64,000 nt of DNA, taken from positions 480,001 to 544,000 of the forward strand of contig CBDDCA010000005.1 in assembly GCA_965226055.1 (NCBI GenBank), read 5' to 3'. Under the pieces are notes generated by a model. The model did not search any database and was not told the origin of the DNA. It saw only the letters and a program-made list of their open reading frames with translations. Source of the stretch: Spirochaetia bacterium. Its GTDB lineage: Bacteria; Spirochaetota; Spirochaetia; WTKD01; G963693115. A program made the position numbers and the translations under genes. Below, one piece after another: positions 1 through 64,000 of the stretch (within the stretch, counting starts at the first letter, position 1; the number at the start of each line of letters is the position of its first letter).

Positions 1-1221
1 AGTATTCATAATCTGATTACTCACTGCAAAGGTAGCTTGCTGTACTTGTTGTAACTCTTTTAGGCGTACAATAATATCTGAAAAATCAATGGCTAACTCT
101 TCATTTATTTGAGCACTAATGTTTATAGTATCGTTTCTATCCATTTTTTCAAATACAATGTCTAAACGTTCTGAAACAGCTCCTACTTTTGCAAGATTTT
201 CAAGGGTTGATTCAAGCGCTCTGTCAATAGCTCCCAAAATCTTCCCTCCGACTAATTCATGATTACCATTAAAGAGTGCATCTCGCAACTCAATAATACT
301 TGCAAATACAGTTTCTTCATACGAGCTTGCTGAAGGAGCTACATTATTAGGAGGGCTGTTATCGGTTGTTATCCCTATATCTTGTAAAAAAGTACCTGCA
401 ACATCCTTAAGCCATAACTGTTCATTATTTGATCCTTCTATTACCAACTCTCCTGTAATGGGAGCACGTGATGCCCTAATCATAGCATCGGAATTATTTA
501 TCTTTTCAATAATGCTATTTATAGTATCTCCTTGTGATAACGCTATTTCTTCGCCATTTGCATACATAACAGAATCTTCTTGCAAGATAAAATTACCCAC
601 ATCTTGATTACTATATATACGCGGATTGCCTGTCCACATAAGTCTGCTTCCTGCCACTCCATTACTTATGGTATTGTTGTCTGATATTCTCACTTGTACA
701 GCAGTATCAGAACCAAGATACTCGACCGATGAAATTAAAGCTCTTCCTTTATCGGTAATGTTGGTACGTAATGCGTAAAAAGGAGGACGTGATGTTTTTG
801 TTCCTCCAAACATATAGTTTCCATCTGAATCTTGCTGATTTGCTGCCTGATATAACGCTTCTATAATTTCATTTACTTCGACTGCCATGTTATGCGTATC
901 AAAATCGTCAAAGGTTCCATTTGCTCCTTGTACTGCTAACTCCCGAACACGTTGCAGCAAGGTAACCATTTGCTGCATAGTTCCTTCGCTTAACTGTAGA
1001 TCATCATATACACGGCGATTATGGGTAATAAATACTTTTGTACGTGTCAGCTGCGATTCATATCGACTTCCTAATGCGGCAGAAACAGGATCTTGTCGTA
1101 GTTTTTGAACTCTTTTCTGAGAATTTAACTGATTGTTATAGGTTATCGTTTCGCTTTTTTGATCATGGATGGCTGTACGTATGTTACTATGTGTTTGATA
1201 AAATCCTATTCTTCCTACCAT
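1..1221 (-). CDS. flgL: Flagellar hook-associated protein 3 (3' end truncated by window edge)
   Basis: Not in the ORF track because it is open to the edge. Manual translation from ATG 1221 (SD GGAG upstream) gives MVGRIGFYQTHSNI...QKLRQDPVSAA...VRELAVQGANG...YMFGGTKTS..., a flagellin-like N-terminus. Lies directly downstream of flgK. Confidence 0.9.
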   Translation of the reverse strand, partial: MVGRIGFYQTHSNIRTAIHDQKSETITYNNQLNSQKRVQKLRQDPVSAALGSRYESQLTRTKVFITHNRRVYDDLQLSEGTMQQMVTLLQRVRELAVQGANGTFDDFDTHNMAVEVNEIIEALYQAANQQDSDGNYMFGGTKTSRPPFYALRTNITDKGRALISSVEYLGSDTAVQVRISDNNTISNGVAGSRLMWTGNPRIYSNQDVGNFILQEDSVMYANGEEIALSQGDTINSIIEKINNSDAMIRASRAPITGELVIEGSNNEQLWLKDVAGTFLQDIGITTDNSPPNNVAPSASSYEETVFASIIELRDALFNGNHELVGGKILGAIDRALESTLENLAKVGAVSERLDIVFEKMDRNDTINISAQINEELAIDFSDIIVRLKELQQVQQATFAVSNQIMNT

Positions 1222-1247
1222 ATTGTTACTCCTTATTTCATTTCATT

Positions 1248-3131
1248 TTAAATTGCTAATAACGCTTCATATATTCTATCAAGGTTAGATAAAAATTTTG
1301 CTACTCCTTGATATGCAGTTTGAAATTTTACAAGATTTTGTAGCTCCTCGTCTAAGTCAACTCCACTTACCTCACTTTGCCGTGCCTGTAAATCTTGTAA
1401 AATACGTGCTTGTGTTTTTGATAATACTTCTGCTTCTTGTCCTTTTGCTCCTATGAGGGCTATACTATGTGAAAAGAAATTATCGTAAGACTCTACATTA
1501 CTAAGCCCTAGCTGTTTTGTACGTAATGCTGCAATGTCAAGTGCTGCTCTATTATCACCACTATCCAGCTGATCATTGATATTAGGGTATGCTGTAGCTA
1601 CACGCCTCACATCATTTGCAATGGCTGGATTTAGCTCTAAAGAGCTTGCTGGATTAAGAAAAGGAGCTACCGAAACATTATCAGGACTTTGTAACGCATC
1701 AACTGCATTTGCAGTTTGCCAACTAAATGATCCTGCTGCCCCTGATTGTAATAGCATCCCAGAATACCCTACTAAAAACTGCCCACTATCTTCTAAATAA
1801 CGAATTACAAAATCAACATTTGCCTTATCATTTGCAGCGGTAGCTTCAAAGCTTAGCTGTCCTTGTGTATTGAGTGACGCTACTACTTCGGCTCCACTTG
1901 TATTGATGCGAGTAATAATATCTTCCACTGTGTCAGTGCCATTATATGGGATCTGTATAGTACTTTCTCCTTCTCTGCCTGATACAGTTAAAACACCAGA
2001 AAAACCAACTTGCTGATTTAATGCTAGTGTATTAGTACCCACAACACTGTAAATACGTGATTGATCAAATGTACCGTCTAAATCAACATCATAGTTTCCT
2101 AGTGCATTAAGAACAGTAGGTCTTTCAGTAAAAAAATTCAATCCTGTTTCATTTGTTAAACTTATTCCTTGTCTATGAATTTCATTTGTATTATGAATTA
2201 AAGAAATAGCAAATGTATTAAGAGTTTGTATTTCTTGGCGAACATCATCATCGCGTAATTGTAGCAAAGCAGAGAGTTTTCCTCCACTTCTATCGACTAA
2301 GTCGCCACTGTCTTGCCAGTACACTTGATACTCTACCCCTGTACCTATCCCTGTGGTATTTTCACTAAAGGAAAAAGAACGTGCTTTTTTTCCTTGCACC
2401 AATATTTTGCCGTTTGTGTGTACCATAAACTCATCAGAATCTTTATTGCTTGTTGTTATATTTACTAAGCCCCCTAATTCTTGTAAAAACATATCTCGCC
2501 TATCAAGAAGATCATTTGGCTCTATTTGAAGAGATCTTGCTTGTTGGATAGAAGAGTTAAGCGTTGCTATTTCTTTTGCAAGCTCATTTATTTTTGATAC
2601 AGTAAAGTCTATTTCAACATGCAATGCATCTTGTACTGCATCAAGTTGTTGTGACCGTTCACGTATCATAGCGGTAAGAGTTTGTGTTCTTTCTACTAAT
2701 TGTAAACGCACTGACATTTCCTGAGGATAGAGAGATAATTCTTCCCACGATGACCAGTATCTATCAAACGCTCCACGCAAAGAACTGTTATTGTCTACCT
2801 CATTTTGAATATCTTCAAGTCTTCCTATATACTTACTGCGTGTATCCCAAAACCCTTGTTTATGACTTTGTGCTATAATTTGTTCTTCTATCTGTAAATC
2901 TTTCTGACGACGTATTGACTGTATATTTACCCCTTGCCCTATTTGCCCTGCAAGCTCTGCTCGAGTTGCTCCAGGCATATACCGTGGCACTTCACTTGCA
3001 AGCGTTACTCGTTGACGAGAGTAACCTGGAGTATTAATATTACTAAGATTATGTCCTGTTGTTCTTAATTGCTGGGCATGAGCTAAAATCCCACGTCTTG
3101 CAATTTCCACTCCGCTAAATGTAGATTGCAT
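1248..3131 (-). CDS. flgK: Flagellar hook-associated protein 1
   Basis: N-terminal TGHNLSNINTPGYSRQRV, internal PNDLLDRRD, C-terminal VSGVDLDEELQNLVKFQTAY; SD AGGAGG. Confidence 0.96.
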   Translation of the reverse strand: MQSTFSGVEIARRGILAHAQQLRTTGHNLSNINTPGYSRQRVTLASEVPRYMPGATRAELAGQIGQGVNIQSIRRQKDLQIEEQIIAQSHKQGFWDTRSKYIGRLEDIQNEVDNNSSLRGAFDRYWSSWEELSLYPQEMSVRLQLVERTQTLTAMIRERSQQLDAVQDALHVEIDFTVSKINELAKEIATLNSSIQQARSLQIEPNDLLDRRDMFLQELGGLVNITTSNKDSDEFMVHTNGKILVQGKKARSFSFSENTTGIGTGVEYQVYWQDSGDLVDRSGGKLSALLQLRDDDVRQEIQTLNTFAISLIHNTNEIHRQGISLTNETGLNFFTERPTVLNALGNYDVDLDGTFDQSRIYSVVGTNTLALNQQVGFSGVLTVSGREGESTIQIPYNGTDTVEDIITRINTSGAEVVASLNTQGQLSFEATAANDKANVDFVIRYLEDSGQFLVGYSGMLLQSGAAGSFSWQTANAVDALQSPDNVSVAPFLNPASSLELNPAIANDVRRVATAYPNINDQLDSGDNRAALDIAALRTKQLGLSNVESYDNFFSHSIALIGAKGQEAEVLSKTQARILQDLQARQSEVSGVDLDEELQNLVKFQTAYQGVAKFLSNLDRIYEALLAI

Positions 3132-3146
3132 AATCTCCTCCTTGAG

Positions 3147-3662
3147 TTAAGCATTTTTACACACCAATAAACCACTAGTATCACCATTCTTTTTATCTTG
3201 TACATGATACTTTTTGTTCGTATATAATTCTTCATATACTCTATCAAAAAAATCTCGATACTCTGTAATTTTATGTTCATAGTATGTTTCTATCCCAGAA
3301 GCAATACTTTTGATTTCTTCATACAAATGAATACATTTTTGGGCAATAGCAACAATATCAATGCTACACTGTATTCCTACTCTTTTTGATATATCAGTAA
3401 TAGACATTACTGAATTTTCTATAGAGACAGTGTCATCACTATTTTGCAATAAAGATTCACTTATTTTTTTCTGAGTTGCATGTAACTGTTGCCGAGCATG
3501 AGCAATATGCTCACTACACATACTACTCTGTAGAGACTTGGTTATATCTTCTCCTGCTATCATAGAAGAAAATAATATACTATACTCTTTTTTCGATTTT
3601 TTTAATGTATCATAAAGAAGCTGAAGTTCTTGCTCAAATTTTTGTAAAAGTATTACATACAT
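3147..3662 (-). CDS. Hypothetical helical protein, possible FlgN-like export chaperone
   Basis: 171-aa helical ORF immediately upstream of and co-oriented with flgK, the usual flgN position; function inferred from synteny only. Confidence 0.45.
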   Translation of the reverse strand: MYVILLQKFEQELQLLYDTLKKSKKEYSILFSSMIAGEDITKSLQSSMCSEHIAHARQQLHATQKKISESLLQNSDDTVSIENSVMSITDISKRVGIQCSIDIVAIAQKCIHLYEEIKSIASGIETYYEHKITEYRDFFDRVYEELYTNKKYHVQDKKNGDTSGLLVCKNA

Positions 3663-3669
3663 ACTCTCT

Positions 3670-3696
3670 TTATCGGAAAGAGAGAAAATAACAATA
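3670..3696 (-). promoter_or_regulatory. Possible sigma28 (FliA)-type promoter of the flgN-like/flgK/flgL unit
   Basis: -10-like TCCGATAA (3670-3677); the -35 position 15 nt upstream is weak (TATT instead of TAAA). Confidence 0.45.
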
Positions 3697-3728
3697 GTTT
3701 TTTTTATATATTACAATGAATAATGTAT

Positions 3729-4139
3729 CTATAAAAGTAGGAGTGTAGGAAAAATTGCATGTAATATACCGAATACAAGCATAAGTAGTCCAATAATAGC
3801 TATATTTGTTTTAATAAATTCTTGAATCCACTTAAAAAACTTATTTTGCCCTTTATATTCCATGTTTGCTTTACTGGATATCAGTGCTATCCCCCCAATA
3901 ATAGACAAGAATGCAGGAATGATGTCTCCAACAACAGGAGTATCAAGAGGTTTAATAATTGAAATAATACCAAAAATAAGAGTAATACTCCCTATAATAA
4001 GCCCGAGCGGCTTATGCGAAATAAATTTTTCAGTTACAATCTTATCTAGTTTAATAAACGCACCAAAGCGTTCATACGATAAAAATACTCCGCATAATAG
4101 TAAAAATACTGTTGAAAAAAAGAAAATTTGATAATCCAT
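3729..4139 (-). CDS. Hypothetical membrane protein (about 4 TM segments)
   Basis: 136-aa hydrophobic ORF with SD GAGG. Confidence 0.75.
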   Translation of the reverse strand: MDYQIFFFSTVFLLLCGVFLSYERFGAFIKLDKIVTEKFISHKPLGLIIGSITLIFGIISIIKPLDTPVVGDIIPAFLSIIGGIALISSKANMEYKGQNKFFKWIQEFIKTNIAIIGLLMLVFGILHAIFPTLLLL

Positions 4140-4223
4140 ATTGTTACCTCAATCTAATTACTGATTTTATTCTTTATTGTAGTATATTATTATAAATAAT
4201 ACAAGTAGAGTATCACTATTTTT

Positions 4224-4536
4224 TGTACTTTTACCATCTCATGTACCCCCCAAAATCCATGATAGCAGTTATACTATAATAGAAATAACAAGAAAAATAA
4301 AAAAAGGAGGAGAGTAAATGACATACTCTAAACTCTATAATACAAGAAATCAACCAGAACTGCATAGCATGCGATTAGCTATAGCACTCTCTGCAAAAAA
4401 ACACGGAATAAAAAGCACTGCTCGTACATTTCATGTATCTCGTAATACAGTACGAAAATGGTTTCAAAGATACAAAGAGAATCCTACAGCTATGTTCTAT
4501 GATAGACGTCCAACTTCAGTAAATAGTAAAACTCCA
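4224..4536 (+). mobile_element. Internally deleted IS481-type derivative (313 bp)
   Basis: Starts TGTACTTTTACCATC like the left end at 48409 and encodes the transposase N-terminus (4318 onward). It then jumps directly to AATAGTAAAACTCCA, the last bases of the right end at 49623. Confidence 0.9.
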
Positions 4537-4548
4537 AATCACAGCTAA
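4318..4548 (+). pseudogene. Truncated transposase (HTH only)
   Basis: Highly similar to the first ~67 aa of 48506..49585; DDE domain missing. Confidence 0.9.
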
Positions 4549-4557
4549 TAGTTGGAG

Positions 4558-4586
4558 TTGACATGTGTAACCATCTGTATTACAAT
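4558..4586 (+). promoter_or_regulatory. Sigma70 promoter of infC
   Basis: TTGACA-17 nt-TACAAT, followed by SD AGGAG. Confidence 0.85.
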
Positions 4587-4615
4587 ATGAGTATGTTTAG
4601 GAGAAATTTTTTCGT

Positions 4616-5173
4616 TTGAAGCATCAAAAGACACGAATTAATTCCGATATACGATCGGACACTGTTTTACTAATTGAAGAAAATGGTGCTTCCCTTGGGG
4701 TTATCCCTATTGAACAAGCATTATCCATTGCAAGAGATAGACAACTAGATTTAGTAGAGGTTGCTAAAAATGCAAACCCTCCCGTCTGTAAAGTACTTGA
4801 TTTCGGTAAATATAAATACGAGCTCAATAAAAGACAAAAAACAATCAATAAAAACAAGAAAAAACAGACACAAAAAGAAATTCGTATGCAGCCTAAAATA
4901 AGCGATCATGATCTTAATTTCAAGGTACGTCATATTGATCAGTTTCTTAATGAAGGAAACAAAGTAAAAGTAGCTATTCGCTTTCGAGGACGTGAATTAG
5001 CATACACTCAAATTGGAAATGGTATACTCAATCAAATTAGAGAAATGCTAACCTGTACTTTTGTTACTGATAAAGAACCCTCTATGGAAGGAAATTTTAT
5101 GACTATGCTACTATCCCCTAGTAGCAAATCAGGAAACAAACAAGCTACACAAAGTACTGATAGCAATAAATAA
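4616..5173 (+). CDS. infC: Translation initiation factor IF-3
   Basis: RIN..IR, LDLVEVAKNANPPVCKVLDFGKYKYE, KEIRM.PKI..HD, GNKVKV.IRFRGRE; TTG start. Confidence 0.97.
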   Translation: MKHQKTRINSDIRSDTVLLIEENGASLGVIPIEQALSIARDRQLDLVEVAKNANPPVCKVLDFGKYKYELNKRQKTINKNKKKQTQKEIRMQPKISDHDLNFKVRHIDQFLNEGNKVKVAIRFRGRELAYTQIGNGILNQIREMLTCTFVTDKEPSMEGNFMTMLLSPSSKSGNKQATQSTDSNK

Positions 5174-5197
5174 CAGTATTTATTACTATCGTATATA

Positions 5198-6502
5198 TTA
5201 ATCGGTCCCTAAGGAAAAAAAGTTCCTAAGAGATTTACCCATCTTACTTATCCATGTCCATTTACTTGATTGTCTTTCTCTATTTTTAGAAAAAGACTTT
5301 TCTGAAATAGGAAAATATCCTTCTCTGTTTGCTTTATTTTGATAATAGCGTTGAAACCCATTTACACATAAACCAATAGCTACTCCATAGTTAGGACTAC
5401 GATATGTCTGAATTGGTCCTCCCCAATTACTTGGCTGAGCAAGACGTACCCTAGTGTGCATACGCAACTCTACTAATGAAGTAATGCCTCGCAAACGAGC
5501 TCCTCCTCCTGTAATAACTACTGGATATGCTTCTATTTTCTCTTTTAATTGTAACATTTGATATGCAAGCACAAATATATCTAGCATCCTTGCATAAGAA
5601 ATTCGATATATCAGTTCTGTATCAATCAACTTTGATGCTCCATCTTCAGTTCGTACTTCTTCATGATTGTTTAGTTCAGACAGATACATACGATCTAAAC
5701 AGGAATAATTTTGCACTATTTGCCTTGCTAAAGTCATACTTATGTTTAGCTCATTTTGTATATCTTTACTAATATCATCAATACCGTAGGGTACGACTAT
5801 CACTGCTTTAGGACTACCATGTTCATACCATGCTGCAGAGACACTTTGTGCTCCAATATCAAATAATACCACCCCTTGCTCTTTTTCATCTTCAGTTAGC
5901 ATATGTTCACTTGCAGCAAGTGACGCAACACAGAGAGAATCTAAATTAAGAGTAAGGGTATTTATACATCGTTTATACTTATTGATTTCTTCTATAGCAG
6001 TGCTTATGAGTAACAGCTCAGCTTCTACACTTGTGCCTATACACCCTATAGGATTTCGTTGTACATAACGACCATCTACTGTATACTGACGCAATATTGC
6101 ATCAATGTACTCGCGACCGTCTTCAATAGAGGCATTGCTTGCCATCAAACGTGCAGTAAGCAAGTCTTTATCGTTTACTTCTCTTTTTCTTCTGCTAAAA
6201 GGATTCTTTACTCTGTTGATTTTTGATTGAATAAATCTATTCTTCATGGCAAAAGTAGTAAATACATATTGATCATCTAATGAAGATATATGAGAACGTA
6301 TAGTTTCATTTAACACAGATGCCAGTTTATCAGCATCTACTATAGATCCTTTCTCTACTAATCCTTGTGTAAAACAGGAAAAAGACTCCAAAATTTCTAG
6401 GGTTTGTGCCTCTAAAGATTGTATTCGAGAAAGAACTATTTTTGTTTCAAAACTTCCTATATCAACACCAAGAAAATACTCATAGCTTTGCATTTTAGCC
6501 AT
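5198..6502 (-). CDS. ftsA: Cell division protein FtsA
   Basis: GVDIGSFETK, LTEDEKEQGVVLFDIGA and VVITGGGARLRG motifs; follows ftsQ. Confidence 0.93.
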   Translation of the reverse strand: MAKMQSYEYFLGVDIGSFETKIVLSRIQSLEAQTLEILESFSCFTQGLVEKGSIVDADKLASVLNETIRSHISSLDDQYVFTTFAMKNRFIQSKINRVKNPFSRRKREVNDKDLLTARLMASNASIEDGREYIDAILRQYTVDGRYVQRNPIGCIGTSVEAELLLISTAIEEINKYKRCINTLTLNLDSLCVASLAASEHMLTEDEKEQGVVLFDIGAQSVSAAWYEHGSPKAVIVVPYGIDDISKDIQNELNISMTLARQIVQNYSCLDRMYLSELNNHEEVRTEDGASKLIDTELIYRISYARMLDIFVLAYQMLQLKEKIEAYPVVITGGGARLRGITSLVELRMHTRVRLAQPSNWGGPIQTYRSPNYGVAIGLCVNGFQRYYQNKANREGYFPISEKSFSKNRERQSSKWTWISKMGKSLRNFFSLGTD

Positions 6503-7262
6503 CTTTTTCCAATCTCCCTACTATACTCCCTTCAATTATTTCAAAAGAGATAAATCGCTGTACTTTCGCTATATTTGCTACTTTGCTTAAAAAATAATAC
6601 ATTTTTCTCAACATATCTGCATCAAAGTGTAGATCACTTGTAATATATTGGGCATAATCAGTAAAATGAATATCAACTAATGTAAGAGTATCTTCTCGTT
6701 TGATAGCAAACTCAGATACTTTTGTAAACAACGATGGATTATCTTTTTTTATTATATCAATTTGCTGTATAAATGATAAAAGCCATGAAGGGAGTACTAC
6801 CCCTGGCGTAGGATTTTTAATAACGACTCCCGAAAGGATAGGAACATCTACTATGCCATTTTGCACCCCTACCTGAATACACTTCCCTTCCCTATCAAAA
6901 TAGGAAGGGGTTGTTTTGTTGTCAACAGTAGCTAAGATACTCACAATAGGCCTTGCACGCGTGAGAGTAATAACTAATGTTGAAAATAGCGTTTTCTTTA
7001 CTTTTGCAGTATAAATAAGCGGGCTTGCTTCTAATGCGAGTACTATATTTTTCTTATTTATATCTATATATTTCTGTGGTAATTGTAAGTCAGTAATGTT
7101 TTGTATATCTTCTGTGGATAACTCTATATCTCCTTCTACATACATTTTAGTAATTTTTTGATTATATATATATACTAACAATAGTATACTGAGAACAACA
7201 ATAATACAAAGTAGTACTACAAATCGTTTTGCTATCGGATATTTTTTCTGTATATGTGTCAT
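6495..7262 (-). CDS. ftsQ: Cell division protein FtsQ/DivIB
   Basis: Single N-terminal TM followed by a POTRA-like region; located between ftsW and ftsA. Confidence 0.8.
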   Translation of the reverse strand: MTHIQKKYPIAKRFVVLLCIIVVLSILLLVYIYNQKITKMYVEGDIELSTEDIQNITDLQLPQKYIDINKKNIVLALEASPLIYTAKVKKTLFSTLVITLTRARPIVSILATVDNKTTPSYFDREGKCIQVGVQNGIVDVPILSGVVIKNPTPGVVLPSWLLSFIQQIDIIKKDNPSLFTKVSEFAIKREDTLTLVDIHFTDYAQYITSDLHFDADMLRKMYYFLSKVANIAKVQRFISFEIIEGSIVGRLEKDG

Positions 7263-8509
7263 AGCGCTGTATTCTCCTGTAAAGTACTAGTACTGCTATC
7301 TGCTATTTTTGCTGCTTTCAGTAAAAAAGCATAGGTTACAAGGGTAGTGATTAACGAAGTTCCTCCCGAAGAAAAGAAAGGCAGATTAAGTCCTGCAGTG
7401 GGCACAAATCCTAATACTACCATTATATGACCTAATGCTGATATCACAAGATTAAAAAGACATCCTATACTTACATAATAATAGAATTTATTACACTCAA
7501 AAAGTATATTACATATCTTTAAGCAATAATAGCACAACATTAAATAGAGACCAATGACAATACCTACTCCTAAAATACCAAACTCATGTAATATGATTGA
7601 AAATACAAAATCATTATTAAAGTAAGGCAATATCAAAACATCTAACATGGAACTTCCTAAGCCATTCCCTAAAATACCTCCTTTGCGAATTAAGTCATAC
7701 GATTGCTCTACTTGAAAATTTATACCTTGTGCATCAGAATTAGGATTGAAATAGGAAAAAATGCGTAATGATCTAGTTTTATCATTAAAAACAAGAAAAA
7801 TGAACAATATAATAATACCTAAAAGTATCGATACCTTCCATCGTTTATGAATATCAGAAACAAATATGAGAGCTGATACTATTGAAAAAAATATGAGCAA
7901 AGAGGAAAAGTCTCCTTGTAAATAGAGTCCTCCCCCATACATCACTATTGCATACATAAACAGCAAAAATAGCTTTCTTGTACTACGACTTCGTTGTATT
8001 GTATCCATAGTGTGTACAATAGTATTGTATTGTGAAAGTAAATATGCCATATACAGAATAAGCACTATGCGTACAAAATCACCAGTTTGAATTGATACTC
8101 CCGCAACACGTATCCATCGTTTTACTCCATTTATTTCAGGAGCAAAAAAATAGGTATACACCATAGCAAGCAATGCCACCACTGACACAAAAGGAATGCT
8201 GTTTTTTATCTTTTTTGTAGATATCTTTTGTATCCATATAAGCCCTATAATGCCAAGAATTGCTGCAATAAGCTGTTTTGAAAATAAAGTCAATATGCCT
8301 ACTGTTGGATAATCATATGCTCCTCCAACATTTCTTCCATTTTGAATAGAAAAACTATACGAAACAGAAAATGATAATGCAAGCCCTACTCCAAGAAATA
8401 TAATAAGCATGAGTTGAAATTTTTGTGCGTATATTCCATTTTGTATCGACATCATACTGTTGTCTTGCTGTGAAGAATAATGCTGTACTTTATTATCGTT
8501 ATATATCAT
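7259..8509 (-). CDS. ftsW: SEDS family peptidoglycan polymerase FtsW
   Basis: NGVKRWI, GGILGNGLG, NDFVFSIILHEFG and GLNLPFFSSGGTS motifs; dcw position. Confidence 0.92.
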   Translation of the reverse strand: MIYNDNKVQHYSSQQDNSMMSIQNGIYAQKFQLMLIIFLGVGLALSFSVSYSFSIQNGRNVGGAYDYPTVGILTLFSKQLIAAILGIIGLIWIQKISTKKIKNSIPFVSVVALLAMVYTYFFAPEINGVKRWIRVAGVSIQTGDFVRIVLILYMAYLLSQYNTIVHTMDTIQRSRSTRKLFLLFMYAIVMYGGGLYLQGDFSSLLIFFSIVSALIFVSDIHKRWKVSILLGIIILFIFLVFNDKTRSLRIFSYFNPNSDAQGINFQVEQSYDLIRKGGILGNGLGSSMLDVLILPYFNNDFVFSIILHEFGILGVGIVIGLYLMLCYYCLKICNILFECNKFYYYVSIGCLFNLVISALGHIMVVLGFVPTAGLNLPFFSSGGTSLITTLVTYAFLLKAAKIADSSTSTLQENTAL

Positions 8510-8527
8510 AGTTGCCTTATATGGTAT

Positions 8528-9607
8528 TTACCGTATTTTGAGTGTTGATAATGCTATTATTAAAAAAATTGTTCCTAATATCCAAAAGCGTACTACTATT
8601 TTACTTTCAGACCAACCACTAAGTTCAAAATGATGATGAAGTGGAGCCATCTTAAACACTCGTTTTTTTCTCAGTTTATAGCTTAGCACTTGTATTATGA
8701 CCGAAGTTGTTTCAATGACAAGCACCCCACCAAGTAATAATAATAATAATTCTTGTTTGATCACAATTACAATCAGACTTATGAGTCCTCCTAATACTAA
8801 ACTTCCTGTATCTCCCATAATAATAGATGCAGGATATGCATTATGCCATAAAAACCCTAGCATTGCTCCAATGATAGCGAGACTTACGATAGTAAATTCA
8901 CCAGCATGCTCTACAAAATGAACTTGCAAATATTCGGAATAATCTACACGCCCTATCACATAAGAAAGCACTGCTAATCCAACTGTTATAAATATGACTA
9001 CCCCTGCAGCTAACCCGTCCAATCCATCAGTAATATTAACCGAATTACTTGTACTAATAATTATCAAGACTACAAAAGGAATATAGAAATACCCTATATT
9101 TACATATATGTCCTTAAAGAAAGGAAAATAAACATAGCTGTTTTCTTTTCCACTCACTAACAACAGTACTATTGCTGTTACTATCCCTATACATATTTGT
9201 CCTACCAGTTTTGTTATTGCTTGTAGCCCTCTTTTTTTTGTTACTGTTAGCTTAAGATAATCATCAATGAACCCAAGTATGCCAAAACAGACAAGAACAA
9301 ACAAAGTAAGCCATGTATAAGGCAACGCAACATCCATCCATAAAAGAACACTCATACCTATTGCAATATTAATTGCTACTCCTCCCAAAGTGGGAGTACC
9401 TTTTTTCTTTTTATGTGTTTCAGGGCCATCACTTCGAATTACCTCACCAAAATGATATTTTCTTTGTAAAGAAATAAGAAAACGAGACAATACTGTACAC
9501 AATATAAATGCAGTAATGGCTGCATACGCAGAACGGAATGTTATATATTGAAATATATTAAAAAAAGAAACATTTTCAAATAAAGGAAACAATAATATTT
9601 TTATCAA
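8528..9607 (-). CDS. mraY: Phospho-N-acetylmuramoyl-pentapeptide transferase
   Basis: KKGTPTLGG, GFIDDY, NSVNITDGLDGLA, MGDTGSL, APLHHHFE. Confidence 0.97.
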   Translation of the reverse strand: MIKILLFPLFENVSFFNIFQYITFRSAYAAITAFILCTVLSRFLISLQRKYHFGEVIRSDGPETHKKKKGTPTLGGVAINIAIGMSVLLWMDVALPYTWLTLFVLVCFGILGFIDDYLKLTVTKKRGLQAITKLVGQICIGIVTAIVLLLVSGKENSYVYFPFFKDIYVNIGYFYIPFVVLIIISTSNSVNITDGLDGLAAGVVIFITVGLAVLSYVIGRVDYSEYLQVHFVEHAGEFTIVSLAIIGAMLGFLWHNAYPASIIMGDTGSLVLGGLISLIVIVIKQELLLLLLGGVLVIETTSVIIQVLSYKLRKKRVFKMAPLHHHFELSGWSESKIVVRFWILGTIFLIIALSTLKIR

Positions 9608-9632
9608 AATAACTCCTTAATATGCTACACAG

Positions 9633-11231
9633 TTATAACACATTATTTTTAATAAGCTCATGTAATGTATATGAATTGCTACCCTTTAAGATAACTGCAG
9701 TTTGATGTTTAGGCAATGATTGTATTATTGAGCGTATAAAGTCCTTTGCTTCATGAACAGTATTATAACAATGTTCAAGAGCTATATGTGAAAATTGATA
9801 TTCTTTTCCTATCCACACAACATGGGTAAGAGCAAGTGATTGAACAAAACGCACTAAGCGTACATGAAGATCATTACTAAAAGTTCCTAATTCTTTCATA
9901 CCTCCTAGTATTGCTATTGTATAGGTATACGATAAACTGACAAACCACTGTAAAGTGCATTGCATTGCTTCATAATTTGCATTATAAGAATCATCTATAA
10001 CAAGAGGTTCTTTACTTCTAATTTCAAACCTTTGCTTTTCATGCTGTACCCCTTTTAGTGATACAATACTCTCACTAAGAGAATATCCAAGATATTCTGT
10101 AACTTGTAGACTTGTATAAATATTAGCTATATTACTTGCACCAATAAAAGTATCAAGTACTATATGGATATTCTTATCAGCTGACTGTTTCTCTCCATCA
10201 CTTGTAGTATATGTAATGTCTATACCCTGTAGCTGCATATCTTGAATATGTAATTCTGCAGGCATAGATTTTTTTCCAAATAAAGTATAAGAAATGCCCT
10301 GTTTGTCAGCCATAGCTTGTAACTGTTTGTCTTCTTCTGGCAAAAATAACATTTTTGTTTGATGACGATGCTTTGCTATCTTTAGTTTTTCTGCTTGTAA
10401 TTCTTGCTTACTTGCATAGCCTCCTAAATGAGCAGTACCAACATTGGTAAGCACTGCAATGTCAGGAACAATCATATCCACCAACATATCCATTTCTCCT
10501 GTGGTGGAGATTCCATATTCCAATACAGCGTACCGAACATTATCCCATGACGCATTTAACACACTTATTGCTAAGCCTTGTATAGTATTTAAGTTCTTAA
10601 TAGAGTATACGGTGGGATGAAAATGCTGTAATATATGCACAAGCATGTCTTTTGTGGTAGTCTTGCCCATACTTCCACTAATTGCAATAATAGTAACAGT
10701 ATCTCTCTGTTTATTGATAGTATCTGTAGTAAGCAACATGAGCGCTTTCGTGCTATCTCTTACTACTATAAGAGTAATATTTGGAGACAAGAGAGATTGT
10801 ACAAACTCTTGAAATGCAGTGTCCTGCGTAGTATTCCTAGACATATTTTCAAAATGGACATCATATTCTGTAGCATAGTGTAACATATCCTGAGAAACAG
10901 TACCATTATTTTGTATGTGTTGATGTAAAAACTTTCTAAAAGCAACAATATCAATTACTGCAACAGACGCATGACTATCCATTACTTCCTGTATATAAGT
11001 ACCTCCATTAGTATAGTTTCCTGCTAACCCAAAAAAAAGAGTATGTGCAGAAACATTTCTTGAATCAATACTGACAAAGTTCCAGAAGGCTTCTTTGTTT
11101 CCGTATACTGCATATGCTAATTTTTGCTTACAAAAAACATCAATAAGCTCCTGTACTGTATGACGTGACACATTTCCTTTTGTATGAGACATAGTATTCT
11201 GTAATGGCTGTTTTTCTTCTTGTGTATTCAT
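9633..11231 (-). CDS. murF: UDP-MurNAc-tripeptide--D-Ala-D-Ala ligase
   Basis: SIDSR, P-loop GSMGKTTTK, NVGTAH, DDSYNAN, LGGMKELG, KGS; appears to carry an extra insert in the N-terminal domain. Confidence 0.92.
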   Translation of the reverse strand: MNTQEEKQPLQNTMSHTKGNVSRHTVQELIDVFCKQKLAYAVYGNKEAFWNFVSIDSRNVSAHTLFFGLAGNYTNGGTYIQEVMDSHASVAVIDIVAFRKFLHQHIQNNGTVSQDMLHYATEYDVHFENMSRNTTQDTAFQEFVQSLLSPNITLIVVRDSTKALMLLTTDTINKQRDTVTIIAISGSMGKTTTKDMLVHILQHFHPTVYSIKNLNTIQGLAISVLNASWDNVRYAVLEYGISTTGEMDMLVDMIVPDIAVLTNVGTAHLGGYASKQELQAEKLKIAKHRHQTKMLFLPEEDKQLQAMADKQGISYTLFGKKSMPAELHIQDMQLQGIDITYTTSDGEKQSADKNIHIVLDTFIGASNIANIYTSLQVTEYLGYSLSESIVSLKGVQHEKQRFEIRSKEPLVIDDSYNANYEAMQCTLQWFVSLSYTYTIAILGGMKELGTFSNDLHVRLVRFVQSLALTHVVWIGKEYQFSHIALEHCYNTVHEAKDFIRSIIQSLPKHQTAVILKGSNSYTLHELIKNNVL

Positions 11232-11264
11232 ACTCTCACTTATGTACTCTTTATTGTATCCATA

Positions 11265-11546
11265 CTATTCTGTAGCATAGCTTGGAACCTCTTCTATATC
11301 AAGAACTATTGTTTTTTCTGGGGTAATTTCTGACATAGAAAGTGCTTCTTTTAGCTTAAACAGATAATGAGGACTTTTATAGTATTCTATTGTTGCAATT
11401 TTCCTTTTATTCTCATCAATAAACTGTAGTTGCTTTTCGGCTAAATCTTTTTTTTGTAAGTAGTAATCAAAATATGCTCCTGATACTACTAATTTAACAA
11501 TCATAATAAATAGAGTTATAAGAACAAGTACTACTAATTTTCTCAT
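11265..11546 (-). CDS. FtsL-like bitopic coiled-coil protein
   Basis: 93 aa, N-terminal TM plus coiled coil, directly after rsmH (ftsL position). Confidence 0.6.
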   Translation of the reverse strand: MRKLVVLVLITLFIMIVKLVVSGAYFDYYLQKKDLAEKQLQFIDENKRKIATIEYYKSPHYLFKLKEALSMSEITPEKTIVLDIEEVPSYATE

Positions 11547-12532
11547 ACAATTTTTTCTAACACCCGTAATTTTGCACTTCTACTAGCTTTATTTGCATTT
11601 ACTTCATCAGTACTAGGAACAAGAGGCTTTTTATGCAACGCTACTCCACTATTAGAATATATATTATTGATGTTCGGAAAAAATTCGCTTATCTTTAGCT
11701 TCCCTTGAACAATACGAGAAAAATGCTTTACTATTCTATCTTCTAGGGAATGAAATGATATAACTGCCATTCTCCCTCCTTTCGCAAGGAGAGACCACGC
11801 TACAGGTAAGGCACGCTGTATTCGTAGCAGCTCATTGTTCACTTCTATACGCAACGCTTGAAAGAGTCGAGAAAGTATACTTCTGTCCTGCATTTTTTTT
11901 CCTAACTGTAAAGCATGGCATATATCACTCACGCTTTGTATGTGCTGTTCTTTTCTATACGACTGTATTCTTCTTGCCCATTTTACTGCTTGACGTTCTT
12001 CTCCATACATACGAAATACGGTACTTAACTCATGCTCTGTGTAAGTATTTACAATATCGAATGCTTTTGTTGTTTCTTTATTATTAAGACGCATATCCAA
12101 AAATTCATCGCCTTGCCAACTAAATCCTCGTTGAGAATGTATAAAATGGTACATCGAAACACCTAAATCAAAAAGAATTGCCTGCACTGTACTATTTTTT
12201 TGTTGCAAATGAGAAAATAAATCATCAAACCACATATTATAAAACTGTACACAATGTGTATACTCTATAAGATTTTTTTGTGCCATAGCAAGCATTTCAG
12301 AGTCTACATCATTTGCTATTAGTGTAAAACAAGGATCTGCTATAGATGAGGCACACTGTTCTTGATAAGAACAATTATCATATAATGATAATAAACGAAG
12401 CGAATGACCACCAAGACCAACAGTGGCATCAACACATATATTCTTTGTTGTATGCATTGATAAACAAGGAAACAAATATTTTGTAACCTCTGCGTCCATA
12501 ACCGGAGTGTGGACAGTACCACTGTTTAGAAT
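11543..12532 (-). CDS. rsmH: 16S rRNA m4C1402 methyltransferase (start extended to probable ATT at 12532)
   Basis: DATVGLGGHS, DLGVS, LFQALRIEVNNEL, ISFHSLEDRIVK, SRSAKLR. The conserved HTPV motif lies upstream of the ATG at 12499. Confidence 0.92.
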   Translation of the reverse strand: MLNSGTVHTPVMDAEVTKYLFPCLSMHTTKNICVDATVGLGGHSLRLLSLYDNCSYQEQCASSIADPCFTLIANDVDSEMLAMAQKNLIEYTHCVQFYNMWFDDLFSHLQQKNSTVQAILFDLGVSMYHFIHSQRGFSWQGDEFLDMRLNNKETTKAFDIVNTYTEHELSTVFRMYGEERQAVKWARRIQSYRKEQHIQSVSDICHALQLGKKMQDRSILSRLFQALRIEVNNELLRIQRALPVAWSLLAKGGRMAVISFHSLEDRIVKHFSRIVQGKLKISEFFPNINNIYSNSGVALHKKPLVPSTDEVNANKASRSAKLRVLEKIV

Positions 12533-12981
12533 TTGATGGACCCTCCCAGTTCCCTTATCGCTTCAACTTTCAACGGTTCTTGTTTTTCCATATAATGTTC
12601 ATAATTACTTGGCTCCCATAGTTCAAAGTATTGCACCATTCCCACCATGATAGCCTTGTCTTTTATTCCAATCCTATCCAGTAATTGCTGATTTATACTC
12701 AACCTTCTTGTTTTTTCCTCTATTTCCTGTTCAAAAGAAAAAGATACAAAATATCGCATAAGAGCCTTATTAGTAGACTCATCAAGAGGAGAAGAATTAC
12801 TCGTTATACGCTGCACTAACTGTTGCCAGTACTGTCGTGGAGTGATCCAGATACAGCTTCCTTCACACCCTAAATTAACAAATACTCCCCTATCATCCAT
12901 ATGGCTTATTTGCTTAGAAGGAAACGAGAATCTCCCTTTATCATCAATAGTAACAAGATAACTCCCACTAAATATATTCAT
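12526..12981 (-). CDS. mraZ: Division/cell wall cluster transcriptional repressor MraZ
   Basis: FSGSY..TIDDKGR..FP and G....FELW motifs; first gene of the dcw cluster. Confidence 0.92.
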   Translation of the reverse strand: MNIFSGSYLVTIDDKGRFSFPSKQISHMDDRGVFVNLGCEGSCIWITPRQYWQQLVQRITSNSSPLDESTNKALMRYFVSFSFEQEIEEKTRRLSINQQLLDRIGIKDKAIMVGMVQYFELWEPSNYEHYMEKQEPLKVEAIRELGGSIKF

Positions 12982-13049
12982 AATATCACCATATAGCCAT
13001 CATAATAACTTTACTATTACTCTTTCCTATTACATTGCCTTCTTGGTAA

Positions 13050-13100
13050 ATAATACCACTATATTCCATTTTAGTCAACTATTATTCCATTTTTTTCCAC
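13050..13100 (-). promoter_or_regulatory. dcw promoter with MraZ-box-like repeats
   Basis: TTGACT (13073-13078)-17 nt-TATTAT (13050-13055). Overlapping GTGG/ATGG/GTTG units recur every 10-11 bp (13097, 13087, 13076, 13066, 13056). Confidence 0.75.
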
Positions 13101-13176
13101 ATTTTTTATATTTACTTTCTCTTTTTATTCCTTTGTAGTTTCAAAAAAACAGTCTAAAAAATACTATACTTATAGT

Positions 13177-14079
13177 ATGAGTGAAATCGTATTCGGTGGA
13201 ATAGAAACAGGGGGAACTAAACTTATATGTGCAGTTGGTACAAACGATAGTAATTTACAGCATATCACACGAATAGAAAATACTACCTTTGATGAAACAA
13301 TGTCAAAAGTAATCAATTACTTTGATACAATGAAAAAAAAATATAGTATTCCTGCTATAGGAATAGCTAGTTTTGGTCCTATAGACCTGCATACAAATTC
13401 AAAAACATATGGGTATATTACCAATACCCCTAAATTAGAATGGCAAAACAAAGATCTATTAGGAACTATACGCTCTCGTTTAGGGGTAAAAGCAACACTT
13501 GATATTGATGTCAATGGGGCAGCACTGGCAGAAGGAGAATGGGGAAATGCACAAGGACTTTCAAACTATATTTATATTACCGTTGGAACAGGAGTAGGAT
13601 TAGGAGTAGTCATAAACAATCAGCCTCTTCACGGACTTATCCATCCTGAAGGAGGACATATGTTACTTCCGTTACATCCAAAAGATCCTAGCAATGGAGT
13701 TTGCTCTTTTCATAGCTCCTGTCTTGAAGGATTAGCCAGTGCCCCTGCTATCAAAAAACGCTGGAACAAAGATGCTTCAGAACTGCCAGACGAACATTTT
13801 GCATGGGAACTAGAATCGTATTATCTTGCACAAGCCATTTGTAATTTTATACTATGCTTATCACCTCAACGTATTATTCTAGGCGGAGGTGTCATGAAAC
13901 GAAAAGGACTTATTGAAAAAATACGCAATACAGTTATACGCTCCCTTGCTAATTATGTACAACACGATGCAATTCTTAGCAACATTGAAACATATATTGT
14001 AACTCCAAAATTAGAATACTGCGGTGTTTTAGGAGGAATTTTTCTTGCTAAAAAAATACACAGCACTGCGCAACCATGA
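13177..14079 (+). CDS. ROK family kinase, fructokinase-like
   Basis: GIETGGTK, GIASFGP, DVNGAALAE, YITVGTGVG, HPEGGH, CSFHSSCLEGLAS. Confidence 0.92.
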   Translation: MSEIVFGGIETGGTKLICAVGTNDSNLQHITRIENTTFDETMSKVINYFDTMKKKYSIPAIGIASFGPIDLHTNSKTYGYITNTPKLEWQNKDLLGTIRSRLGVKATLDIDVNGAALAEGEWGNAQGLSNYIYITVGTGVGLGVVINNQPLHGLIHPEGGHMLLPLHPKDPSNGVCSFHSSCLEGLASAPAIKKRWNKDASELPDEHFAWELESYYLAQAICNFILCLSPQRIILGGGVMKRKGLIEKIRNTVIRSLANYVQHDAILSNIETYIVTPKLEYCGVLGGIFLAKKIHSTAQP

Positions 14080-14146
14080 TAACACATATGTACATGAAGT
14101 CTATAGTATACAAAAATATAAAAAAGAATCAATAAACATATATACA

Positions 14147-14173
14147 TAAAATTTTCTCATAAATTATCGATAT
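14147..14173 (+). promoter_or_regulatory. Putative sigma28-type promoter
   Basis: TAAA-15 nt-ATCGATAT. Confidence 0.5.
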
Positions 14174-14267
14174 TTATTATAAAAACTCAATCAATGCATT
14201 TCTATTTCTGTATTATTTTTAAGTAGTAATTAATATATAAAGTAAAGTATTGTTAATAGCTAACATG

Positions 14268-14295
14268 CAAAACACTATTGGTGTTTTGTTTTTTT
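14268..14295 (+). terminator. Intrinsic terminator-like hairpin immediately before an RBS
   Basis: CAAAACAC-TATTG-GTGTTTTG followed by T7, then GGAGG and ATG at 14312. Confidence 0.6.
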
Positions 14296-14311
14296 ATTGG
14301 AGGTATTTGCT

Positions 14312-15253
14312 ATGGGACAATATCAGGATACTCTGTGTATAACCCATTTATTTTTACAATATTCTGAAAAACAAAAAGAGAACATACCAGATGCACAATT
14401 TTATTATGATGAATTATTTAGTGCAATTAGAAAACATGTATATACATATCCACAAAGACTTAACTCACATAACACTCTTGAAATAAGCAGTGAATTTCTT
14501 ATATTCATGGAAAATAAAATTAACTCTTATATTAGTAATTTTGAATATACAGGAGTCCCTTTTGAATACTACTTAAATACTATCTTAAAATTTCAATTCT
14601 ATAGTTTCTTAAAACAATATAAACAAGAAATACAGGAATATAAGTTTTTTGAAAATGCTTCTGTGTACAACATTTTGGATATACCAACATATACTAATGA
14701 ACAATCTATAAAATATGAAAAGCCAGAAATGTCCCTTCCTTTTGCCATTAAAACACTTAATGATATTGTAAAAAATTCAAAACACAGCAAAGCTTTCAAA
14801 AAACGTCTATGGTGGTTTACATTAAAATATATGCATATTCTAAAAGAAAGCAATATTACTATATTATTACAGACCTGTGAAGAAAGCATGTCAAAATTTT
14901 TATTTTTTAAGTCACGGTTAAAAAAGCACATCACAGCGTATGAAGAAAAGATACATAAAATTAGAATACAAAAAAATCTCTATTTTTCTAAATGTAGAAA
15001 AATAGAACTTCGATTAGAAGAGACATTAACAAACAAAGAATATGAAAAACTACAGAATCTTTTACAAAAATATAAAGCACGGTATCAAGCAATATTTGAA
15101 AAATATGAAAGATATAGCGTACAGGCACTCATTTCTAATGAAGAGTTATCTCAGTTATTACATGTACCAAAAGGAACAATTGATTCTGGACTTTATTTCT
15201 TTCATATCAAATGTAAGGAGCAGTATAAAAACCATGCCTATACACTAAAATAA
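14312..15253 (+). CDS. Divergent sigma-factor-like protein with C-terminal region-4-like HTH
   Basis: C-terminal SNEELSQLLHVPKGTIDSGLY resembles a sigma70 region 4.2 HTH; central coiled coil; ATG 14312 has SD GGAGG. Confidence 0.55.
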   Translation: MGQYQDTLCITHLFLQYSEKQKENIPDAQFYYDELFSAIRKHVYTYPQRLNSHNTLEISSEFLIFMENKINSYISNFEYTGVPFEYYLNTILKFQFYSFLKQYKQEIQEYKFFENASVYNILDIPTYTNEQSIKYEKPEMSLPFAIKTLNDIVKNSKHSKAFKKRLWWFTLKYMHILKESNITILLQTCEESMSKFLFFKSRLKKHITAYEEKIHKIRIQKNLYFSKCRKIELRLEETLTNKEYEKLQNLLQKYKARYQAIFEKYERYSVQALISNEELSQLLHVPKGTIDSGLYFFHIKCKEQYKNHAYTLK

Positions 15254-15359
15254 TTGCATTTTTTTCATCATAATAGTGCATAATCATATATACTATATTT
15301 AATAGTAACATTACTAAAAACAATATGTATGATAGTTACTATAATAACTAATACATTAA

Positions 15360-15433
15360 CGGGCTGTAGCGTAGTTGGTTAGCGCACTAGTCTGGGGGAC
15401 TAGGGGTCGCTGGTTCGAGTCCAGTCAGCCCGA
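15360..15433 (+). tRNA. tRNA-Pro (GGG)
   Basis: Acceptor CGGGCTG/CAGCCCG, anticodon arm CTAGT-CTGGGGG-ACTAG, GGTTCGAGTCC T-arm; no encoded CCA. Confidence 0.96.
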
Positions 15434-15476
15434 TTATTTTTATCCTCATACCAGATCAAAGGAGTATAATCATTAC

Positions 15477-17882
15477 ATGAAACTTGAATATCTTTTATTT
15501 AACACAGTAATCGTTATTTTTCCACTCATATCCTCAATAGTTATCAGTATTCAAAAAACACAAGAAGCAAAACAAAAACGAAAAGCATTATTTTTTTTCT
15601 TTATAAGTTGTTTCATAACCGCTATTCCTTTTATTATCTGGGATGTATATGTTACGGACTTACACTGGTATTTTAATAAAAAATATATAACAGGATTACA
15701 TATTTTCAATCTTCCAATAGAAGAAATTCTCTTTTTCTTTACTATCCCCTATGCTACAGGGAGCTTATGGTTGATACTGTTTAATTCACATACACATAAT
15801 GGAGTTGTACACAGTTTTATACAAGACGGATACATGCATAGAGCAAAGGTTGTACATACCATGCGATGGATATATCCTTTGAGTATTGTTCTCCTATTTG
15901 TAGCGTTCTGGCTTCTTACCTATACCTCAAATAGTATAAACATAAACAATCATATTGAAAACGATACTATATATTTTGGCTATACTAAATTGACCGTAAT
16001 TGCACTTTGTCTTGCTATACTCTTTGATTATGCATTGGGCAGTAGATTGCTCCAGCAAATACGCTTTTACCCATTTATAGCACTATATGCTACTCTTAAT
16101 TTCATATTCAATGGGTATCTTACTGGACGCCCTATTGTATTATACAAAGAAGGACAATATTTAGGCATTCGGCTTGGCAGTACCCCTATAGAAGATTTTT
16201 TCTATGGATTAGCTTTGTTTATATTTGTGTTATCTTTACTGCATCACTTTACTGCAACAAAATCTGTTGAATCGCTGTTAAAAAAAATAATTCGCTTTCG
16301 ATTAAAAAATTATAAAATACAATATAACACTATTGATTATTCACTTCCTCTCTATTTATCAGAGAGCATTGCCAATAAAAACAAGAAAATAAAAGTAGCA
16401 GTAATAGGAGGAGGACTTGCAGGAATATCTTCTGCAATTATGCTAGCAGAACGAGGTTTTGAAGTACATCTTTTTGAAAAAAATAAGCATCTTGGAGGAA
16501 AATGTGGTGCATGGAAAAAAAATATAACAGGGATAGAAAACAGTACTATTGATCATGGATTCCATGGCTTTTTCCCTTGCTACTATAACTTACTTGATTT
16601 TTTAAGAACACATAACATACTACAAAAACATACTAAACGTATAGACAGATACACCATAGTAAACAAAGAACAAAAAATTACTCATCTTGATAATGCTTCT
16701 ACTACTCCTATCTACAACCTATTTGATTTACATAAAAAAAAGGTATTCAATCTCTTTCGTGCATTTTTTACTATTTCTAATCTTAAACTTATAGCAACAC
16801 TTAATTTTGATACACATAAAACTATTAAAAAGTATGATGATATTTCATTTCTTGATTTTAAAAAGCAAGCTCACTTACATACAGATATATCTTTTATTTT
16901 AACAATATTTGCTCGTGCTTTTTTTGCAAGTGAAGACAAACTTTCAACGGCACAGCTACTTAAGAATTTTCATATATATTACTTAAGCAATAACGAAGGG
17001 TTATTATATCATTACATATATCCCAATTATATAGATGGTTTTCTTACACCATTACAAGAGCTAATGGAACAGTATTCCATTACTATCCACAACAATACCC
17101 CTATTCATACTATCACAAGAGAACATAGTGATAATACCATGTATACATTCAATATAGAAGATGAAAATCACACTGTATACAAACAGTATAATGAAGTTAT
17201 TATTGCAAGCGATATACATGCCACTAAAAAAATTGTAGAAAATAGCCCTTGTTTTACTACTGCCTTACACAATCATACAGAAACAAATAATGCTACTAAT
17301 CAGATACAATCTCAAACAGTCACACAACAACTACAACATATTCCCATCAACCAAAGGTACTCTGTGTATCGCATTTGGATAAAAAATTGTACTATCCCTT
17401 TCGATAAATATTCTTTATTTACCAGTTTTGAGCGAATACACATATTAGATACAATCGCACAAGTAGATTTTTATGACGATGCTAGCAAAGTATGGGCAAA
17501 AGAGAATAACGGACATGTATTAGAATTACATTGTTATGCCGTGCCAGACTCTCTGCATGATGAACAAAGCATAAAAGAAGCGTTCTTACAAGACTTAGCA
17601 TATTATTTTTCTCAATTTACTCCTGATACTTTAGTGCATGAGGATTTACAGATAAACGATAATTTTACCCCATTTACTGTTGGACTTGATTCATATAAAC
17701 CTACAACTGACTCTGGTATTAAGGGCTGTTACTTTGCAGGAGATTGGGTATCACTCCCTGTACCATGTAGCTTACTAGAAGCCGCTCATACAAGTGCCCG
17801 ATTTGCAGCAAATAAGATAGTATCAAAGTATGATTTACAAGAATTTTCTATACATTCCGTTCCATTAAAAGGACTCATATAA
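15477..17882 (+). CDS. Fusion of two membrane lycopene cyclase (CrtYc/Yd-type) domains and a CrtU-like FAD-dependent carotenoid desaturase
   Basis: N-terminal TM region has two cyclase motifs (WD...W.FN...G..I..LPIEEILFF and NGYLT..PIVLY......G.RLGSTPIEDFFY). C-terminal region has GGGLAG (FAD), HGFHGFF..YYNL, AFFA....LS.A.L...FHIYYL.N.EGLL, VLELHCYA and FAGDWV..P....LE.A..S...AAN. Confidence 0.85.
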   Translation: MKLEYLLFNTVIVIFPLISSIVISIQKTQEAKQKRKALFFFFISCFITAIPFIIWDVYVTDLHWYFNKKYITGLHIFNLPIEEILFFFTIPYATGSLWLILFNSHTHNGVVHSFIQDGYMHRAKVVHTMRWIYPLSIVLLFVAFWLLTYTSNSININNHIENDTIYFGYTKLTVIALCLAILFDYALGSRLLQQIRFYPFIALYATLNFIFNGYLTGRPIVLYKEGQYLGIRLGSTPIEDFFYGLALFIFVLSLLHHFTATKSVESLLKKIIRFRLKNYKIQYNTIDYSLPLYLSESIANKNKKIKVAVIGGGLAGISSAIMLAERGFEVHLFEKNKHLGGKCGAWKKNITGIENSTIDHGFHGFFPCYYNLLDFLRTHNILQKHTKRIDRYTIVNKEQKITHLDNASTTPIYNLFDLHKKKVFNLFRAFFTISNLKLIATLNFDTHKTIKKYDDISFLDFKKQAHLHTDISFILTIFARAFFASEDKLSTAQLLKNFHIYYLSNNEGLLYHYIYPNYIDGFLTPLQELMEQYSITIHNNTPIHTITREHSDNTMYTFNIEDENHTVYKQYNEVIIASDIHATKKIVENSPCFTTALHNHTETNNATNQIQSQTVTQQLQHIPINQRYSVYRIWIKNCTIPFDKYSLFTSFERIHILDTIAQVDFYDDASKVWAKENNGHVLELHCYAVPDSLHDEQSIKEAFLQDLAYYFSQFTPDTLVHEDLQINDNFTPFTVGLDSYKPTTDSGIKGCYFAGDWVSLPVPCSLLEAAHTSARFAANKIVSKYDLQEFSIHSVPLKGLI

Positions 17883-17894
17883 GAAAAATAATAA

Positions 17895-17968
17895 TGGGCC
17901 CACTAGGACTTGAACCTAGGACACACGGATTATGAGTCCGTTGCTCTAACCAGCTGAGCTATAGGCCC
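17895..17968 (-). tRNA. tRNA with CAT anticodon, probably tRNA-Ile2 (lysidine)
   Basis: GGGCCTATAGCTCAG...ACGGA-CTCATAA-TCCGT...GGTTCAAGTCC...TGGGCCCA; acceptor stem and loop typical of Ile2. Confidence 0.9.
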
Positions 17969-17977
17969 TTTAGCTTT

Positions 17978-18006
17978 ATTGTATAGTAATTCATAAATAA
18001 AAGCAA
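17978..18006 (-). promoter_or_regulatory. Sigma70 promoter of the tRNA(CAT) gene
   Basis: TTGCTT-17 nt-TACAAT on the minus strand just upstream of the tRNA. Confidence 0.6.
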
Positions 18007-18077
18007 TGCCAATGTAATGTAAAAATATCAGCTTAATTGAAGGATCATATTAAGTACTATTGTTATATACTATTATT

Positions 18078-18443
18078 ATGATAGATGGCACAGAAGAAAT
18101 GAGAAAAACATTAGAAAGATTTAATTTAAATTCAGTTGAAGATAAAGAAAAAATTGATTTTTTATTGTTATCATCTCGTAATTTTAATCAAGTATTAAAA
18201 AATGTTAGGCTACAATCTGAAACTCCACCAGTCGAGTTAGGAGAAATATATAATGAGAATATATACACAATAAAATCAACTATTATTATTACTTTACTTA
18301 AAGCAATCATTGAAAGAAAAAAACAACTTGATAGATTAGCACATTATATTGATAAGGGAATACATCATATATATAGAGGAATAATATGTATTTCTGTAAC
18401 TATTAGTATAATTATTTTGAATGTATTGATCAGTTTATTCTAA
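18078..18443 (+). CDS. Hypothetical protein with C-terminal TM helix
   Basis: ORF with ATG at 18078 preceded by TATACT-N6; C-terminal hydrophobic helix. Confidence 0.55.
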   Translation: MIDGTEEMRKTLERFNLNSVEDKEKIDFLLLSSRNFNQVLKNVRLQSETPPVELGEIYNENIYTIKSTIIITLLKAIIERKKQLDRLAHYIDKGIHHIYRGIICISVTISIIILNVLISLF

Positions 18444-18617
18444 TGGCTCTAAACTTTCTGTGAAATATTCATAGTCTTTTAGTTCTATAGTGGGGATATT
18501 AGTATTATACACAGGCTTGTCTGTCTCATTTTTACTATATCCTGAACCGGGCGGTATATCTTTATTGGTATCATCAATGTTACTATGTGTATTTTTTGAT
18601 GTATTATACTCACTCAT
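18435..18617 (-). CDS. Small hydrophilic hypothetical protein (60 aa)
   Basis: MSEYNTSK...; ATG 18617 preceded by TATTAT-N6; converges on 18078..18443. Confidence 0.4.
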   Translation of the reverse strand: MSEYNTSKNTHSNIDDTNKDIPPGSGYSKNETDKPVYNTNIPTIELKDYEYFTESLEPLE

Positions 18618-18887
18618 ATATACATAATAGTAAATTACTATTATGTATGTCAATTTTACATATCTGCTGATTCAAGTGCTAATTGCGACAGAAAAGGCTT
18701 TAGCAGTAATCCAATAGAATTTCGAATCATCCTTTTTCCTATAATACAATATACAGCACAGGAGCTTTTGAAGAAGAGCCAACAAGATCTACTTTACATA
18801 ATGAATGCAACACAGAGGTAGACAAACAATATCTTCCAATTTTAGAGAAAATACATTGCCTTTACCCTTGCTGCAGACTACTTATAC

Positions 18888-18924
18888 AAGCTAAAAGAGA
18901 GTGCATAGCACTCTCTTTTAGCTT
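18888..18924. terminator. Long hairpin terminator downstream of the 1549-aa lipoprotein gene
   Basis: Perfect 17-bp stem AAGCTAAAAGAGAGTGC-ATA-GCACTCTCTTTTAGCTT. Confidence 0.85.
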
Positions 18925-18931
18925 TACTACC

Positions 18932-21900
18932 CTACGATGAGGGACATGCTACTTTATCATTCTTAGTCTTTGGGTACTGTGCTTTTTTACCAGCCATAGC
19001 TGAACCTATAACCATATTTGCTACGTCAATGTCAATTTTACACAATTTCCATGATGATAAATTTTGATCAAAATTAATGGCATCTTCAAATACACCACTA
19101 ACTAGCTTAATATTCCTAACATTCCAATTTCCTATATCTTGATTAAAGGCTCTTGCCTCAAAAAACATCAAGGATATATCAGTTACTTCCTCAATATTCC
19201 AATTTCCTATATCTTGATTAAAGGCTCTTGTTCCCCTAAACATACCCCCCATATTCGTTACATTACTAGTATTCCACCGTGTTATATCTCCATTAAAAGT
19301 ACTATCTTGATAAAACAATTGATACATATTAGTAATAGCACTCGTATCTATCATGTTGAGGTTGGGGCTAGGGTTGCTACTCTTCCCTCCTGTAGCTTGC
19401 CTTGTTTTTTCTTCGCTGATAATAGTTTGTAGTGCTGATCTTGTTGTTGGTCTGTAATAGGTTTCTGCTTTTCCTGATGGTGCTGTTCTTAGCTCTGTCT
19501 GTATAACGATAGTGGCAGGTACTTTTTTCTTTGAAGCGGTTATTGTACATTGTACTACATCGTAGCTATATTCAGTAATAGCAGTGTCTCGTATATTGGA
19601 TTTGTTTGCTATGCCTGTTACAGTAACTGTTTTGCTACTCTGTTCAAACGATACTGCTAGCCCTGTCTCTTTTTTGATTTTCTCTGCATCTGCCTCTTGT
19701 ATATTGGCATCACAGGTAAAGGCATTGCCACTGGGTGTGCTTGCTAATACTCTTGTAGTATTTGATGCGAGTGCTGTGCCTACTGTTGCTGAAACTATGC
19801 TAGTGTTTCCTATAGATATTGCACTTACTTCAAATTCATGGCGTTCTCCTGTTGATGCTTTTGTAGGATCGGTGCTGTTTACTGCTTGTACTACTATTTC
19901 GTAGGTCGTTCCGTTTGTCAATCCTGTCAGGGTAGTGTTGGTTGTTCCTGCTGCTACTGTTGTGGGGCTTGAGTCTGCTTGTTTTATTGCTGCTACATTT
20001 CTTGCACTGCCACCTTTGGCTACTTTGTATACTTTGTACGATACCTGTGCTACTGTTAGGGTAGCTCCTGTATTTGCTTTGTGGCTTGCACTGAGGCTGG
20101 GAGCTGTCCACGATACTCTCATACCTGTCTGGGCTACTCTTGTCTGTATAGTTGATACTTCTGCAGGGGCTGTCGCTTGCGATGCGGTCGTTACGCTTGC
20201 CACTGACGATGCTACTTTTTTGCTTGGGTCTGTTTTTACTGCTACTTCTACCACAAAGTAATACTTTGTCGCTCCTTTTATTGCTACTACTGGTGCTGTG
20301 TCTGATGACAAGCCTAAACTGGCAAGGGCTGGTACTGTGTACACTCCGCTACTTGCACTGCCTAGGTTTATCTTTCTGCCTGCAAGTACTTCTGCTACTG
20401 TAGGGTCAGTGTCTTTCTGTAAGCCATACACTGTGTATGCTAGCTGATTGCTTGCTGTTATGCTTGTGCCATCGTAGTCTTTCGCTCCTGTAAATGTGCT
20501 TAGCTCGGTAAGTACCAGCTTTATTGTTCCTGTAGTATTTGTTGACGGTGATACTACCAGCTTTCCTGTGAGTAATGACTGATTTGGTGCTACTGCTTTG
20601 GAAGTATAGATTTCCTTTATTTCTGTTACATCGGTGTAAAAGCCTGCAGGAAAGAGCTTGTCACTATTTGTTGCATCGTAATTGGGGGATGTTGTGTTTA
20701 CTATCCTCACTCCTATGTAGTAGTCCTTTGCTGTTTCTATGGGCGTTGCTCCTGCATTGCTTCCACTGGTACTGTCTACTATTGCTATGGATATTGTGTC
20801 TTGAGTTGTTCCTGTTGCTTTTGTGTATTTTGCTACTCTTGTACTGGTTTTTTTCAATGCCCACAAGGCCGATACACTGGCAGGCTTTCCAGTGCTATCT
20901 TCTTTCTTGAGGTATAGCACATAGTAGGCAAGGTCTGTCGCTTCAAGGGCATTGCCATTTGCTTTGCTCACTCCTGCTATAGCTGAGGCATTGAGCTGTA
21001 CTGTTATGACTTTTTTCCCTCTGTTGCTTCCTGTTGTAGGCACTGCAAATACTACTGCATTACTGTTAGTGTAGGTTGTTACTTTTGGTGTGCTTGGGGG
21101 AGCGGTAAGCGTTGCTTTCTTTATTGTTACTGATGCTCCTATGCTATAGGCAGGATTGAGGCTGTTTATTGCTTCTACTCCTGCGGTATAGTCTGCTCCT
21201 TTTGTTCCTATAAATGTTGCTTTTAATGGAGTGCTGTTTCCTGCTAGCTCTCTTGTTTGTACTCCTGCAAGGGCTTTTATTTCGTCTAGTGTCTTTGTGC
21301 TGTGATCTCCTGCTGCTATGTATACTTTGTACTGTATTTGTGCCTGTGTGAGTTTTGCTCCACTGGGAGCTTTGTTATCATTGGTAATGTCTCCTGCACT
21401 AAATGTATAGACTGCTTTTGCAGTTGTTTGGGTTACTGACTCTACGGAGAGCTTTGCATCTTTGGGAGCGGGCGGTGCTGTTGAGGTGCTATCATATACT
21501 GCTACTGCATCACTCAGCGCGGTTACGGGGCTTACTCTGTTATTTGCTATTTGCAGAAAATCAAAGCGATAATTCTTGGCATTTGCTTGGCTCTTGGGTA
21601 CTTCTACGCCATCTGCTATCCCAAAGCTAATGGTGGTTGCTGTGTTTGTTATGCTTTTTTCTGCTATTAAGGTAGCTCCATCTTTCATACGCAAAGTATA
21701 GTATCGTCCTATGCCTGGAGCATTCTTAAAAGTTGCTTTTATTTGTATAGCTCCTGTTGTGTCTAGGGTAGGCTTGCTTTGAAAGAGATCCTCTGAGGGA
21801 GCTGTGAGTGAGTTGGGGGTGGTTATGTCTTTTGTTGCTTGGGTGCTTTTATTTTCTGAGTAATCAAGCGTGAGTATTGTTATGGTATATGTTTTTCCTT

Positions 21901-23581
21901 GCACAAGTTCTTCTACAGAGAGTGCTGTCGTGGGATAGGGTATTTTCTTCTCGCTCAGTACTGTGGTGCTTGTGCTTTTTTCTGCTATGCTTATACTGTA
22001 TTCTTTTATGTCTTTGTTCTTGGCTTTTGTCCCATCGGGGGCTGTCCATATTATCTGTGTGCCTATCTTTGCTGCTGATACAAAGGGATAGCTTGCTTGT
22101 ATGTTTGTCACTGCATCGGGGGCGGTGCTGTCTGCTGATGTGGTTACTGTGGCTGTTGCTTCTGTTCCTTTGTTGCCTGCACTGTCCATTGATACGACTG
22201 CCACTGTATACTCGGTGGTAGCTTTGAGGCCTGTTATCTGTGTGTTGCGTACTGTTCTCTCTGTTATTGTCACTGTCTTTGCAGGGGTACTGCTGTCTTT
22301 TTCTGTTGCTGTTATACTCACTCCTGCATAGTCTCGTACATCGGGAGCTTGCCAGCCTACTACTAGGCTTGTTGCTCCTCCTGTGGCACTCACATTGCTT
22401 ACAGGCTCTGTGCTTTTGTCTGTTGTTGCTTGTTCTTTTGATACTGCAGTGGAGTACTTTCCGTTTTGAGAAACATACACCTCTACTTTGTAAGTAAGCG
22501 TGCCATAGAGTTTTGTGAGTGCTATGCCATCTTTTGCCACATACACAGTGGCGTACTCTCTGTTGTCTGCACTTGCTCCGCTGACATTTGTTGCACTTGT
22601 GTCTTTATCTATTGTCTCCTCTGCTACTACTGTATTGGTTGCGGTTGCTATCACTCGTACTTGGAGGCTTTTTTCTGTACTTCCTGTTCCAAAGTTAAAA
22701 CTCCCCCACTTAATAAGCAGGCTTTCATCGGCTGGGCTATTGCTTTTATCGTTTGCTGTTACTGTAAGATCTGCCTCTGGGAGTGGCGTTACTGTCTGTG
22801 AGAGTGCTGATGGCACTATGCCTCTGAGTGCTTGCTTTGCCGTGCTTTTGTTACCGTTGCTATCTTTGTACACTACTACTATATCATAGCTGATGCCATC
22901 TATAGTGGGGACAGCAATGCTCACTTCTCCTTGTGTTACATCTTGTACTGTTACTTCTGTCTTTACCCCAGTAGTTCTTTCTATCACCTGTATTGTGGCT
23001 TCGGCTATGTCTGTTTTGCCTGACGAGAGCAGTGCTTTGTCCCATGTTAGCTTTATACCATTTGTTGCTGATTCTACTGCTACTTGGGTAAAGGTGTCCT
23101 GTGGTGCAGTTTCATCAGTAAGTGTTGTCACAGATCGGGTTATTTTTGGTGATACTTCTGAGTCTGAGCCTGAGTCTGATTTTTGAGCTTCTATCTCTAC
23201 AGTATAATCGGTAGTAGCGTGCAAGCCTCTGAGAGTGTAGGGTCTGTTTTGTTGAAACAATGCACGATATTCTATTGCAGGAACACGCACTTGTATTGAC
23301 TGGGCTGGTGCGGTAGATGTAGCTTTTACGACTACATGTGTGGCTTCGCTGGGAGCTTGCCAGCGTAACGAGAGTGTCCCATCGTTGCTTGCTGCTTGTA
23401 TCTGCACATTGGACACTGATGCGAGTGTCGGGGTTACTGAATTTCCCCCTCCGCCTGATGAACTGCTACTTCCCTCCGAACATCCTACGAGTACGAGGGT
23501 AGTCATTGCTAGCATCAATGCAACAACTATAGGTATATTCTGCTTACTTTGTAGCTTACTATTTAGATGATATTTTTTCAT
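18932..23581 (-). CDS. Large surface lipoprotein with fibronectin type III-like repeats and C-terminal DUF285 (BspA-type) repeats
   Basis: Lipobox VLVGC plus Ser/Gly linker; repeated FN3 signatures (SL.V.W.AP, ITGLK..T.Y.V.V); terminal FNQDIGNWNV-type repeats. Confidence 0.88.
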   Translation of the reverse strand: MKKYHLNSKLQSKQNIPIVVALMLAMTTLVLVGCSEGSSSSSGGGGNSVTPTLASVSNVQIQAASNDGTLSLRWQAPSEATHVVVKATSTAPAQSIQVRVPAIEYRALFQQNRPYTLRGLHATTDYTVEIEAQKSDSGSDSEVSPKITRSVTTLTDETAPQDTFTQVAVESATNGIKLTWDKALLSSGKTDIAEATIQVIERTTGVKTEVTVQDVTQGEVSIAVPTIDGISYDIVVVYKDSNGNKSTAKQALRGIVPSALSQTVTPLPEADLTVTANDKSNSPADESLLIKWGSFNFGTGSTEKSLQVRVIATATNTVVAEETIDKDTSATNVSGASADNREYATVYVAKDGIALTKLYGTLTYKVEVYVSQNGKYSTAVSKEQATTDKSTEPVSNVSATGGATSLVVGWQAPDVRDYAGVSITATEKDSSTPAKTVTITERTVRNTQITGLKATTEYTVAVVSMDSAGNKGTEATATVTTSADSTAPDAVTNIQASYPFVSAAKIGTQIIWTAPDGTKAKNKDIKEYSISIAEKSTSTTVLSEKKIPYPTTALSVEELVQGKTYTITILTLDYSENKSTQATKDITTPNSLTAPSEDLFQSKPTLDTTGAIQIKATFKNAPGIGRYYTLRMKDGATLIAEKSITNTATTISFGIADGVEVPKSQANAKNYRFDFLQIANNRVSPVTALSDAVAVYDSTSTAPPAPKDAKLSVESVTQTTAKAVYTFSAGDITNDNKAPSGAKLTQAQIQYKVYIAAGDHSTKTLDEIKALAGVQTRELAGNSTPLKATFIGTKGADYTAGVEAINSLNPAYSIGASVTIKKATLTAPPSTPKVTTYTNSNAVVFAVPTTGSNRGKKVITVQLNASAIAGVSKANGNALEATDLAYYVLYLKKEDSTGKPASVSALWALKKTSTRVAKYTKATGTTQDTISIAIVDSTSGSNAGATPIETAKDYYIGVRIVNTTSPNYDATNSDKLFPAGFYTDVTEIKEIYTSKAVAPNQSLLTGKLVVSPSTNTTGTIKLVLTELSTFTGAKDYDGTSITASNQLAYTVYGLQKDTDPTVAEVLAGRKINLGSASSGVYTVPALASLGLSSDTAPVVAIKGATKYYFVVEVAVKTDPSKKVASSVASVTTASQATAPAEVSTIQTRVAQTGMRVSWTAPSLSASHKANTGATLTVAQVSYKVYKVAKGGSARNVAAIKQADSSPTTVAAGTTNTTLTGLTNGTTYEIVVQAVNSTDPTKASTGERHEFEVSAISIGNTSIVSATVGTALASNTTRVLASTPSGNAFTCDANIQEADAEKIKKETGLAVSFEQSSKTVTVTGIANKSNIRDTAITEYSYDVVQCTITASKKKVPATIVIQTELRTAPSGKAETYYRPTTRSALQTIISEEKTRQATGGKSSNPSPNLNMIDTSAITNMYQLFYQDSTFNGDITRWNTSNVTNMGGMFRGTRAFNQDIGNWNIEEVTDISLMFFEARAFNQDIGNWNVRNIKLVSGVFEDAINFDQNLSSWKLCKIDIDVANMVIGSAMAGKKAQYPKTKNDKVACPSS

Positions 23582-23686
23582 AATGTTCTCCTTATAATTA
23601 TCTATTTATTGTATAATTATCATTATACATCATACACAAATACCATTATACCAAAAATACTATTTTTTGTGTTATATCTGAAAATT

Positions 23687-23703
23687 AAAAAAAAAAAAAA
23701 AAA
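23687..23703. repeat. A17 homopolymer in the divergent intergenic region
   Basis: 17 consecutive A upstream of the extended -10 TGGTATAAT (minus, 23645-23653) of the 1549-aa gene. Confidence 0.9.
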
Positions 23704-23886
23704 TACACTGGATTACACAAAAAAACGCATAGCAAAAAGTGATAATAATGCTACAATTAGTACTTGAATCCACAAGACTCAAGTTCCAATTTGAATTTCC
23801 ATGTACTTACTAAAAATACTATTTTCTGATATATTAAATAATAGATATGTTCAAAAATATAAAATGACTAAAGAGCATATACATAA

Positions 23887-26241
23887 ATGACGAAGGATAC
23901 TAGTATCTTATATATGCATAAAAAAATATCTGCTAAAACATTTTTTTTACTCATTAGTAGTTATAGCCTTCTGTTATTTCTTGTAAATTGTAGTTCTGTA
24001 AACAATACCACAAAAAATCCTGTATTTGAATGGAAATATAAAACTAATTTTCATATCATATCCTCTCCTGCAGTAGATTCTGCTGGAAATATATACTTTG
24101 GTTCACAAGATAAGCATATATACGCTCTCAACCCAAATGGCAAACTCATCTGGAAAAAACAACTGGGGAGTAAAGTCAATTCCTCTCCCACTCTTATTGC
24201 AGGAAAACTATATGTCGGAAGTCAAGATACCTATCTTTATATATTAAATATGTCAAATGGCGATATATTAAAAAGGTATAAAACGAATGATTCTATACAT
24301 GCCTCTACAGCTATTGATGAGTTTGGAAATATATATTTTGGTTCTTACGATGGCTTCTTTTATGCCTTAAACTCAGATACAACACTCAAATGGAAATTTA
24401 AAACAAATGGCATTATTGATTCAAGTCCTGCAATAGATGATAAAGGCACTATTTATATTGCCTCTACAGATGGTAATGTATACGCATTCAACTCATCAAG
24501 TAATGTACCGCTGTGGACTTTCTCCACTCAAGATAAAATAACAGCATCTCCTGCTATTGGACAAGATAATATCATATATATTGGCTCTTTTGATGGGTAT
24601 TTATACGCCATATATCCTGATGGTACAGAAAAATGGAAATTCAAAACAGACAATAAAATAACATCTTCAGCTGCAATTACGTCTGATAACACTATTGTCT
24701 TTGGTTCTCTTGACAAAAGCCTGTACGCAATTTCAGAAGATGGCACATTGTCATGGAAAAGAGAATTAAGAGGACAGATTAGTTCTTCTCCTGCAATAAC
24801 AAAAGGCAATTTCATTTTCATTGGATCCTATGATTACCATGTATACATGATAAGAGCAGAGGATGGCTCTATTAATTGGACTTACAACTTAAACGATTTT
24901 ATTATCTCTTCTCCTACAATAACAAAAAACGGAAATTTATATGTTACTTCTATGGATTACTCAATGTACGCATTTAAGATATATTCTAGAGGGTACACAC
25001 CAAGTCCTTGGCCTGGCTTTGGAGCAGGAAACATGCATACAGGAGTAGTACAAAAAAACTTAGCAGAGAACATTGCCCCCTTATTTCAAATTGCAAAAAC
25101 CGATACAGTAAAAATAAAATCACAGAACACAGAAAAGAACGCAACAGACACTATTTCAAACAATTATCCACGATCAAAAGTTATATCAAGCATTAAAGCA
25201 GAATCACAAAGTTTTGTATACACATATAATTTAGATTTGCAAAGTACAAGTATTGAGCTTACAACTATTGATACTACAAATGGAAAAATTCTTGACAATA
25301 AAATTATTGACACCCCTCTTAGTAATCTAACATCCCCTTTAGTGTTCAAAGATATAAATACTATCACTGTAGGAGATAAAAACATATTTCTTGGCTTATC
25401 ATCGTTAGAACCAAAAGGCATTTCTGCATCTAGCATAAATACAAATGGAGAAATCGTACAGCAGGCTTATATTAATGATACACTTTTGTACGAGATAAAC
25501 GATCCTATTGATATGGCAAATATCACGATAGACGGAACAACATATGTCTATGTACTAGGACACGATGATAATGGATTAAGTGCATTTCAAATACTTGAAG
25601 GTACTGACACTACACTACTCAATATTTTTAATATTGATAATGTAGAAAACTACAACTATGCCCTTGATAGCCCTACCCAAATTATTACCACCACCATATA
25701 TAATACTCCGTTTCTCTTTGTTTCTAGTGCAGTAGAAAGTGGAATATCACTCTTTAGAATAAATACTGATGGTACATTGATCTATACAGACTCAGTGTTT
25801 GATATACAAAACAAAGATTTCTATATAAGAGATATTAACTCAATGGCACTTCTTTCAGGATCAGGAACTACCTATCTGGTAACTGCAAGCGATGTTGAAA
25901 ATGGCATCAGTATTTTTTCCATTTCAAGCACTGGAATATTAGTCCCTACTACCCATATTAACTTTAACGAACATAATTTTGATATACAACAGTTAGGATA
26001 TATTTCATCTCTCAATATTGACAATGCCTACTACCTTGTAGTGTACGAGCAATCACAAATTTCTAGTAATATTTTTACTATCAATAACGAAAATAATATA
26101 TCACAATTTATCAATGACAGAACCTTTCAATCTGCTCTTAATGACACTACTACTATAACCGATATATCCACCAATACATCAGATACATTATTAGTATTTG
26201 CAAAAGAAAAAGAAATCGGACTCTACAAAATAGTACAATAA
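23887..26241 (+). CDS. PQQ-like (BamB-type) beta-propeller lipoprotein with a second propeller-like C-terminal domain
   Basis: Lipobox LVNC; about eight SSPA.....IYFGS.D..LYAL...G..KW repeats; C-terminal ~50-aa repeats (DNGLSAF, ESGISLF, ENGISIF). Confidence 0.85.
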   Translation: MTKDTSILYMHKKISAKTFFLLISSYSLLLFLVNCSSVNNTTKNPVFEWKYKTNFHIISSPAVDSAGNIYFGSQDKHIYALNPNGKLIWKKQLGSKVNSSPTLIAGKLYVGSQDTYLYILNMSNGDILKRYKTNDSIHASTAIDEFGNIYFGSYDGFFYALNSDTTLKWKFKTNGIIDSSPAIDDKGTIYIASTDGNVYAFNSSSNVPLWTFSTQDKITASPAIGQDNIIYIGSFDGYLYAIYPDGTEKWKFKTDNKITSSAAITSDNTIVFGSLDKSLYAISEDGTLSWKRELRGQISSSPAITKGNFIFIGSYDYHVYMIRAEDGSINWTYNLNDFIISSPTITKNGNLYVTSMDYSMYAFKIYSRGYTPSPWPGFGAGNMHTGVVQKNLAENIAPLFQIAKTDTVKIKSQNTEKNATDTISNNYPRSKVISSIKAESQSFVYTYNLDLQSTSIELTTIDTTNGKILDNKIIDTPLSNLTSPLVFKDINTITVGDKNIFLGLSSLEPKGISASSINTNGEIVQQAYINDTLLYEINDPIDMANITIDGTTYVYVLGHDDNGLSAFQILEGTDTTLLNIFNIDNVENYNYALDSPTQIITTTIYNTPFLFVSSAVESGISLFRINTDGTLIYTDSVFDIQNKDFYIRDINSMALLSGSGTTYLVTASDVENGISIFSISSTGILVPTTHINFNEHNFDIQQLGYISSLNIDNAYYLVVYEQSQISSNIFTINNENNISQFINDRTFQSALNDTTTITDISTNTSDTLLVFAKEKEIGLYKIVQ

Positions 26242-26242
26242 C

Positions 26243-27613
26243 CTAATGAGATGCTTTTAATAAAGCATTAGCAAAGTTATATAGTCTCTTTATTATAATA
26301 AGTATTTTATCCCCATACTCTGGATCTTTTGCCCATCTCCCACTTAAACCAAGTACTGTAGGAGAACTTCCAATCAATCCCAATCTTTCTAAAATAGGGT
26401 ATCGTGGATCTACTAATTTACCAACAAGTAAGTCACGAGTGGCATATCCTTTTAAGTGTTGTATATGAGCACGTATCCCAATTAACTCAGAAGGAAACCA
26501 ATGTCCTTCCGCGAATTGATTTATAGCACCAATACCAGCAAAATTAAACTGTTCTTTTTGTACTGTACCAGTAAAGCGCAAAAAATTAGTCTCAAGTAGC
26601 ATCTGTGCTATAGCAACATCATAATTAACATTTTCTCTATTTGATTCTTGAACATAATACGATACTATCTTCTCTACATATTCAACATTTAATGTAGGAA
26701 CATTATATAAAATAAAAGCAACAATCTCCTTTATATTAACTTTTCCTTCTCCAATAATAGACATATCCGATTGAGGAATAGGAATTTGCTCCACAGAAGC
26801 TCTATCATCATCAAGCTCTACCTCTATCTTTGTATCTTTTTCTGCTACAACAGGTTTGCTGATAGGAGGGTACGAAAAAATAATCTCTACTCTTCTATTT
26901 TTCCATCGTTGTTGTTCATCAGAAGCTAGCTGTTCACTTCCTCCCAATGCTTCTACTTGTATTCTTGTACTATCTACTCCCCTTTTAGCCAGTTCTTGCA
27001 ACACATAACTGGATCGTCTTTCGGACAGCGTTACTAAATTTCTCTTTCCTTCAACACTATTGATATCGCTTTCATTAACAACGGCAGCATGTCCTCTTAT
27101 GCGTATATTTGCAGAAGCAAGCTCCCTTTTTGCTTGTGCTGCAATGAAATCAAGTACGGCATCAGGGTCTCTATTTTGAAATATATCTTTACTGATATTG
27201 GTGGTATTACCATCAAAAAATAAAGTAGGAGCGTTTTGTTCACTCATACTCAAAAGAATCGCAAACTGTTTAATTTCTGTTTTTATCAGTTTTTCAAAAT
27301 CATTAAAGAAAGAAATACTCACTACATAGTTTACTGCAGAAAATACAGTTATATTGGGATCAAACTCCCATACATACCCACTTTGTAGCCATTGTTCTCC
27401 TTCATCTTGAAAAATAACTCTCCCATTAAACTCAGAGATACTCAATTCCCATTTATTGTATATATCAGGAGTAGCGGTTAAAAATCGGTATGGAAACCCG
27501 AATGTTTGTTCACCAGTTCTTACAGTAATACCAGCGGTAGGGGCAGTAAATTGCTGAGCAAATATACCAAAACACACATTAAAAAGCAGAATAATTATAT
27601 ATATTTTTTTCAT
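26243..27613 (-). CDS. OmpA-like peptidoglycan-binding domain fused to a GH73-type glucosaminidase domain
   Basis: Signal peptide; IRGHA...LSERRS..V...L...GV...RI...ALG...NRRVEI (OmpA); AQMLLETNFL..NFAGIGA...HIQHLKGYA...WAKDPEYG (GH73). Confidence 0.88.
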   Translation of the reverse strand: MKKIYIIILLFNVCFGIFAQQFTAPTAGITVRTGEQTFGFPYRFLTATPDIYNKWELSISEFNGRVIFQDEGEQWLQSGYVWEFDPNITVFSAVNYVVSISFFNDFEKLIKTEIKQFAILLSMSEQNAPTLFFDGNTTNISKDIFQNRDPDAVLDFIAAQAKRELASANIRIRGHAAVVNESDINSVEGKRNLVTLSERRSSYVLQELAKRGVDSTRIQVEALGGSEQLASDEQQRWKNRRVEIIFSYPPISKPVVAEKDTKIEVELDDDRASVEQIPIPQSDMSIIGEGKVNIKEIVAFILYNVPTLNVEYVEKIVSYYVQESNRENVNYDVAIAQMLLETNFLRFTGTVQKEQFNFAGIGAINQFAEGHWFPSELIGIRAHIQHLKGYATRDLLVGKLVDPRYPILERLGLIGSSPTVLGLSGRWAKDPEYGDKILIIIKRLYNFANALLKASH

Positions 27614-27654
27614 ATGATTTCACCTAATTTATGGAGAGTGTTACTAGCTTTAAT

Positions 27655-27681
27655 ATATCGGCTAAAATTGTAATTTCTTTA
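27655..27681 (-). promoter_or_regulatory. Sigma28 (FliA)-type promoter
   Basis: TAAA(G)-15 nt-GCCGATAT, a near-perfect consensus, upstream of 27613. Confidence 0.75.
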
Positions 27682-27735
27682 TACTCGCTTGCCTCTTCTT
27701 TAGACAATTCTTTAGAAGATGAAAAAACAAAATTA

Positions 27736-28368
27736 CTAATGACCATTATCAGAAACAGTTGTCAAAGCAGCATCTGTAGAATTATAAAAATACATGTTTC
27801 TTAAGACATCAAGAATATATTTTCCATAATAAGGACTATCACTCCATTTGTTTGAAAGTTCTGACACTTGTGTAATGCTCCCTATCAATTTCTTTTTCTT
27901 TAGTATTTCAAAGCGTGGATCTACATGAGGGCTAGAAACGGGATACTCACTTGCATAACTTTTTAAGTGTTGCACATGTGCATATACTCCTGCTTCTATG
28001 GTAGAAAATCTATGGAGAAACCAAATGGATATATCTGCTCCCCCTATACCTGCAAAATTATTGTATTGTTTAGGATATTCATGAGAAAACAATAAAAAAT
28101 TAGTATGATATACCATTTGGGCAATAGTGACATCATGATTTACCCCTTCTCTCTCAGAGGCTTCCATATACGCATTAACAATAGTTTGAAGATAGGAAAT
28201 TTCAAGACTAGGATTTTTTTCTAAAATATACTGTATGATCCATTCAGATTCTAAGTGCCCTTGTCCCATAATAGATATATCAGAAAAATTATAATTCTCT
28301 GTTGCATAGGAGCTAATCGGTATATAGATAGTTATCAGTATTAAAAAAAATCTTTTATATACTACCAT
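27736..28368 (-). CDS. Secreted GH73-like glucosaminidase-domain protein
   Basis: Paralog of the C-terminal domain of 26243..27613 (EGVNHDV.IAQM, NNFAGIG, HVQHLKSYA, WS..PYYG). Confidence 0.85.
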   Translation of the reverse strand: MVVYKRFFLILITIYIPISSYATENYNFSDISIMGQGHLESEWIIQYILEKNPSLEISYLQTIVNAYMEASEREGVNHDVTIAQMVYHTNFLLFSHEYPKQYNNFAGIGGADISIWFLHRFSTIEAGVYAHVQHLKSYASEYPVSSPHVDPRFEILKKKKLIGSITQVSELSNKWSDSPYYGKYILDVLRNMYFYNSTDAALTTVSDNGH

Positions 28369-28463
28369 ATCTTTATTATACTAAATTCATACGATAGTTT
28401 ACTATCATCGTAATGATATTTGGTGGGGAGGGGAGAGGGAGCTATATCCTACACAGAAAGCAT

Positions 28464-29248
28464 TTAGAGTAATATCAAAAATAGTAAAGAAGATGAAGTA
28501 ACACCACTTATAACTCCTATTATAACACCTCTCCACGCTATAACAAGTGATTTCCTCTTTTTGTTTTTTTCATCATTGTTATGTTCTATCTTTTTTTGTA
28601 GTTCTTTTATTATTTCTAGTTTTGCTTTTATGCTTCCCTCTCTGTATAGTTATTCCTTAAAAAACTTTCAGGAGGAAAATATGGAAAACTATTATTTTCT
28701 GTTGTTACTACCTGATACACTGTGCGAACTGTTCTAATAGTAGAAATACAAAACGTTATCAAAAATAACGCCAATAAAGAGAGAAATATACCATCCTTTA
28801 TATTTTCTATAGACTTTATTCCTTCTCTGTTAAATACTAATATCACTACTATTAGTAATATAAATACCATTATAACGCCTATAGCTTTCCATTTATCCAA
28901 AATTTTTGATTTTTTATCTCTAATAATATCAATAAATAAAAATACATAAAGCAATAAGCTCCATATAAAAAGAAATATACTGATACTCATAATCAAATCA
29001 TGTGTAAATTCCACAGGTGTTATTTTGAGTATTATATATGTCATCCCTGACACTATCGCTATCATTATTACTATAAACTTTCCTAACAAAAACCGAGCGT
29101 GTGAGCTATACTCATCTAAGTCTTCTCTTATATTATTGATATGTCCCACTGCATTATCGTACATAAAGTCTAGCATCGCAGGATCTTTTTCTAAACACTT
29201 CACGTCTATATTGTCCCAATCTATTTTAGTTTCTTTTTCCTTTTCCAT
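28464..29248 (-). pseudogene. Frameshifted multi-TM membrane protein, paralog of 29569..30450
   Basis: One base is missing near 28651 (AAT-AA-CTA versus paralog AAT-GAA-TTA). The alternative frame continues LYREGSIKAKLEIIKELQKK...LLFLILL to a stop at 28464, matching paralog LYRKGSIKTKIKMIKVLQK. Confidence 0.75.
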
Positions 29249-29568
29249 AGATACAGTATAACAAATATAATATATAAGGAGCAAAAAAATAGTGATTGAC
29301 AATAAAAACATAAAAATATGGTATAATATATCTATGAATAGTGGGGTGAGTAAAATGGATACTAAAAAAACTAAGAATACCTCTAGTAAAATCCCTTCTC
29401 TTAGTGTTAGCAAATATATGATAGCACAAGAAAACGCAAAAGAAAATACACAAAAAAAAATACCAAATTTTTTGAGGATTATAGTACCAAAAGTAATAAC
29501 CGCATTGTATACATGGCTTAAAAAATAATACCTACAATATAATACAAAAAGCATTCAATAATACTTAA

Positions 29569-30450
29569 CTAGAGTATTATCAAAAGAAATGCGAATGAGC
29601 AGAGTCCTACTATTACCCCGAAACGCAAAAATTTCCTTCCTTTAAAAAGCAAAATATCCTTTTTCTTTGCAATACCAAAACTCTCAGTTATTATATCTTT
29701 TTGTAATACTTTTATCATTTTTATTTTTGTCTTTATACTTCCCTTTCTATATAATTCATTCTTCAAAAATTCTTCAGGATTAAAGTACGGAAAACCCTTA
29801 CTTTCTATTGTTAATATAGTATAAAATTTCCACATTGACATTAGTATATATATACAAGAAATAAAAAAACATGATAGAAATAATGCAAACCACACTCTCT
29901 TTAGATTACCTAAATAAAATTCTTTATTTTGTTGTATTAGCTGCATCATGAATTCCATTGTTAGTATCTTACCTATTATCCATTTAATTCCCAATATTCC
30001 CAATATTCCCAATATTAGACAAATCAAAAAAACTATTGCTGCCACTATAAATCTCGAAAAGTCTTTATCTGAAATTGTTTCTTCTTTATCTTTTAGTGAA
30101 GATATAATATAAGTAATAGAAAGAATAACATAAGATACAAAACGAAATATAATAACAAGTACAACAAGTAATCCAATTACAAAGAATATATTACTCCAAT
30201 TAAATTTTAGCTGTGCCCATATATCCTTTATTTTTTGTGTCATATCTATTACCTCTGGTATCATCATCGCTATTAGTAGCATGCACCCTGTTAATAAAAA
30301 TATAGCTTTTGAATTATGCTTATCTGAGACTTTCCCTATACTATTAGTAAGTTTTACTGCATCATAGTGCATAAGGTTCAGTAGCTCAGTATCTTTTTCT
30401 AAACACTTCTCGTCTATATTGTCCCAATCTACTTCAATTTCTTCTTCCAT
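29569..30450 (-). CDS. Multi-TM membrane protein with PycTM/DUF5706-like terminal motifs
   Basis: Start MEEEIEVDWDNIDEK, sharing ~45 bp of upstream sequence with 29248; N-terminal SKAIFLL before TM1; C-terminal GIAKKK..L..G..FL..G before the last TM. Confidence 0.7.
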   Translation of the reverse strand: MEEEIEVDWDNIDEKCLEKDTELLNLMHYDAVKLTNSIGKVSDKHNSKAIFLLTGCMLLIAMMIPEVIDMTQKIKDIWAQLKFNWSNIFFVIGLLVVLVIIFRFVSYVILSITYIISSLKDKEETISDKDFSRFIVAAIVFLICLILGILGILGIKWIIGKILTMEFMMQLIQQNKEFYLGNLKRVWFALFLSCFFISCIYILMSMWKFYTILTIESKGFPYFNPEEFLKNELYRKGSIKTKIKMIKVLQKDIITESFGIAKKKDILLFKGRKFLRFGVIVGLCSFAFLLIIL

Positions 30451-30542
30451 AGATACAGTATAACAAATATAATATGTAAGGAGCAAAAAAAAGAGCAAAC
30501 ATATCTTTCTTTATTTACTATAATAAAGAAATAAAGATCTAT

Positions 30543-31676
30543 ATGCTAGCAGAAAAAGTGCTTATCTGTGCCGTAGTAAAAGATGTTGCTGCACAAATAA
30601 AAAATAATATTAAACATGCAATAAAAACAGGGCTTCACTTCTCTCAATACCATATTATTATTTATGAAAATAATTCGCAAGACAACACGAAAAATATTCT
30701 TAAACAATACACAGATAAACATATCAGTATTATAAGTGAGGATATAACAGATACCGAACTTTTACAACTGCAAGAACAGTATAATGATTTCCATAAAGGA
30801 AAACCAACAAGAATTGAACAAATATGCTTTGCACGTAATAAAGTACTACAAGAAATCAATCTTCCTAAATATAATCATTTTACTCATGTAATTTGGATTG
30901 ACATGGATGCAAAAAGCTGGTCTATAGAAGGAATACTCAGCTCTTTTGAAAAAAAGAACATTTGGGATGTAGTATATGGAAACAGCTATCCATATTACGA
31001 TTACTTTGCTTTACGTTTACAGCACAATTCTTTCCTTAGTTTAGGGCCAGAAATTATGGGCGAAAGATGGTGGAAAGAATTAGACACAACAAAATTGGTA
31101 TGTAACAAAACCTCTCCATTTCATCCACGCATACAAACAGCAGAGCCTATTATGAACAATCAAAAGATAAATCAAATAAAAAAACAAAAAAAAATATCTT
31201 CTGTTCCACTAGAAAAAAACACACAAAAACAAGATCTTATCCCTGTACTTTCTGCATTTAACGGAATAGGAATATTTAAGAAAGATATTTTTAAGCAGTT
31301 TTCGTATCATTACCTTATCACTGATGATGTAAAACATATATATCGAAATTACATTCATTCAGAAACATATAAAAAATATCAATACAATATTGAACATCAC
31401 GATACCTACGCCTCTAAAAATGAAAAAGATACAAAAAGTAACATTGTATGGAAATATCGAGAATCAGATAAACCTATAGTATGTGAACATGTCCCTCTTA
31501 ATTTTTCCCTTATCAAACATCATTACAAAATATATATCAATCCATATATGACATATACCAAATATGTATCCTTAAAAACTAAAGTGCATAACAGCTTTCT
31601 ATTACTCACTATACTGCTAAGAAAAGGCATAGTATGTATAAGAATACTCTTTTCTATTTTTAAGAAAAAAAAATAA
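30543..31676 (+). CDS. GT-A glycosyltransferase, CAP59/GT69-like
   Basis: YENNSQDNT, R......ARN, IWIDMD (DxD), YYD.FALR, PV.SAFNG..IFK, CEHV, IYINP. Confidence 0.75.
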   Translation: MLAEKVLICAVVKDVAAQIKNNIKHAIKTGLHFSQYHIIIYENNSQDNTKNILKQYTDKHISIISEDITDTELLQLQEQYNDFHKGKPTRIEQICFARNKVLQEINLPKYNHFTHVIWIDMDAKSWSIEGILSSFEKKNIWDVVYGNSYPYYDYFALRLQHNSFLSLGPEIMGERWWKELDTTKLVCNKTSPFHPRIQTAEPIMNNQKINQIKKQKKISSVPLEKNTQKQDLIPVLSAFNGIGIFKKDIFKQFSYHYLITDDVKHIYRNYIHSETYKKYQYNIEHHDTYASKNEKDTKSNIVWKYRESDKPIVCEHVPLNFSLIKHHYKIYINPYMTYTKYVSLKTKVHNSFLLLTILLRKGIVCIRILFSIFKKKK

Positions 31677-31687
31677 ACATACATATA

Positions 31688-31716
31688 TTGCCACATTTTA
31701 CCGCTTACTATATACT
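31688..31716 (+). promoter_or_regulatory. Sigma70 promoter, probably leaderless
   Basis: TTGCCA-17 nt-TATACT, then 6 nt, then ATG 31723. Confidence 0.75.
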
Positions 31717-31722
31717 GTTGTT

Positions 31723-31959
31723 ATGGAGAAAAGTAATAAAAAACATGCTCTCATAGAACTAGTAGGAGCAACCTGTACCTCATGTGCTATTGGAATTGAG
31801 CATATGGCACAAAGGCTTCCTGGTATTGAAGATGTCTGGGTAGATAAACAAGCAAGCTGCATCCATATTGATTACGATGGTAATTTTGAAGAATTAGAAA
31901 AAATTTGTCATTTTGTTCATACTATTGGATATCAAGCAAATATAATACAAACAAGCTAA
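31723..31959 (+). CDS. Heavy-metal-associated (HMA/CopZ-like) domain protein
   Basis: GATCTSC CxxC motif, 78 aa, C-terminal GY. Confidence 0.85.
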   Translation: MEKSNKKHALIELVGATCTSCAIGIEHMAQRLPGIEDVWVDKQASCIHIDYDGNFEELEKICHFVHTIGYQANIIQTS

Positions 31960-32020
31960 ACTCTGAAATTATTCTTCAGCTACTATATCACTCTTAACAG
32001 TATATGCTCTTTTTATACAA

Positions 32021-32059
32021 AGAGAACCTATCATCTTACATAAGATGATTAGGTTCTCT
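32021..32059. terminator. Bidirectional terminator-like hairpin between convergent genes
   Basis: AGAGAACCTATCATCTTA-CA-TAAGATGA(T)TAGGTTCTCT. Confidence 0.8.
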
Positions 32060-32094
32060 CCTTTTGTAAAGACTGTAAAACTATATGTCTTACC

Positions 32095-35000
32095 CTACCG
32101 AGATGTAGTAGGACCTTTGTATGTCCCTCCTGCCCAATCTGGCACCTTACTATTTTTCTCTAAATCAGTCCCCTTAAAAGCATTTGAGGTAGTAGGGCTC
32201 GATCCTAAATGAACATTCCATTCATATATATCCTGATTAAAATCGTTAGCTCCTTCTAATATACTCGTAATATCATTCGTTCCTTCTATTGCCCAGCCTG
32301 ATATATCTTGATTAAATGCTATTGCTTCCTTAAGCATTTCTCTGATATCCGTAACTTTCCTTACATCCCACTTTGTTATATCTCCATTAAATACAATATT
32401 TCTCCGAAACATACCATTCATATTTGTAACTTTACTTATATCCCAGCTTGATATATCTCCATTAAATTTCGAAGTATGAAACATCTTTTTCATATTAGTA
32501 ACATTTCCTACCTGCCAATACAATATGCCTCCATTTTTGCCTGTAAAAACAGATTTTTCGAACATAGCCTCCATATTCGTTACTTTACTTACATCCCAGC
32601 CCGATATATCCCCATTAAATGCACCTGTTGGTCCCACACCTGATTGACCAAACATAAGTTTCATATTTGTAACGTTTCCCACTTTCCAATCCGAAATATC
32701 TTGATTAAACGCTACTGCTATGAAAAACATAGCCTCCATATTTGTTACTTTACTTACATCCCAGCCTGATATATCCCCATTAAATGCACTTGCTCCTGCA
32801 AACATATAACTCATATCTGTCACTTTACTTACATTCCATTGTGATACATCTCCATTAAACTGTGAATCTTCAAACATACGACTCATATTTGTCACCTTAC
32901 TTGTATCCCAGCCTGATATATCCCCATTAAAATTTCTCAGATTACGATCATTAAATACTCTGCTCATATCCGTAATATTGCCTGTATAAATGACATTCAA
33001 ATCTGCACTGTTATTATCAGGTATATTATCACTATCGGTATCCATCACTGTTTTTATATTTTCTATCAACCTTGCTTTATTTGTTGGATAATACTTATAC
33101 TTATTCACTTGCATAGTAAATTCTTTTGTAGCCTTTTTTCCTACATATACACTGTTTCCAGTAAACACAATAGTATATTTTTTAGGCAACAATAATTTTA
33201 TAGAAGTTCCACTTATAGTACCATTTGTTGCATCAAAGGCCAATCCTGTATCTGCAGTAAATGTACTTGGCTCTATACTATATGTTCCTGTTGCATTAAA
33301 GATACTAGTACCAGTATTGCTTAGCGTAATACTAACATTCTTCTGCCCTACTACTACGGTAAATGATGATGAAACAGCTCCCTTGTATGTCTGAGACAAT
33401 GTATATATCCAGTCTGGTATTTTTTCATCAGAGAGAATGTATCCATTATTATTTTGATTATTAAACATATCCTCTGTTCTCACTTTCCTTCCTGCCATAT
33501 GTTCTCCCCATGCATCTAAATTTTGATCAAACGCTGTTGCTTCTCGAAACATTGAATGCATACCAGTTACTCTATCAACTGCCCAGCCTGATATATCTTG
33601 ATTAAACGCATCTGCTTTATAAAACATACCATTCATATCTGTAACTTTACTTACATCCCAGCCCGATATATCGCCATTAAATTTAGATTCCCCAAACATC
33701 TCTTCCATATCCGTAACATTACTTACATCCCAACCTGATATATTTCCATCAAAATTTCTCAATGCACTATCATGAAATACTTCATTCATATCTGTTATAT
33801 CACCTGTATATATGACATTCAAATCCGCATTATTATTATTAGGACTTCCATCATTGTTGGTATCCATCACATCCTTTATTGCTATCAATAATTGTGTTCT
33901 ACTATTAGGATAATAACTATATGTATTGGCAAGCTGCACTATCTCTATAGTAAACTCTTTAGATGCAATTTTTCCATTATATACACCATTTCCTGTAAAT
34001 TTGATAGCATATGTTTTACGAGACAATGCTTTGTTAGGGACACCACTTATTGTGCCATTTTGCGCATTAAGCTGTAATCCTGTGTCTATAGTAAATGTAC
34101 TTGGCTCTATACTATATGTTCCTGTCGCATCAAAAGTGCTAACACCAGTATTACTCAATGTAATATTCGTATTTCTTTGCCCTACTCCTATTTTGAATGA
34201 GGAAACAACAGCTCCTAGATATGTCTGCGAAAATGTATATACCCAACCTGGCATTTTTTCTTTAGAGAGAATGTACCCATTATTATCTCGATTACTCAAT
34301 ATATTTGTTATATTTACTTTCCTTCCTGCTATATGCTCTCCCCAGGCGTCTAAATTTTGATTAAATGCTGCTGCTCCTTGAAACATTGACTCCATAGTAG
34401 TCACACTATCAACTGCCCACCTTGATATATCTTGATTAAAAGTGCTTGTAAAACCAAACATCGCTTTCATGCTGGTAACATTACTTACGTCCCAGCCTGA
34501 TATATCCCCATTAAATGAATCTGCACCAATGAACATACTTTCCATATCTATAACATTCCCTACATCCCAACCCGATATATCCTGATTAAATGAATCTGCA
34601 CCAGCAAACATACTTTCCATATTTGTGACATTCTTCACATCCCAGCCTGATATATCTCCATTAAATGAATCTGCATCTAAAAACATACTTTCCATATTTT
34701 TGACATTCCCTACATCCCAGCTTGATATATCGCCATTAAAATTATTTAATGCTCTGGTATAAAATACTCTACTCATATCTGTTATATCCCCTGTATAAAT
34801 ACTTTTTAAGTCTGCCGTATTACCATCAGGGGTTCCATCACCATCGCCATCTGCAGCCATCACCGTTTTTATCACTGTTATCAAATCTTCTTTCGTTACT
34901 GGAAAATACTTGTATGTATATGTACCACTTTTATCATCCACTTGCATAGCAAACAGAATTGTAGCTCTTTTTCCAGCATATGCACCACTCCCTGTAAATG

Positions 35001-38000
35001 TAATAGTATAGTTTTTACGAGACAATGCTATCGTTGATGTACCACTGATAGCTCCACTACTTGTATCAAATACCAATCCTGTATCGGCAGCAAAGGTACT
35101 TGGCTCTATACTATACGATCCTGTTGCATTAAAAGTACTAACACCAGCATTATTCAGCGTAATATTTACTGACCGTCCTTTCAATAAAAGAAATAAGTGA
35201 GAACTTCTCCCTTGATAGGTCTGAGAAAGTGCATACCTCCATGTTGGTACCTTTACATCAGGTAAAATAATTCCATTCCCTGCTGTATTCTTAAATATAT
35301 TTGCTATATTTACTGTTCTTCCTGCCATATGTTCTCCCCATGCATCCAAATCTTGATCAAACGCTGCTGCTCCAGTAAACATATTCTGCATAGTAGTTAC
35401 ACTATCAACTGCCCAGCTTGATATATCTTGATTAAAGGAAGTTGCTTGATAGAACATATAGCTCATATTAGTCAGATTGCTTACATTCCAGCTTGATATA
35501 TCCTGATTAAACGCTGTTGCATTACCAAACATACCAGCCATATTTGCAACCTTACTTACATTCCAGCCTGATATATCCCCATTAAACTTACTCGCATTAA
35601 ACATATCTCGCATATTTGTAACTTTGCCTACATCCCAATTTGTTATGTCTCCGTTTTCCCCTGTAAACTTACTTGCATTAAACATATTTCGCATATTTGT
35701 AACCTTACTTACGTCCCAGCCTGATATATCTCCATTAAAATTTCTCAAGGAAGCATCATTAAATACTCCATTCATATCTGTTATATCCCCTGTATAAATA
35801 CTATTTAAGTCTGCTGTATTACCATCAGGGGTTCCATCACCATCGCTATCCGCAGCCATCACCGTTTTTATATTTGCTATTAACTCTGCTTTATCTGTAG
35901 GTTGATAACTATACTTCCCTGCTACTATGGTCATACTAAAAGGAATCTTATAGCTCTTTCCTGCGTAATCTCCTGTTCCACGAAAGGTAAGTGTATATGT
36001 TTTTTTACTTTGCACTTTATTTGGACTCCCACTTATAGTTCCTGTATTTGTGTCTAATGTGAGTCCTATATCTGTCTGTATGTTAGGGGTTATAGTATAG
36101 TTTCCCGTTGCCGTAGCAGGATACTTTTTCTTTACCGTTATCGTACCATTATCTTCTATGGCAGTTCCTACTACTCCATCTATAATATTGCTTTCATTTC
36201 CATCAACAGTAAGGACAAAATCATAGAGCCATGTAGGTATCTTACTTTCGGAAAATATCAAACCACTATTATCTGATGTATTGAATATTCCTTTTGTACT
36301 CACTGTTCGTCCGATCATATGCTCTCCCCATGCGTCCAAATTTTTATCAAACGCTGTTGCTCCTTGAAACATGCTGTTTACATTGACAACACTCTCTATG
36401 TCCCAATCCGATATATCCTGATTAAAGGCTTCTGCTTCACCAAACATCCAATCCATAGTGACCACTTTACTAACATTCCAAGCTGATATATCCTGATCAA
36501 ATACTGTGTTTTTATAGAACATCAATCTCATACTAGTAACATTAAGAACATCCCATCCAGTTATATCCTTGTTATATGATGTTTCTCGAAACATTTCGTT
36601 CATAGTGGTAACACTCCTTACATCCCAGCCTGATATATCCCCAACATATGATGACTTCCTAAACATATCATTCATATTTTCTACATTCCCTACATCCCAA
36701 TTTGTTATATCTCCATTTTCCCCTGTAAACTTTGATTCCTCAAACATACTGCTCATGTTTGTCACATTCTTTACATCCCAGCCCGATATATCGCCATTAA
36801 AATCTCTCAAGTCACTATCATAAAATACCCCACTCATATCTTTTATGTACCCTGTATATATAACATTCAAATCAGCACTGTTATCATTAGGACTATCATC
36901 ATTATTGGTATCCATTACTGTTTTTATATTTGCTATTAACTGTGCTTTTGTCTTAGGAAAATACGTCTTACTGCTTACATCACGTATTGTTATACTGAGA
37001 GTAGTACTTTTTCGTTTCCCTGCATAATCACCATTTCCTACAAAGGTTATAGTATACTCTTTTGTAAGCAATGCTTTCGTGGAGCTACCACTTATCGTTC
37101 CTGTATTTGCATCAAACGCTAATCCTGTATCTGCTACAAATGTATCGGGAGTTATACTGTATGTTCCTGTTGCTTCTGTTGGAGTTCTTTCAATAGACAA
37201 AGCAATATTTGTATCATACGTAGTAAATACTCTCTCACTTACAGTCACGTTATTGTCTTGATACCTAAGAGTATAGAGCCATGTAGGAATACGTACACCA
37301 GATATTTGAGAATCTTTGAATATATCGGTAGTATTTATGGTTCTTCCTGACAAATGCTCGCCCCATGCTTCTAAATCTTTATCAAATACTGTTGCTCCTT
37401 CAAACATTGACTCCATATTAGTAACATTACTTACATCCCATTTTGATATATCCCTAGTAAATTTCGAATCACGAAACATATTCTCCATATCAGAAACATT
37501 ACTTACATCCCAACCCGATATATCCCCAGTAAATTGTGAGCTACGAAACATATTAGCCATCACAGTTACTTTACTTACATCCCAGCCTGATATATCCTCA
37601 TTAAATTGCGAGTCACGAAACATACCAAACATATCTACAACATTATTTACCTTCCAGTTTGATATATCGCCAGTAAATTGACTGTTTTGAAACATACTAG
37701 TCATATTTACAACATTACTTACATCCCATTTTGATATATCGCCATTAAATTCCGATCCACGAAACATACTATCCATATTTGCAACATTACTTACCTTCCA
37801 GTTTGATATATCGCCATTAAATTGCGAGTCACGAAACATACTATCCATATCTTTGACATTACTCACATCCCATTTTGATATATCTCCAGTAAATAATTTC
37901 GTATTGAAAAACATAGCACTCATATCTGTAACATTCCCTACATCCCAACTTGATATATCGCCATTAAATTCCGATCCATGAAACATACTATCCATTACAG

Positions 38001-40137
38001 TTACTTTACTTACATTCCAACTTGATATATCCCCATTAAATTTCGAAGCATAAAACATATTACTCATATTCTTCACATTACTTACATCCCAATCTGATAT
38101 ATCGCCATTAAAATCTCTCAATGTATAATCACTAAACACCCTACTCATATCCGTAACATTTCCTGTAAAAATTACATTCAAATCTGCTTTGTTATCATCT
38201 AGCCACCCATCATCATTGAGATCCATTTCATCTTTTATTGCTGCTATCAGTTCTGTTTTATTTGTAGGAAAATATGCGTACTTTCCTTGATTTGCCTTTA
38301 CCTCTAATGACAATGGCACAGTAGTACTCTTGCCTTGAAACTTAGCATCCCCAGTAAAAGTAATCGTATATGCTTTCTTTGCTACTTCTTTTGTTGTTAT
38401 TCCTCTTATTGTGCCATCTTTTGTACTAAATGATAATCCTGTATCTGTTTCAAATGTATTTGGCTCTATACTGTACACTCCTGTTGCAGTTGATGGAATT
38501 TGCTTTTGAACACTCACTGCTATGCTTTGCCCTAGAAATGTAATAGTATTTCCATGTAACTTAAACTCATAGAGCCATGTAGGTATGTTATTATCAGATA
38601 CATTAGCATTAACAAATATATCTGATGTATTTACTGTTCTTCCTGCTATATGCTCTCCCCATGCTTCTAAATCTTGATCAAATACTGCTGCTTTGCGAAA
38701 CATCTGTTGCATTGTAGTTACACTATCAACTGCCCATATTGATATATCTTTATTAAACACTTTTGCTTCTCTAAACATACTATACATACTTACAACATTA
38801 CTTACATCCCAACTTGATATATCCCCATTAAATTGCGATTCCTCAAACATATACCCCATATCTGTCACTTTACTGACATCCCAACTTGATATATCCCCAG
38901 TAAATTGTGAAGAATAAAACATTCCACGCATATTAGTAACATTCCCTACCTTCCATCTTGCTATTCCCCCATTCTCTCCTGTATACTTTGATTCAGAAAA
39001 CATTTGTCGCATATTCTTTGCATTACTGACATCCCACATTGAGATATCCCCATTAAACTCTTTTAATATTTCATTGTTAAATACATAACTCATATCAGTA
39101 ATAGCACTTACATCAATACCATTAAGATCTGCTGTAACATTATCAAGAAGTCCATTCCCATCAATATCTAATATCACTTTTAAGAGTGCTATTAGCTCTT
39201 CTTTTGACTTAGGAGCTGTCGAGTAATCTTTCACTGACACTGATAACTTTGCTTTTATATTTTTATTTTCTTCCTTATCGAAATATCCTGTTCCTGTAAA
39301 AGTAATGGTAAATTTCTTTGGTGTTCCTGCTGTTATTGTCTTAATATCTCCTGCCTTTGCTGTTATTATTCCTGTACTTTTATCAAAATTCATTCCTGTT
39401 GGAAGGGCATCTCCTGCTACTACTGGTGTCAATGTAAATGTTCCTGTTGCTGTTACTGGCCACCGAGTGATAGATATATTGACTGCTTGTCCTACTATTG
39501 CCACTACTATTTTTGGTTCTAGTAGAACTTCTAATGTCAACCATCTTGGATTCTCAGTAACTCCTGAATTCTTAAATACATCGTTACTCACTTTACTTAC
39601 CGCAGGAGCTACTGCCCATGCTTTAAGATCTTGAGTAAATGCAGATGCTCCTTCAAACATACTGTTAATCTGTGTTACCTTGCTTACATCCCAACCTGAT
39701 ATATCGCTATTAAATACTGTGGCTCCCTTAAACATATTACCCATGTTTGTTACTTTGCTTACATCCCAGTTTGATATCCCTCCACGAAACCCTGTTACTC
39801 CTTCAAACATACCACTCATATTTGTAACATTACTTACATTCCATTTTGATATATTCCCATTAAAGGTAGGATACTGCGTAAACAAATTACTCATATCAGT
39901 AACCTTACTTGTATCTATATCATTTAAGTCTGCATTTTTATCTTTCCCTACCCTATCAGATATAAGCTGTAACAATTGTGCTTTTGTAGTAGGTTGTAAA
40001 TCTCCCCCCCCACCTCCAGGAGGAGTAGGGGTATCTCCGCCAGAAGATGATCCTCCGCTTGGTTCTTCACAACTAATCAATACTGCTAACAGCATTACAC
40101 ACACAATAATTCCTATATAAAAACTATTATTTTTCAT
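32095..40137 (-). CDS. Giant (2680 aa) surface lipoprotein: eight DUF285/BspA-type repeat blocks separated by seven putative Ig-like domains
   Basis: Lipobox VLISC; repeated cap P..K..LI..IK; 23/25-aa FNGDISxWDVSxVTxMxxMF repeats; Ig-like spacers (DTGL.F....G.ISG.......K.YTI.FTG). Confidence 0.92.
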   Translation of the reverse strand: MKNNSFYIGIIVCVMLLAVLISCEEPSGGSSSGGDTPTPPGGGGGDLQPTTKAQLLQLISDRVGKDKNADLNDIDTSKVTDMSNLFTQYPTFNGNISKWNVSNVTNMSGMFEGVTGFRGGISNWDVSKVTNMGNMFKGATVFNSDISGWDVSKVTQINSMFEGASAFTQDLKAWAVAPAVSKVSNDVFKNSGVTENPRWLTLEVLLEPKIVVAIVGQAVNISITRWPVTATGTFTLTPVVAGDALPTGMNFDKSTGIITAKAGDIKTITAGTPKKFTITFTGTGYFDKEENKNIKAKLSVSVKDYSTAPKSKEELIALLKVILDIDGNGLLDNVTADLNGIDVSAITDMSYVFNNEILKEFNGDISMWDVSNAKNMRQMFSESKYTGENGGIARWKVGNVTNMRGMFYSSQFTGDISSWDVSKVTDMGYMFEESQFNGDISSWDVSNVVSMYSMFREAKVFNKDISIWAVDSVTTMQQMFRKAAVFDQDLEAWGEHIAGRTVNTSDIFVNANVSDNNIPTWLYEFKLHGNTITFLGQSIAVSVQKQIPSTATGVYSIEPNTFETDTGLSFSTKDGTIRGITTKEVAKKAYTITFTGDAKFQGKSTTVPLSLEVKANQGKYAYFPTNKTELIAAIKDEMDLNDDGWLDDNKADLNVIFTGNVTDMSRVFSDYTLRDFNGDISDWDVSNVKNMSNMFYASKFNGDISSWNVSKVTVMDSMFHGSEFNGDISSWDVGNVTDMSAMFFNTKLFTGDISKWDVSNVKDMDSMFRDSQFNGDISNWKVSNVANMDSMFRGSEFNGDISKWDVSNVVNMTSMFQNSQFTGDISNWKVNNVVDMFGMFRDSQFNEDISGWDVSKVTVMANMFRSSQFTGDISGWDVSNVSDMENMFRDSKFTRDISKWDVSNVTNMESMFEGATVFDKDLEAWGEHLSGRTINTTDIFKDSQISGVRIPTWLYTLRYQDNNVTVSERVFTTYDTNIALSIERTPTEATGTYSITPDTFVADTGLAFDANTGTISGSSTKALLTKEYTITFVGNGDYAGKRKSTTLSITIRDVSSKTYFPKTKAQLIANIKTVMDTNNDDSPNDNSADLNVIYTGYIKDMSGVFYDSDLRDFNGDISGWDVKNVTNMSSMFEESKFTGENGDITNWDVGNVENMNDMFRKSSYVGDISGWDVRSVTTMNEMFRETSYNKDITGWDVLNVTSMRLMFYKNTVFDQDISAWNVSKVVTMDWMFGEAEAFNQDISDWDIESVVNVNSMFQGATAFDKNLDAWGEHMIGRTVSTKGIFNTSDNSGLIFSESKIPTWLYDFVLTVDGNESNIIDGVVGTAIEDNGTITVKKKYPATATGNYTITPNIQTDIGLTLDTNTGTISGSPNKVQSKKTYTLTFRGTGDYAGKSYKIPFSMTIVAGKYSYQPTDKAELIANIKTVMAADSDGDGTPDGNTADLNSIYTGDITDMNGVFNDASLRNFNGDISGWDVSKVTNMRNMFNASKFTGENGDITNWDVGKVTNMRDMFNASKFNGDISGWNVSKVANMAGMFGNATAFNQDISSWNVSNLTNMSYMFYQATSFNQDISSWAVDSVTTMQNMFTGAAAFDQDLDAWGEHMAGRTVNIANIFKNTAGNGIILPDVKVPTWRYALSQTYQGRSSHLFLLLKGRSVNITLNNAGVSTFNATGSYSIEPSTFAADTGLVFDTSSGAISGTSTIALSRKNYTITFTGSGAYAGKRATILFAMQVDDKSGTYTYKYFPVTKEDLITVIKTVMAADGDGDGTPDGNTADLKSIYTGDITDMSRVFYTRALNNFNGDISSWDVGNVKNMESMFLDADSFNGDISGWDVKNVTNMESMFAGADSFNQDISGWDVGNVIDMESMFIGADSFNGDISGWDVSNVTSMKAMFGFTSTFNQDISRWAVDSVTTMESMFQGAAAFNQNLDAWGEHIAGRKVNITNILSNRDNNGYILSKEKMPGWVYTFSQTYLGAVVSSFKIGVGQRNTNITLSNTGVSTFDATGTYSIEPSTFTIDTGLQLNAQNGTISGVPNKALSRKTYAIKFTGNGVYNGKIASKEFTIEIVQLANTYSYYPNSRTQLLIAIKDVMDTNNDGSPNNNNADLNVIYTGDITDMNEVFHDSALRNFDGNISGWDVSNVTDMEEMFGESKFNGDISGWDVSKVTDMNGMFYKADAFNQDISGWAVDRVTGMHSMFREATAFDQNLDAWGEHMAGRKVRTEDMFNNQNNNGYILSDEKIPDWIYTLSQTYKGAVSSSFTVVVGQKNVSITLSNTGTSIFNATGTYSIEPSTFTADTGLAFDATNGTISGTSIKLLLPKKYTIVFTGNSVYVGKKATKEFTMQVNKYKYYPTNKARLIENIKTVMDTDSDNIPDNNSADLNVIYTGNITDMSRVFNDRNLRNFNGDISGWDTSKVTNMSRMFEDSQFNGDVSQWNVSKVTDMSYMFAGASAFNGDISGWDVSKVTNMEAMFFIAVAFNQDISDWKVGNVTNMKLMFGQSGVGPTGAFNGDISGWDVSKVTNMEAMFEKSVFTGKNGGILYWQVGNVTNMKKMFHTSKFNGDISSWDISKVTNMNGMFRRNIVFNGDITKWDVRKVTDIREMLKEAIAFNQDISGWAIEGTNDITSILEGANDFNQDIYEWNVHLGSSPTTSNAFKGTDLEKNSKVPDWAGGTYKGPTTSR

Positions 40138-40209
40138 ACTTGTCTCCTTATGTATTCCATAATTATATTATTATTGCTTATTATACACCATATGCAATAT
40201 TATAGTTTT

Positions 40210-40330
40210 TGTATTTTTACCAGCTCGTGTGCCCCCAAAACCATAATAACAACTATACTATCATGGAAATAACAAATAAAAACAAAAAAAGAGAGAGAGT
40301 ACATAATATACTCTAAACTATATAATAAAA
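40210..40330 (+). mobile_element. Decayed left-end remnant of the IS481-type element
   Basis: TGTATTTTTACCAGCTCGTGTGCCCCCAAAA...TATACTATCATGGAAATAA...GAGTACATAATATACTCTAAACT aligns with 48409-48530; transposase ATG mutated to ATA. Confidence 0.8.
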
Positions 40331-40368
40331 AAGTACTTTCTGATATCTGTTATTTTATTTTTGATTTT

Positions 40369-43149
40369 CTATTGATATACCAAATTTTTGTTATATTTTT
40401 TTGTAGTTGAGGTTGTTGATAGAAATTTCGTTGCTTTTTTAGTGACTCTTTTATCATATTGGCTTATATGGAAAGTATCATTATCTTTTATCCCTAACAT
40501 AATATTACTTCCTTCTTTTATCTCTGCTTTCAAAATTGAGGAAGCAACACAATCTTCTATCTCCCGTATCCCTTTTGCAATACTTCTTGCTCCGTATTCT
40601 TTTTGATAATATTTATTGAGTAAAAGCTGTTCCACACTTTTCTCTATTTGCACCTCTATTTTATGCTTTTTTAGATCAATTTCCAATGCATGCAACATAT
40701 TACGTATAATAATCTGTACTTGTTCCTTTTGTAAAAGATTAAATACTACAATATCATTAAATCTATTTATGAGTTCAGGACGAAATAATTTTTTCACTTC
40801 CTGCATTGCAAGAATTTCTACATTTTTATTATCAATAGTTTTGTTTGAGAATCCTACTAATTGAGATTGAAGTATCTCTTTAGAACCTACATTAGAAGTA
40901 AATATAATGATACTATGCCGAAAATCAGCATATTCACCTCTTTGTCCTTGCAATGTTCCTTCTTCTAGAATTTGTAAAAAAATATCATAAATTCTTGGAT
41001 GAGCTTTTTCTATTTCGTCAAATAAAAGTACTTGGTGAGGACGTCTTCGTACACTCTTAATAAGAATACCACTTTCTTCATATCCTACATAACCAGGAGG
41101 AGATCCAATTAAACGATTGATACTATTTGATTCTGAATAATCTCCCATATCAAAACGAGTGAGTGCTTCTTCTACACCATATAATTGCTGTGCAAGTTGC
41201 CTGGCAGTGAAGGTTTTTCCTACCCCAGAAGGGCCAAGAAATATAAAAGATCCCATAGGTTGACGTGATGAACGCAAGCCTAAAATTCCCCGACTGACAC
41301 TAGCAGTAACGGCTTGTATTGCCTCATCTTGACCAATAATAGTTTGTTTCAATCTTTCTTCAAAATTGTTTAGTAAGGTAATATTTTTACTCTGTAAGTT
41401 TTCTTGATTTATCCCCGTTATTTTAGAAACAATTTCACGAACATTTTTTGGATTTATACGTGTTTGTTTATATGTAAAAGCATGAATAAGCTTTTTTTGT
41501 AACTCTCTTCTTTTTTGAGTAGTAGCATAAAATTTATCTATATTTAAGGTGTAGTCATCGCTACCTGTATCAGAAGAATCAGCAGAGCTATCATTTGTAT
41601 CCTTATTTTCTTGTTGATTATCTTTATGCTGCACCTTGTTATGTTTTTGTGTCTTTCGGATGGTGCTAATAAGAGAATTTTCTTCTTTTATGAGTTCTTT
41701 TAATTCTTTTGGTGCTTGCACTTTATTCAACGATGTATATGAACCAATCTCATCTAAAAGATCGATGGCTTTATCAGGAAGTTTTCTATCAAAAAAATAG
41801 TTTGATGATAGCTTTACAATTTCATGAATTGCATCTGAGCTAAAACGAACATTATGCTTTTCTTCATAGACATTTTTTATTTGCTGCAACGCTAACACAG
41901 TGGCTTGCTGAGACATTTCTTGTATTTCTATCAGCTGCAAACGTCTTTGAAATGCTTTATCTACTTCAATATGTTTACGGTACTCTTCAAAAGTAGTAGC
42001 GCCTATGCAGGAAATAGTTCCTCGTGCTAAGGCAGGCTTTAGTATTCCTGCTGCGTCCATAGTGAGTCCTGACGCAAGCCCAGTACCAACAATATGGTGA
42101 AATTCATCAATAAAAAGAAAGATTTTCCGTTTTTTAGATTGTTGCACTACCTCATTTACTATATTCATCAGACGTTCTTCAAAGTCTCCTCGATACCGTG
42201 TACCTGCAGTAAGAGAAGTTAAATTTAGCTCTAATATACGTGAATCTAACAGAGGGAGAGGGGCATCCCCTATAGCAATTCTTCTTGCTAATTCTTCAAC
42301 AATAGCAGTTTTTCCTACTCCTGCATCCCCTACAAGTAATGGATTATTTTTTTGTTTTCTCAAAAGAACTCGAAATACTTTTTCTATTTCTTCATCTCTT
42401 CCATGTATAATATATGTTTTGTCTTCATAAAACTTTTTAGTTAAATCAATACAATATTTTTGCAACTCATCTGTTTTTTTCAACTGGTATCCAGAAACTT
42501 TTTCTATAGTTTGTTTAGAATATTGTTGTTCATTGTCCTGAGAAGAAACTTTACTTTTATTCAAAGATAATGTAAATTCATCAGAATCAGATTTTTCTTG
42601 ACTAGTACTAGTATAGGCATCTTCCGTATCTGAAGCTATTTGCTTGTTAGGGCTATCTCCTTGTACTTCATTTCGTTTTTCCTTAAGAAATTTATGATAA
42701 TGCTTTCGAAAATCGTCCAAAGCAAGATGATGTCTCATCAAAATGACATTTGCAATAGATTGCTCATCTGCACAACAAGCGAGAAACAATGAAAATGTGT
42801 CAAGTATATTTTGATTATAGTTACGAGATTCATCAATAGCTTGTAAAATAATTTTCTTTGTTCTTTGAGATATTGCTGGCTCAATAAGCACGTTATAGTA
42901 CACTAAAATATTCTTGCTTGATATAGCTTCTTCATCACTTATTTTATCCATATGACTTTCAAGAATACATTGAAAATGTACCATATCAATAATCTCATCC
43001 AGCATAGTAAATACTTTTTCACCAGCATCTTTTAATAAAGCTATGAGAATATGCTCAGGTTGTACAACTTTGTGTTGAAAACGCTGCATTTCTATAAGAG
43101 CTAAATTATTGATAATTCTATTACTGTTTTCTGAAAGACCTTGAAACAT
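40369..43149 (-). CDS. clpC: ATP-dependent Clp protease ATP-binding subunit (ClpC-type)
   Basis: Clp-N (PEHILIAL), NBD1 [27 protein letters not shown]2 [17 protein letters not shown], ClpP-binding loop VGF, YGAR. Confidence 0.9.
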
Positions 43150-43201
43150 CCTTGTTTCCTATGTTATCCTTATATTTTTAAATTATATATTTACTCTATT
43201 A

Positions 43202-43228
43202 GTATCGACAAAACAAAACAAAACTTTA
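43202..43228 (-). promoter_or_regulatory. Sigma28-type promoter upstream of clpC
   Basis: TAAA-(GTTTT)3-GTCGATAC, 15-nt spacer. Confidence 0.6.
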
Positions 43229-43358
43229 AATTATATCTTCTGTCAATTTATAGTAATAGAAATGCTTGTGGTGTAGTTTTTGTTTGGCTTCTAGTTTGAA
43301 TTTCCACTCGCACTTGCGAGTAAGACAAAGTATAAAAAAAATACTATTATATATACAT

Positions 43359-43985
43359 ATGATAAAAGAATTTATTGAGACTCAAACAATCAAAAAGAAT
43401 GCGTTTTTTCTTGCAGAAAAGATTTATGATGATGGTTTTATTCCTTCTGTAATCTATGTGAGCTTACGCGGAGGAGCTATACTAGGAAACATTATTAGTG
43501 AGTATTTTAAGCTGTCAGCACATCCTTCTTTTCCTCCAATTTATGGAGCTGTTGTTATTCATTCATATGCTACTGTACAAAAAACAACAAACATTACTAT
43601 TGATGGATGGACATATCCTCCGAGTAAACTACGAAGGCATGATAAGGTACTTCTTGTTGATGATATATTTGATTCGGGCAGAACTATCAATAAGTTATGC
43701 GAAATTTTAGAGGAACAAGGAGTAATAAGAGAAAATTTGAAAATTGCAGTGCATGATTACAAAATTCGCAAATTTATTTCAACTCAACATCCATTTGTTC
43801 CTGATTATTATTGCAGAAAAATTGAAATTCCTACACAAGAAGAAGATACTTGGATACATTATCTTAGTCATGAAATAGATGGCTTAAATACACAAGAGAT
43901 TGAAACACACTATGATAGAACCTTACAAGCACCTATAAAAAAACTCATAGAAAGAAGAGCTCAAAAGTTACAAGAGCATTCTTGA
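43359..43985 (+). CDS. Type I phosphoribosyltransferase
   Basis: SLRGG and PRPP-binding VLLVDDIFDSGRT; start reassigned to ATG 43359 (MIKEF). Confidence 0.88.
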   Translation: MIKEFIETQTIKKNAFFLAEKIYDDGFIPSVIYVSLRGGAILGNIISEYFKLSAHPSFPPIYGAVVIHSYATVQKTTNITIDGWTYPPSKLRRHDKVLLVDDIFDSGRTINKLCEILEEQGVIRENLKIAVHDYKIRKFISTQHPFVPDYYCRKIEIPTQEEDTWIHYLSHEIDGLNTQEIETHYDRTLQAPIKKLIERRAQKLQEHS

Positions 43986-44064
43986 CAAAACAATAAATAG
44001 CCTAATATCCAAAGTACAGTACCTTGTACTAGCATCTATAGTACACAAATACTCTCTCCTATGT

Positions 44065-45072
44065 CTAGTTATCTTGCACACGCAATGATTCATATATCTT
44101 TGCATATTCAATAATATCAGGCCTATATTCAAAATGGATAGTATCGTAGTTTGCCCACTTGCCTCCCCATATGAACCCATGTTCTTCAAATATAGAAACT
44201 ATTTTGTCAGGAATAAGCCACATATTTTTTAAGGGCATCTTATTCCATTTGTTTGGATAAATGACTTTTGACCATTGCCAATATACCACTTTTTTATCGT
44301 ATGTTGTATGTAAAAAATCTAATGCTAAACCAAAAGAATGCATACTGATATTTTCGCTTTTTGTTACTTTTCTCCTACTATAACTTGATATTTGATGCAC
44401 TGAGTTAAGAAAGTCTTGTACTATAGTATCTGTTTTTGCTACTGTACGTATTCTTTGTTCTATGCTCGCTAGAGCATCAACAATAAGTGCATGAACAGTA
44501 ATTCTTTCTCCAAGAAAAGAGATAGTCTGTAAGTAAGAGGTGTCTTGATTATGAGTAAGTGCATTTTGCAAATCTGTTGAACGTTGTAATACATAGGTAT
44601 TTGTATCACTCCTAATAATAGAATCATATATATCGGAAATGGGAGCTAAGGGGTAAGCATACATCACAGTATGGTACGCATCTTTATTTTGCAACTGCGA
44701 AAAAAACAACATTTTTCCATCAGCATAATATACTTTCCTGTCATTGATATGAAAAACAAAATCTGCCTTATTAATATCCCAATAATACTTTTGAATAACA
44801 TTTGAATACCCAAGAATAATTGCAACAATCTGGTGGAGAGATTGCTCATCTTTAATATAATAAAGATGAGCAGCTTGCGTATCGGACAAATTTTTCTTTT
44901 CAATGATGCTATACATGGCATTTGTATTATTTATAAACTCATTATTTTGCTCGACTCCTAAAGGAGATACACGATAGAACTGAGAAATCAAAAACATAAA
45001 AAAGAAGACACACAGTACTGCAATAGAAAACAATACCAGATAGAGTAAAATTTTAGAAAATCTATACAACAC
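44065..45072 (-). CDS. M15 family metallopeptidase (peptidoglycan peptidase), membrane-anchored
   Basis: SMHSFGLALD (SxHxxGxAxD), FE.HGF.WGG.W..YD.IHFEY. Confidence 0.88.
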   Translation of the reverse strand: MLYRFSKILLYLVLFSIAVLCVFFFMFLISQFYRVSPLGVEQNNEFINNTNAMYSIIEKKNLSDTQAAHLYYIKDEQSLHQIVAIILGYSNVIQKYYWDINKADFVFHINDRKVYYADGKMLFFSQLQNKDAYHTVMYAYPLAPISDIYDSIIRSDTNTYVLQRSTDLQNALTHNQDTSYLQTISFLGERITVHALIVDALASIEQRIRTVAKTDTIVQDFLNSVHQISSYSRRKVTKSENISMHSFGLALDFLHTTYDKKVVYWQWSKVIYPNKWNKMPLKNMWLIPDKIVSIFEEHGFIWGGKWANYDTIHFEYRPDIIEYAKIYESLRVQDN

Positions 45073-45104
45073 TTATGCCCTATACTTTCTGGAAATATAT
45101 GGTA

Positions 45105-46076
45105 TTACGATCTTTCTTGATATAAGGAATCTATCACCTGCATAGTATCTATTGCATCATCTAATGAAACAGGGACCTTAGTATCTTTCATGATTGCATC
45201 TGAAAATGCTTCTGCCTGTAATGTATATTGATTACAAGGATCAAAAGTAATAGCTTCTCTTGTATTATTAGATACAATGACTATACAGGCTCGTTCTGTA
45301 GGGTTTGGATTAAATGGAACCTCAACATCAATATAGCCTTTAGTTCCAAAAATTTTTACATTTTGATAGGGGACCATTTGCGTAGAACAACTAACACTGG
45401 CAGTAGCATTTTGAAACTCTAAAAACGCAGTACACATAGTATCTGTCTTGAAGGTTTTATCAATTAAAAATGTTCCCATTGCTTTTTTAGGATTCTCTTT
45501 TAGTATAGTGCGTGCTACAGAGATACCGTAACAGCCTATATCATATAAAGCACCTCCACCATACTCTTTCTTATTACGAATATTTTCGGGAGCATCATTA
45601 TAATAAGAAAATACTGTTTCTGTATGTCTTACTTTCCCTATCCTTCCTTCCTCTACTAGCTCAAGTACTTCCATCCACTGTGGATGAAAACGATACATAA
45701 ATGCTTCCATTACCTTAAGAGAGGGATGTTGTTTTGCCTGTGCTACAAGAGGCTGTATGTTTTTTACATTTAGTCCAAGAGGTTTTTCGCATAATACATG
45801 CTTTCCATGTTCTATTGCTTTCATACTCCAATCTACATGCATATGGTTGGGCAAAGGATTGTATATTGCATCAATGTTCTTATCTTGCAATAACTCCTCA
45901 TAGCTCTCGTATACTTTAGGAATACCATGCTTCTTTGCATAGTGTAACAGATCTGTATTCTTTCCACGACTTGCAATAGCGTATACATTACAGTTTCTTC
46001 CATTTTGTATCGCAGGAATAACATGCTCCTTTGCTATCTTTGCAAAACCAATAACACCAAATGTAACAGAATTCAT
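45105..46076 (-). CDS. Gfo/Idh/MocA family oxidoreductase
   Basis: GKHVLCEKP, EAFMYRFHPQ, GGGALYDIGCY. Confidence 0.93.
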   Translation of the reverse strand: MNSVTFGVIGFAKIAKEHVIPAIQNGRNCNVYAIASRGKNTDLLHYAKKHGIPKVYESYEELLQDKNIDAIYNPLPNHMHVDWSMKAIEHGKHVLCEKPLGLNVKNIQPLVAQAKQHPSLKVMEAFMYRFHPQWMEVLELVEEGRIGKVRHTETVFSYYNDAPENIRNKKEYGGGALYDIGCYGISVARTILKENPKKAMGTFLIDKTFKTDTMCTAFLEFQNATASVSCSTQMVPYQNVKIFGTKGYIDVEVPFNPNPTERACIVIVSNNTREAITFDPCNQYTLQAEAFSDAIMKDTKVPVSLDDAIDTMQVIDSLYQERS

Positions 46077-46147
46077 ATAATTACCTTTATGCTTTCCTAT
46101 TCAAAACTTCCTACTTAAAGTATAATGAAAAACAATATAAATTGTTA

Positions 46148-47116
46148 TTATTTATACATCAATATATTTTCATAATTTTTGTCAGTTACAATGACAGGAT
46201 CAAGATATATTGTTCGTACTTTCTTCTTGCCATTATATACTAATTCTTGATAAACTGCTTTCTTTTTATTAAACAACGCAACGGCAACTTCTATAGAAGT
46301 ATGTGCTAACTCATCAGTATCTTCCAATACACTCACAATCTGCTGTTTCTTTTGAAAACGGTTATATGTTCTGCCAGAACTTCCTACACCAGCAAACAGC
46401 ACATTGGTTTTTGATTGTTCTTCAAAATATATATCGACTGTGTCTAGTATATATGGTGCGTCACTTATTACTACCACATTACTTGCTATATACGGATACA
46501 GTATACTTTTAATTTGTTTTTGTATACTATTATTCAATGTCTGTTGTACTCTATATGGATCTACTAACACTTTTTTTTCCACTATTCCTTCTAATATTTG
46601 TTCGGCTGTTCCATTACCATCAGAAATAAACAAGATATTTTCATAATCGCGAAATACTTTTATATACTTGGCAAGTATGCTGCCAAAATCAAAATAATTA
46701 TAGCCAACAAAATACTCTACGGTATTTGTATTAAGCGGTAATATCTTTATTGATACTACTTTTAGTGGAAGATACCTTGATTTATTAAGCACTCTCCCAA
46801 CACTTATATCATCAACAGGAGCAATAATAAGAACTTTCATATCTTGTAAAAGTGCATCATTTAATTGTTCTTCTTGTAACACAACATCCATATCAGAATA
46901 AAAAAACCTAAGCTGTGTATTATCAGTAATATCAGTATTTGTAAAGCTGTCCTTTAACTGTACCCACGATCTTTCTCTTTGACTAGGAAGCAATACTCCA
47001 ATAGTATCGGGATCTTCTGTATGTTCTCCATTTGCACGTGCAAATACAGGCAGAGTATCACCTACTACGGCTACTATACAAAAAAAGACAATCAATCGTA
47101 TATATTTTTTATTCAT
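46148..47116 (-). CDS. Sugar ABC transporter substrate-binding protein (XylF/ChvE-like, divergent)
   Basis: Signal peptide, IGVLLP....RSW, VLIIAPVD, C-terminal YNGKK.V....L.P..VT..N. Confidence 0.75.
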   Translation of the reverse strand: MNKKYIRLIVFFCIVAVVGDTLPVFARANGEHTEDPDTIGVLLPSQRERSWVQLKDSFTNTDITDNTQLRFFYSDMDVVLQEEQLNDALLQDMKVLIIAPVDDISVGRVLNKSRYLPLKVVSIKILPLNTNTVEYFVGYNYFDFGSILAKYIKVFRDYENILFISDGNGTAEQILEGIVEKKVLVDPYRVQQTLNNSIQKQIKSILYPYIASNVVVISDAPYILDTVDIYFEEQSKTNVLFAGVGSSGRTYNRFQKKQQIVSVLEDTDELAHTSIEVAVALFNKKKAVYQELVYNGKKKVRTIYLDPVIVTDKNYENILMYK

Positions 47117-47259
47117 ATATTTGCTTCCTACTAAAACTGAAAAAACAGTGTACTATTCCATTAGTATAGTACTTTCTCCTCTACTTTTGAAATACATAGA
47201 AACAATACATTACCCCCTTGTAAAATAGTAACATATAAATAATACAGTATACTAAATAT

Positions 47260-48345
47260 ATGAGTACATTTTTCCTTTGCTGTGACGTCGGTGGAACAAA
47301 TACGAGTATTGGGCTTATGCAAAAAGATGAACATGCATATGTTACATTAGTAAATATTCAAAGCTACAAATCCCAAGAAATTGCAGATCTTACTGTTACA
47401 TTACACAACACTATAGCTTTGTTTAAGAACAAACATAGCATAAAAAAAATACCTCCACTGTGCATCAGTGCTGCAGGACCTACCGATGGAGAAACATGTG
47501 CTCTATCCAACCTAAAGAACTGGATTATCAACAGAAAAGAAATAGAACATTCACTCCATACTCCTGTTTTCTTAATCAATGATTTTTCTGCTATTGCGTA
47601 CAGCCTCATGGTATTACAGACAAAACAAGCAGTACAAATTTCTTATTCTGCTACACAAAAAACACACTCGCATGCTTCTATAACAGATACAACAAATACA
47701 ACAAAACTTGTTATTGGTGCAGGCACAGGATTAGGAGTTGCTATGCTCCATATTAGAAATAAACAAGTATCACTCATTCCTACCGAAGGAGGATGGAGAC
47801 ATTTTAGCTCCAGCGATCCAGTAACATTTCTGTACTACCAATACCTCTCTAAAAATATAAGTATTCCTTGCTATTGGGAAGAAGCTATCAGTGGTAAATA
47901 TGGCATTCCTTCTATTTGTAATTTTTTTGCAAACACTCAGTGTAGCAGTACTCATGAGCTTTTACCTACCCCACAAGAACAAAAAAGCCTACAACAACTC
48001 ATTACAATAACCGATCCAAAAGAACTTGCTCCCACTATTAGCATAAACGCTTCTCGTGAGGATAGTGCTTGTAAAAAGATAATGGATTTTTGGACTATAT
48101 TGTATGCAAAATTTTGCAGTGAATCTGCAACTATGTGTTTACCACAAGGAGGCTTATACATTGCAGGAGGAATTGCAGCTAAAAACCTCTCTTTTTTCAC
48201 TAGCAACAATTTATTTTATACACACTTTGTTCAGCATAATAATCAAGAGATAGAGAGACTACTCAAAAAAATACCTATGTATGTCATTACCGATTATTAC
48301 TCTTCACTGTATGGAGATGCATATTTCCTTGATACACAATTATAA
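47260..48345 (+). CDS. glk: Glucokinase
   Basis: DVGGTN, ISAAGP, LINDF.A, VIGAGTGLG, PTEGG, GGLYIAGGIA. Confidence 0.88.
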   Translation: MSTFFLCCDVGGTNTSIGLMQKDEHAYVTLVNIQSYKSQEIADLTVTLHNTIALFKNKHSIKKIPPLCISAAGPTDGETCALSNLKNWIINRKEIEHSLHTPVFLINDFSAIAYSLMVLQTKQAVQISYSATQKTHSHASITDTTNTTKLVIGAGTGLGVAMLHIRNKQVSLIPTEGGWRHFSSSDPVTFLYYQYLSKNISIPCYWEEAISGKYGIPSICNFFANTQCSSTHELLPTPQEQKSLQQLITITDPKELAPTISINASREDSACKKIMDFWTILYAKFCSESATMCLPQGGLYIAGGIAAKNLSFFTSNNLFYTHFVQHNNQEIERLLKKIPMYVITDYYSSLYGDAYFLDTQL

Positions 48346-48393
48346 TATCATACTCTCTCAGTATAGCATAACAGTGTACTACAAGGATATTGT

Positions 48394-48408
48394 AATAAAG
48401 TGCTTTTA
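48394..48408. repeat. Target-site duplication, left copy (AATAAAGTGCTTTTA)
   Basis: Identical 15-mer at 49624-49638. Confidence 0.9.
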
Positions 48409-49623
48409 TGTACTTTTACCATCTTGTGTGAACCCCCAAAATCCATGATAGTAATTATACTATCATGGAAATAATAAACAAAAACAAAAAAAAGGGGGTG
48501 AGTACATGATATACTCTACACTTTATAATACAAGAAATCAAAAAGAACTGCATAAGGTACGCTTAGCTATAGCACTTTCTGCGAAAGAACACGGTATCAA
48601 AAGTACTGCTCGTATCTTTCATGTATCTCCTAATACCGTACGCAAGTGGTTGCAAAGATACAAAGAGAAGCCTAAAGCTATGCTCTATGATAGACGTCCT
48701 GCTTCAGTAGAGCATCCAGATACTATGATACTTTACTATCAGTTAAAACTCAAAGAGATATGCGAAACATTACAGCACTATCATCAACGATGTATTGCCT
48801 CTCATATAAAACGAGAGTATACCATTCCTTATTCCATAAAAACTATTATTAAGTATCTAAGAAAGATGGGGTATTATAAGACAAGTAAAAAGCAAAAAGC
48901 ACAAAGAAACCAAGAAGCACGCCTATGGAAAACACTACTTCAATTTTGTCACAAAATACAAGTAGACATTAAATATCTTACTGATATCCCCGAATTATAC
49001 TTCTCATTACGCAAGTTTTGTCTCCCAAAGTATCAAATCACCGCACGTGATGTCGCTACGGGGGCTTTATGGATATGCTTTGCCACTCAAAAAAGCTCTT
49101 CTCATACCGCTTTGTTTATTGAATATCTGCTTACTCATCTTGCTTCTTTTCACGTTGATACTTCCTCTATTACTATTCAAACTGATAATGGCTCTGAGTT
49201 TATCTCAGGGGCTTTTAGTACAAAACAGTCTGCTTTTGTTGCTTCTCTTGCGGCATACGAGGCACGCCATACTACTATCCCATATGCTTCTCCTACTTAC
49301 AATTCTGATGTCGAGGCTTCTCATAAACTTATTGAAACTGAATGCTATGCAAAAATGCAGAATCCTACTCTCAGTACTTTTTTACACTTAAGTAGTGAGT
49401 ATCAATATAGCTTTAATCATCAACGCTATAACTCTTATAAACACGGCTCTCCTGCTGTATTACTCAAAGAAAAAAGTCCCTCTCTGGATCCTTGTGTACT
49501 TACTCTGCGCCCTCTTATTGTTGATACTTTCCTTACAACACGAACTTTACACACTTGGCATAATAGAAATTTTACGGTATACTGATTTTATCAAAAGGGT
49601 TCATACGAAATAGTAAAACTCCA
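48409..49623 (+). mobile_element. Complete IS481-family insertion sequence (1215 bp)
   Basis: IRL TGTACTTTTACCATCTTGTGTGAACCC and IRR TGGAGTTTTACTATTTCGTATGAACCC (21/27 identical); single transposase ORF; 15-bp flanking direct repeat. Confidence 0.9.
48506..49585 (+). CDS. IS481-type DDE transposase (HTH plus integrase core)
   Basis: HTH ARIFHVSPNTVRKW; DDE triad in QVDIKY, QTDNGSEF and DVEASH. Confidence 0.9.
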   Translation: MIYSTLYNTRNQKELHKVRLAIALSAKEHGIKSTARIFHVSPNTVRKWLQRYKEKPKAMLYDRRPASVEHPDTMILYYQLKLKEICETLQHYHQRCIASHIKREYTIPYSIKTIIKYLRKMGYYKTSKKQKAQRNQEARLWKTLLQFCHKIQVDIKYLTDIPELYFSLRKFCLPKYQITARDVATGALWICFATQKSSSHTALFIEYLLTHLASFHVDTSSITIQTDNGSEFISGAFSTKQSAFVASLAAYEARHTTIPYASPTYNSDVEASHKLIETECYAKMQNPTLSTFLHLSSEYQYSFNHQRYNSYKHGSPAVLLKEKSPSLDPCVLTLRPLIVDTFLTTRTLHTWHNRNFTVY

Positions 49624-49638
49624 AATAAAGTGCTTTTA
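49624..49638. repeat. Target-site duplication, right copy
   Basis: Identical to 48394-48408; includes the stop codon of 49636..50583. Confidence 0.9.
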
Positions 49639-50583
49639 ATGAATAATCATATTTTTTGGAGTACCGTTAAGATATGCTTGAAAATTATCTTTTACTAACT
49701 GTACAAGACGAACTCGTGTTTGTTTTGATAGCCACGCCATATGAGGAGTTATAATACAATTTTTTTTCCCTAATAAAGGACAATCTTTTTCCATAGGTTC
49801 TTTACATACTACATCAACCGCTACGCCTGCTATCTTTCCACTATCAAGAGCTTTTGCTACATCATATTCATTACATATAGATCCTCGTGCGGTATTGATA
49901 ATCATAACTCCATCTTTCATCTTTGATATACTCGTAGCATTTATAAGCTCCCGCGTATGCTCATTTAATGGACAATGAATACTAATAATATCAGATGAGT
50001 GCAAAAAACTGTCAAAATCAAGAAAAGAATAGTTATATCCCGATTTTTTTGTACGAGTAAATACAGCAACATGCATTCCCATACTTTCGGCAATTTTTGC
50101 TACCCTTGCTCCAATATCTCCCAGCCCTATTATCCCAAATGTTTTGTCCAATAATTCTATTTGAGGACTTTTTTGAAAACAAAATTTCTTTGTAGTAATC
50201 CATTCACCATCTTGTACAGCACGATTATGTATTGAAACATGATGGCATAATTCTAATAATAGTGCAAAAGTAAACTGTGCTACTGCATAGGTACTATAAT
50301 TTGGTACATTGCTGACAACAATATTATGTTTTTTTACTTCTTCAATATCTATATGATTGTACCCTGTTGATAACAATCCTATGTATTTTATGTTTGTATG
50401 CTGTAATACATATTTATCAATAACAACTTTACCTGAAAAAATATACTCTGCATCTCCTATACGATGAATTACTTCTTCTGGACTTGTTGAATCGTATACC
50501 ACGAGTTCACCAAACTCAGATAAAATATCCCAGCTCACATCATTTTGACTTACATGCTCACCATCCAATATTACAAGTTTCAT
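49636..50583 (-). CDS. D-2-hydroxyacid dehydrogenase (glycerate dehydrogenase-like)
   Basis: TGYN.ID, NVP.YS, GIIGLGDIG, HCPL, INTARG, TPH.AW. Confidence 0.93.
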   Translation of the reverse strand: MKLVILDGEHVSQNDVSWDILSEFGELVVYDSTSPEEVIHRIGDAEYIFSGKVVIDKYVLQHTNIKYIGLLSTGYNHIDIEEVKKHNIVVSNVPNYSTYAVAQFTFALLLELCHHVSIHNRAVQDGEWITTKKFCFQKSPQIELLDKTFGIIGLGDIGARVAKIAESMGMHVAVFTRTKKSGYNYSFLDFDSFLHSSDIISIHCPLNEHTRELINATSISKMKDGVMIINTARGSICNEYDVAKALDSGKIAGVAVDVVCKEPMEKDCPLLGKKNCIITPHMAWLSKQTRVRLVQLVKDNFQAYLNGTPKNMIIH

Positions 50584-51164
50584 AGATACTCACCATCACT
50601 ATGGGAAAGAGAATGAATCATTTCGGAATAATAATGTATCTCTTCCTTTGTAGTAATTTCATCAACAAAGGCATTGAAAAGTTCCACTACATTACGGTTA
50701 GCGACATATAACCTTTCCTGAATGATACCACACATAACTCTATACACATGTAATCCTATATCAGGAAACTTTATACATAAATTATCAAACATGAGCTTTG
50801 TTATCCGTAACCCTACTATGTCAGACATACTGGTAATAGTTCCAGAACGAGTGGTCTCTGCACATAACGCACTTTCTCCAACAAGACCATACTTATGCTT
50901 TTCTTTATTTGCTGGAATAATCGCTACAACAAAGTCATCACCCGAAATACTTTTGCGCTTCACTTCTACTACACCATCAATTAAAATAAACGCATCTTTG
51001 GCAACATCACCTTCCTTATATAAAACAGTATTCTTTTTTAACTTCATTGCTTTCAAATGTAAAAAAAAATCAACAAGCCCCATATGATTCTGAAGCCCCT
51101 TAAAAATTGCAATACTATTAATTAATTGCTTAATATCTCTTTTATTTACTTTTTTATTGAACAT
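50580..51164 (-). CDS. Stand-alone cyclic nucleotide-binding domain protein
   Basis: EGD.....FILIDG.VEV and phosphate-binding cassette GESAL.....RSGT; no obvious C-terminal HTH. Confidence 0.85.
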   Translation of the reverse strand: MFNKKVNKRDIKQLINSIAIFKGLQNHMGLVDFFLHLKAMKLKKNTVLYKEGDVAKDAFILIDGVVEVKRKSISGDDFVVAIIPANKEKHKYGLVGESALCAETTRSGTITSMSDIVGLRITKLMFDNLCIKFPDIGLHVYRVMCGIIQERLYVANRNVVELFNAFVDEITTKEEIHYYSEMIHSLSHSDGEYL

Positions 51165-52311
51165 GCTCTTTCCTTAGTATAATTATTGAACTATTTTCTA
51201 CTATAACATAATCATCAGGCGGCAAAATAATAGGATGATAAGGACGCAAGGTCTTTACTCGTTTTAAGTCTGAAATCATTTGAACAAAATTAGCTGTTTT
51301 CTGTGCATCTCTTATTGCTTGCTCTGATATTTGTGCCTTTTGTCCAGTGTTCTCCATTACCCCTAATATTAAAGAGTCAGGATATAGCTGAGAAAAATGT
51401 TGCTTAAAATCCTTAAAATTTTTTGATACAAAACTATTTTTAATTTTTTCAATTTGTAACGAAGAACCAGAATGAGAAAATCCAAAAAGCTCTTGCATGA
51501 CATTACTCATACCATTACTGCTTGCAGCTTTTGATAACATCTCTGTATGTAAATCTTTAGAATAAATTATTTCATCACACCCTACTCTTTGCAAATATGC
51601 TTCAAATTCTTTCTCTAGTAGCTGAGCACATACATACATATTTTTATTGACTGTTTTTAATGCAATAACGGTCATAACAATACGTGAATCAACATCAGAT
51701 CCAACTCCACCTATACTCCTATCCGAAAGAACCATTGCTTTTTTTGCAAACTTTGCATTTGCTCTTCTTAGTACACTTGTATCATAACTATATCCTCTTA
51801 TGTATGTAATTCCATACAGAGCTTTTTTATAAAATACCTCATCTACCTGCTCCTGAGGAACATCAGCTATTATCACAATTTTTTCTGCATCAAATTGCCC
51901 TTCATTTAGTATATATAGCAAAAATGATACCATCTGTTCTCGCCATCCACAAATAATAAGATGATTTTTTTGAGATTTCAATTTCATTCTTCCACTCCTT
52001 TCTTGGGATACTCTATCTATATACAATGTAGTAAGACTACCAGTAAACAACGCTGTTAATAGAATGCCTGAAAAAATAAGAAATATAATCATTATTTTCC
52101 CTAGCATACTAGTAGGGATAACATCTCCATACCCTGTGGTAGTAATAGAAACAATACTAAACCACATAGCATCAAATAAAGACATTATATTTTCATTATT
52201 CTTTTGTTCTATATAGAAAACAACTGAGCTTCCTATGATGACAATACATGCATATATAAAAAATAATCGTAATAAAAGATTTTTTTTAATTCTAAGGATA
52301 ATATTTTTCAT
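51154..52311 (-). CDS. 2-TM potassium channel with RCK domain (MthK/Kch-like)
   Basis: Pore DAMWFSIVSITTTGYGD; RCK HLIICGW, LRRANA..A; ATG 52311 is the likely start. Confidence 0.92.
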   Translation of the reverse strand: MKNIILRIKKNLLLRLFFIYACIVIIGSSVVFYIEQKNNENIMSLFDAMWFSIVSITTTGYGDVIPTSMLGKIMIIFLIFSGILLTALFTGSLTTLYIDRVSQERSGRMKLKSQKNHLIICGWREQMVSFLLYILNEGQFDAEKIVIIADVPQEQVDEVFYKKALYGITYIRGYSYDTSVLRRANAKFAKKAMVLSDRSIGGVGSDVDSRIVMTVIALKTVNKNMYVCAQLLEKEFEAYLQRVGCDEIIYSKDLHTEMLSKAASSNGMSNVMQELFGFSHSGSSLQIEKIKNSFVSKNFKDFKQHFSQLYPDSLILGVMENTGQKAQISEQAIRDAQKTANFVQMISDLKRVKTLRPYHPIILPPDDYVIVENSSIIILRKEHVQ

Positions 52312-53659
52312 GTTTACATTCAAAGAGAGATACAATAGTTATTGCAAAATTAGTTGTTAATGCACTACGCATAGGCTTAAAAAGTATGTCAAAGCCAAAA
52401 ATAATAATCATGGCAGGCTGTAGTGGTATTCCAAATAATAACAAATATATTCCTAATAGAGGGAGCAACAACATACTTTGATCAGTAGTAGGAACAAATG
52501 AAAATAATGTTGCAATACATGATAATACAATAAAATCCATAGAGAACAAAGGGAAAGAAAAGATATGAGATAACACAAATACAATGAATACAAAATATAT
52601 TACATTCCCCATACGAGCAAAGAAAAAATATAATGGCATAAATGATTTAATTCCAATCAAGTTTCCTCTCATATACAAAGCAGTATTTTGTACTGAACTA
52701 TACATAGCTACTATACTGCTACCACTACTCAATGATATAAACATAGGATATGCCAATACACGTAATGCTGTCTTTATGCTACATTTTGTTGTAATAATAA
52801 TAAGAATAAAATTTATAATAATAAAGAAAAACCCTATCATATAATATATATATATATACTGCATAAGAGCATATGCTATATTTTTATTGATAAGCTCTTT
52901 TATCATATAAGGAAGAAATAGCACTATCCAAAGAGGTATCCACTGTAGCATAATTTCCACTGCTCTAAACGCACTAATAGCAATAAATTGTACATTGTGC
53001 ATAAAAGCATCCAGAATAACTTTTATATTCCTATTAGCATGTTCGTGTTGGGTGTTTCGCATAAAAAGAGTAACAGTTCCTAACAAAAGAAAAAGAACAA
53101 ATACCATACATAAAAATATAAATAGCAACAAAGGCATATAGCTACGATTATTATTTTCATATACTTTTTTCAATACCATATTATTGTTCATAAACATAGT
53201 ATCAAAAGAGGCATAGTTCGACTCAATATCTAAGATTTCACTTATACTTTCTTCCTCAAGAAATGTTTCATATATAATACTTTGCTCGACAATTTCTTCT
53301 GCAAGCAATGTTTCCTGATATGTTTTAGGAACAAAAAACACTAGTATGAATAAAACCATAAACGAAAGTAACAGCATAATCACAATGCTAATAGCAACAT
53401 GAAACCACATACGAGACAATAATTTTTTGTGAGAAAATATTCCATTAAAGGTTATAATAACATTAGCAAAAAATATAATAGCAACTACAATCTGAAATAT
53501 ACTTACAATAAAAACAATAAAAAATTGTATAAAAGGATGACGCATAATTGAATCTACCCATTTTATATTTGTAAAAAATGCTAAGTAGGACCCAACTAAA
53601 AAAAATATAAAAGTAATAATAGGATGTATTTTTATATATAATAGATTATTATTTTTCAC
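52292..53659 (-). CDS. Divergent dicarboxylate/amino acid:cation symporter (DAACS/SDF)-like membrane protein
   Basis: Multi-TM; serine-rich HP1-like SLSSGSSIVAM, SFMPL....ARMG (NMDG position), D....PMRS (TM8-like). Confidence 0.65.
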   Translation of the reverse strand: MKNNNLLYIKIHPIITFIFFLVGSYLAFFTNIKWVDSIMRHPFIQFFIVFIVSIFQIVVAIIFFANVIITFNGIFSHKKLLSRMWFHVAISIVIMLLLSFMVLFILVFFVPKTYQETLLAEEIVEQSIIYETFLEEESISEILDIESNYASFDTMFMNNNMVLKKVYENNNRSYMPLLLFIFLCMVFVLFLLLGTVTLFMRNTQHEHANRNIKVILDAFMHNVQFIAISAFRAVEIMLQWIPLWIVLFLPYMIKELINKNIAYALMQYIYIYYMIGFFFIIINFILIIITTKCSIKTALRVLAYPMFISLSSGSSIVAMYSSVQNTALYMRGNLIGIKSFMPLYFFFARMGNVIYFVFIVFVLSHIFSFPLFSMDFIVLSCIATLFSFVPTTDQSMLLLPLLGIYLLLFGIPLQPAMIIIFGFDILFKPMRSALTTNFAITIVSLFECKHEKYYP

Positions 53660-53669
53660 GCTCTTTTCC

Positions 53670-54524
53670 TTATGGACTCATGCTCTCATACTGCCCTACA
53701 CTCTGTAATGCTGAGTTGATAACAACAAGTAAATTACTATTATTTACATACATATTTCTTTGTAATACATAGTCATCCTTAAGAAACAACGGTTTATAAT
53801 ACATGAGAATACGTGGATTTTTCTGTATAATAGAGTGAGCATCAACTTCATTTAAGAATGCACTCTGTATATATCGACTTTGTAATTGATCTAGTACATC
53901 TTCAAGAGTATATATAGGAATGATACTTTTATCAAAATCACTCTTTACTAACTTTTCGTATAGACTTACGGTATACACAGCAACATTTTCATTTTTTGGT
54001 ATATTTGAGAATATGCTCCCTTGCTTATATTGAACGAAAGCAATAGTTTTCATCGTTACATATGCATTGCTTGATAACACTACATGCGATATAGTTTCCT
54101 CTAACATCTTTGAGTAGATAACAATATCTACTGTGTTATTCTTTAACAAAGCAAATAGTTCCTGAGAATTTTGTGCAGTTTGGTTTATATCACATACGAC
54201 ATTATTTCCCAGCAATGCTCTTACTTTTTCTATCACTTTTCCATCAATTCCAGAAAAAGAACATTGATAAGATGTATCTTTTGTTACACCGCTGTTAGAG
54301 AAGGTATTTTGTATAAATAAATCCGAATCTTGTACCAGCATCGCAATTCGTAATGTATCATTTTGAAGTACAAGTTCCGATGAAATAGAGTATGCATTTC
54401 CATCATTTGCATATGTTATATATCCAAAAAACATATATACAATACAAAAATACACAAAAGGTGAGATGATACCATTACGCAAAACGCTACAAAAAATACG
54501 ATATTTATAAAAATACAAAGACAT
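53670..54524 (-). CDS. Periplasmic substrate-binding protein-like (family 3/PBPb-like)
   Basis: LRIAM, FSGID, L...L....VDIV, LQ...I.SAFL.E pattern; upstream of the DAACS-like gene. Confidence 0.55.
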   Translation of the reverse strand: MSLYFYKYRIFCSVLRNGIISPFVYFCIVYMFFGYITYANDGNAYSISSELVLQNDTLRIAMLVQDSDLFIQNTFSNSGVTKDTSYQCSFSGIDGKVIEKVRALLGNNVVCDINQTAQNSQELFALLKNNTVDIVIYSKMLEETISHVVLSSNAYVTMKTIAFVQYKQGSIFSNIPKNENVAVYTVSLYEKLVKSDFDKSIIPIYTLEDVLDQLQSRYIQSAFLNEVDAHSIIQKNPRILMYYKPLFLKDDYVLQRNMYVNNSNLLVVINSALQSVGQYESMSP

Positions 54525-54702
54525 ATATCTTTCTCAATACTATATGGTATAATGCCATAAGAAATATTTTGATGTATGCTATGAGATAATTCACATACAA
54601 TACTACTATATATAAGTATCTACAAAATTCTCTCATTTCTTTATTGATATTTTTACAATAAATACAACATAAATAATAAAAACTATACTATAATATGTTT
54701 GT

Positions 54703-56802
54703 ATGAACAATAAAATAAAATACTCTTATATCTTTTTTACGATAATCATAGCATTCAGTATCACTAGCTGTTTCTTTTCTCTTGAAACAGAAAAAACAGT
54801 ACTAAAGCAAAAGATAACAGTACAAGCAAATGACCAAGAGAAAACTGTGATTAATGGTAAGACACTGACATCAGCAGCATTAAGTGGTGTTACAGGGCAA
54901 AAATTAAATGCATCAAACACACAGCATATATTTACTCTTCATAAATTGCCTGTATTGACAAAAAAATCATCAGTAAAATATTCTCAAGTACATTTAGAGT
55001 TAGATGGATACACGTATACCGATCTTGATAATAAAGACTTTTTTCTCATCATAAGTAACGCTAGCAGTTCTACCGATACAGATATACAGATAAGTGATTC
55101 CTTACGTACTATAGTGATACCAGATGACAGTTTTGATAGCATTGTACAAGAACAAGAATTATTATCACAAAGCAGTGTAGCCTCTCTTACAGACGATTAT
55201 ATGGATTTTAACAGTTCTACTGTAGGAAAAACACAACGCTCAATGATGTTCTTACAAGCTGCAGAAAAAGACAAAAATAAAAAATCACAGACTACATTAT
55301 TTAAGAAAATAGAAACAACAATACAAGGAAAAACTATTAGAATACTCATTTGGATAGACAATACCGCAGATAAAAGTAGAGCAGATAGGATACTTACATT
55401 ATTTGAACAAGATTTCTTTACCGATAAGAACGGTACTTCTCTATACAAAATGCTATACACACTTAATGGAAACAGTCACTTCTGGGGAGCACATCAAGCA
55501 AATAATGTGGCAGCACCAGAATCAGCACTTCATATTGGATTTGGGACACTCAATAACAATCAAAATGAAAACACATTAGGATTTATCTCTCCTCACCAAT
55601 TTTTTACAACCAAGATTTCAAAAAATGCAGAAAAAGAATCAGTTATTGAACCTACTATATATTTACACAGTGATTTCCTTAAAAATGAATCAACATTATC
55701 ATTATACAGATTTTATTCAACCTTTCTACATGAGTTACAACATATAAATCATCTCTATAACAGAAATATATCAAAATACCCTGGCAATAACATATCTACA
55801 CAAACATATATGGGAGACAGCTGGTTTAACGAATTTATAGCAATCATGACTGAACATGTATTTTTATATACTATACTAGAGAAATTAGATAAAGCCGATG
55901 CATTAGAGAATACATTAGATTACGCTGTTCTTGACGGAATAAGAAAAGGGTATTATCAGTTTAATTTTAACCTATTTAAGTATCAGCTCTTACAAAAAGA
56001 AAAATTAGTAACAAAAGTATATGATTTACATCAAATATTTTCCTCATATATTCTGGCAAATTATGGTGCAGATATAATATCAAACCTTATGCATAACAAT
56101 AGTACCAGAGACTTTAAGGTTAATGAAGAAGCTATATTTGATGCTATTAGCAACGCTGCTTTTAGTGAAACATTCTATAAAAACTATCAATCACATCATC
56201 AACCTCAGTCCTTTGATGAAGTTATAAACGATTTCTATGTATCTAATCTACTATCTGAAGTTCCAGTTCCGTTTACTACTAATCAAAATGATGCTTGGAT
56301 TAGTGCAGGACCAACAAAGATGTATGTATATAGCGATAATAACTTAAGCAAAGCAGAAATTAGAAATGGCAACGAATCAGTTGCCATTATCTCTGAGTTA
56401 CCAGTAAACAATAGCAATATAAAATCAATATTTAATAACAATAGAAAATTTGTAACATATAATACTGTATTTAGCCCATACCAACCACAACAAAGAGATT
56501 CTACATATACAAGTATTGCACAAAATGATGCAGAGATAAATTTTCCACAATTTTGGCTAAAGGGAGGTGGAGCAATACTCTCCTCAAAATCTACTATGAA
56601 TCAACAAAGATCTGACAATATATCAGGAACTCTTCAACAAGGACTAGGGGTATTTCTTTATTTAGGAGGAAAATCTGCAAAAAACAAAAATGCTTCCAGC
56701 ATTAGCTTTCCTAAGTTACTGAGCACAGATAAAGATGTAAACCTTTCTCTGGATATACAAATACCTACTGGCTCTGCTGCAACATTAGTTATTCTTGAAT
56801 AA
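54703..56802 (+). CDS. Lipoprotein zinc metallopeptidase (HEXXH, M30-like)
   Basis: Lipobox SITSC; STFLHELQHINH followed by WFNE third-ligand motif. Confidence 0.78.
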   Translation: MNNKIKYSYIFFTIIIAFSITSCFFSLETEKTVLKQKITVQANDQEKTVINGKTLTSAALSGVTGQKLNASNTQHIFTLHKLPVLTKKSSVKYSQVHLELDGYTYTDLDNKDFFLIISNASSSTDTDIQISDSLRTIVIPDDSFDSIVQEQELLSQSSVASLTDDYMDFNSSTVGKTQRSMMFLQAAEKDKNKKSQTTLFKKIETTIQGKTIRILIWIDNTADKSRADRILTLFEQDFFTDKNGTSLYKMLYTLNGNSHFWGAHQANNVAAPESALHIGFGTLNNNQNENTLGFISPHQFFTTKISKNAEKESVIEPTIYLHSDFLKNESTLSLYRFYSTFLHELQHINHLYNRNISKYPGNNISTQTYMGDSWFNEFIAIMTEHVFLYTILEKLDKADALENTLDYAVLDGIRKGYYQFNFNLFKYQLLQKEKLVTKVYDLHQIFSSYILANYGADIISNLMHNNSTRDFKVNEEAIFDAISNAAFSETFYKNYQSHHQPQSFDEVINDFYVSNLLSEVPVPFTTNQNDAWISAGPTKMYVYSDNNLSKAEIRNGNESVAIISELPVNNSNIKSIFNNNRKFVTYNTVFSPYQPQQRDSTYTSIAQNDAEINFPQFWLKGGGAILSSKSTMNQQRSDNISGTLQQGLGVFLYLGGKSAKNKNASSISFPKLLSTDKDVNLSLDIQIPTGSAATLVILE

Positions 56803-56828
56803 AGCATACAATATTGATGCTTATTATA

Positions 56829-57236
56829 TCAATCTCTGCTAAGCATTTTTTCTATGTTTTTAATTGATTTTTCTACTGTATTTAAGCGATATTCCATAGT
56901 ATTAAGCACCCAAAACATAAAATGATTATGTTTATGCTGAGAATATATCATTAACATTATTTTTGCAGACACAAGAAAAATTGCAAGTTCAAGTGATATA
57001 AAATCAGGAAGAATTTTGAAAACAGCTTGTAAAAACAGCAAAGATAACAATAAAATAGCAAACACCATATTTGTAATAAGATCTTTAGAAGAAAATTTTG
57101 CCCCTCCAAGCTCTCCTATATCTTTCCTTATTTTTTCTTTTTCTGCTTCATAGTATTTAATCTCCTCTCGCAACCGCTCCTTCCTATTGTGCATTTCTAT
57201 ATCATGTTCTTTTTGTTCTTTATTTTTAGTTTTCAT
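56829..57236 (-). CDS. Hypothetical 2-TM coiled-coil protein
   Basis: 135-aa ORF: coiled coil, two TMs, HFMFWVLNTMEYRLN, coiled coil. Confidence 0.75.
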   Translation of the reverse strand: MKTKNKEQKEHDIEMHNRKERLREEIKYYEAEKEKIRKDIGELGGAKFSSKDLITNMVFAILLLSLLFLQAVFKILPDFISLELAIFLVSAKIMLMIYSQHKHNHFMFWVLNTMEYRLNTVEKSIKNIEKMLSRD

Positions 57237-57286
57237 TTCTTTTCATATTCTCCTTTATGATATAATTGTACAAGAAAGGAGAAAAT

Positions 57287-57505
57287 ATGACAGAACAAAA
57301 AAAAGCATATACATGCATAAAATGTGGCTCAGCCGATTTTACACAAGGAGAAGCACGAACTACTGGTGGCTTTCTTTCAAAACTAGTCGATGTACAAACC
57401 AACAAATTTGTCACCATAGAATGCAATAATTGTGGGTACACCGAATTTTACAAAAGAAAATCTTCAATGGGTGGAAATATAGTAGATTTTCTCTTTGGAG
57501 GATAA
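57287..57505 (+). CDS. Zinc-ribbon domain protein (DUF2082-like)
   Basis: CxKCG...C.NCGYTEFY...NIVDFLFGG; SD AAAGGAG before ATG 57287. Confidence 0.88.
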   Translation: MTEQKKAYTCIKCGSADFTQGEARTTGGFLSKLVDVQTNKFVTIECNNCGYTEFYKRKSSMGGNIVDFLFGG

Positions 57506-57544
57506 GCTACTATATCCCTATACCATCACTATCAAATACAATTT

Positions 57545-57617
57545 TAGTGGCGAAGGGACTTGAACCCCCGACAGAACGGATATGAGCCGTTTGCTCTACC
57601 AACTGAGCTACGCCACC
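57545..57617 (-). tRNA. tRNA-Met (CAT), probably elongator
   Basis: GGTGGCG/CGCCACT acceptor, AACGG-CTCATAT-CCGTT anticodon arm, GGTTCAAGTCC; lacks initiator hallmarks (no C1:A72, no three G-C pairs). Confidence 0.9.
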
Positions 57618-57741
57618 ATGTATGATACTCGTAAATACTATATTAGTAATATAATAAACAGCATCTATGCAATATAAGACTATTATAGCATAAATATATT
57701 TATATGTATAATAAAAAAAATCTACCTATCCGCATACTCAA

Positions 57742-58356
57742 ATGAACACTATCTTGCATAAAAATATACTTATATTTTGTACAAATATAACAAAAAAATT
57801 AGAAATACACATTTTACTACACTCACAGACAGTATTTCATCATAAAACAATATACCATACAGCATATGATTTAATAAAAAAAAACAAAATACAAACTCCT
57901 CTGCTTGTACAACAATTTCAGATATATGTACACAATAACAACGACAACAATACAGCTTTACTACAACACAAAAAAACAGACAGAGACTCTTCCTTTACTT
58001 CACATAATACACAAACATGTATCCATGCCCTTATTCAATTAAATAAGACAACAGATACCCTCTTATTACAAACTATGAAGAAAAGAGATATTCAAACTCA
58101 TACTATAAAGAACAGTGTAAAAGAACACAATAGAGGAAATATGCCTATCCTATTTCATAACAACGAAGATACGCATTTAGTTGAATTCATAAGAATACTA
58201 AAAGCAACTATTGACGGGTATATAACAAATAATACACATACTATCACACAATGCTCTGGCATACTACATCAAAAATTATTAGAGATACAATTACCTCACA
58301 ATAGCCTCATATACCATTTCTATCTATTACTACTACAAATGCTACAGTCTCTATAG
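57742..58356 (+). CDS. Hypothetical protein
   Basis: 204-aa ORF filling the gap, His/Thr/Gln-rich, no recognised motif. Confidence 0.45.
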   Translation: MNTILHKNILIFCTNITKKLEIHILLHSQTVFHHKTIYHTAYDLIKKNKIQTPLLVQQFQIYVHNNNDNNTALLQHKKTDRDSSFTSHNTQTCIHALIQLNKTTDTLLLQTMKKRDIQTHTIKNSVKEHNRGNMPILFHNNEDTHLVEFIRILKATIDGYITNNTHTITQCSGILHQKLLEIQLPHNSLIYHFYLLLLQMLQSL

Positions 58357-58456
58357 ACATACGACATTTTTTATTCATTGCATATTATGTGCTACTATCA
58401 AAAATAAAATGCGAGCAAAAGATTCAGCTTCAATAGAGAATAAAAATAAATACAAT

Positions 58457-58490
58457 AGGAGCTATCATCTCACATAAGACAATAGCTCCT
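58457..58490. terminator. Terminator-like hairpin, homologous to 32021-32059
   Basis: AGGAGCTAT...ATAGCTCCT stem; the shared core CTATCATCT.ACATAAGA also occurs in the 32021 hairpin. Confidence 0.7.
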
Positions 58491-58514
58491 CCATATACAA
58501 GAGTTATCTATGCT

Positions 58515-61500
58515 CTATCGAGAAGATGGTCCTGTATAGCTTCCTCCTGCCCAATTTGGTATTTTGTTTGAAGCTACACCAGATCTTGCAAATGCATTGT
58601 TAGTAATGATACTTCTTGATCCAAGATGATCTTTCCATTCATAGATATCCTGATTAAAGGAGCTTGCCCCATAAAACATACTTTTCATAGTAGTAAGACT
58701 GCTTACATCCCACTCTGATATATCTTGATTAAACGCTTTTGCGTTATAAAACATACCAGCCATAGTGGTAACTTTCCTTACATCCCAATCCGATATATCT
58801 CCATTAAATGACGAAGTATGAAACATATCTGTCATACTAGTAACTGTCTTTACATCCCAATCCGATATATCTCCATTAAATTTCGATCTATTAAACATTC
58901 TATACATAGTTGTGACATTACTCACATCCCAGCCTGATATATCTCCATTAAATTTCGATCTATAAAACATATAATTCATTCTGGTAACTGCACTCACATC
59001 CCAGCTTGATATATCCTTATTAAATTGCGAGCTCCAAAAAATACCTTCCATAGTGGTAACTTTCCTTACATCCCACCCCGATATATTCCCATTAAATTGC
59101 GAGCCATAAAACATATAACTCATATTACTAACATTACTCACATCCCAGCCTGATATATCTCCATTAAATTTCGATCCAAAAAACATCCTAGCCATACTTG
59201 TACTGTTACTTACATCCCAACTTGATATATCCCTATTAAACTGTGATTTATAAAACATATAACTCATATCCCTAACATTACTTACATCCCAACTTGATAT
59301 ATCTCTATTAGATTGCGAGCCATAAAACATACCTCTCATATTGGTAACTGAACTTACATCCCAGCCTAATATATCTCCACTAAATTGCGATGACTTAAAC
59401 ATATTTCTCATATTGGTAACTGAACTTACATCCCACCCCGATATATCCCCATTAAATTTCGATTGATAAAACATATAACTCATATCCCTAACATTACTCA
59501 CATCCCAACTTGATATATCTCCATTAAAATTTCTCAACTCACTATCATTAAATACTCCATTCATATCTATAATATTGCCTGTATATATGAAATTTAAATC
59601 TGCGTTATTATCATCTGGCCTCCCATCATCATTCGTATCCATCACACCCTTTATCGCTACTATCAATTCTGTTTTATTCATAGGATAATATTTATATATT
59701 TTCGCAAGCTGCACTACCTCTATACTAAACTCTTTTGCTACTCTTTTTCCTGCATATGCACCATTCCCTGTAAACACAATAGTATATGTTGTATGAGACA
59801 ATGCTTTGGTAGGAGTACCACTTATCGTTCCATTTTGTGCATTAAGCTGTAACCCTGTGTCTGCAGTAAATGTATTTGGCTCTATACTATATGCTCCCGT
59901 TGCCTTAAAGGTTGAAACTCCAGTATTACTGAGCATAATACTGACATTAGGCTGCCCTACTCCTACGGTTAATGCTGAGATACCGATTCCTAAATAGGTC
60001 TGTGATATGCTATACATCCAGCTTGGCATTTTATCATTAGAGACATTAGTATTCGTAAGTATATTTCCTATAGCCACTGTTCTTCCTGCTATATGCTCTC
60101 CCCATGCTTCCAAATCCTTATCAAAGGCAGTTGCTCCCTGAAACATTGACTGCATAGTAGTTACATCATCAACTGCCCACCCCGATATATCATTATTAAA
60201 CGCTGTTGCTCCTTGAAACATTGACTGCATAGTAGTTACACTGTCAACTGCCCACCCCGACATATCTTGATTAAAGGCGGTTGCTCCTTGAAACATTGAC
60301 TGCATATTTGTAACTTTACTTACATTCCAACCTGATATATCTTTATTAAATTGCGACTCCTTAAACATCTCTCGCATATTTGTAACTTTACTTACATCCC
60401 AGCTTGATATAGTTCCATTAAAATTTTTCAGTGCATTATCATTAAATACCCCGCTCATATCTGTTATGTATCCTGTATATATTCCACTCAAGTCTGCTGC
60501 ATTCCCATTTGATGCTACCACTGTTTTTATATTTGTTATCAAAGCACTCTTTGTTTTTGGGTAGTATGTATATGTACCACTGCCGTCATGTATTTGTATG
60601 GTAAATTCTTTTATACGCCTTTTTCCTGCATAATCACCAGTCCCTGTAAACACAATTATATATTTTCTCAGTGCAAGTGCTTTTGTAGGACTACCGCTTA
60701 TCGCTCCACTCCCTGCATTAAAGGTCAAGCCTGTGTCTGCAGTAAAGGTACTTGGCACTATACTATAGCCCCCTGTCGCATTAAAAGTACTCACTCCAGT
60801 ATTAGTCAATGGAATACTAATATTCTGCTGCCCTTTTACCATAGTAAATAATGACGCAACATTGCCTCCATATCTCTGTGATATACGATACATCCAGCTC
60901 GGTATGTTTGCATCAGAGACACCAGCATTCGTAAATATATTTCCCATAGCTACTGTTCTTCCTGCTATATGTTCTCCCCATGCTTCTAAATCTTGAGCAA
61001 ACGTTGTTGCTTCGCGAAACATTTGTTCTATAGTAGTTACACTGTCAACTTCCCACCCCGCTATATCTTGATTAAATGCTTCTGCATTATTAAACATAGA
61101 TGCCATAGTGGTCACTTTTCTTACATCCCAACTTGCTATGTTTTTATCAAACACGGTATTATCCTTAAACATATTACTCATATCGGTAACTTTTCCTACA
61201 TCCCACCTTGATATATCTTGATTAAATGCACTCCTATTGAACATATTAGACATATTTGTTACTTTCTTTACATCCCAGCCTGATATATCCTTATTGAATT
61301 GACTCTCCTTAAATAGCTCACTCATATTAGTAACTTTACTGACATCCCACCCTGATATATCCCCATTAAAACTTCTTAAAGCACTATCATTAAATACTCT
61401 ACTCATATCCGTAATAGCTCCTGTATATATGCTATTCAAATCGGCACTGTTATTATCAGGGGTGTCATCATCATCAGTATCCATCACATCCTTTATTGCT

Positions 61501-64000
61501 GCTATCAACTCTGCTTTATTGGTAGGAGAGTGGCTATACTTTCCTGCTGCTACTGTCATGCTCAATGGTATCTTATAGCTCTTGCCTGCATAATCTCCTG
61601 TTCCACTAAAGAGCAGTGTATAGCTTTTTGTACTTTGTGCTTTTGTTGGACTTCCGCTTATCGTTCCTGTACTTGCATCTAAGCTAAGTCCTATATCCGC
61701 TATGCTCGGAGAGATAGTATAGCTTCCCACTGCCGTAGTAGGATACTTCTTACTTACTGTTATTGCACCATTTGCTTCTATGGCTTTGCCTACAAACCCA
61801 CTTATAGTACTGCTCTCAGTTCCTCCAACAGTAAGCACAAAATCGTAGAGCCATGTAGGAATATTGCCTTCAGAGAGTATCACTCCACTGTTATCTGCTG
61901 TATTGAACATTTTATCTGTATTTACTGCTCTTCCTACCATATGCTCTCCCCATGCCTCTAAATCCTTATCAAAGGCTGTTGCTCCTTGAAACATTGATTG
62001 CATAGTAGTTATATTATCAACTTCCCACCTTGATATATCTTGATTAAACGCTCCTGTTTCACTAAACATCTGTCTCATAGTAGCTACCTTGCTTACATTC
62101 CAATAGGATATATCCTGATTAAATGCTGTGTTCTTATAGAACAGTAACTCCATATCTGCAACACTGCGAACATCCCATAGGCTTATGTCATTGTTATACG
62201 ATGTTTCTCGAAACATCTCATTCATAGTTGTGACATTACTTACATCCCAGCCTGATATATCTCCAGCATATGATGATTTCTTAAATATATCATTCATATT
62301 TGTAACATTCCCTACATCCCAATTTGTTATGTCTCCATTTTCCCCTGTAAACTTCGATTCTTCAAACATACTGTTCATATTTGTTACATTACTGACATCC
62401 CAACCTGATATATCCCCATTAAAATCTCTCAAACTACTATCATAAAATATCTTACTCATATTTGTTATATGCCCTGTATTTATTACATTTAAGTTTGCTG
62501 TATTCCCATTAGGATTTCCATCTCCATCATCATCTGCTGCCATTACTGTTTTTATATCTGCTATCAATTCTGCTTTTGTCTTAGGAAAATATGTTTGACT
62601 GCTCGTATCCTGTATCGTAAGAGTGAGAGTAGTACTTTTTTGTTTGCCAGCATAGCCTCCATTTCCTACAAAGGTTATGGTATATTCTTTTGTAGCCAAT
62701 GCTACCGTAGGATTACCACTTATCTCTCCAGTTGTTGCATTAAATGTCAACCCTGTATCTGTAGTAAATGTATCGGGTACTATGCTATAAGTTCCTGTTG
62801 CTGCTTTCGGTGTTCTGTAAATAGAGAAAACAATATTTTTATCATTCATAGTAAGCATTCTCTTACTTACCGTACCTTTCGTATCTTTATATCTAAGAGT
62901 ATATATCCACGAAGGAAGCTTTTCATCAGGTAAATGAGAAAATATACCTTTTACATTCAGTGGTTTTCCTGATTCTGTTAGTTCTGGTATATGCTCCCCC
63001 CATGCTTCTAAATCTTGATTAAATGATGTTGCTCCATTAAACATATCCTCCATAGTAAAAACTGTCCCAACATCCCATTTGGATATATCCTGATTAAACA
63101 ATGTTGCTCCTTGAAACATTTTATCCATGTCTGCAACTATACTTACATCCCAGCCTGATATATCGCCATTAAATTGTGAATTACGAAACATACCCTCCAT
63201 ATCATAAACATTACTGATATCCCACTTTGATATATCCCCAGTAAATTGTGATCCTTGAAACATATAAAACGTAAAGTTTACATTACTTACATCCCAGTCC
63301 GATATATCCCCATCAAATTGCGATTGATGAAACATATAACCCATCCTTGTTACACTACTCACATCCCATTTTGATATATCCCCATTAAACTGCGAATTAT
63401 AAAACATGGTTCGCATAGTGATAACATTACTCACATCCCATTTTGATATATCCCCATCAAATTGCGATTCCTCAAACGTACTTTGCATAATTGTAACATT
63501 ACCTACATCCCAGTCCGATATATCCCCAGTAAATTGTGATTCTTCAAACGTACTTTGCATAATTGTAACATTACTTACATCCCAATCCGATATATCCCCA
63601 TCAAATTGCGATTGATGAAACATATAAGCCATCTTTGTTACACTACTCACATCCCATTTTGATATATCCCCAGTAAATTGTGAGTAACGAAACATCTCAT
63701 TCATAGTTGTGACATTACTCACATCCCATTTCGATATATCCCCATTAAAACTTCTCAAGGCACTATCATTAAATACTTTACTCATATCCGTAACATTCCC
63801 TGTATAAATGACATTCAAGTCTGCTTTATTATCATCTGGCGTCCCATCACCGTTTATATCCATTACCTTTTTTATTGCTGCTATCAACTCTGTTTTATTA
63901 CTAGGAAAATATGCGTATTGTCCTTGATTTGCCTTTACCTCTAATGAAAAAGGGATAGCAAGACTCTTACCTTGAAACTTAGCATCTCCAGTAAAAGTAA
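58515..64000 (-). CDS. Second giant DUF285/Ig modular surface protein (5' end beyond window)
   Basis: Frame stays open past the tracked TTG at 63887 (...TFTGDAKFQGKSLAIPFSLEVKANQGQYAYFPSNKTEL), colinear with 32095..40137; near-identical C-terminus (WAGGSYTGPSSR versus WAGGTYKGPTTSR). Confidence 0.92.
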   Translation of the reverse strand, partial: TFTGDAKFQGKSLAIPFSLEVKANQGQYAYFPSNKTELIAAIKKVMDINGDGTPDDNKADLNVIYTGNVTDMSKVFNDSALRSFNGDISKWDVSNVTTMNEMFRYSQFTGDISKWDVSSVTKMAYMFHQSQFDGDISDWDVSNVTIMQSTFEESQFTGDISDWDVGNVTIMQSTFEESQFDGDISKWDVSNVITMRTMFYNSQFNGDISKWDVSSVTRMGYMFHQSQFDGDISDWDVSNVNFTFYMFQGSQFTGDISKWDISNVYDMEGMFRNSQFNGDISGWDVSIVADMDKMFQGATLFNQDISKWDVGTVFTMEDMFNGATSFNQDLEAWGEHIPELTESGKPLNVKGIFSHLPDEKLPSWIYTLRYKDTKGTVSKRMLTMNDKNIVFSIYRTPKAATGTYSIVPDTFTTDTGLTFNATTGEISGNPTVALATKEYTITFVGNGGYAGKQKSTTLTLTIQDTSSQTYFPKTKAELIADIKTVMAADDDGDGNPNGNTANLNVINTGHITNMSKIFYDSSLRDFNGDISGWDVSNVTNMNSMFEESKFTGENGDITNWDVGNVTNMNDIFKKSSYAGDISGWDVSNVTTMNEMFRETSYNNDISLWDVRSVADMELLFYKNTAFNQDISYWNVSKVATMRQMFSETGAFNQDISRWEVDNITTMQSMFQGATAFDKDLEAWGEHMVGRAVNTDKMFNTADNSGVILSEGNIPTWLYDFVLTVGGTESSTISGFVGKAIEANGAITVSKKYPTTAVGSYTISPSIADIGLSLDASTGTISGSPTKAQSTKSYTLLFSGTGDYAGKSYKIPLSMTVAAGKYSHSPTNKAELIAAIKDVMDTDDDDTPDNNSADLNSIYTGAITDMSRVFNDSALRSFNGDISGWDVSKVTNMSELFKESQFNKDISGWDVKKVTNMSNMFNRSAFNQDISRWDVGKVTDMSNMFKDNTVFDKNIASWDVRKVTTMASMFNNAEAFNQDIAGWEVDSVTTIEQMFREATTFAQDLEAWGEHIAGRTVAMGNIFTNAGVSDANIPSWMYRISQRYGGNVASLFTMVKGQQNISIPLTNTGVSTFNATGGYSIVPSTFTADTGLTFNAGSGAISGSPTKALALRKYIIVFTGTGDYAGKRRIKEFTIQIHDGSGTYTYYPKTKSALITNIKTVVASNGNAADLSGIYTGYITDMSGVFNDNALKNFNGTISSWDVSKVTNMREMFKESQFNKDISGWNVSKVTNMQSMFQGATAFNQDMSGWAVDSVTTMQSMFQGATAFNNDISGWAVDDVTTMQSMFQGATAFDKDLEAWGEHIAGRTVAIGNILTNTNVSNDKMPSWMYSISQTYLGIGISALTVGVGQPNVSIMLSNTGVSTFKATGAYSIEPNTFTADTGLQLNAQNGTISGTPTKALSHTTYTIVFTGNGAYAGKRVAKEFSIEVVQLAKIYKYYPMNKTELIVAIKGVMDTNDDGRPDDNNADLNFIYTGNIIDMNGVFNDSELRNFNGDISSWDVSNVRDMSYMFYQSKFNGDISGWDVSSVTNMRNMFKSSQFSGDILGWDVSSVTNMRGMFYGSQSNRDISSWDVSNVRDMSYMFYKSQFNRDISSWDVSNSTSMARMFFGSKFNGDISGWDVSNVSNMSYMFYGSQFNGNISGWDVRKVTTMEGIFWSSQFNKDISSWDVSAVTRMNYMFYRSKFNGDISGWDVSNVTTMYRMFNRSKFNGDISDWDVKTVTSMTDMFHTSSFNGDISDWDVRKVTTMAGMFYNAKAFNQDISEWDVSSLTTMKSMFYGASSFNQDIYEWKDHLGSRSIITNNAFARSGVASNKIPNWAGGSYTGPSSR

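Follow-up and report, generated by a model that had tools for sequence, protein, structure and literature searches.

A lycopene cyclase joined to a CrtU-like flavoenzyme in a deep spirochete lineage: a candidate carotenoid end-group enzyme

What does a protein that joins a lycopene cyclase to a CrtU-like flavoenzyme do in a spirochete, and how did the fusion arise? We addressed these questions for a gene, P0001, located in a 64-kb stretch of DNA (the window). The gene occupies 15477..17882 on the + strand and encodes 801 amino acids plus a stop codon in a continuous frame, an annotation based on its translation, on Pfam and NCBIfam matches, and on the fused homologues, namely, P0002 and 26 others. 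The mechanically called ORF starts with a TTG at 15375, inside a tRNA gene; the ATG at 15477 is level with the N-termini of 15 homologues in our alignment. ARAGORN and Rfam place a tRNA-Pro (GGG) at 15360..15433 (+), 43 nt 5' of the start codon, and a convergent tRNA-Met (CAT) at 17895..17968 (-), 12 nt past the stop codon. An earlier note on this DNA had described one 801-aa ORF with two cyclase domains and a FAD enzyme, alone between two tRNA genes; translation, Pfam, and NCBIfam bear out the first description, and ARAGORN and Rfam bear out the second. Rfam returned nothing beyond three tRNAs, and a promoter scan gave 37 sites versus 33.6 expected.

The GC content of the gene (31.3%), its GC3 (22.5%), and its codon usage (cosine of 0.945) are all typical of the genes in the window, and P0002, a fused orthologue on a different contig, is 71% identical. 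The composition therefore gives no sign of recent transfer, and the gene has been maintained rather than recently imported. As for the host, the named relatives of the MraY encoded in the window, at 53 to 54% identity, belong to Spirochaetes, Spirochaetia, Spirochaeta thermophila, and Breznakiella. Judging by these relatives, the host is a deep spirochete lineage, in line with the earlier assignment. Other ORFs of the window encode giant surface lipoproteins with PARCEL repeats. Literature searches linking spirochetes with carotenoids turned up nothing relevant in the matches listed.

The N-terminal half matches Lycopene_cyc (PF18916; Pfam, E 3.2e-20) and CarR_dom_SF (TIGR03462; NCBIfam, 83.8 bits against a cut-off of 39.4), each in two stretches. 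The first cyclase copy spans residues 4-94 (15486..15758, +; best TIGR03462 stretch), with PIEE at 80-83 and model helices at 4-25, 29-59, and 81-101; the second spans residues 169-258 (15981..16250, +; best PF18916 stretch), with PIED at 237-240 and model helices at 168-187, 197-217, and 238-258. The connector between them (residues 95-168, 15759..15980, +; alignment columns 101-170) contains an extra long helix at 132-154, a segment of low pLDDT at 155-162, and two lineage-specific inserts that, in the alignment of fused proteins, are common only to P0001 and P0002. The acidic PxE(E/D) motif of CrtYc/CrtYd-type cyclases has a role in catalysis. P80, E82, and E83 are invariant in 16/16 fused proteins aligned, and P237 and E239 in 28/28; as a whole, the PIEE and PIED motifs are invariant across the 16 proteins and invariant or at least 90% conserved across the 28. 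Seven long helices lie within residues 4-258, a polytopic membrane feature read from the AlphaFold2 model. By domain count, acidic motifs, and predicted helices, this half is assigned to the CrtYc/CrtYd-type lycopene cyclases. Among the 18 families that Pfam matched in P0001 there was no SQS_PSY (PF00494), which rules out a fungal CrtYB-type fusion of cyclase and phytoene synthase.

The cyclase is followed by a junction (residues 259-305, 16251..16391, +) with a short model helix at 267-275. Unfused relatives align from about residue 245-270 of the query on, and these alignments identify the junction as an extension that unfused CrtU-like proteins natively carry at their N-terminus; its Y279 is invariant in all 16 fused proteins aligned. 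Residues 306-801 (16392..17879, +) make up a FAD-dependent domain of the CrtU/CruE family, with GxGxxG at 311-316 and no Rieske insert, according to Pfam, the fold match, the trees, and the motif alignment. Amino_oxidase (PF01593) covers residues 314-781 at an E value of 7.1e-28 in Pfam, and both domains of P0001 score above curated or gathering cut-offs in Pfam and NCBIfam. In the AlphaFold2 model (pLDDT 85.8, pTM 0.81), the FAD domain comes after the seven long helices. Foldseek against the PDB gave rice phytoene desaturase as the best fold (5mog, E 3.4e-23, TM 0.81 normalised to target), and the match in a PDB sequence search was confined to the dinucleotide-binding end of the FAD domain. 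The absence of a Rieske domain noted earlier is confirmed by Pfam, which found no PF00355 in P0001.

The same note had listed FAD-enzyme motifs as actinobacterial. The motifs, HGFHGFFPCYYNL, FFASEDKLSTAQLLKNFHIYYLSNNEGLL, ELHCYA, and AGDWVSLPVPCSLLEAAHTSARFAAN, are all present as listed, but they are not specific to Actinobacteria: HGFHGFF..YYNL, FHIYYL, VLELHCYA, and AGDWV align with the Pseudonocardia, Chlorobium, and cyanobacterial rows, whereas the HpnE rows differ there. The FAD motif is conserved across the 16- and 28-protein alignments of fused proteins. P0001 falls below the NCBIfam equivalog cut-offs for HpnE (82.5 bits versus 283.05), ZDS (73.4 versus 622.15), and PDS (50 versus 569.4), and so does not qualify as HpnE, zeta-carotene desaturase, or phytoene desaturase. 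P0001 and its Pseudonocardia, Chlorobium, and cyanobacterial relatives all give only sub-threshold HpnE/ZDS matches in NCBIfam, and no CrtU-specific model matched any of them. The C-terminal half is 25 to 29% identical to the actinobacterial and green-sulfur relatives.

C-half trees were constructed with FastTree (95 rows) and with IQ-TREE under LG+C20 (48 rows, HpnE outgroup, quick search), after truncated rows (L033, L043, L044, L062, and L065) were dropped and near-duplicates of at least 70% identity were collapsed. In the IQ-TREE tree, the CrtU/CruE family received support of 100, a 40-row clade holding P0001 received 99, and the sister relationship of this clade to Pseudonocardia plus P0100 received 98. 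Rooted on HpnE, the family containing the P0001 C-half also takes in the proteins with a Rieske insert from Chlorobium and cyanobacteria, along with those of Pseudonocardia type; the family labels of these reference rows derive from organism names and automatic annotation, with no experimentally characterised sequence in the tree. The 40-row clade comprises proteins of Myxococcota, Bacteroidota, Ignavibacteriota, and Spirochaetota, and true HpnE is a distant outgroup. On these trees, in which a long branch leads to P0001 and P0002 and their composition drew a warning as unlike the rest of the alignment, the C-half is placed inside the CrtU/CruE family, far from HpnE and in a clade separate from actinobacterial CrtU. 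The earlier reading of a CrtU-like C-half thus stands for the family (support 100) but not for a grouping with actinobacterial CrtU, which forms a separate sister clade. Our literature search found no biochemically characterised member of the 40-row clade. A Streptomyces anulatus FAD enzyme that occupies the crtU position aligns with P0001 over 512 residues at 26% identity (E 4e-54); it lies in a crt cluster with a lycopene cyclase and a methyltransferase, facing crtE-I-B and a DUF5914 gene.

The earlier note had regarded a cyclase-CrtU fusion as unfamiliar, which does not hold. Besides P0001, we found 27 other full-length fused proteins; it was seen in a further 15 clusters at 90% identity, in about 14 of the top 150 representatives at 50% identity, and in 14 of the 80 genome loci listed, among which the genome of P0001 itself does not appear. 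Moreover, the legend of Fig. 4 in PMC9304148, a 2022 study of myxobacteria, names a gene "Y" as "lycopene cyclase fused to CrtU." That the fusion might prove already common and described had been offered as grounds for refutation, and this is partly the case, given the 27 other proteins and that figure label. The fusion, both domains, and the gene family are already known from genome annotation, and the gain is incremental: P0001 appears as a further example of a fusion type known from sequence alone. In one representative, a CrtU-like module is fused to a UbiA prenyltransferase.

The trees also bear on the origin of the fusion. Fused and unfused forms interleave on the C-half tree, and an AU test rejects a single origin (p 3e-5). 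There, P0001 falls among unfused proteins, some of them from Spirochaetales MAGs, and outside the main fused clade. The N-half trees conflict: FastTree places P0001 outside a 42-row, mostly fused clade (support 96), and under the better model the backbone collapses, so that the N-half alone is compatible with a single fusion origin.

Among known systems, the closest in architecture are the fusions labelled as above in the Fig. 4 legend of PMC9304148, found in Enhygromyxa salina (L004) and in Nannocystaceae, Myxococcaceae, and Binatia MAGs. Like P0001, they have two PF18916 domains, the same junction segment, and a CrtU-like FAD domain without Rieske, and they keep the PxEE, PxED, and FAD motifs. 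Yet P0001 is only 30 to 40% identical to them, and their hosts are high in GC; 10 of the 14 fusions of this type among the 80 loci listed lie beside crtB and crtI, whereas P0001 has no crt neighbours and carries lineage-specific inserts. Our literature search found no biochemical test of the myxobacterial-type fusions. Actinobacterial CrtU is the beta-carotene desaturase/methyltransferase of the Streptomyces crtYTU operon, with counterparts in Brevibacterium and Mycobacterium. It is a FAD enzyme of the same family, also without a Rieske insert, and it shares HGFHxFF..YY, FHxY(F/Y)L, (V/L)ELHxYA, and AGDxV with P0001; however, it belongs to the sister clade and stands alone, with a separate CrtY-type cyclase (PF05834, not PF18916) and with methyltransferase and Rieske-DUF5914 genes adjoining. 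Green-sulfur CrtU and cyanobacterial CruE are of the same family and have the same conserved motifs, but they form deeper branches, have no cyclase fusion, and contain a Rieske [2Fe-2S] insert at about 247-330 of the C-half that is absent in P0001. The N-half has the same two-domain membrane cyclase as the fusion-type CrtYcd lycopene beta-cyclases of Bacteroidota, Ignavibacteriota, and archaea; stand-alone CrtYcd proteins of 215 to 280 aa are 40 to 46% identical to it and end after the second cyclase domain. In fungal CrtYB, CarRA, and AL-2, a cyclase domain of the same kind is fused to a different pathway enzyme, phytoene synthase, whose SQS_PSY domain P0001 lacks.

No other carotenoid gene was found by NCBIfam among the 37 window ORFs of at least 150 aa or by phmmer with exemplars among all window ORFs of at least 80 aa, and profile HMMs for CrtB, CrtI, GGPPS, CruF, and Rieske-DUF5914 had no match in the 64-kb window. 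The earlier remark that crtE, crtB, and crtI are missing from it is therefore correct. Among the relatives, carotenoid gene clusters are directly observed: crtB and crtI-type genes lie within 10 kb in 10 of the 14 fused loci, and in 11 further loci of the 80 listed a separate cyclase of two domains is encoded near an unfused CrtU-like gene (9 of the 11 also with crtB and crtI). In the remaining loci, with neither fusion nor separate cyclase, 40/55 lack crtB plus crtI within this distance. Since crt neighbours are also missing from 4 of the 14 fused loci, which belong to carotenoid-making phyla, the isolated position of P0001 is not unusual. The Myxococcota clusters also hold a CruF-like hydratase, a glycosyltransferase, and an acyltransferase, a gene set that resembles the one for hydroxychlorobactene glucoside ester. 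According to PMC9304148, the carotenoid genes of Nannocystineae are split into small blocks.

A Rieske-DUF5914 gene is paired with the CrtU-like gene in 27 of the 80 relatives' loci listed, including both Spirochaetales MAG loci, but it lies within 10 kb in only 2 of the 14 fused ones. The same partner occurs beside the Streptomyces gene in the crtU position and beside the Spirochaetales and Bacteroidota genes (43% identity, E 5e-76). Ignavibacteriota, too, have such an adjacent gene. A Rieske feature, as insert or adjacent gene, is absent from P0001 and the window and is not universal in the CrtU/CruE family. Because those 27 loci carry this neighbour and the green-sulfur and cyanobacterial forms the insert, the P0001 enzyme may be incomplete without any Rieske partner. 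Our literature searches found nothing on DUF5914 or on CrtU of Ignavibacterium, and nothing relevant on Rieske domains in CruE/CrtU.

What, then, might the fusion do? The architecture, the conservation of both halves, and the family placement are direct observations, and with moderate confidence we favour a bifunctional carotenoid end-group enzyme that performs cyclisation and then aromatisation on a substrate from the organism's own pathway. The N-terminal part, roughly 260 residues long and predicted to form seven long helices, would convert an acyclic psi-end, on lycopene or on a C40 carotenoid related to it, into a beta-ring. The C-terminal part, a flavoenzyme of phytoene-desaturase fold, would dehydrogenate this ring with a methyl shift to give an aryl (phi or chi) end group, and the product would be of the chlorobactene type (one ring) or the isorenieratene type (two rings). 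The substrate would most likely come from the organism's own phytoene pathway, encoded outside the window. In short, judging from its sequence, the fusion probably makes an aromatic ring out of an open carotenoid end. We infer the catalytic activities of both halves, the aromatic product, the electron acceptor, the source of the substrate, and the hand-over from domain to domain; a putative channelling of substrate between the domains is plausible.

An assembly or gene-calling artefact of two separate genes has a negligible probability: no point in its support was found, the frame is continuous, and the junction, for which the earlier note named an artefact as grounds for refutation, is collinear in P0002 on another contig and in 26 more fused proteins, as it is in 14 loci that come from separate assemblies, one of them that of the isolate Enhygromyxa salina. 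More serious, though on the whole unlikely, is a carotenoid enzyme whose C-half does not aromatise but carries out 3,4-desaturation of the new ring or polyene desaturation, yielding a non-aromatic cyclic carotenoid. The P0001 clade is distinct from all clades with organisms known for aromatic carotenoids, its identity to relatives from aromatic lineages is only 25 to 29%, and the C-half folds like a polyene desaturase (5mog). Classical myxobacterial carotenoids are not known to be aromatic, and our search of the literature on aromatic carotenoids of Myxococcota, Bacteroidota, Ignavibacteriota, and Spirochaetota found genome-based predictions only. However, the family-specific motifs are retained, the Rieske-DUF5914 partner is common to Streptomyces, Spirochaetales, and Bacteroidota loci, and the clade sits between the Rieske-insert and actinobacterial clades, so that an aromatising ancestor is the simpler reading.

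The source of the substrate calls for similar scrutiny. It is doubtful that the organism lacks its own phytoene pathway, the fusion acting on acyclic carotenoids from host, diet, or neighbours, an idea raised in the earlier note, or being a leftover without substrate. Pointing in this direction are the lack of any crt gene in 64 kb, the isolation of the gene between two tRNA genes, a near-identical MraY on a contig of 2.36 Mb, a hint of a small genome, and the PARCEL-repeat lipoproteins, which suggest host-associated life. Yet missing crt neighbours are seen in the 4/14 fused and 40/55 other loci counted above, in phyla that carry carotenoid clusters, and the small blocks of Nannocystineae point the same way. 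The invariant residues are intact in the two halves, and there is an orthologue at 71% identity, which argues that the gene is under selection. To our knowledge, there is no bacterial precedent for the uptake and remodelling of exogenous lycopene. We consider it quite improbable that, in a small-genome and probably host-associated spirochete without a phytoene pathway, a fusion formed apart from the main myxobacterial clade aromatises scavenged acyclic carotenoids as a one-gene module, without the Rieske partner that most non-Myxococcota relatives have. Highly improbable is another polyprenyl substrate, for which a C30 or C50 carotenoid and a squalene-derived chain would be examples. C50 carotenoid cyclases, too, belong to PF18916, HpnE, which acts on a squalene precursor, is the best NCBIfam match of the FAD part, and the UbiA-fused representative could be counted here; but the HpnE match is far under its cut-off, true HpnE is a distant outgroup, and the neighbours of the relatives (crtB, crtI, GGPP synthase, and CruF) form C40-type clusters.

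Fossil aromatic carotenoids serve as markers of green sulfur bacteria and of sulfidic, sunlit water, and CrtU-family genes in non-phototrophs weaken this use, as PMC9342728 and PMC7395447 point out. Our analysis extends the carriers of such genes to a deep spirochete lineage, and the compact form that combines cyclase and CrtU is found repeatedly, in several lineages. Should the aromatic product be confirmed, a single gene would convert lycopene ends into aryl ends, which would be of use in pathway engineering and for the question of how two membrane-bound steps couple.

The fusion gene at 15477-17882 (+) consists of one uninterrupted 801-codon reading frame. Its mechanical ORF extends back to a TTG at 15375, a stretch that overlaps tRNA-Pro(GGG) (15360-15433), and the ATG at 15477 marks the position at which homologues begin in the alignment. 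A convergent tRNA-Met(CAT) (17895-17968) lies 12 nt past the stop codon. Pfam assigns residues 314-781 to an Amino_oxidase domain and detects two stretches of Lycopene_cyc (PF18916); it lists no Rieske domain. The lycopene-cyclase-domain model of NCBIfam is passed twice (83.8 bits versus a cut-off of 39.4), and the FAD half scores below threshold with the NCBIfam HpnE, ZDS, and PDS models. The gene and architecture described in the earlier note, a cyclase joined to a CrtU-like enzyme, were thus confirmed by Pfam, NCBIfam, and the translation, which contains all the motifs it quoted; its domain assignments were right. It also took the fusion to be undescribed, which is wrong, since homologous fused proteins are known: a myxobacterial paper (PMC9304148, Fig. 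4 legend) labels the gene "lycopene cyclase fused to CrtU," and fused members appear in source databases as "isorenieratene synthase" (JGI) or "lycopene cyclase domain-containing protein" (NCBI).

Sequence comparison shows that the fusion is real, borne out by collinear homologues. In a 90%-identity cluster search, 15 further clusters (720-800 aa) carried both Pfam domains; the nearest fused homologue, P0002, comes from a different contig and shares 71% identity with the window protein, and the other fused clusters share 30-39%. Exhaustive searching of 1.84 billion representatives gave 3636 matches with E no higher than 1e-3, 82 of which had E no higher than 1e-30. Among the best 150 of these 3636, about 14 cover both halves and are as long as the fused proteins, and only P0002 exceeds 50% identity. 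P80, E82, E83, P237, E239, D240, and the GxGxxG glycines are invariant in an alignment of 16 fused proteins; with 28, P237, E239, G311, and G316 still are, and conservation of P80, E83, and D240 is 90% or more. Residues 259-305, the junction segment, can be aligned across all fused proteins and also form the N-terminus of unfused relatives, which align from about residue 245-270 on; thus, the cyclase was fused straight onto the N-terminal extension native to a CrtU-like protein.

NCBIfam gave no CrtU model match, even for relatives from Pseudonocardia, Chlorobium, and a cyanobacterium, which show the same subthreshold HpnE/ZDS pattern as the window protein. We constructed the C-half phylogeny that had been called for with IQ-TREE (LG+C20 PMSF, quick search, 48 rows, 474 columns), using P0102-P0104, true HpnE proteins by NCBIfam, as the outgroup. 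The window protein falls within the CrtU/CruE-like family, recovered in its entirety at 100* (asterisks as in the tree output), and HpnE falls outside. Rieske-insert proteins, Chlorobium-type and cyanobacterial, are the basal branches of the family. The window protein lies in a clade of 40 rows (99*) that comprises proteins of Myxococcota, Bacteroidota, Ignavibacteriota, and Spirochaetota plus other rows and is the sister group (98*) of Pseudonocardia and P0100 (100*); FastTree (95 rows) agrees with this placement. Within the clade, the window protein and P0002 (100*), which sit on a long branch and are flagged as deviant in composition, join the homologue P0133 (91), and these group with unfused proteins, including two from Spirochaetales MAGs, with weaker support (87). 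The smallest well-supported set containing the window protein has 20 rows (98*), 8 fused and 12 unfused.

In an 11-row alignment, HGFHxFF..YY, FHxY(F/Y)L, (V/L)ELHxYA, and AGDWV are common to all CrtU/CruE-type rows and replaced in HpnE; therefore, the motifs are family-wide rather than actinobacterial, as had been proposed. The green-sulfur and cyanobacterial rows carry a Rieske insert (CTHxGC ... CPCH), whereas the window protein does not. An independent reference for the C-half is the classical crt arrangement on a Streptomyces anulatus plasmid, in which polyprenyl synthase, phytoene desaturase, phytoene synthase, and a DUF5914 protein face lycopene cyclase, methyltransferase, and FAD oxidoreductase. 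The oxidoreductase, in the crtU position, is 26% identical to the window protein over 512 residues (E 4e-54).

An AlphaFold2 model built from the 28-row alignment (mean pLDDT 85.8, pTM 0.81) has seven long helices (4-25, 29-59, 81-101, 132-154, 168-187, 197-217, and 238-258), a short helix at 267-275, and an alpha/beta FAD domain starting at residue 306. The top Foldseek match in the PDB is rice phytoene desaturase 5mog (E 3.4e-23, TM 0.81 normalised to target, 18% identity), followed by nicotine and monoamine oxidases; no PDB fold matched the cyclase half. We propose that the membrane cyclase would act on lycopene or on one of its monocyclic or hydroxylated derivatives, protonating a psi-end and closing a beta-ring; the junction helix would hold the flavoenzyme at the membrane surface, where it would dehydrogenate the ring with a 1,2-methyl shift to a phi- or chi-aryl end. 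An aromatic product may reasonably be inferred for the window fusion. Accessory genes of myxobacterial clusters resemble the hydroxychlorobactene glucoside ester set, in which case a monocyclic aromatic product would be in keeping with those clusters.

The main mechanistic doubt is that many relatives have a Rieske partner and none was seen here. Among 80 listed loci from species-representative genomes, a Rieske-DUF5914 gene is adjacent or nearby in 27, including 13/14 Bacteroidota, 7/8 Ignavibacteriota, 2/2 Spirochaetota, and 1/41 Myxococcota loci. Such genes (Rieske [2Fe-2S] plus DUF5914, ~330 aa) occur in relatives' loci at L063:885-1892, L078:6962-7999, L061:8970-9965, L073:10713-11699, and L081:8441-9457, and none in the window. 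A Rieske domain is likewise present in the Streptomyces DUF5914 protein, which shares 43% identity with its Spirochaetales counterpart (E 5e-76). Rieske-DUF5914 proteins look like conserved companions of CrtU that have received little discussion; full-text searching found no paper on "DUF5914." Such a gene also lies within the classical Streptomyces crt cluster. Separately, eight 50%-identity representatives (P0127, P0129, P0150, P0158, P0168, P0171, P0173, and P0242) fuse the CrtU-like module to a GT21 glycosyltransferase, a UbiE-type methyltransferase (twice), a fatty-acid-hydroxylase domain, a UbiA prenyltransferase, Rieske plus DUF5914 (twice), or a ferritin-like domain; gene-calling errors may account for some of these fusions.

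Exemplar and profile searches of the 64-kb window for CrtB, CrtI, GGPP synthase, CruF, Rieske-DUF5914, and a second cyclase matched only the fusion gene, in line with the earlier note, which saw no crtE, crtB, or crtI there; the note also suggested that host or dietary carotenoids might be scavenged as substrate. The ORFs flanking the tRNA-bounded gene, of 318 aa (14297-15253, +; 26.5% GC) and 127 aa (18060-18443, +), matched no Pfam or NCBIfam family. With a GC content of 31.3%, GC3 of 22.5%, and codon-usage cosine of 0.945, the fusion gene is typical of the window genes (means, 32.8 ± 3.4% GC and 23.5 ± 3.3% GC3), and nothing in these values points to recent acquisition from the high-GC lineages in which most of the fusions occur. 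The MraY relatives that carry names, 53-54% identical, are all spirochetes, indicating a deep-branching spirochete host; further relatives are at 99, 89, 77, and 71%.

Elsewhere in the window, flgL, flgK, infC, ftsA, an FtsQ-like POTRA gene, ftsW, mraY, murF, rsmH, and mraZ occupy 1-12981 (-), ftsA to mraZ forming a compact division/cell-wall (dcw) cluster; FlgL clears the PRK06663 equivalog cut-off by a narrow margin (338.3 bits versus 337). Giant PARCEL-repeat predicted surface lipoproteins matching the Mbov_0838-family model lie at 18932-23581, 32095-40137, and 58515-63887 (all -; 1549, 2680, and 1790 aa), the first markedly GC-richer than the window average (43% versus 33.5%). Two neighbouring ORFs, 26243-27613 (-), with an OmpA-like region, and 27736-28368 (-), match the C-terminal part of the TftA model, a cyanobacterial "hormogonium tapered terminus morphoprotein," far below cut-off (E 1e-45 and 7e-32). 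Sugar kinases and a Clp ATPase are also present, and an IS481-like transposase ORF (48506-49585, +; 99.9 bits versus a cut-off of 224) lies among sugar-metabolism genes.

The same 80 loci show how cyclase and CrtU are arranged in relatives. The fused architecture occurs in 14, with crtB and crtI-type genes within the 10-kb flank in 10; in 11, a stand-alone two-domain cyclase of 224-248 aa lies near an unfused CrtU-like gene (crtB and crtI-type genes in 9); and 55 have neither (15 with both genes within the flank). Fusion, adjacency, and separation all occur. The fused loci, among them the isolate Enhygromyxa salina, comprise 10 Myxococcota, 2 Binatota, 1 labelled Pseudomonadota, and 1 without a label; stand-alone cyclases come from Bacteroidota, Ignavibacteriota, and one further genome. 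At locus L055, the order is fusion, CruF-like, phytoene synthase, glycosyltransferase; at L008, acyltransferase, glycosyltransferase, CrtI/D-type desaturase, and GGPP synthase precede the fusion, as they do at L020, there with a sigma-70-type gene in between. These neighbourhoods place the family firmly in carotenoid metabolism.

PMC10576062 and bioRxiv 10.1101/2020.09.14.296780 predict isorenieratene capacity from genomes for Myxococcota and Binatota, respectively; the literature searched, with subscription journals mostly outside it, contained no biochemical test of the fusion or of other proteins in its clade. At least seven changes between the fused and unfused states occur on the C-half tree; the N-half tree gave no resolution under the better model. 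A single fused clade was rejected by the AU test (delta lnL 103.2, p 2.8e-5). The window protein is, as judged from sequence, a new, divergent spirochete member of a known fused enzyme type with a predicted function, and the two activities have clearly been coupled repeatedly.
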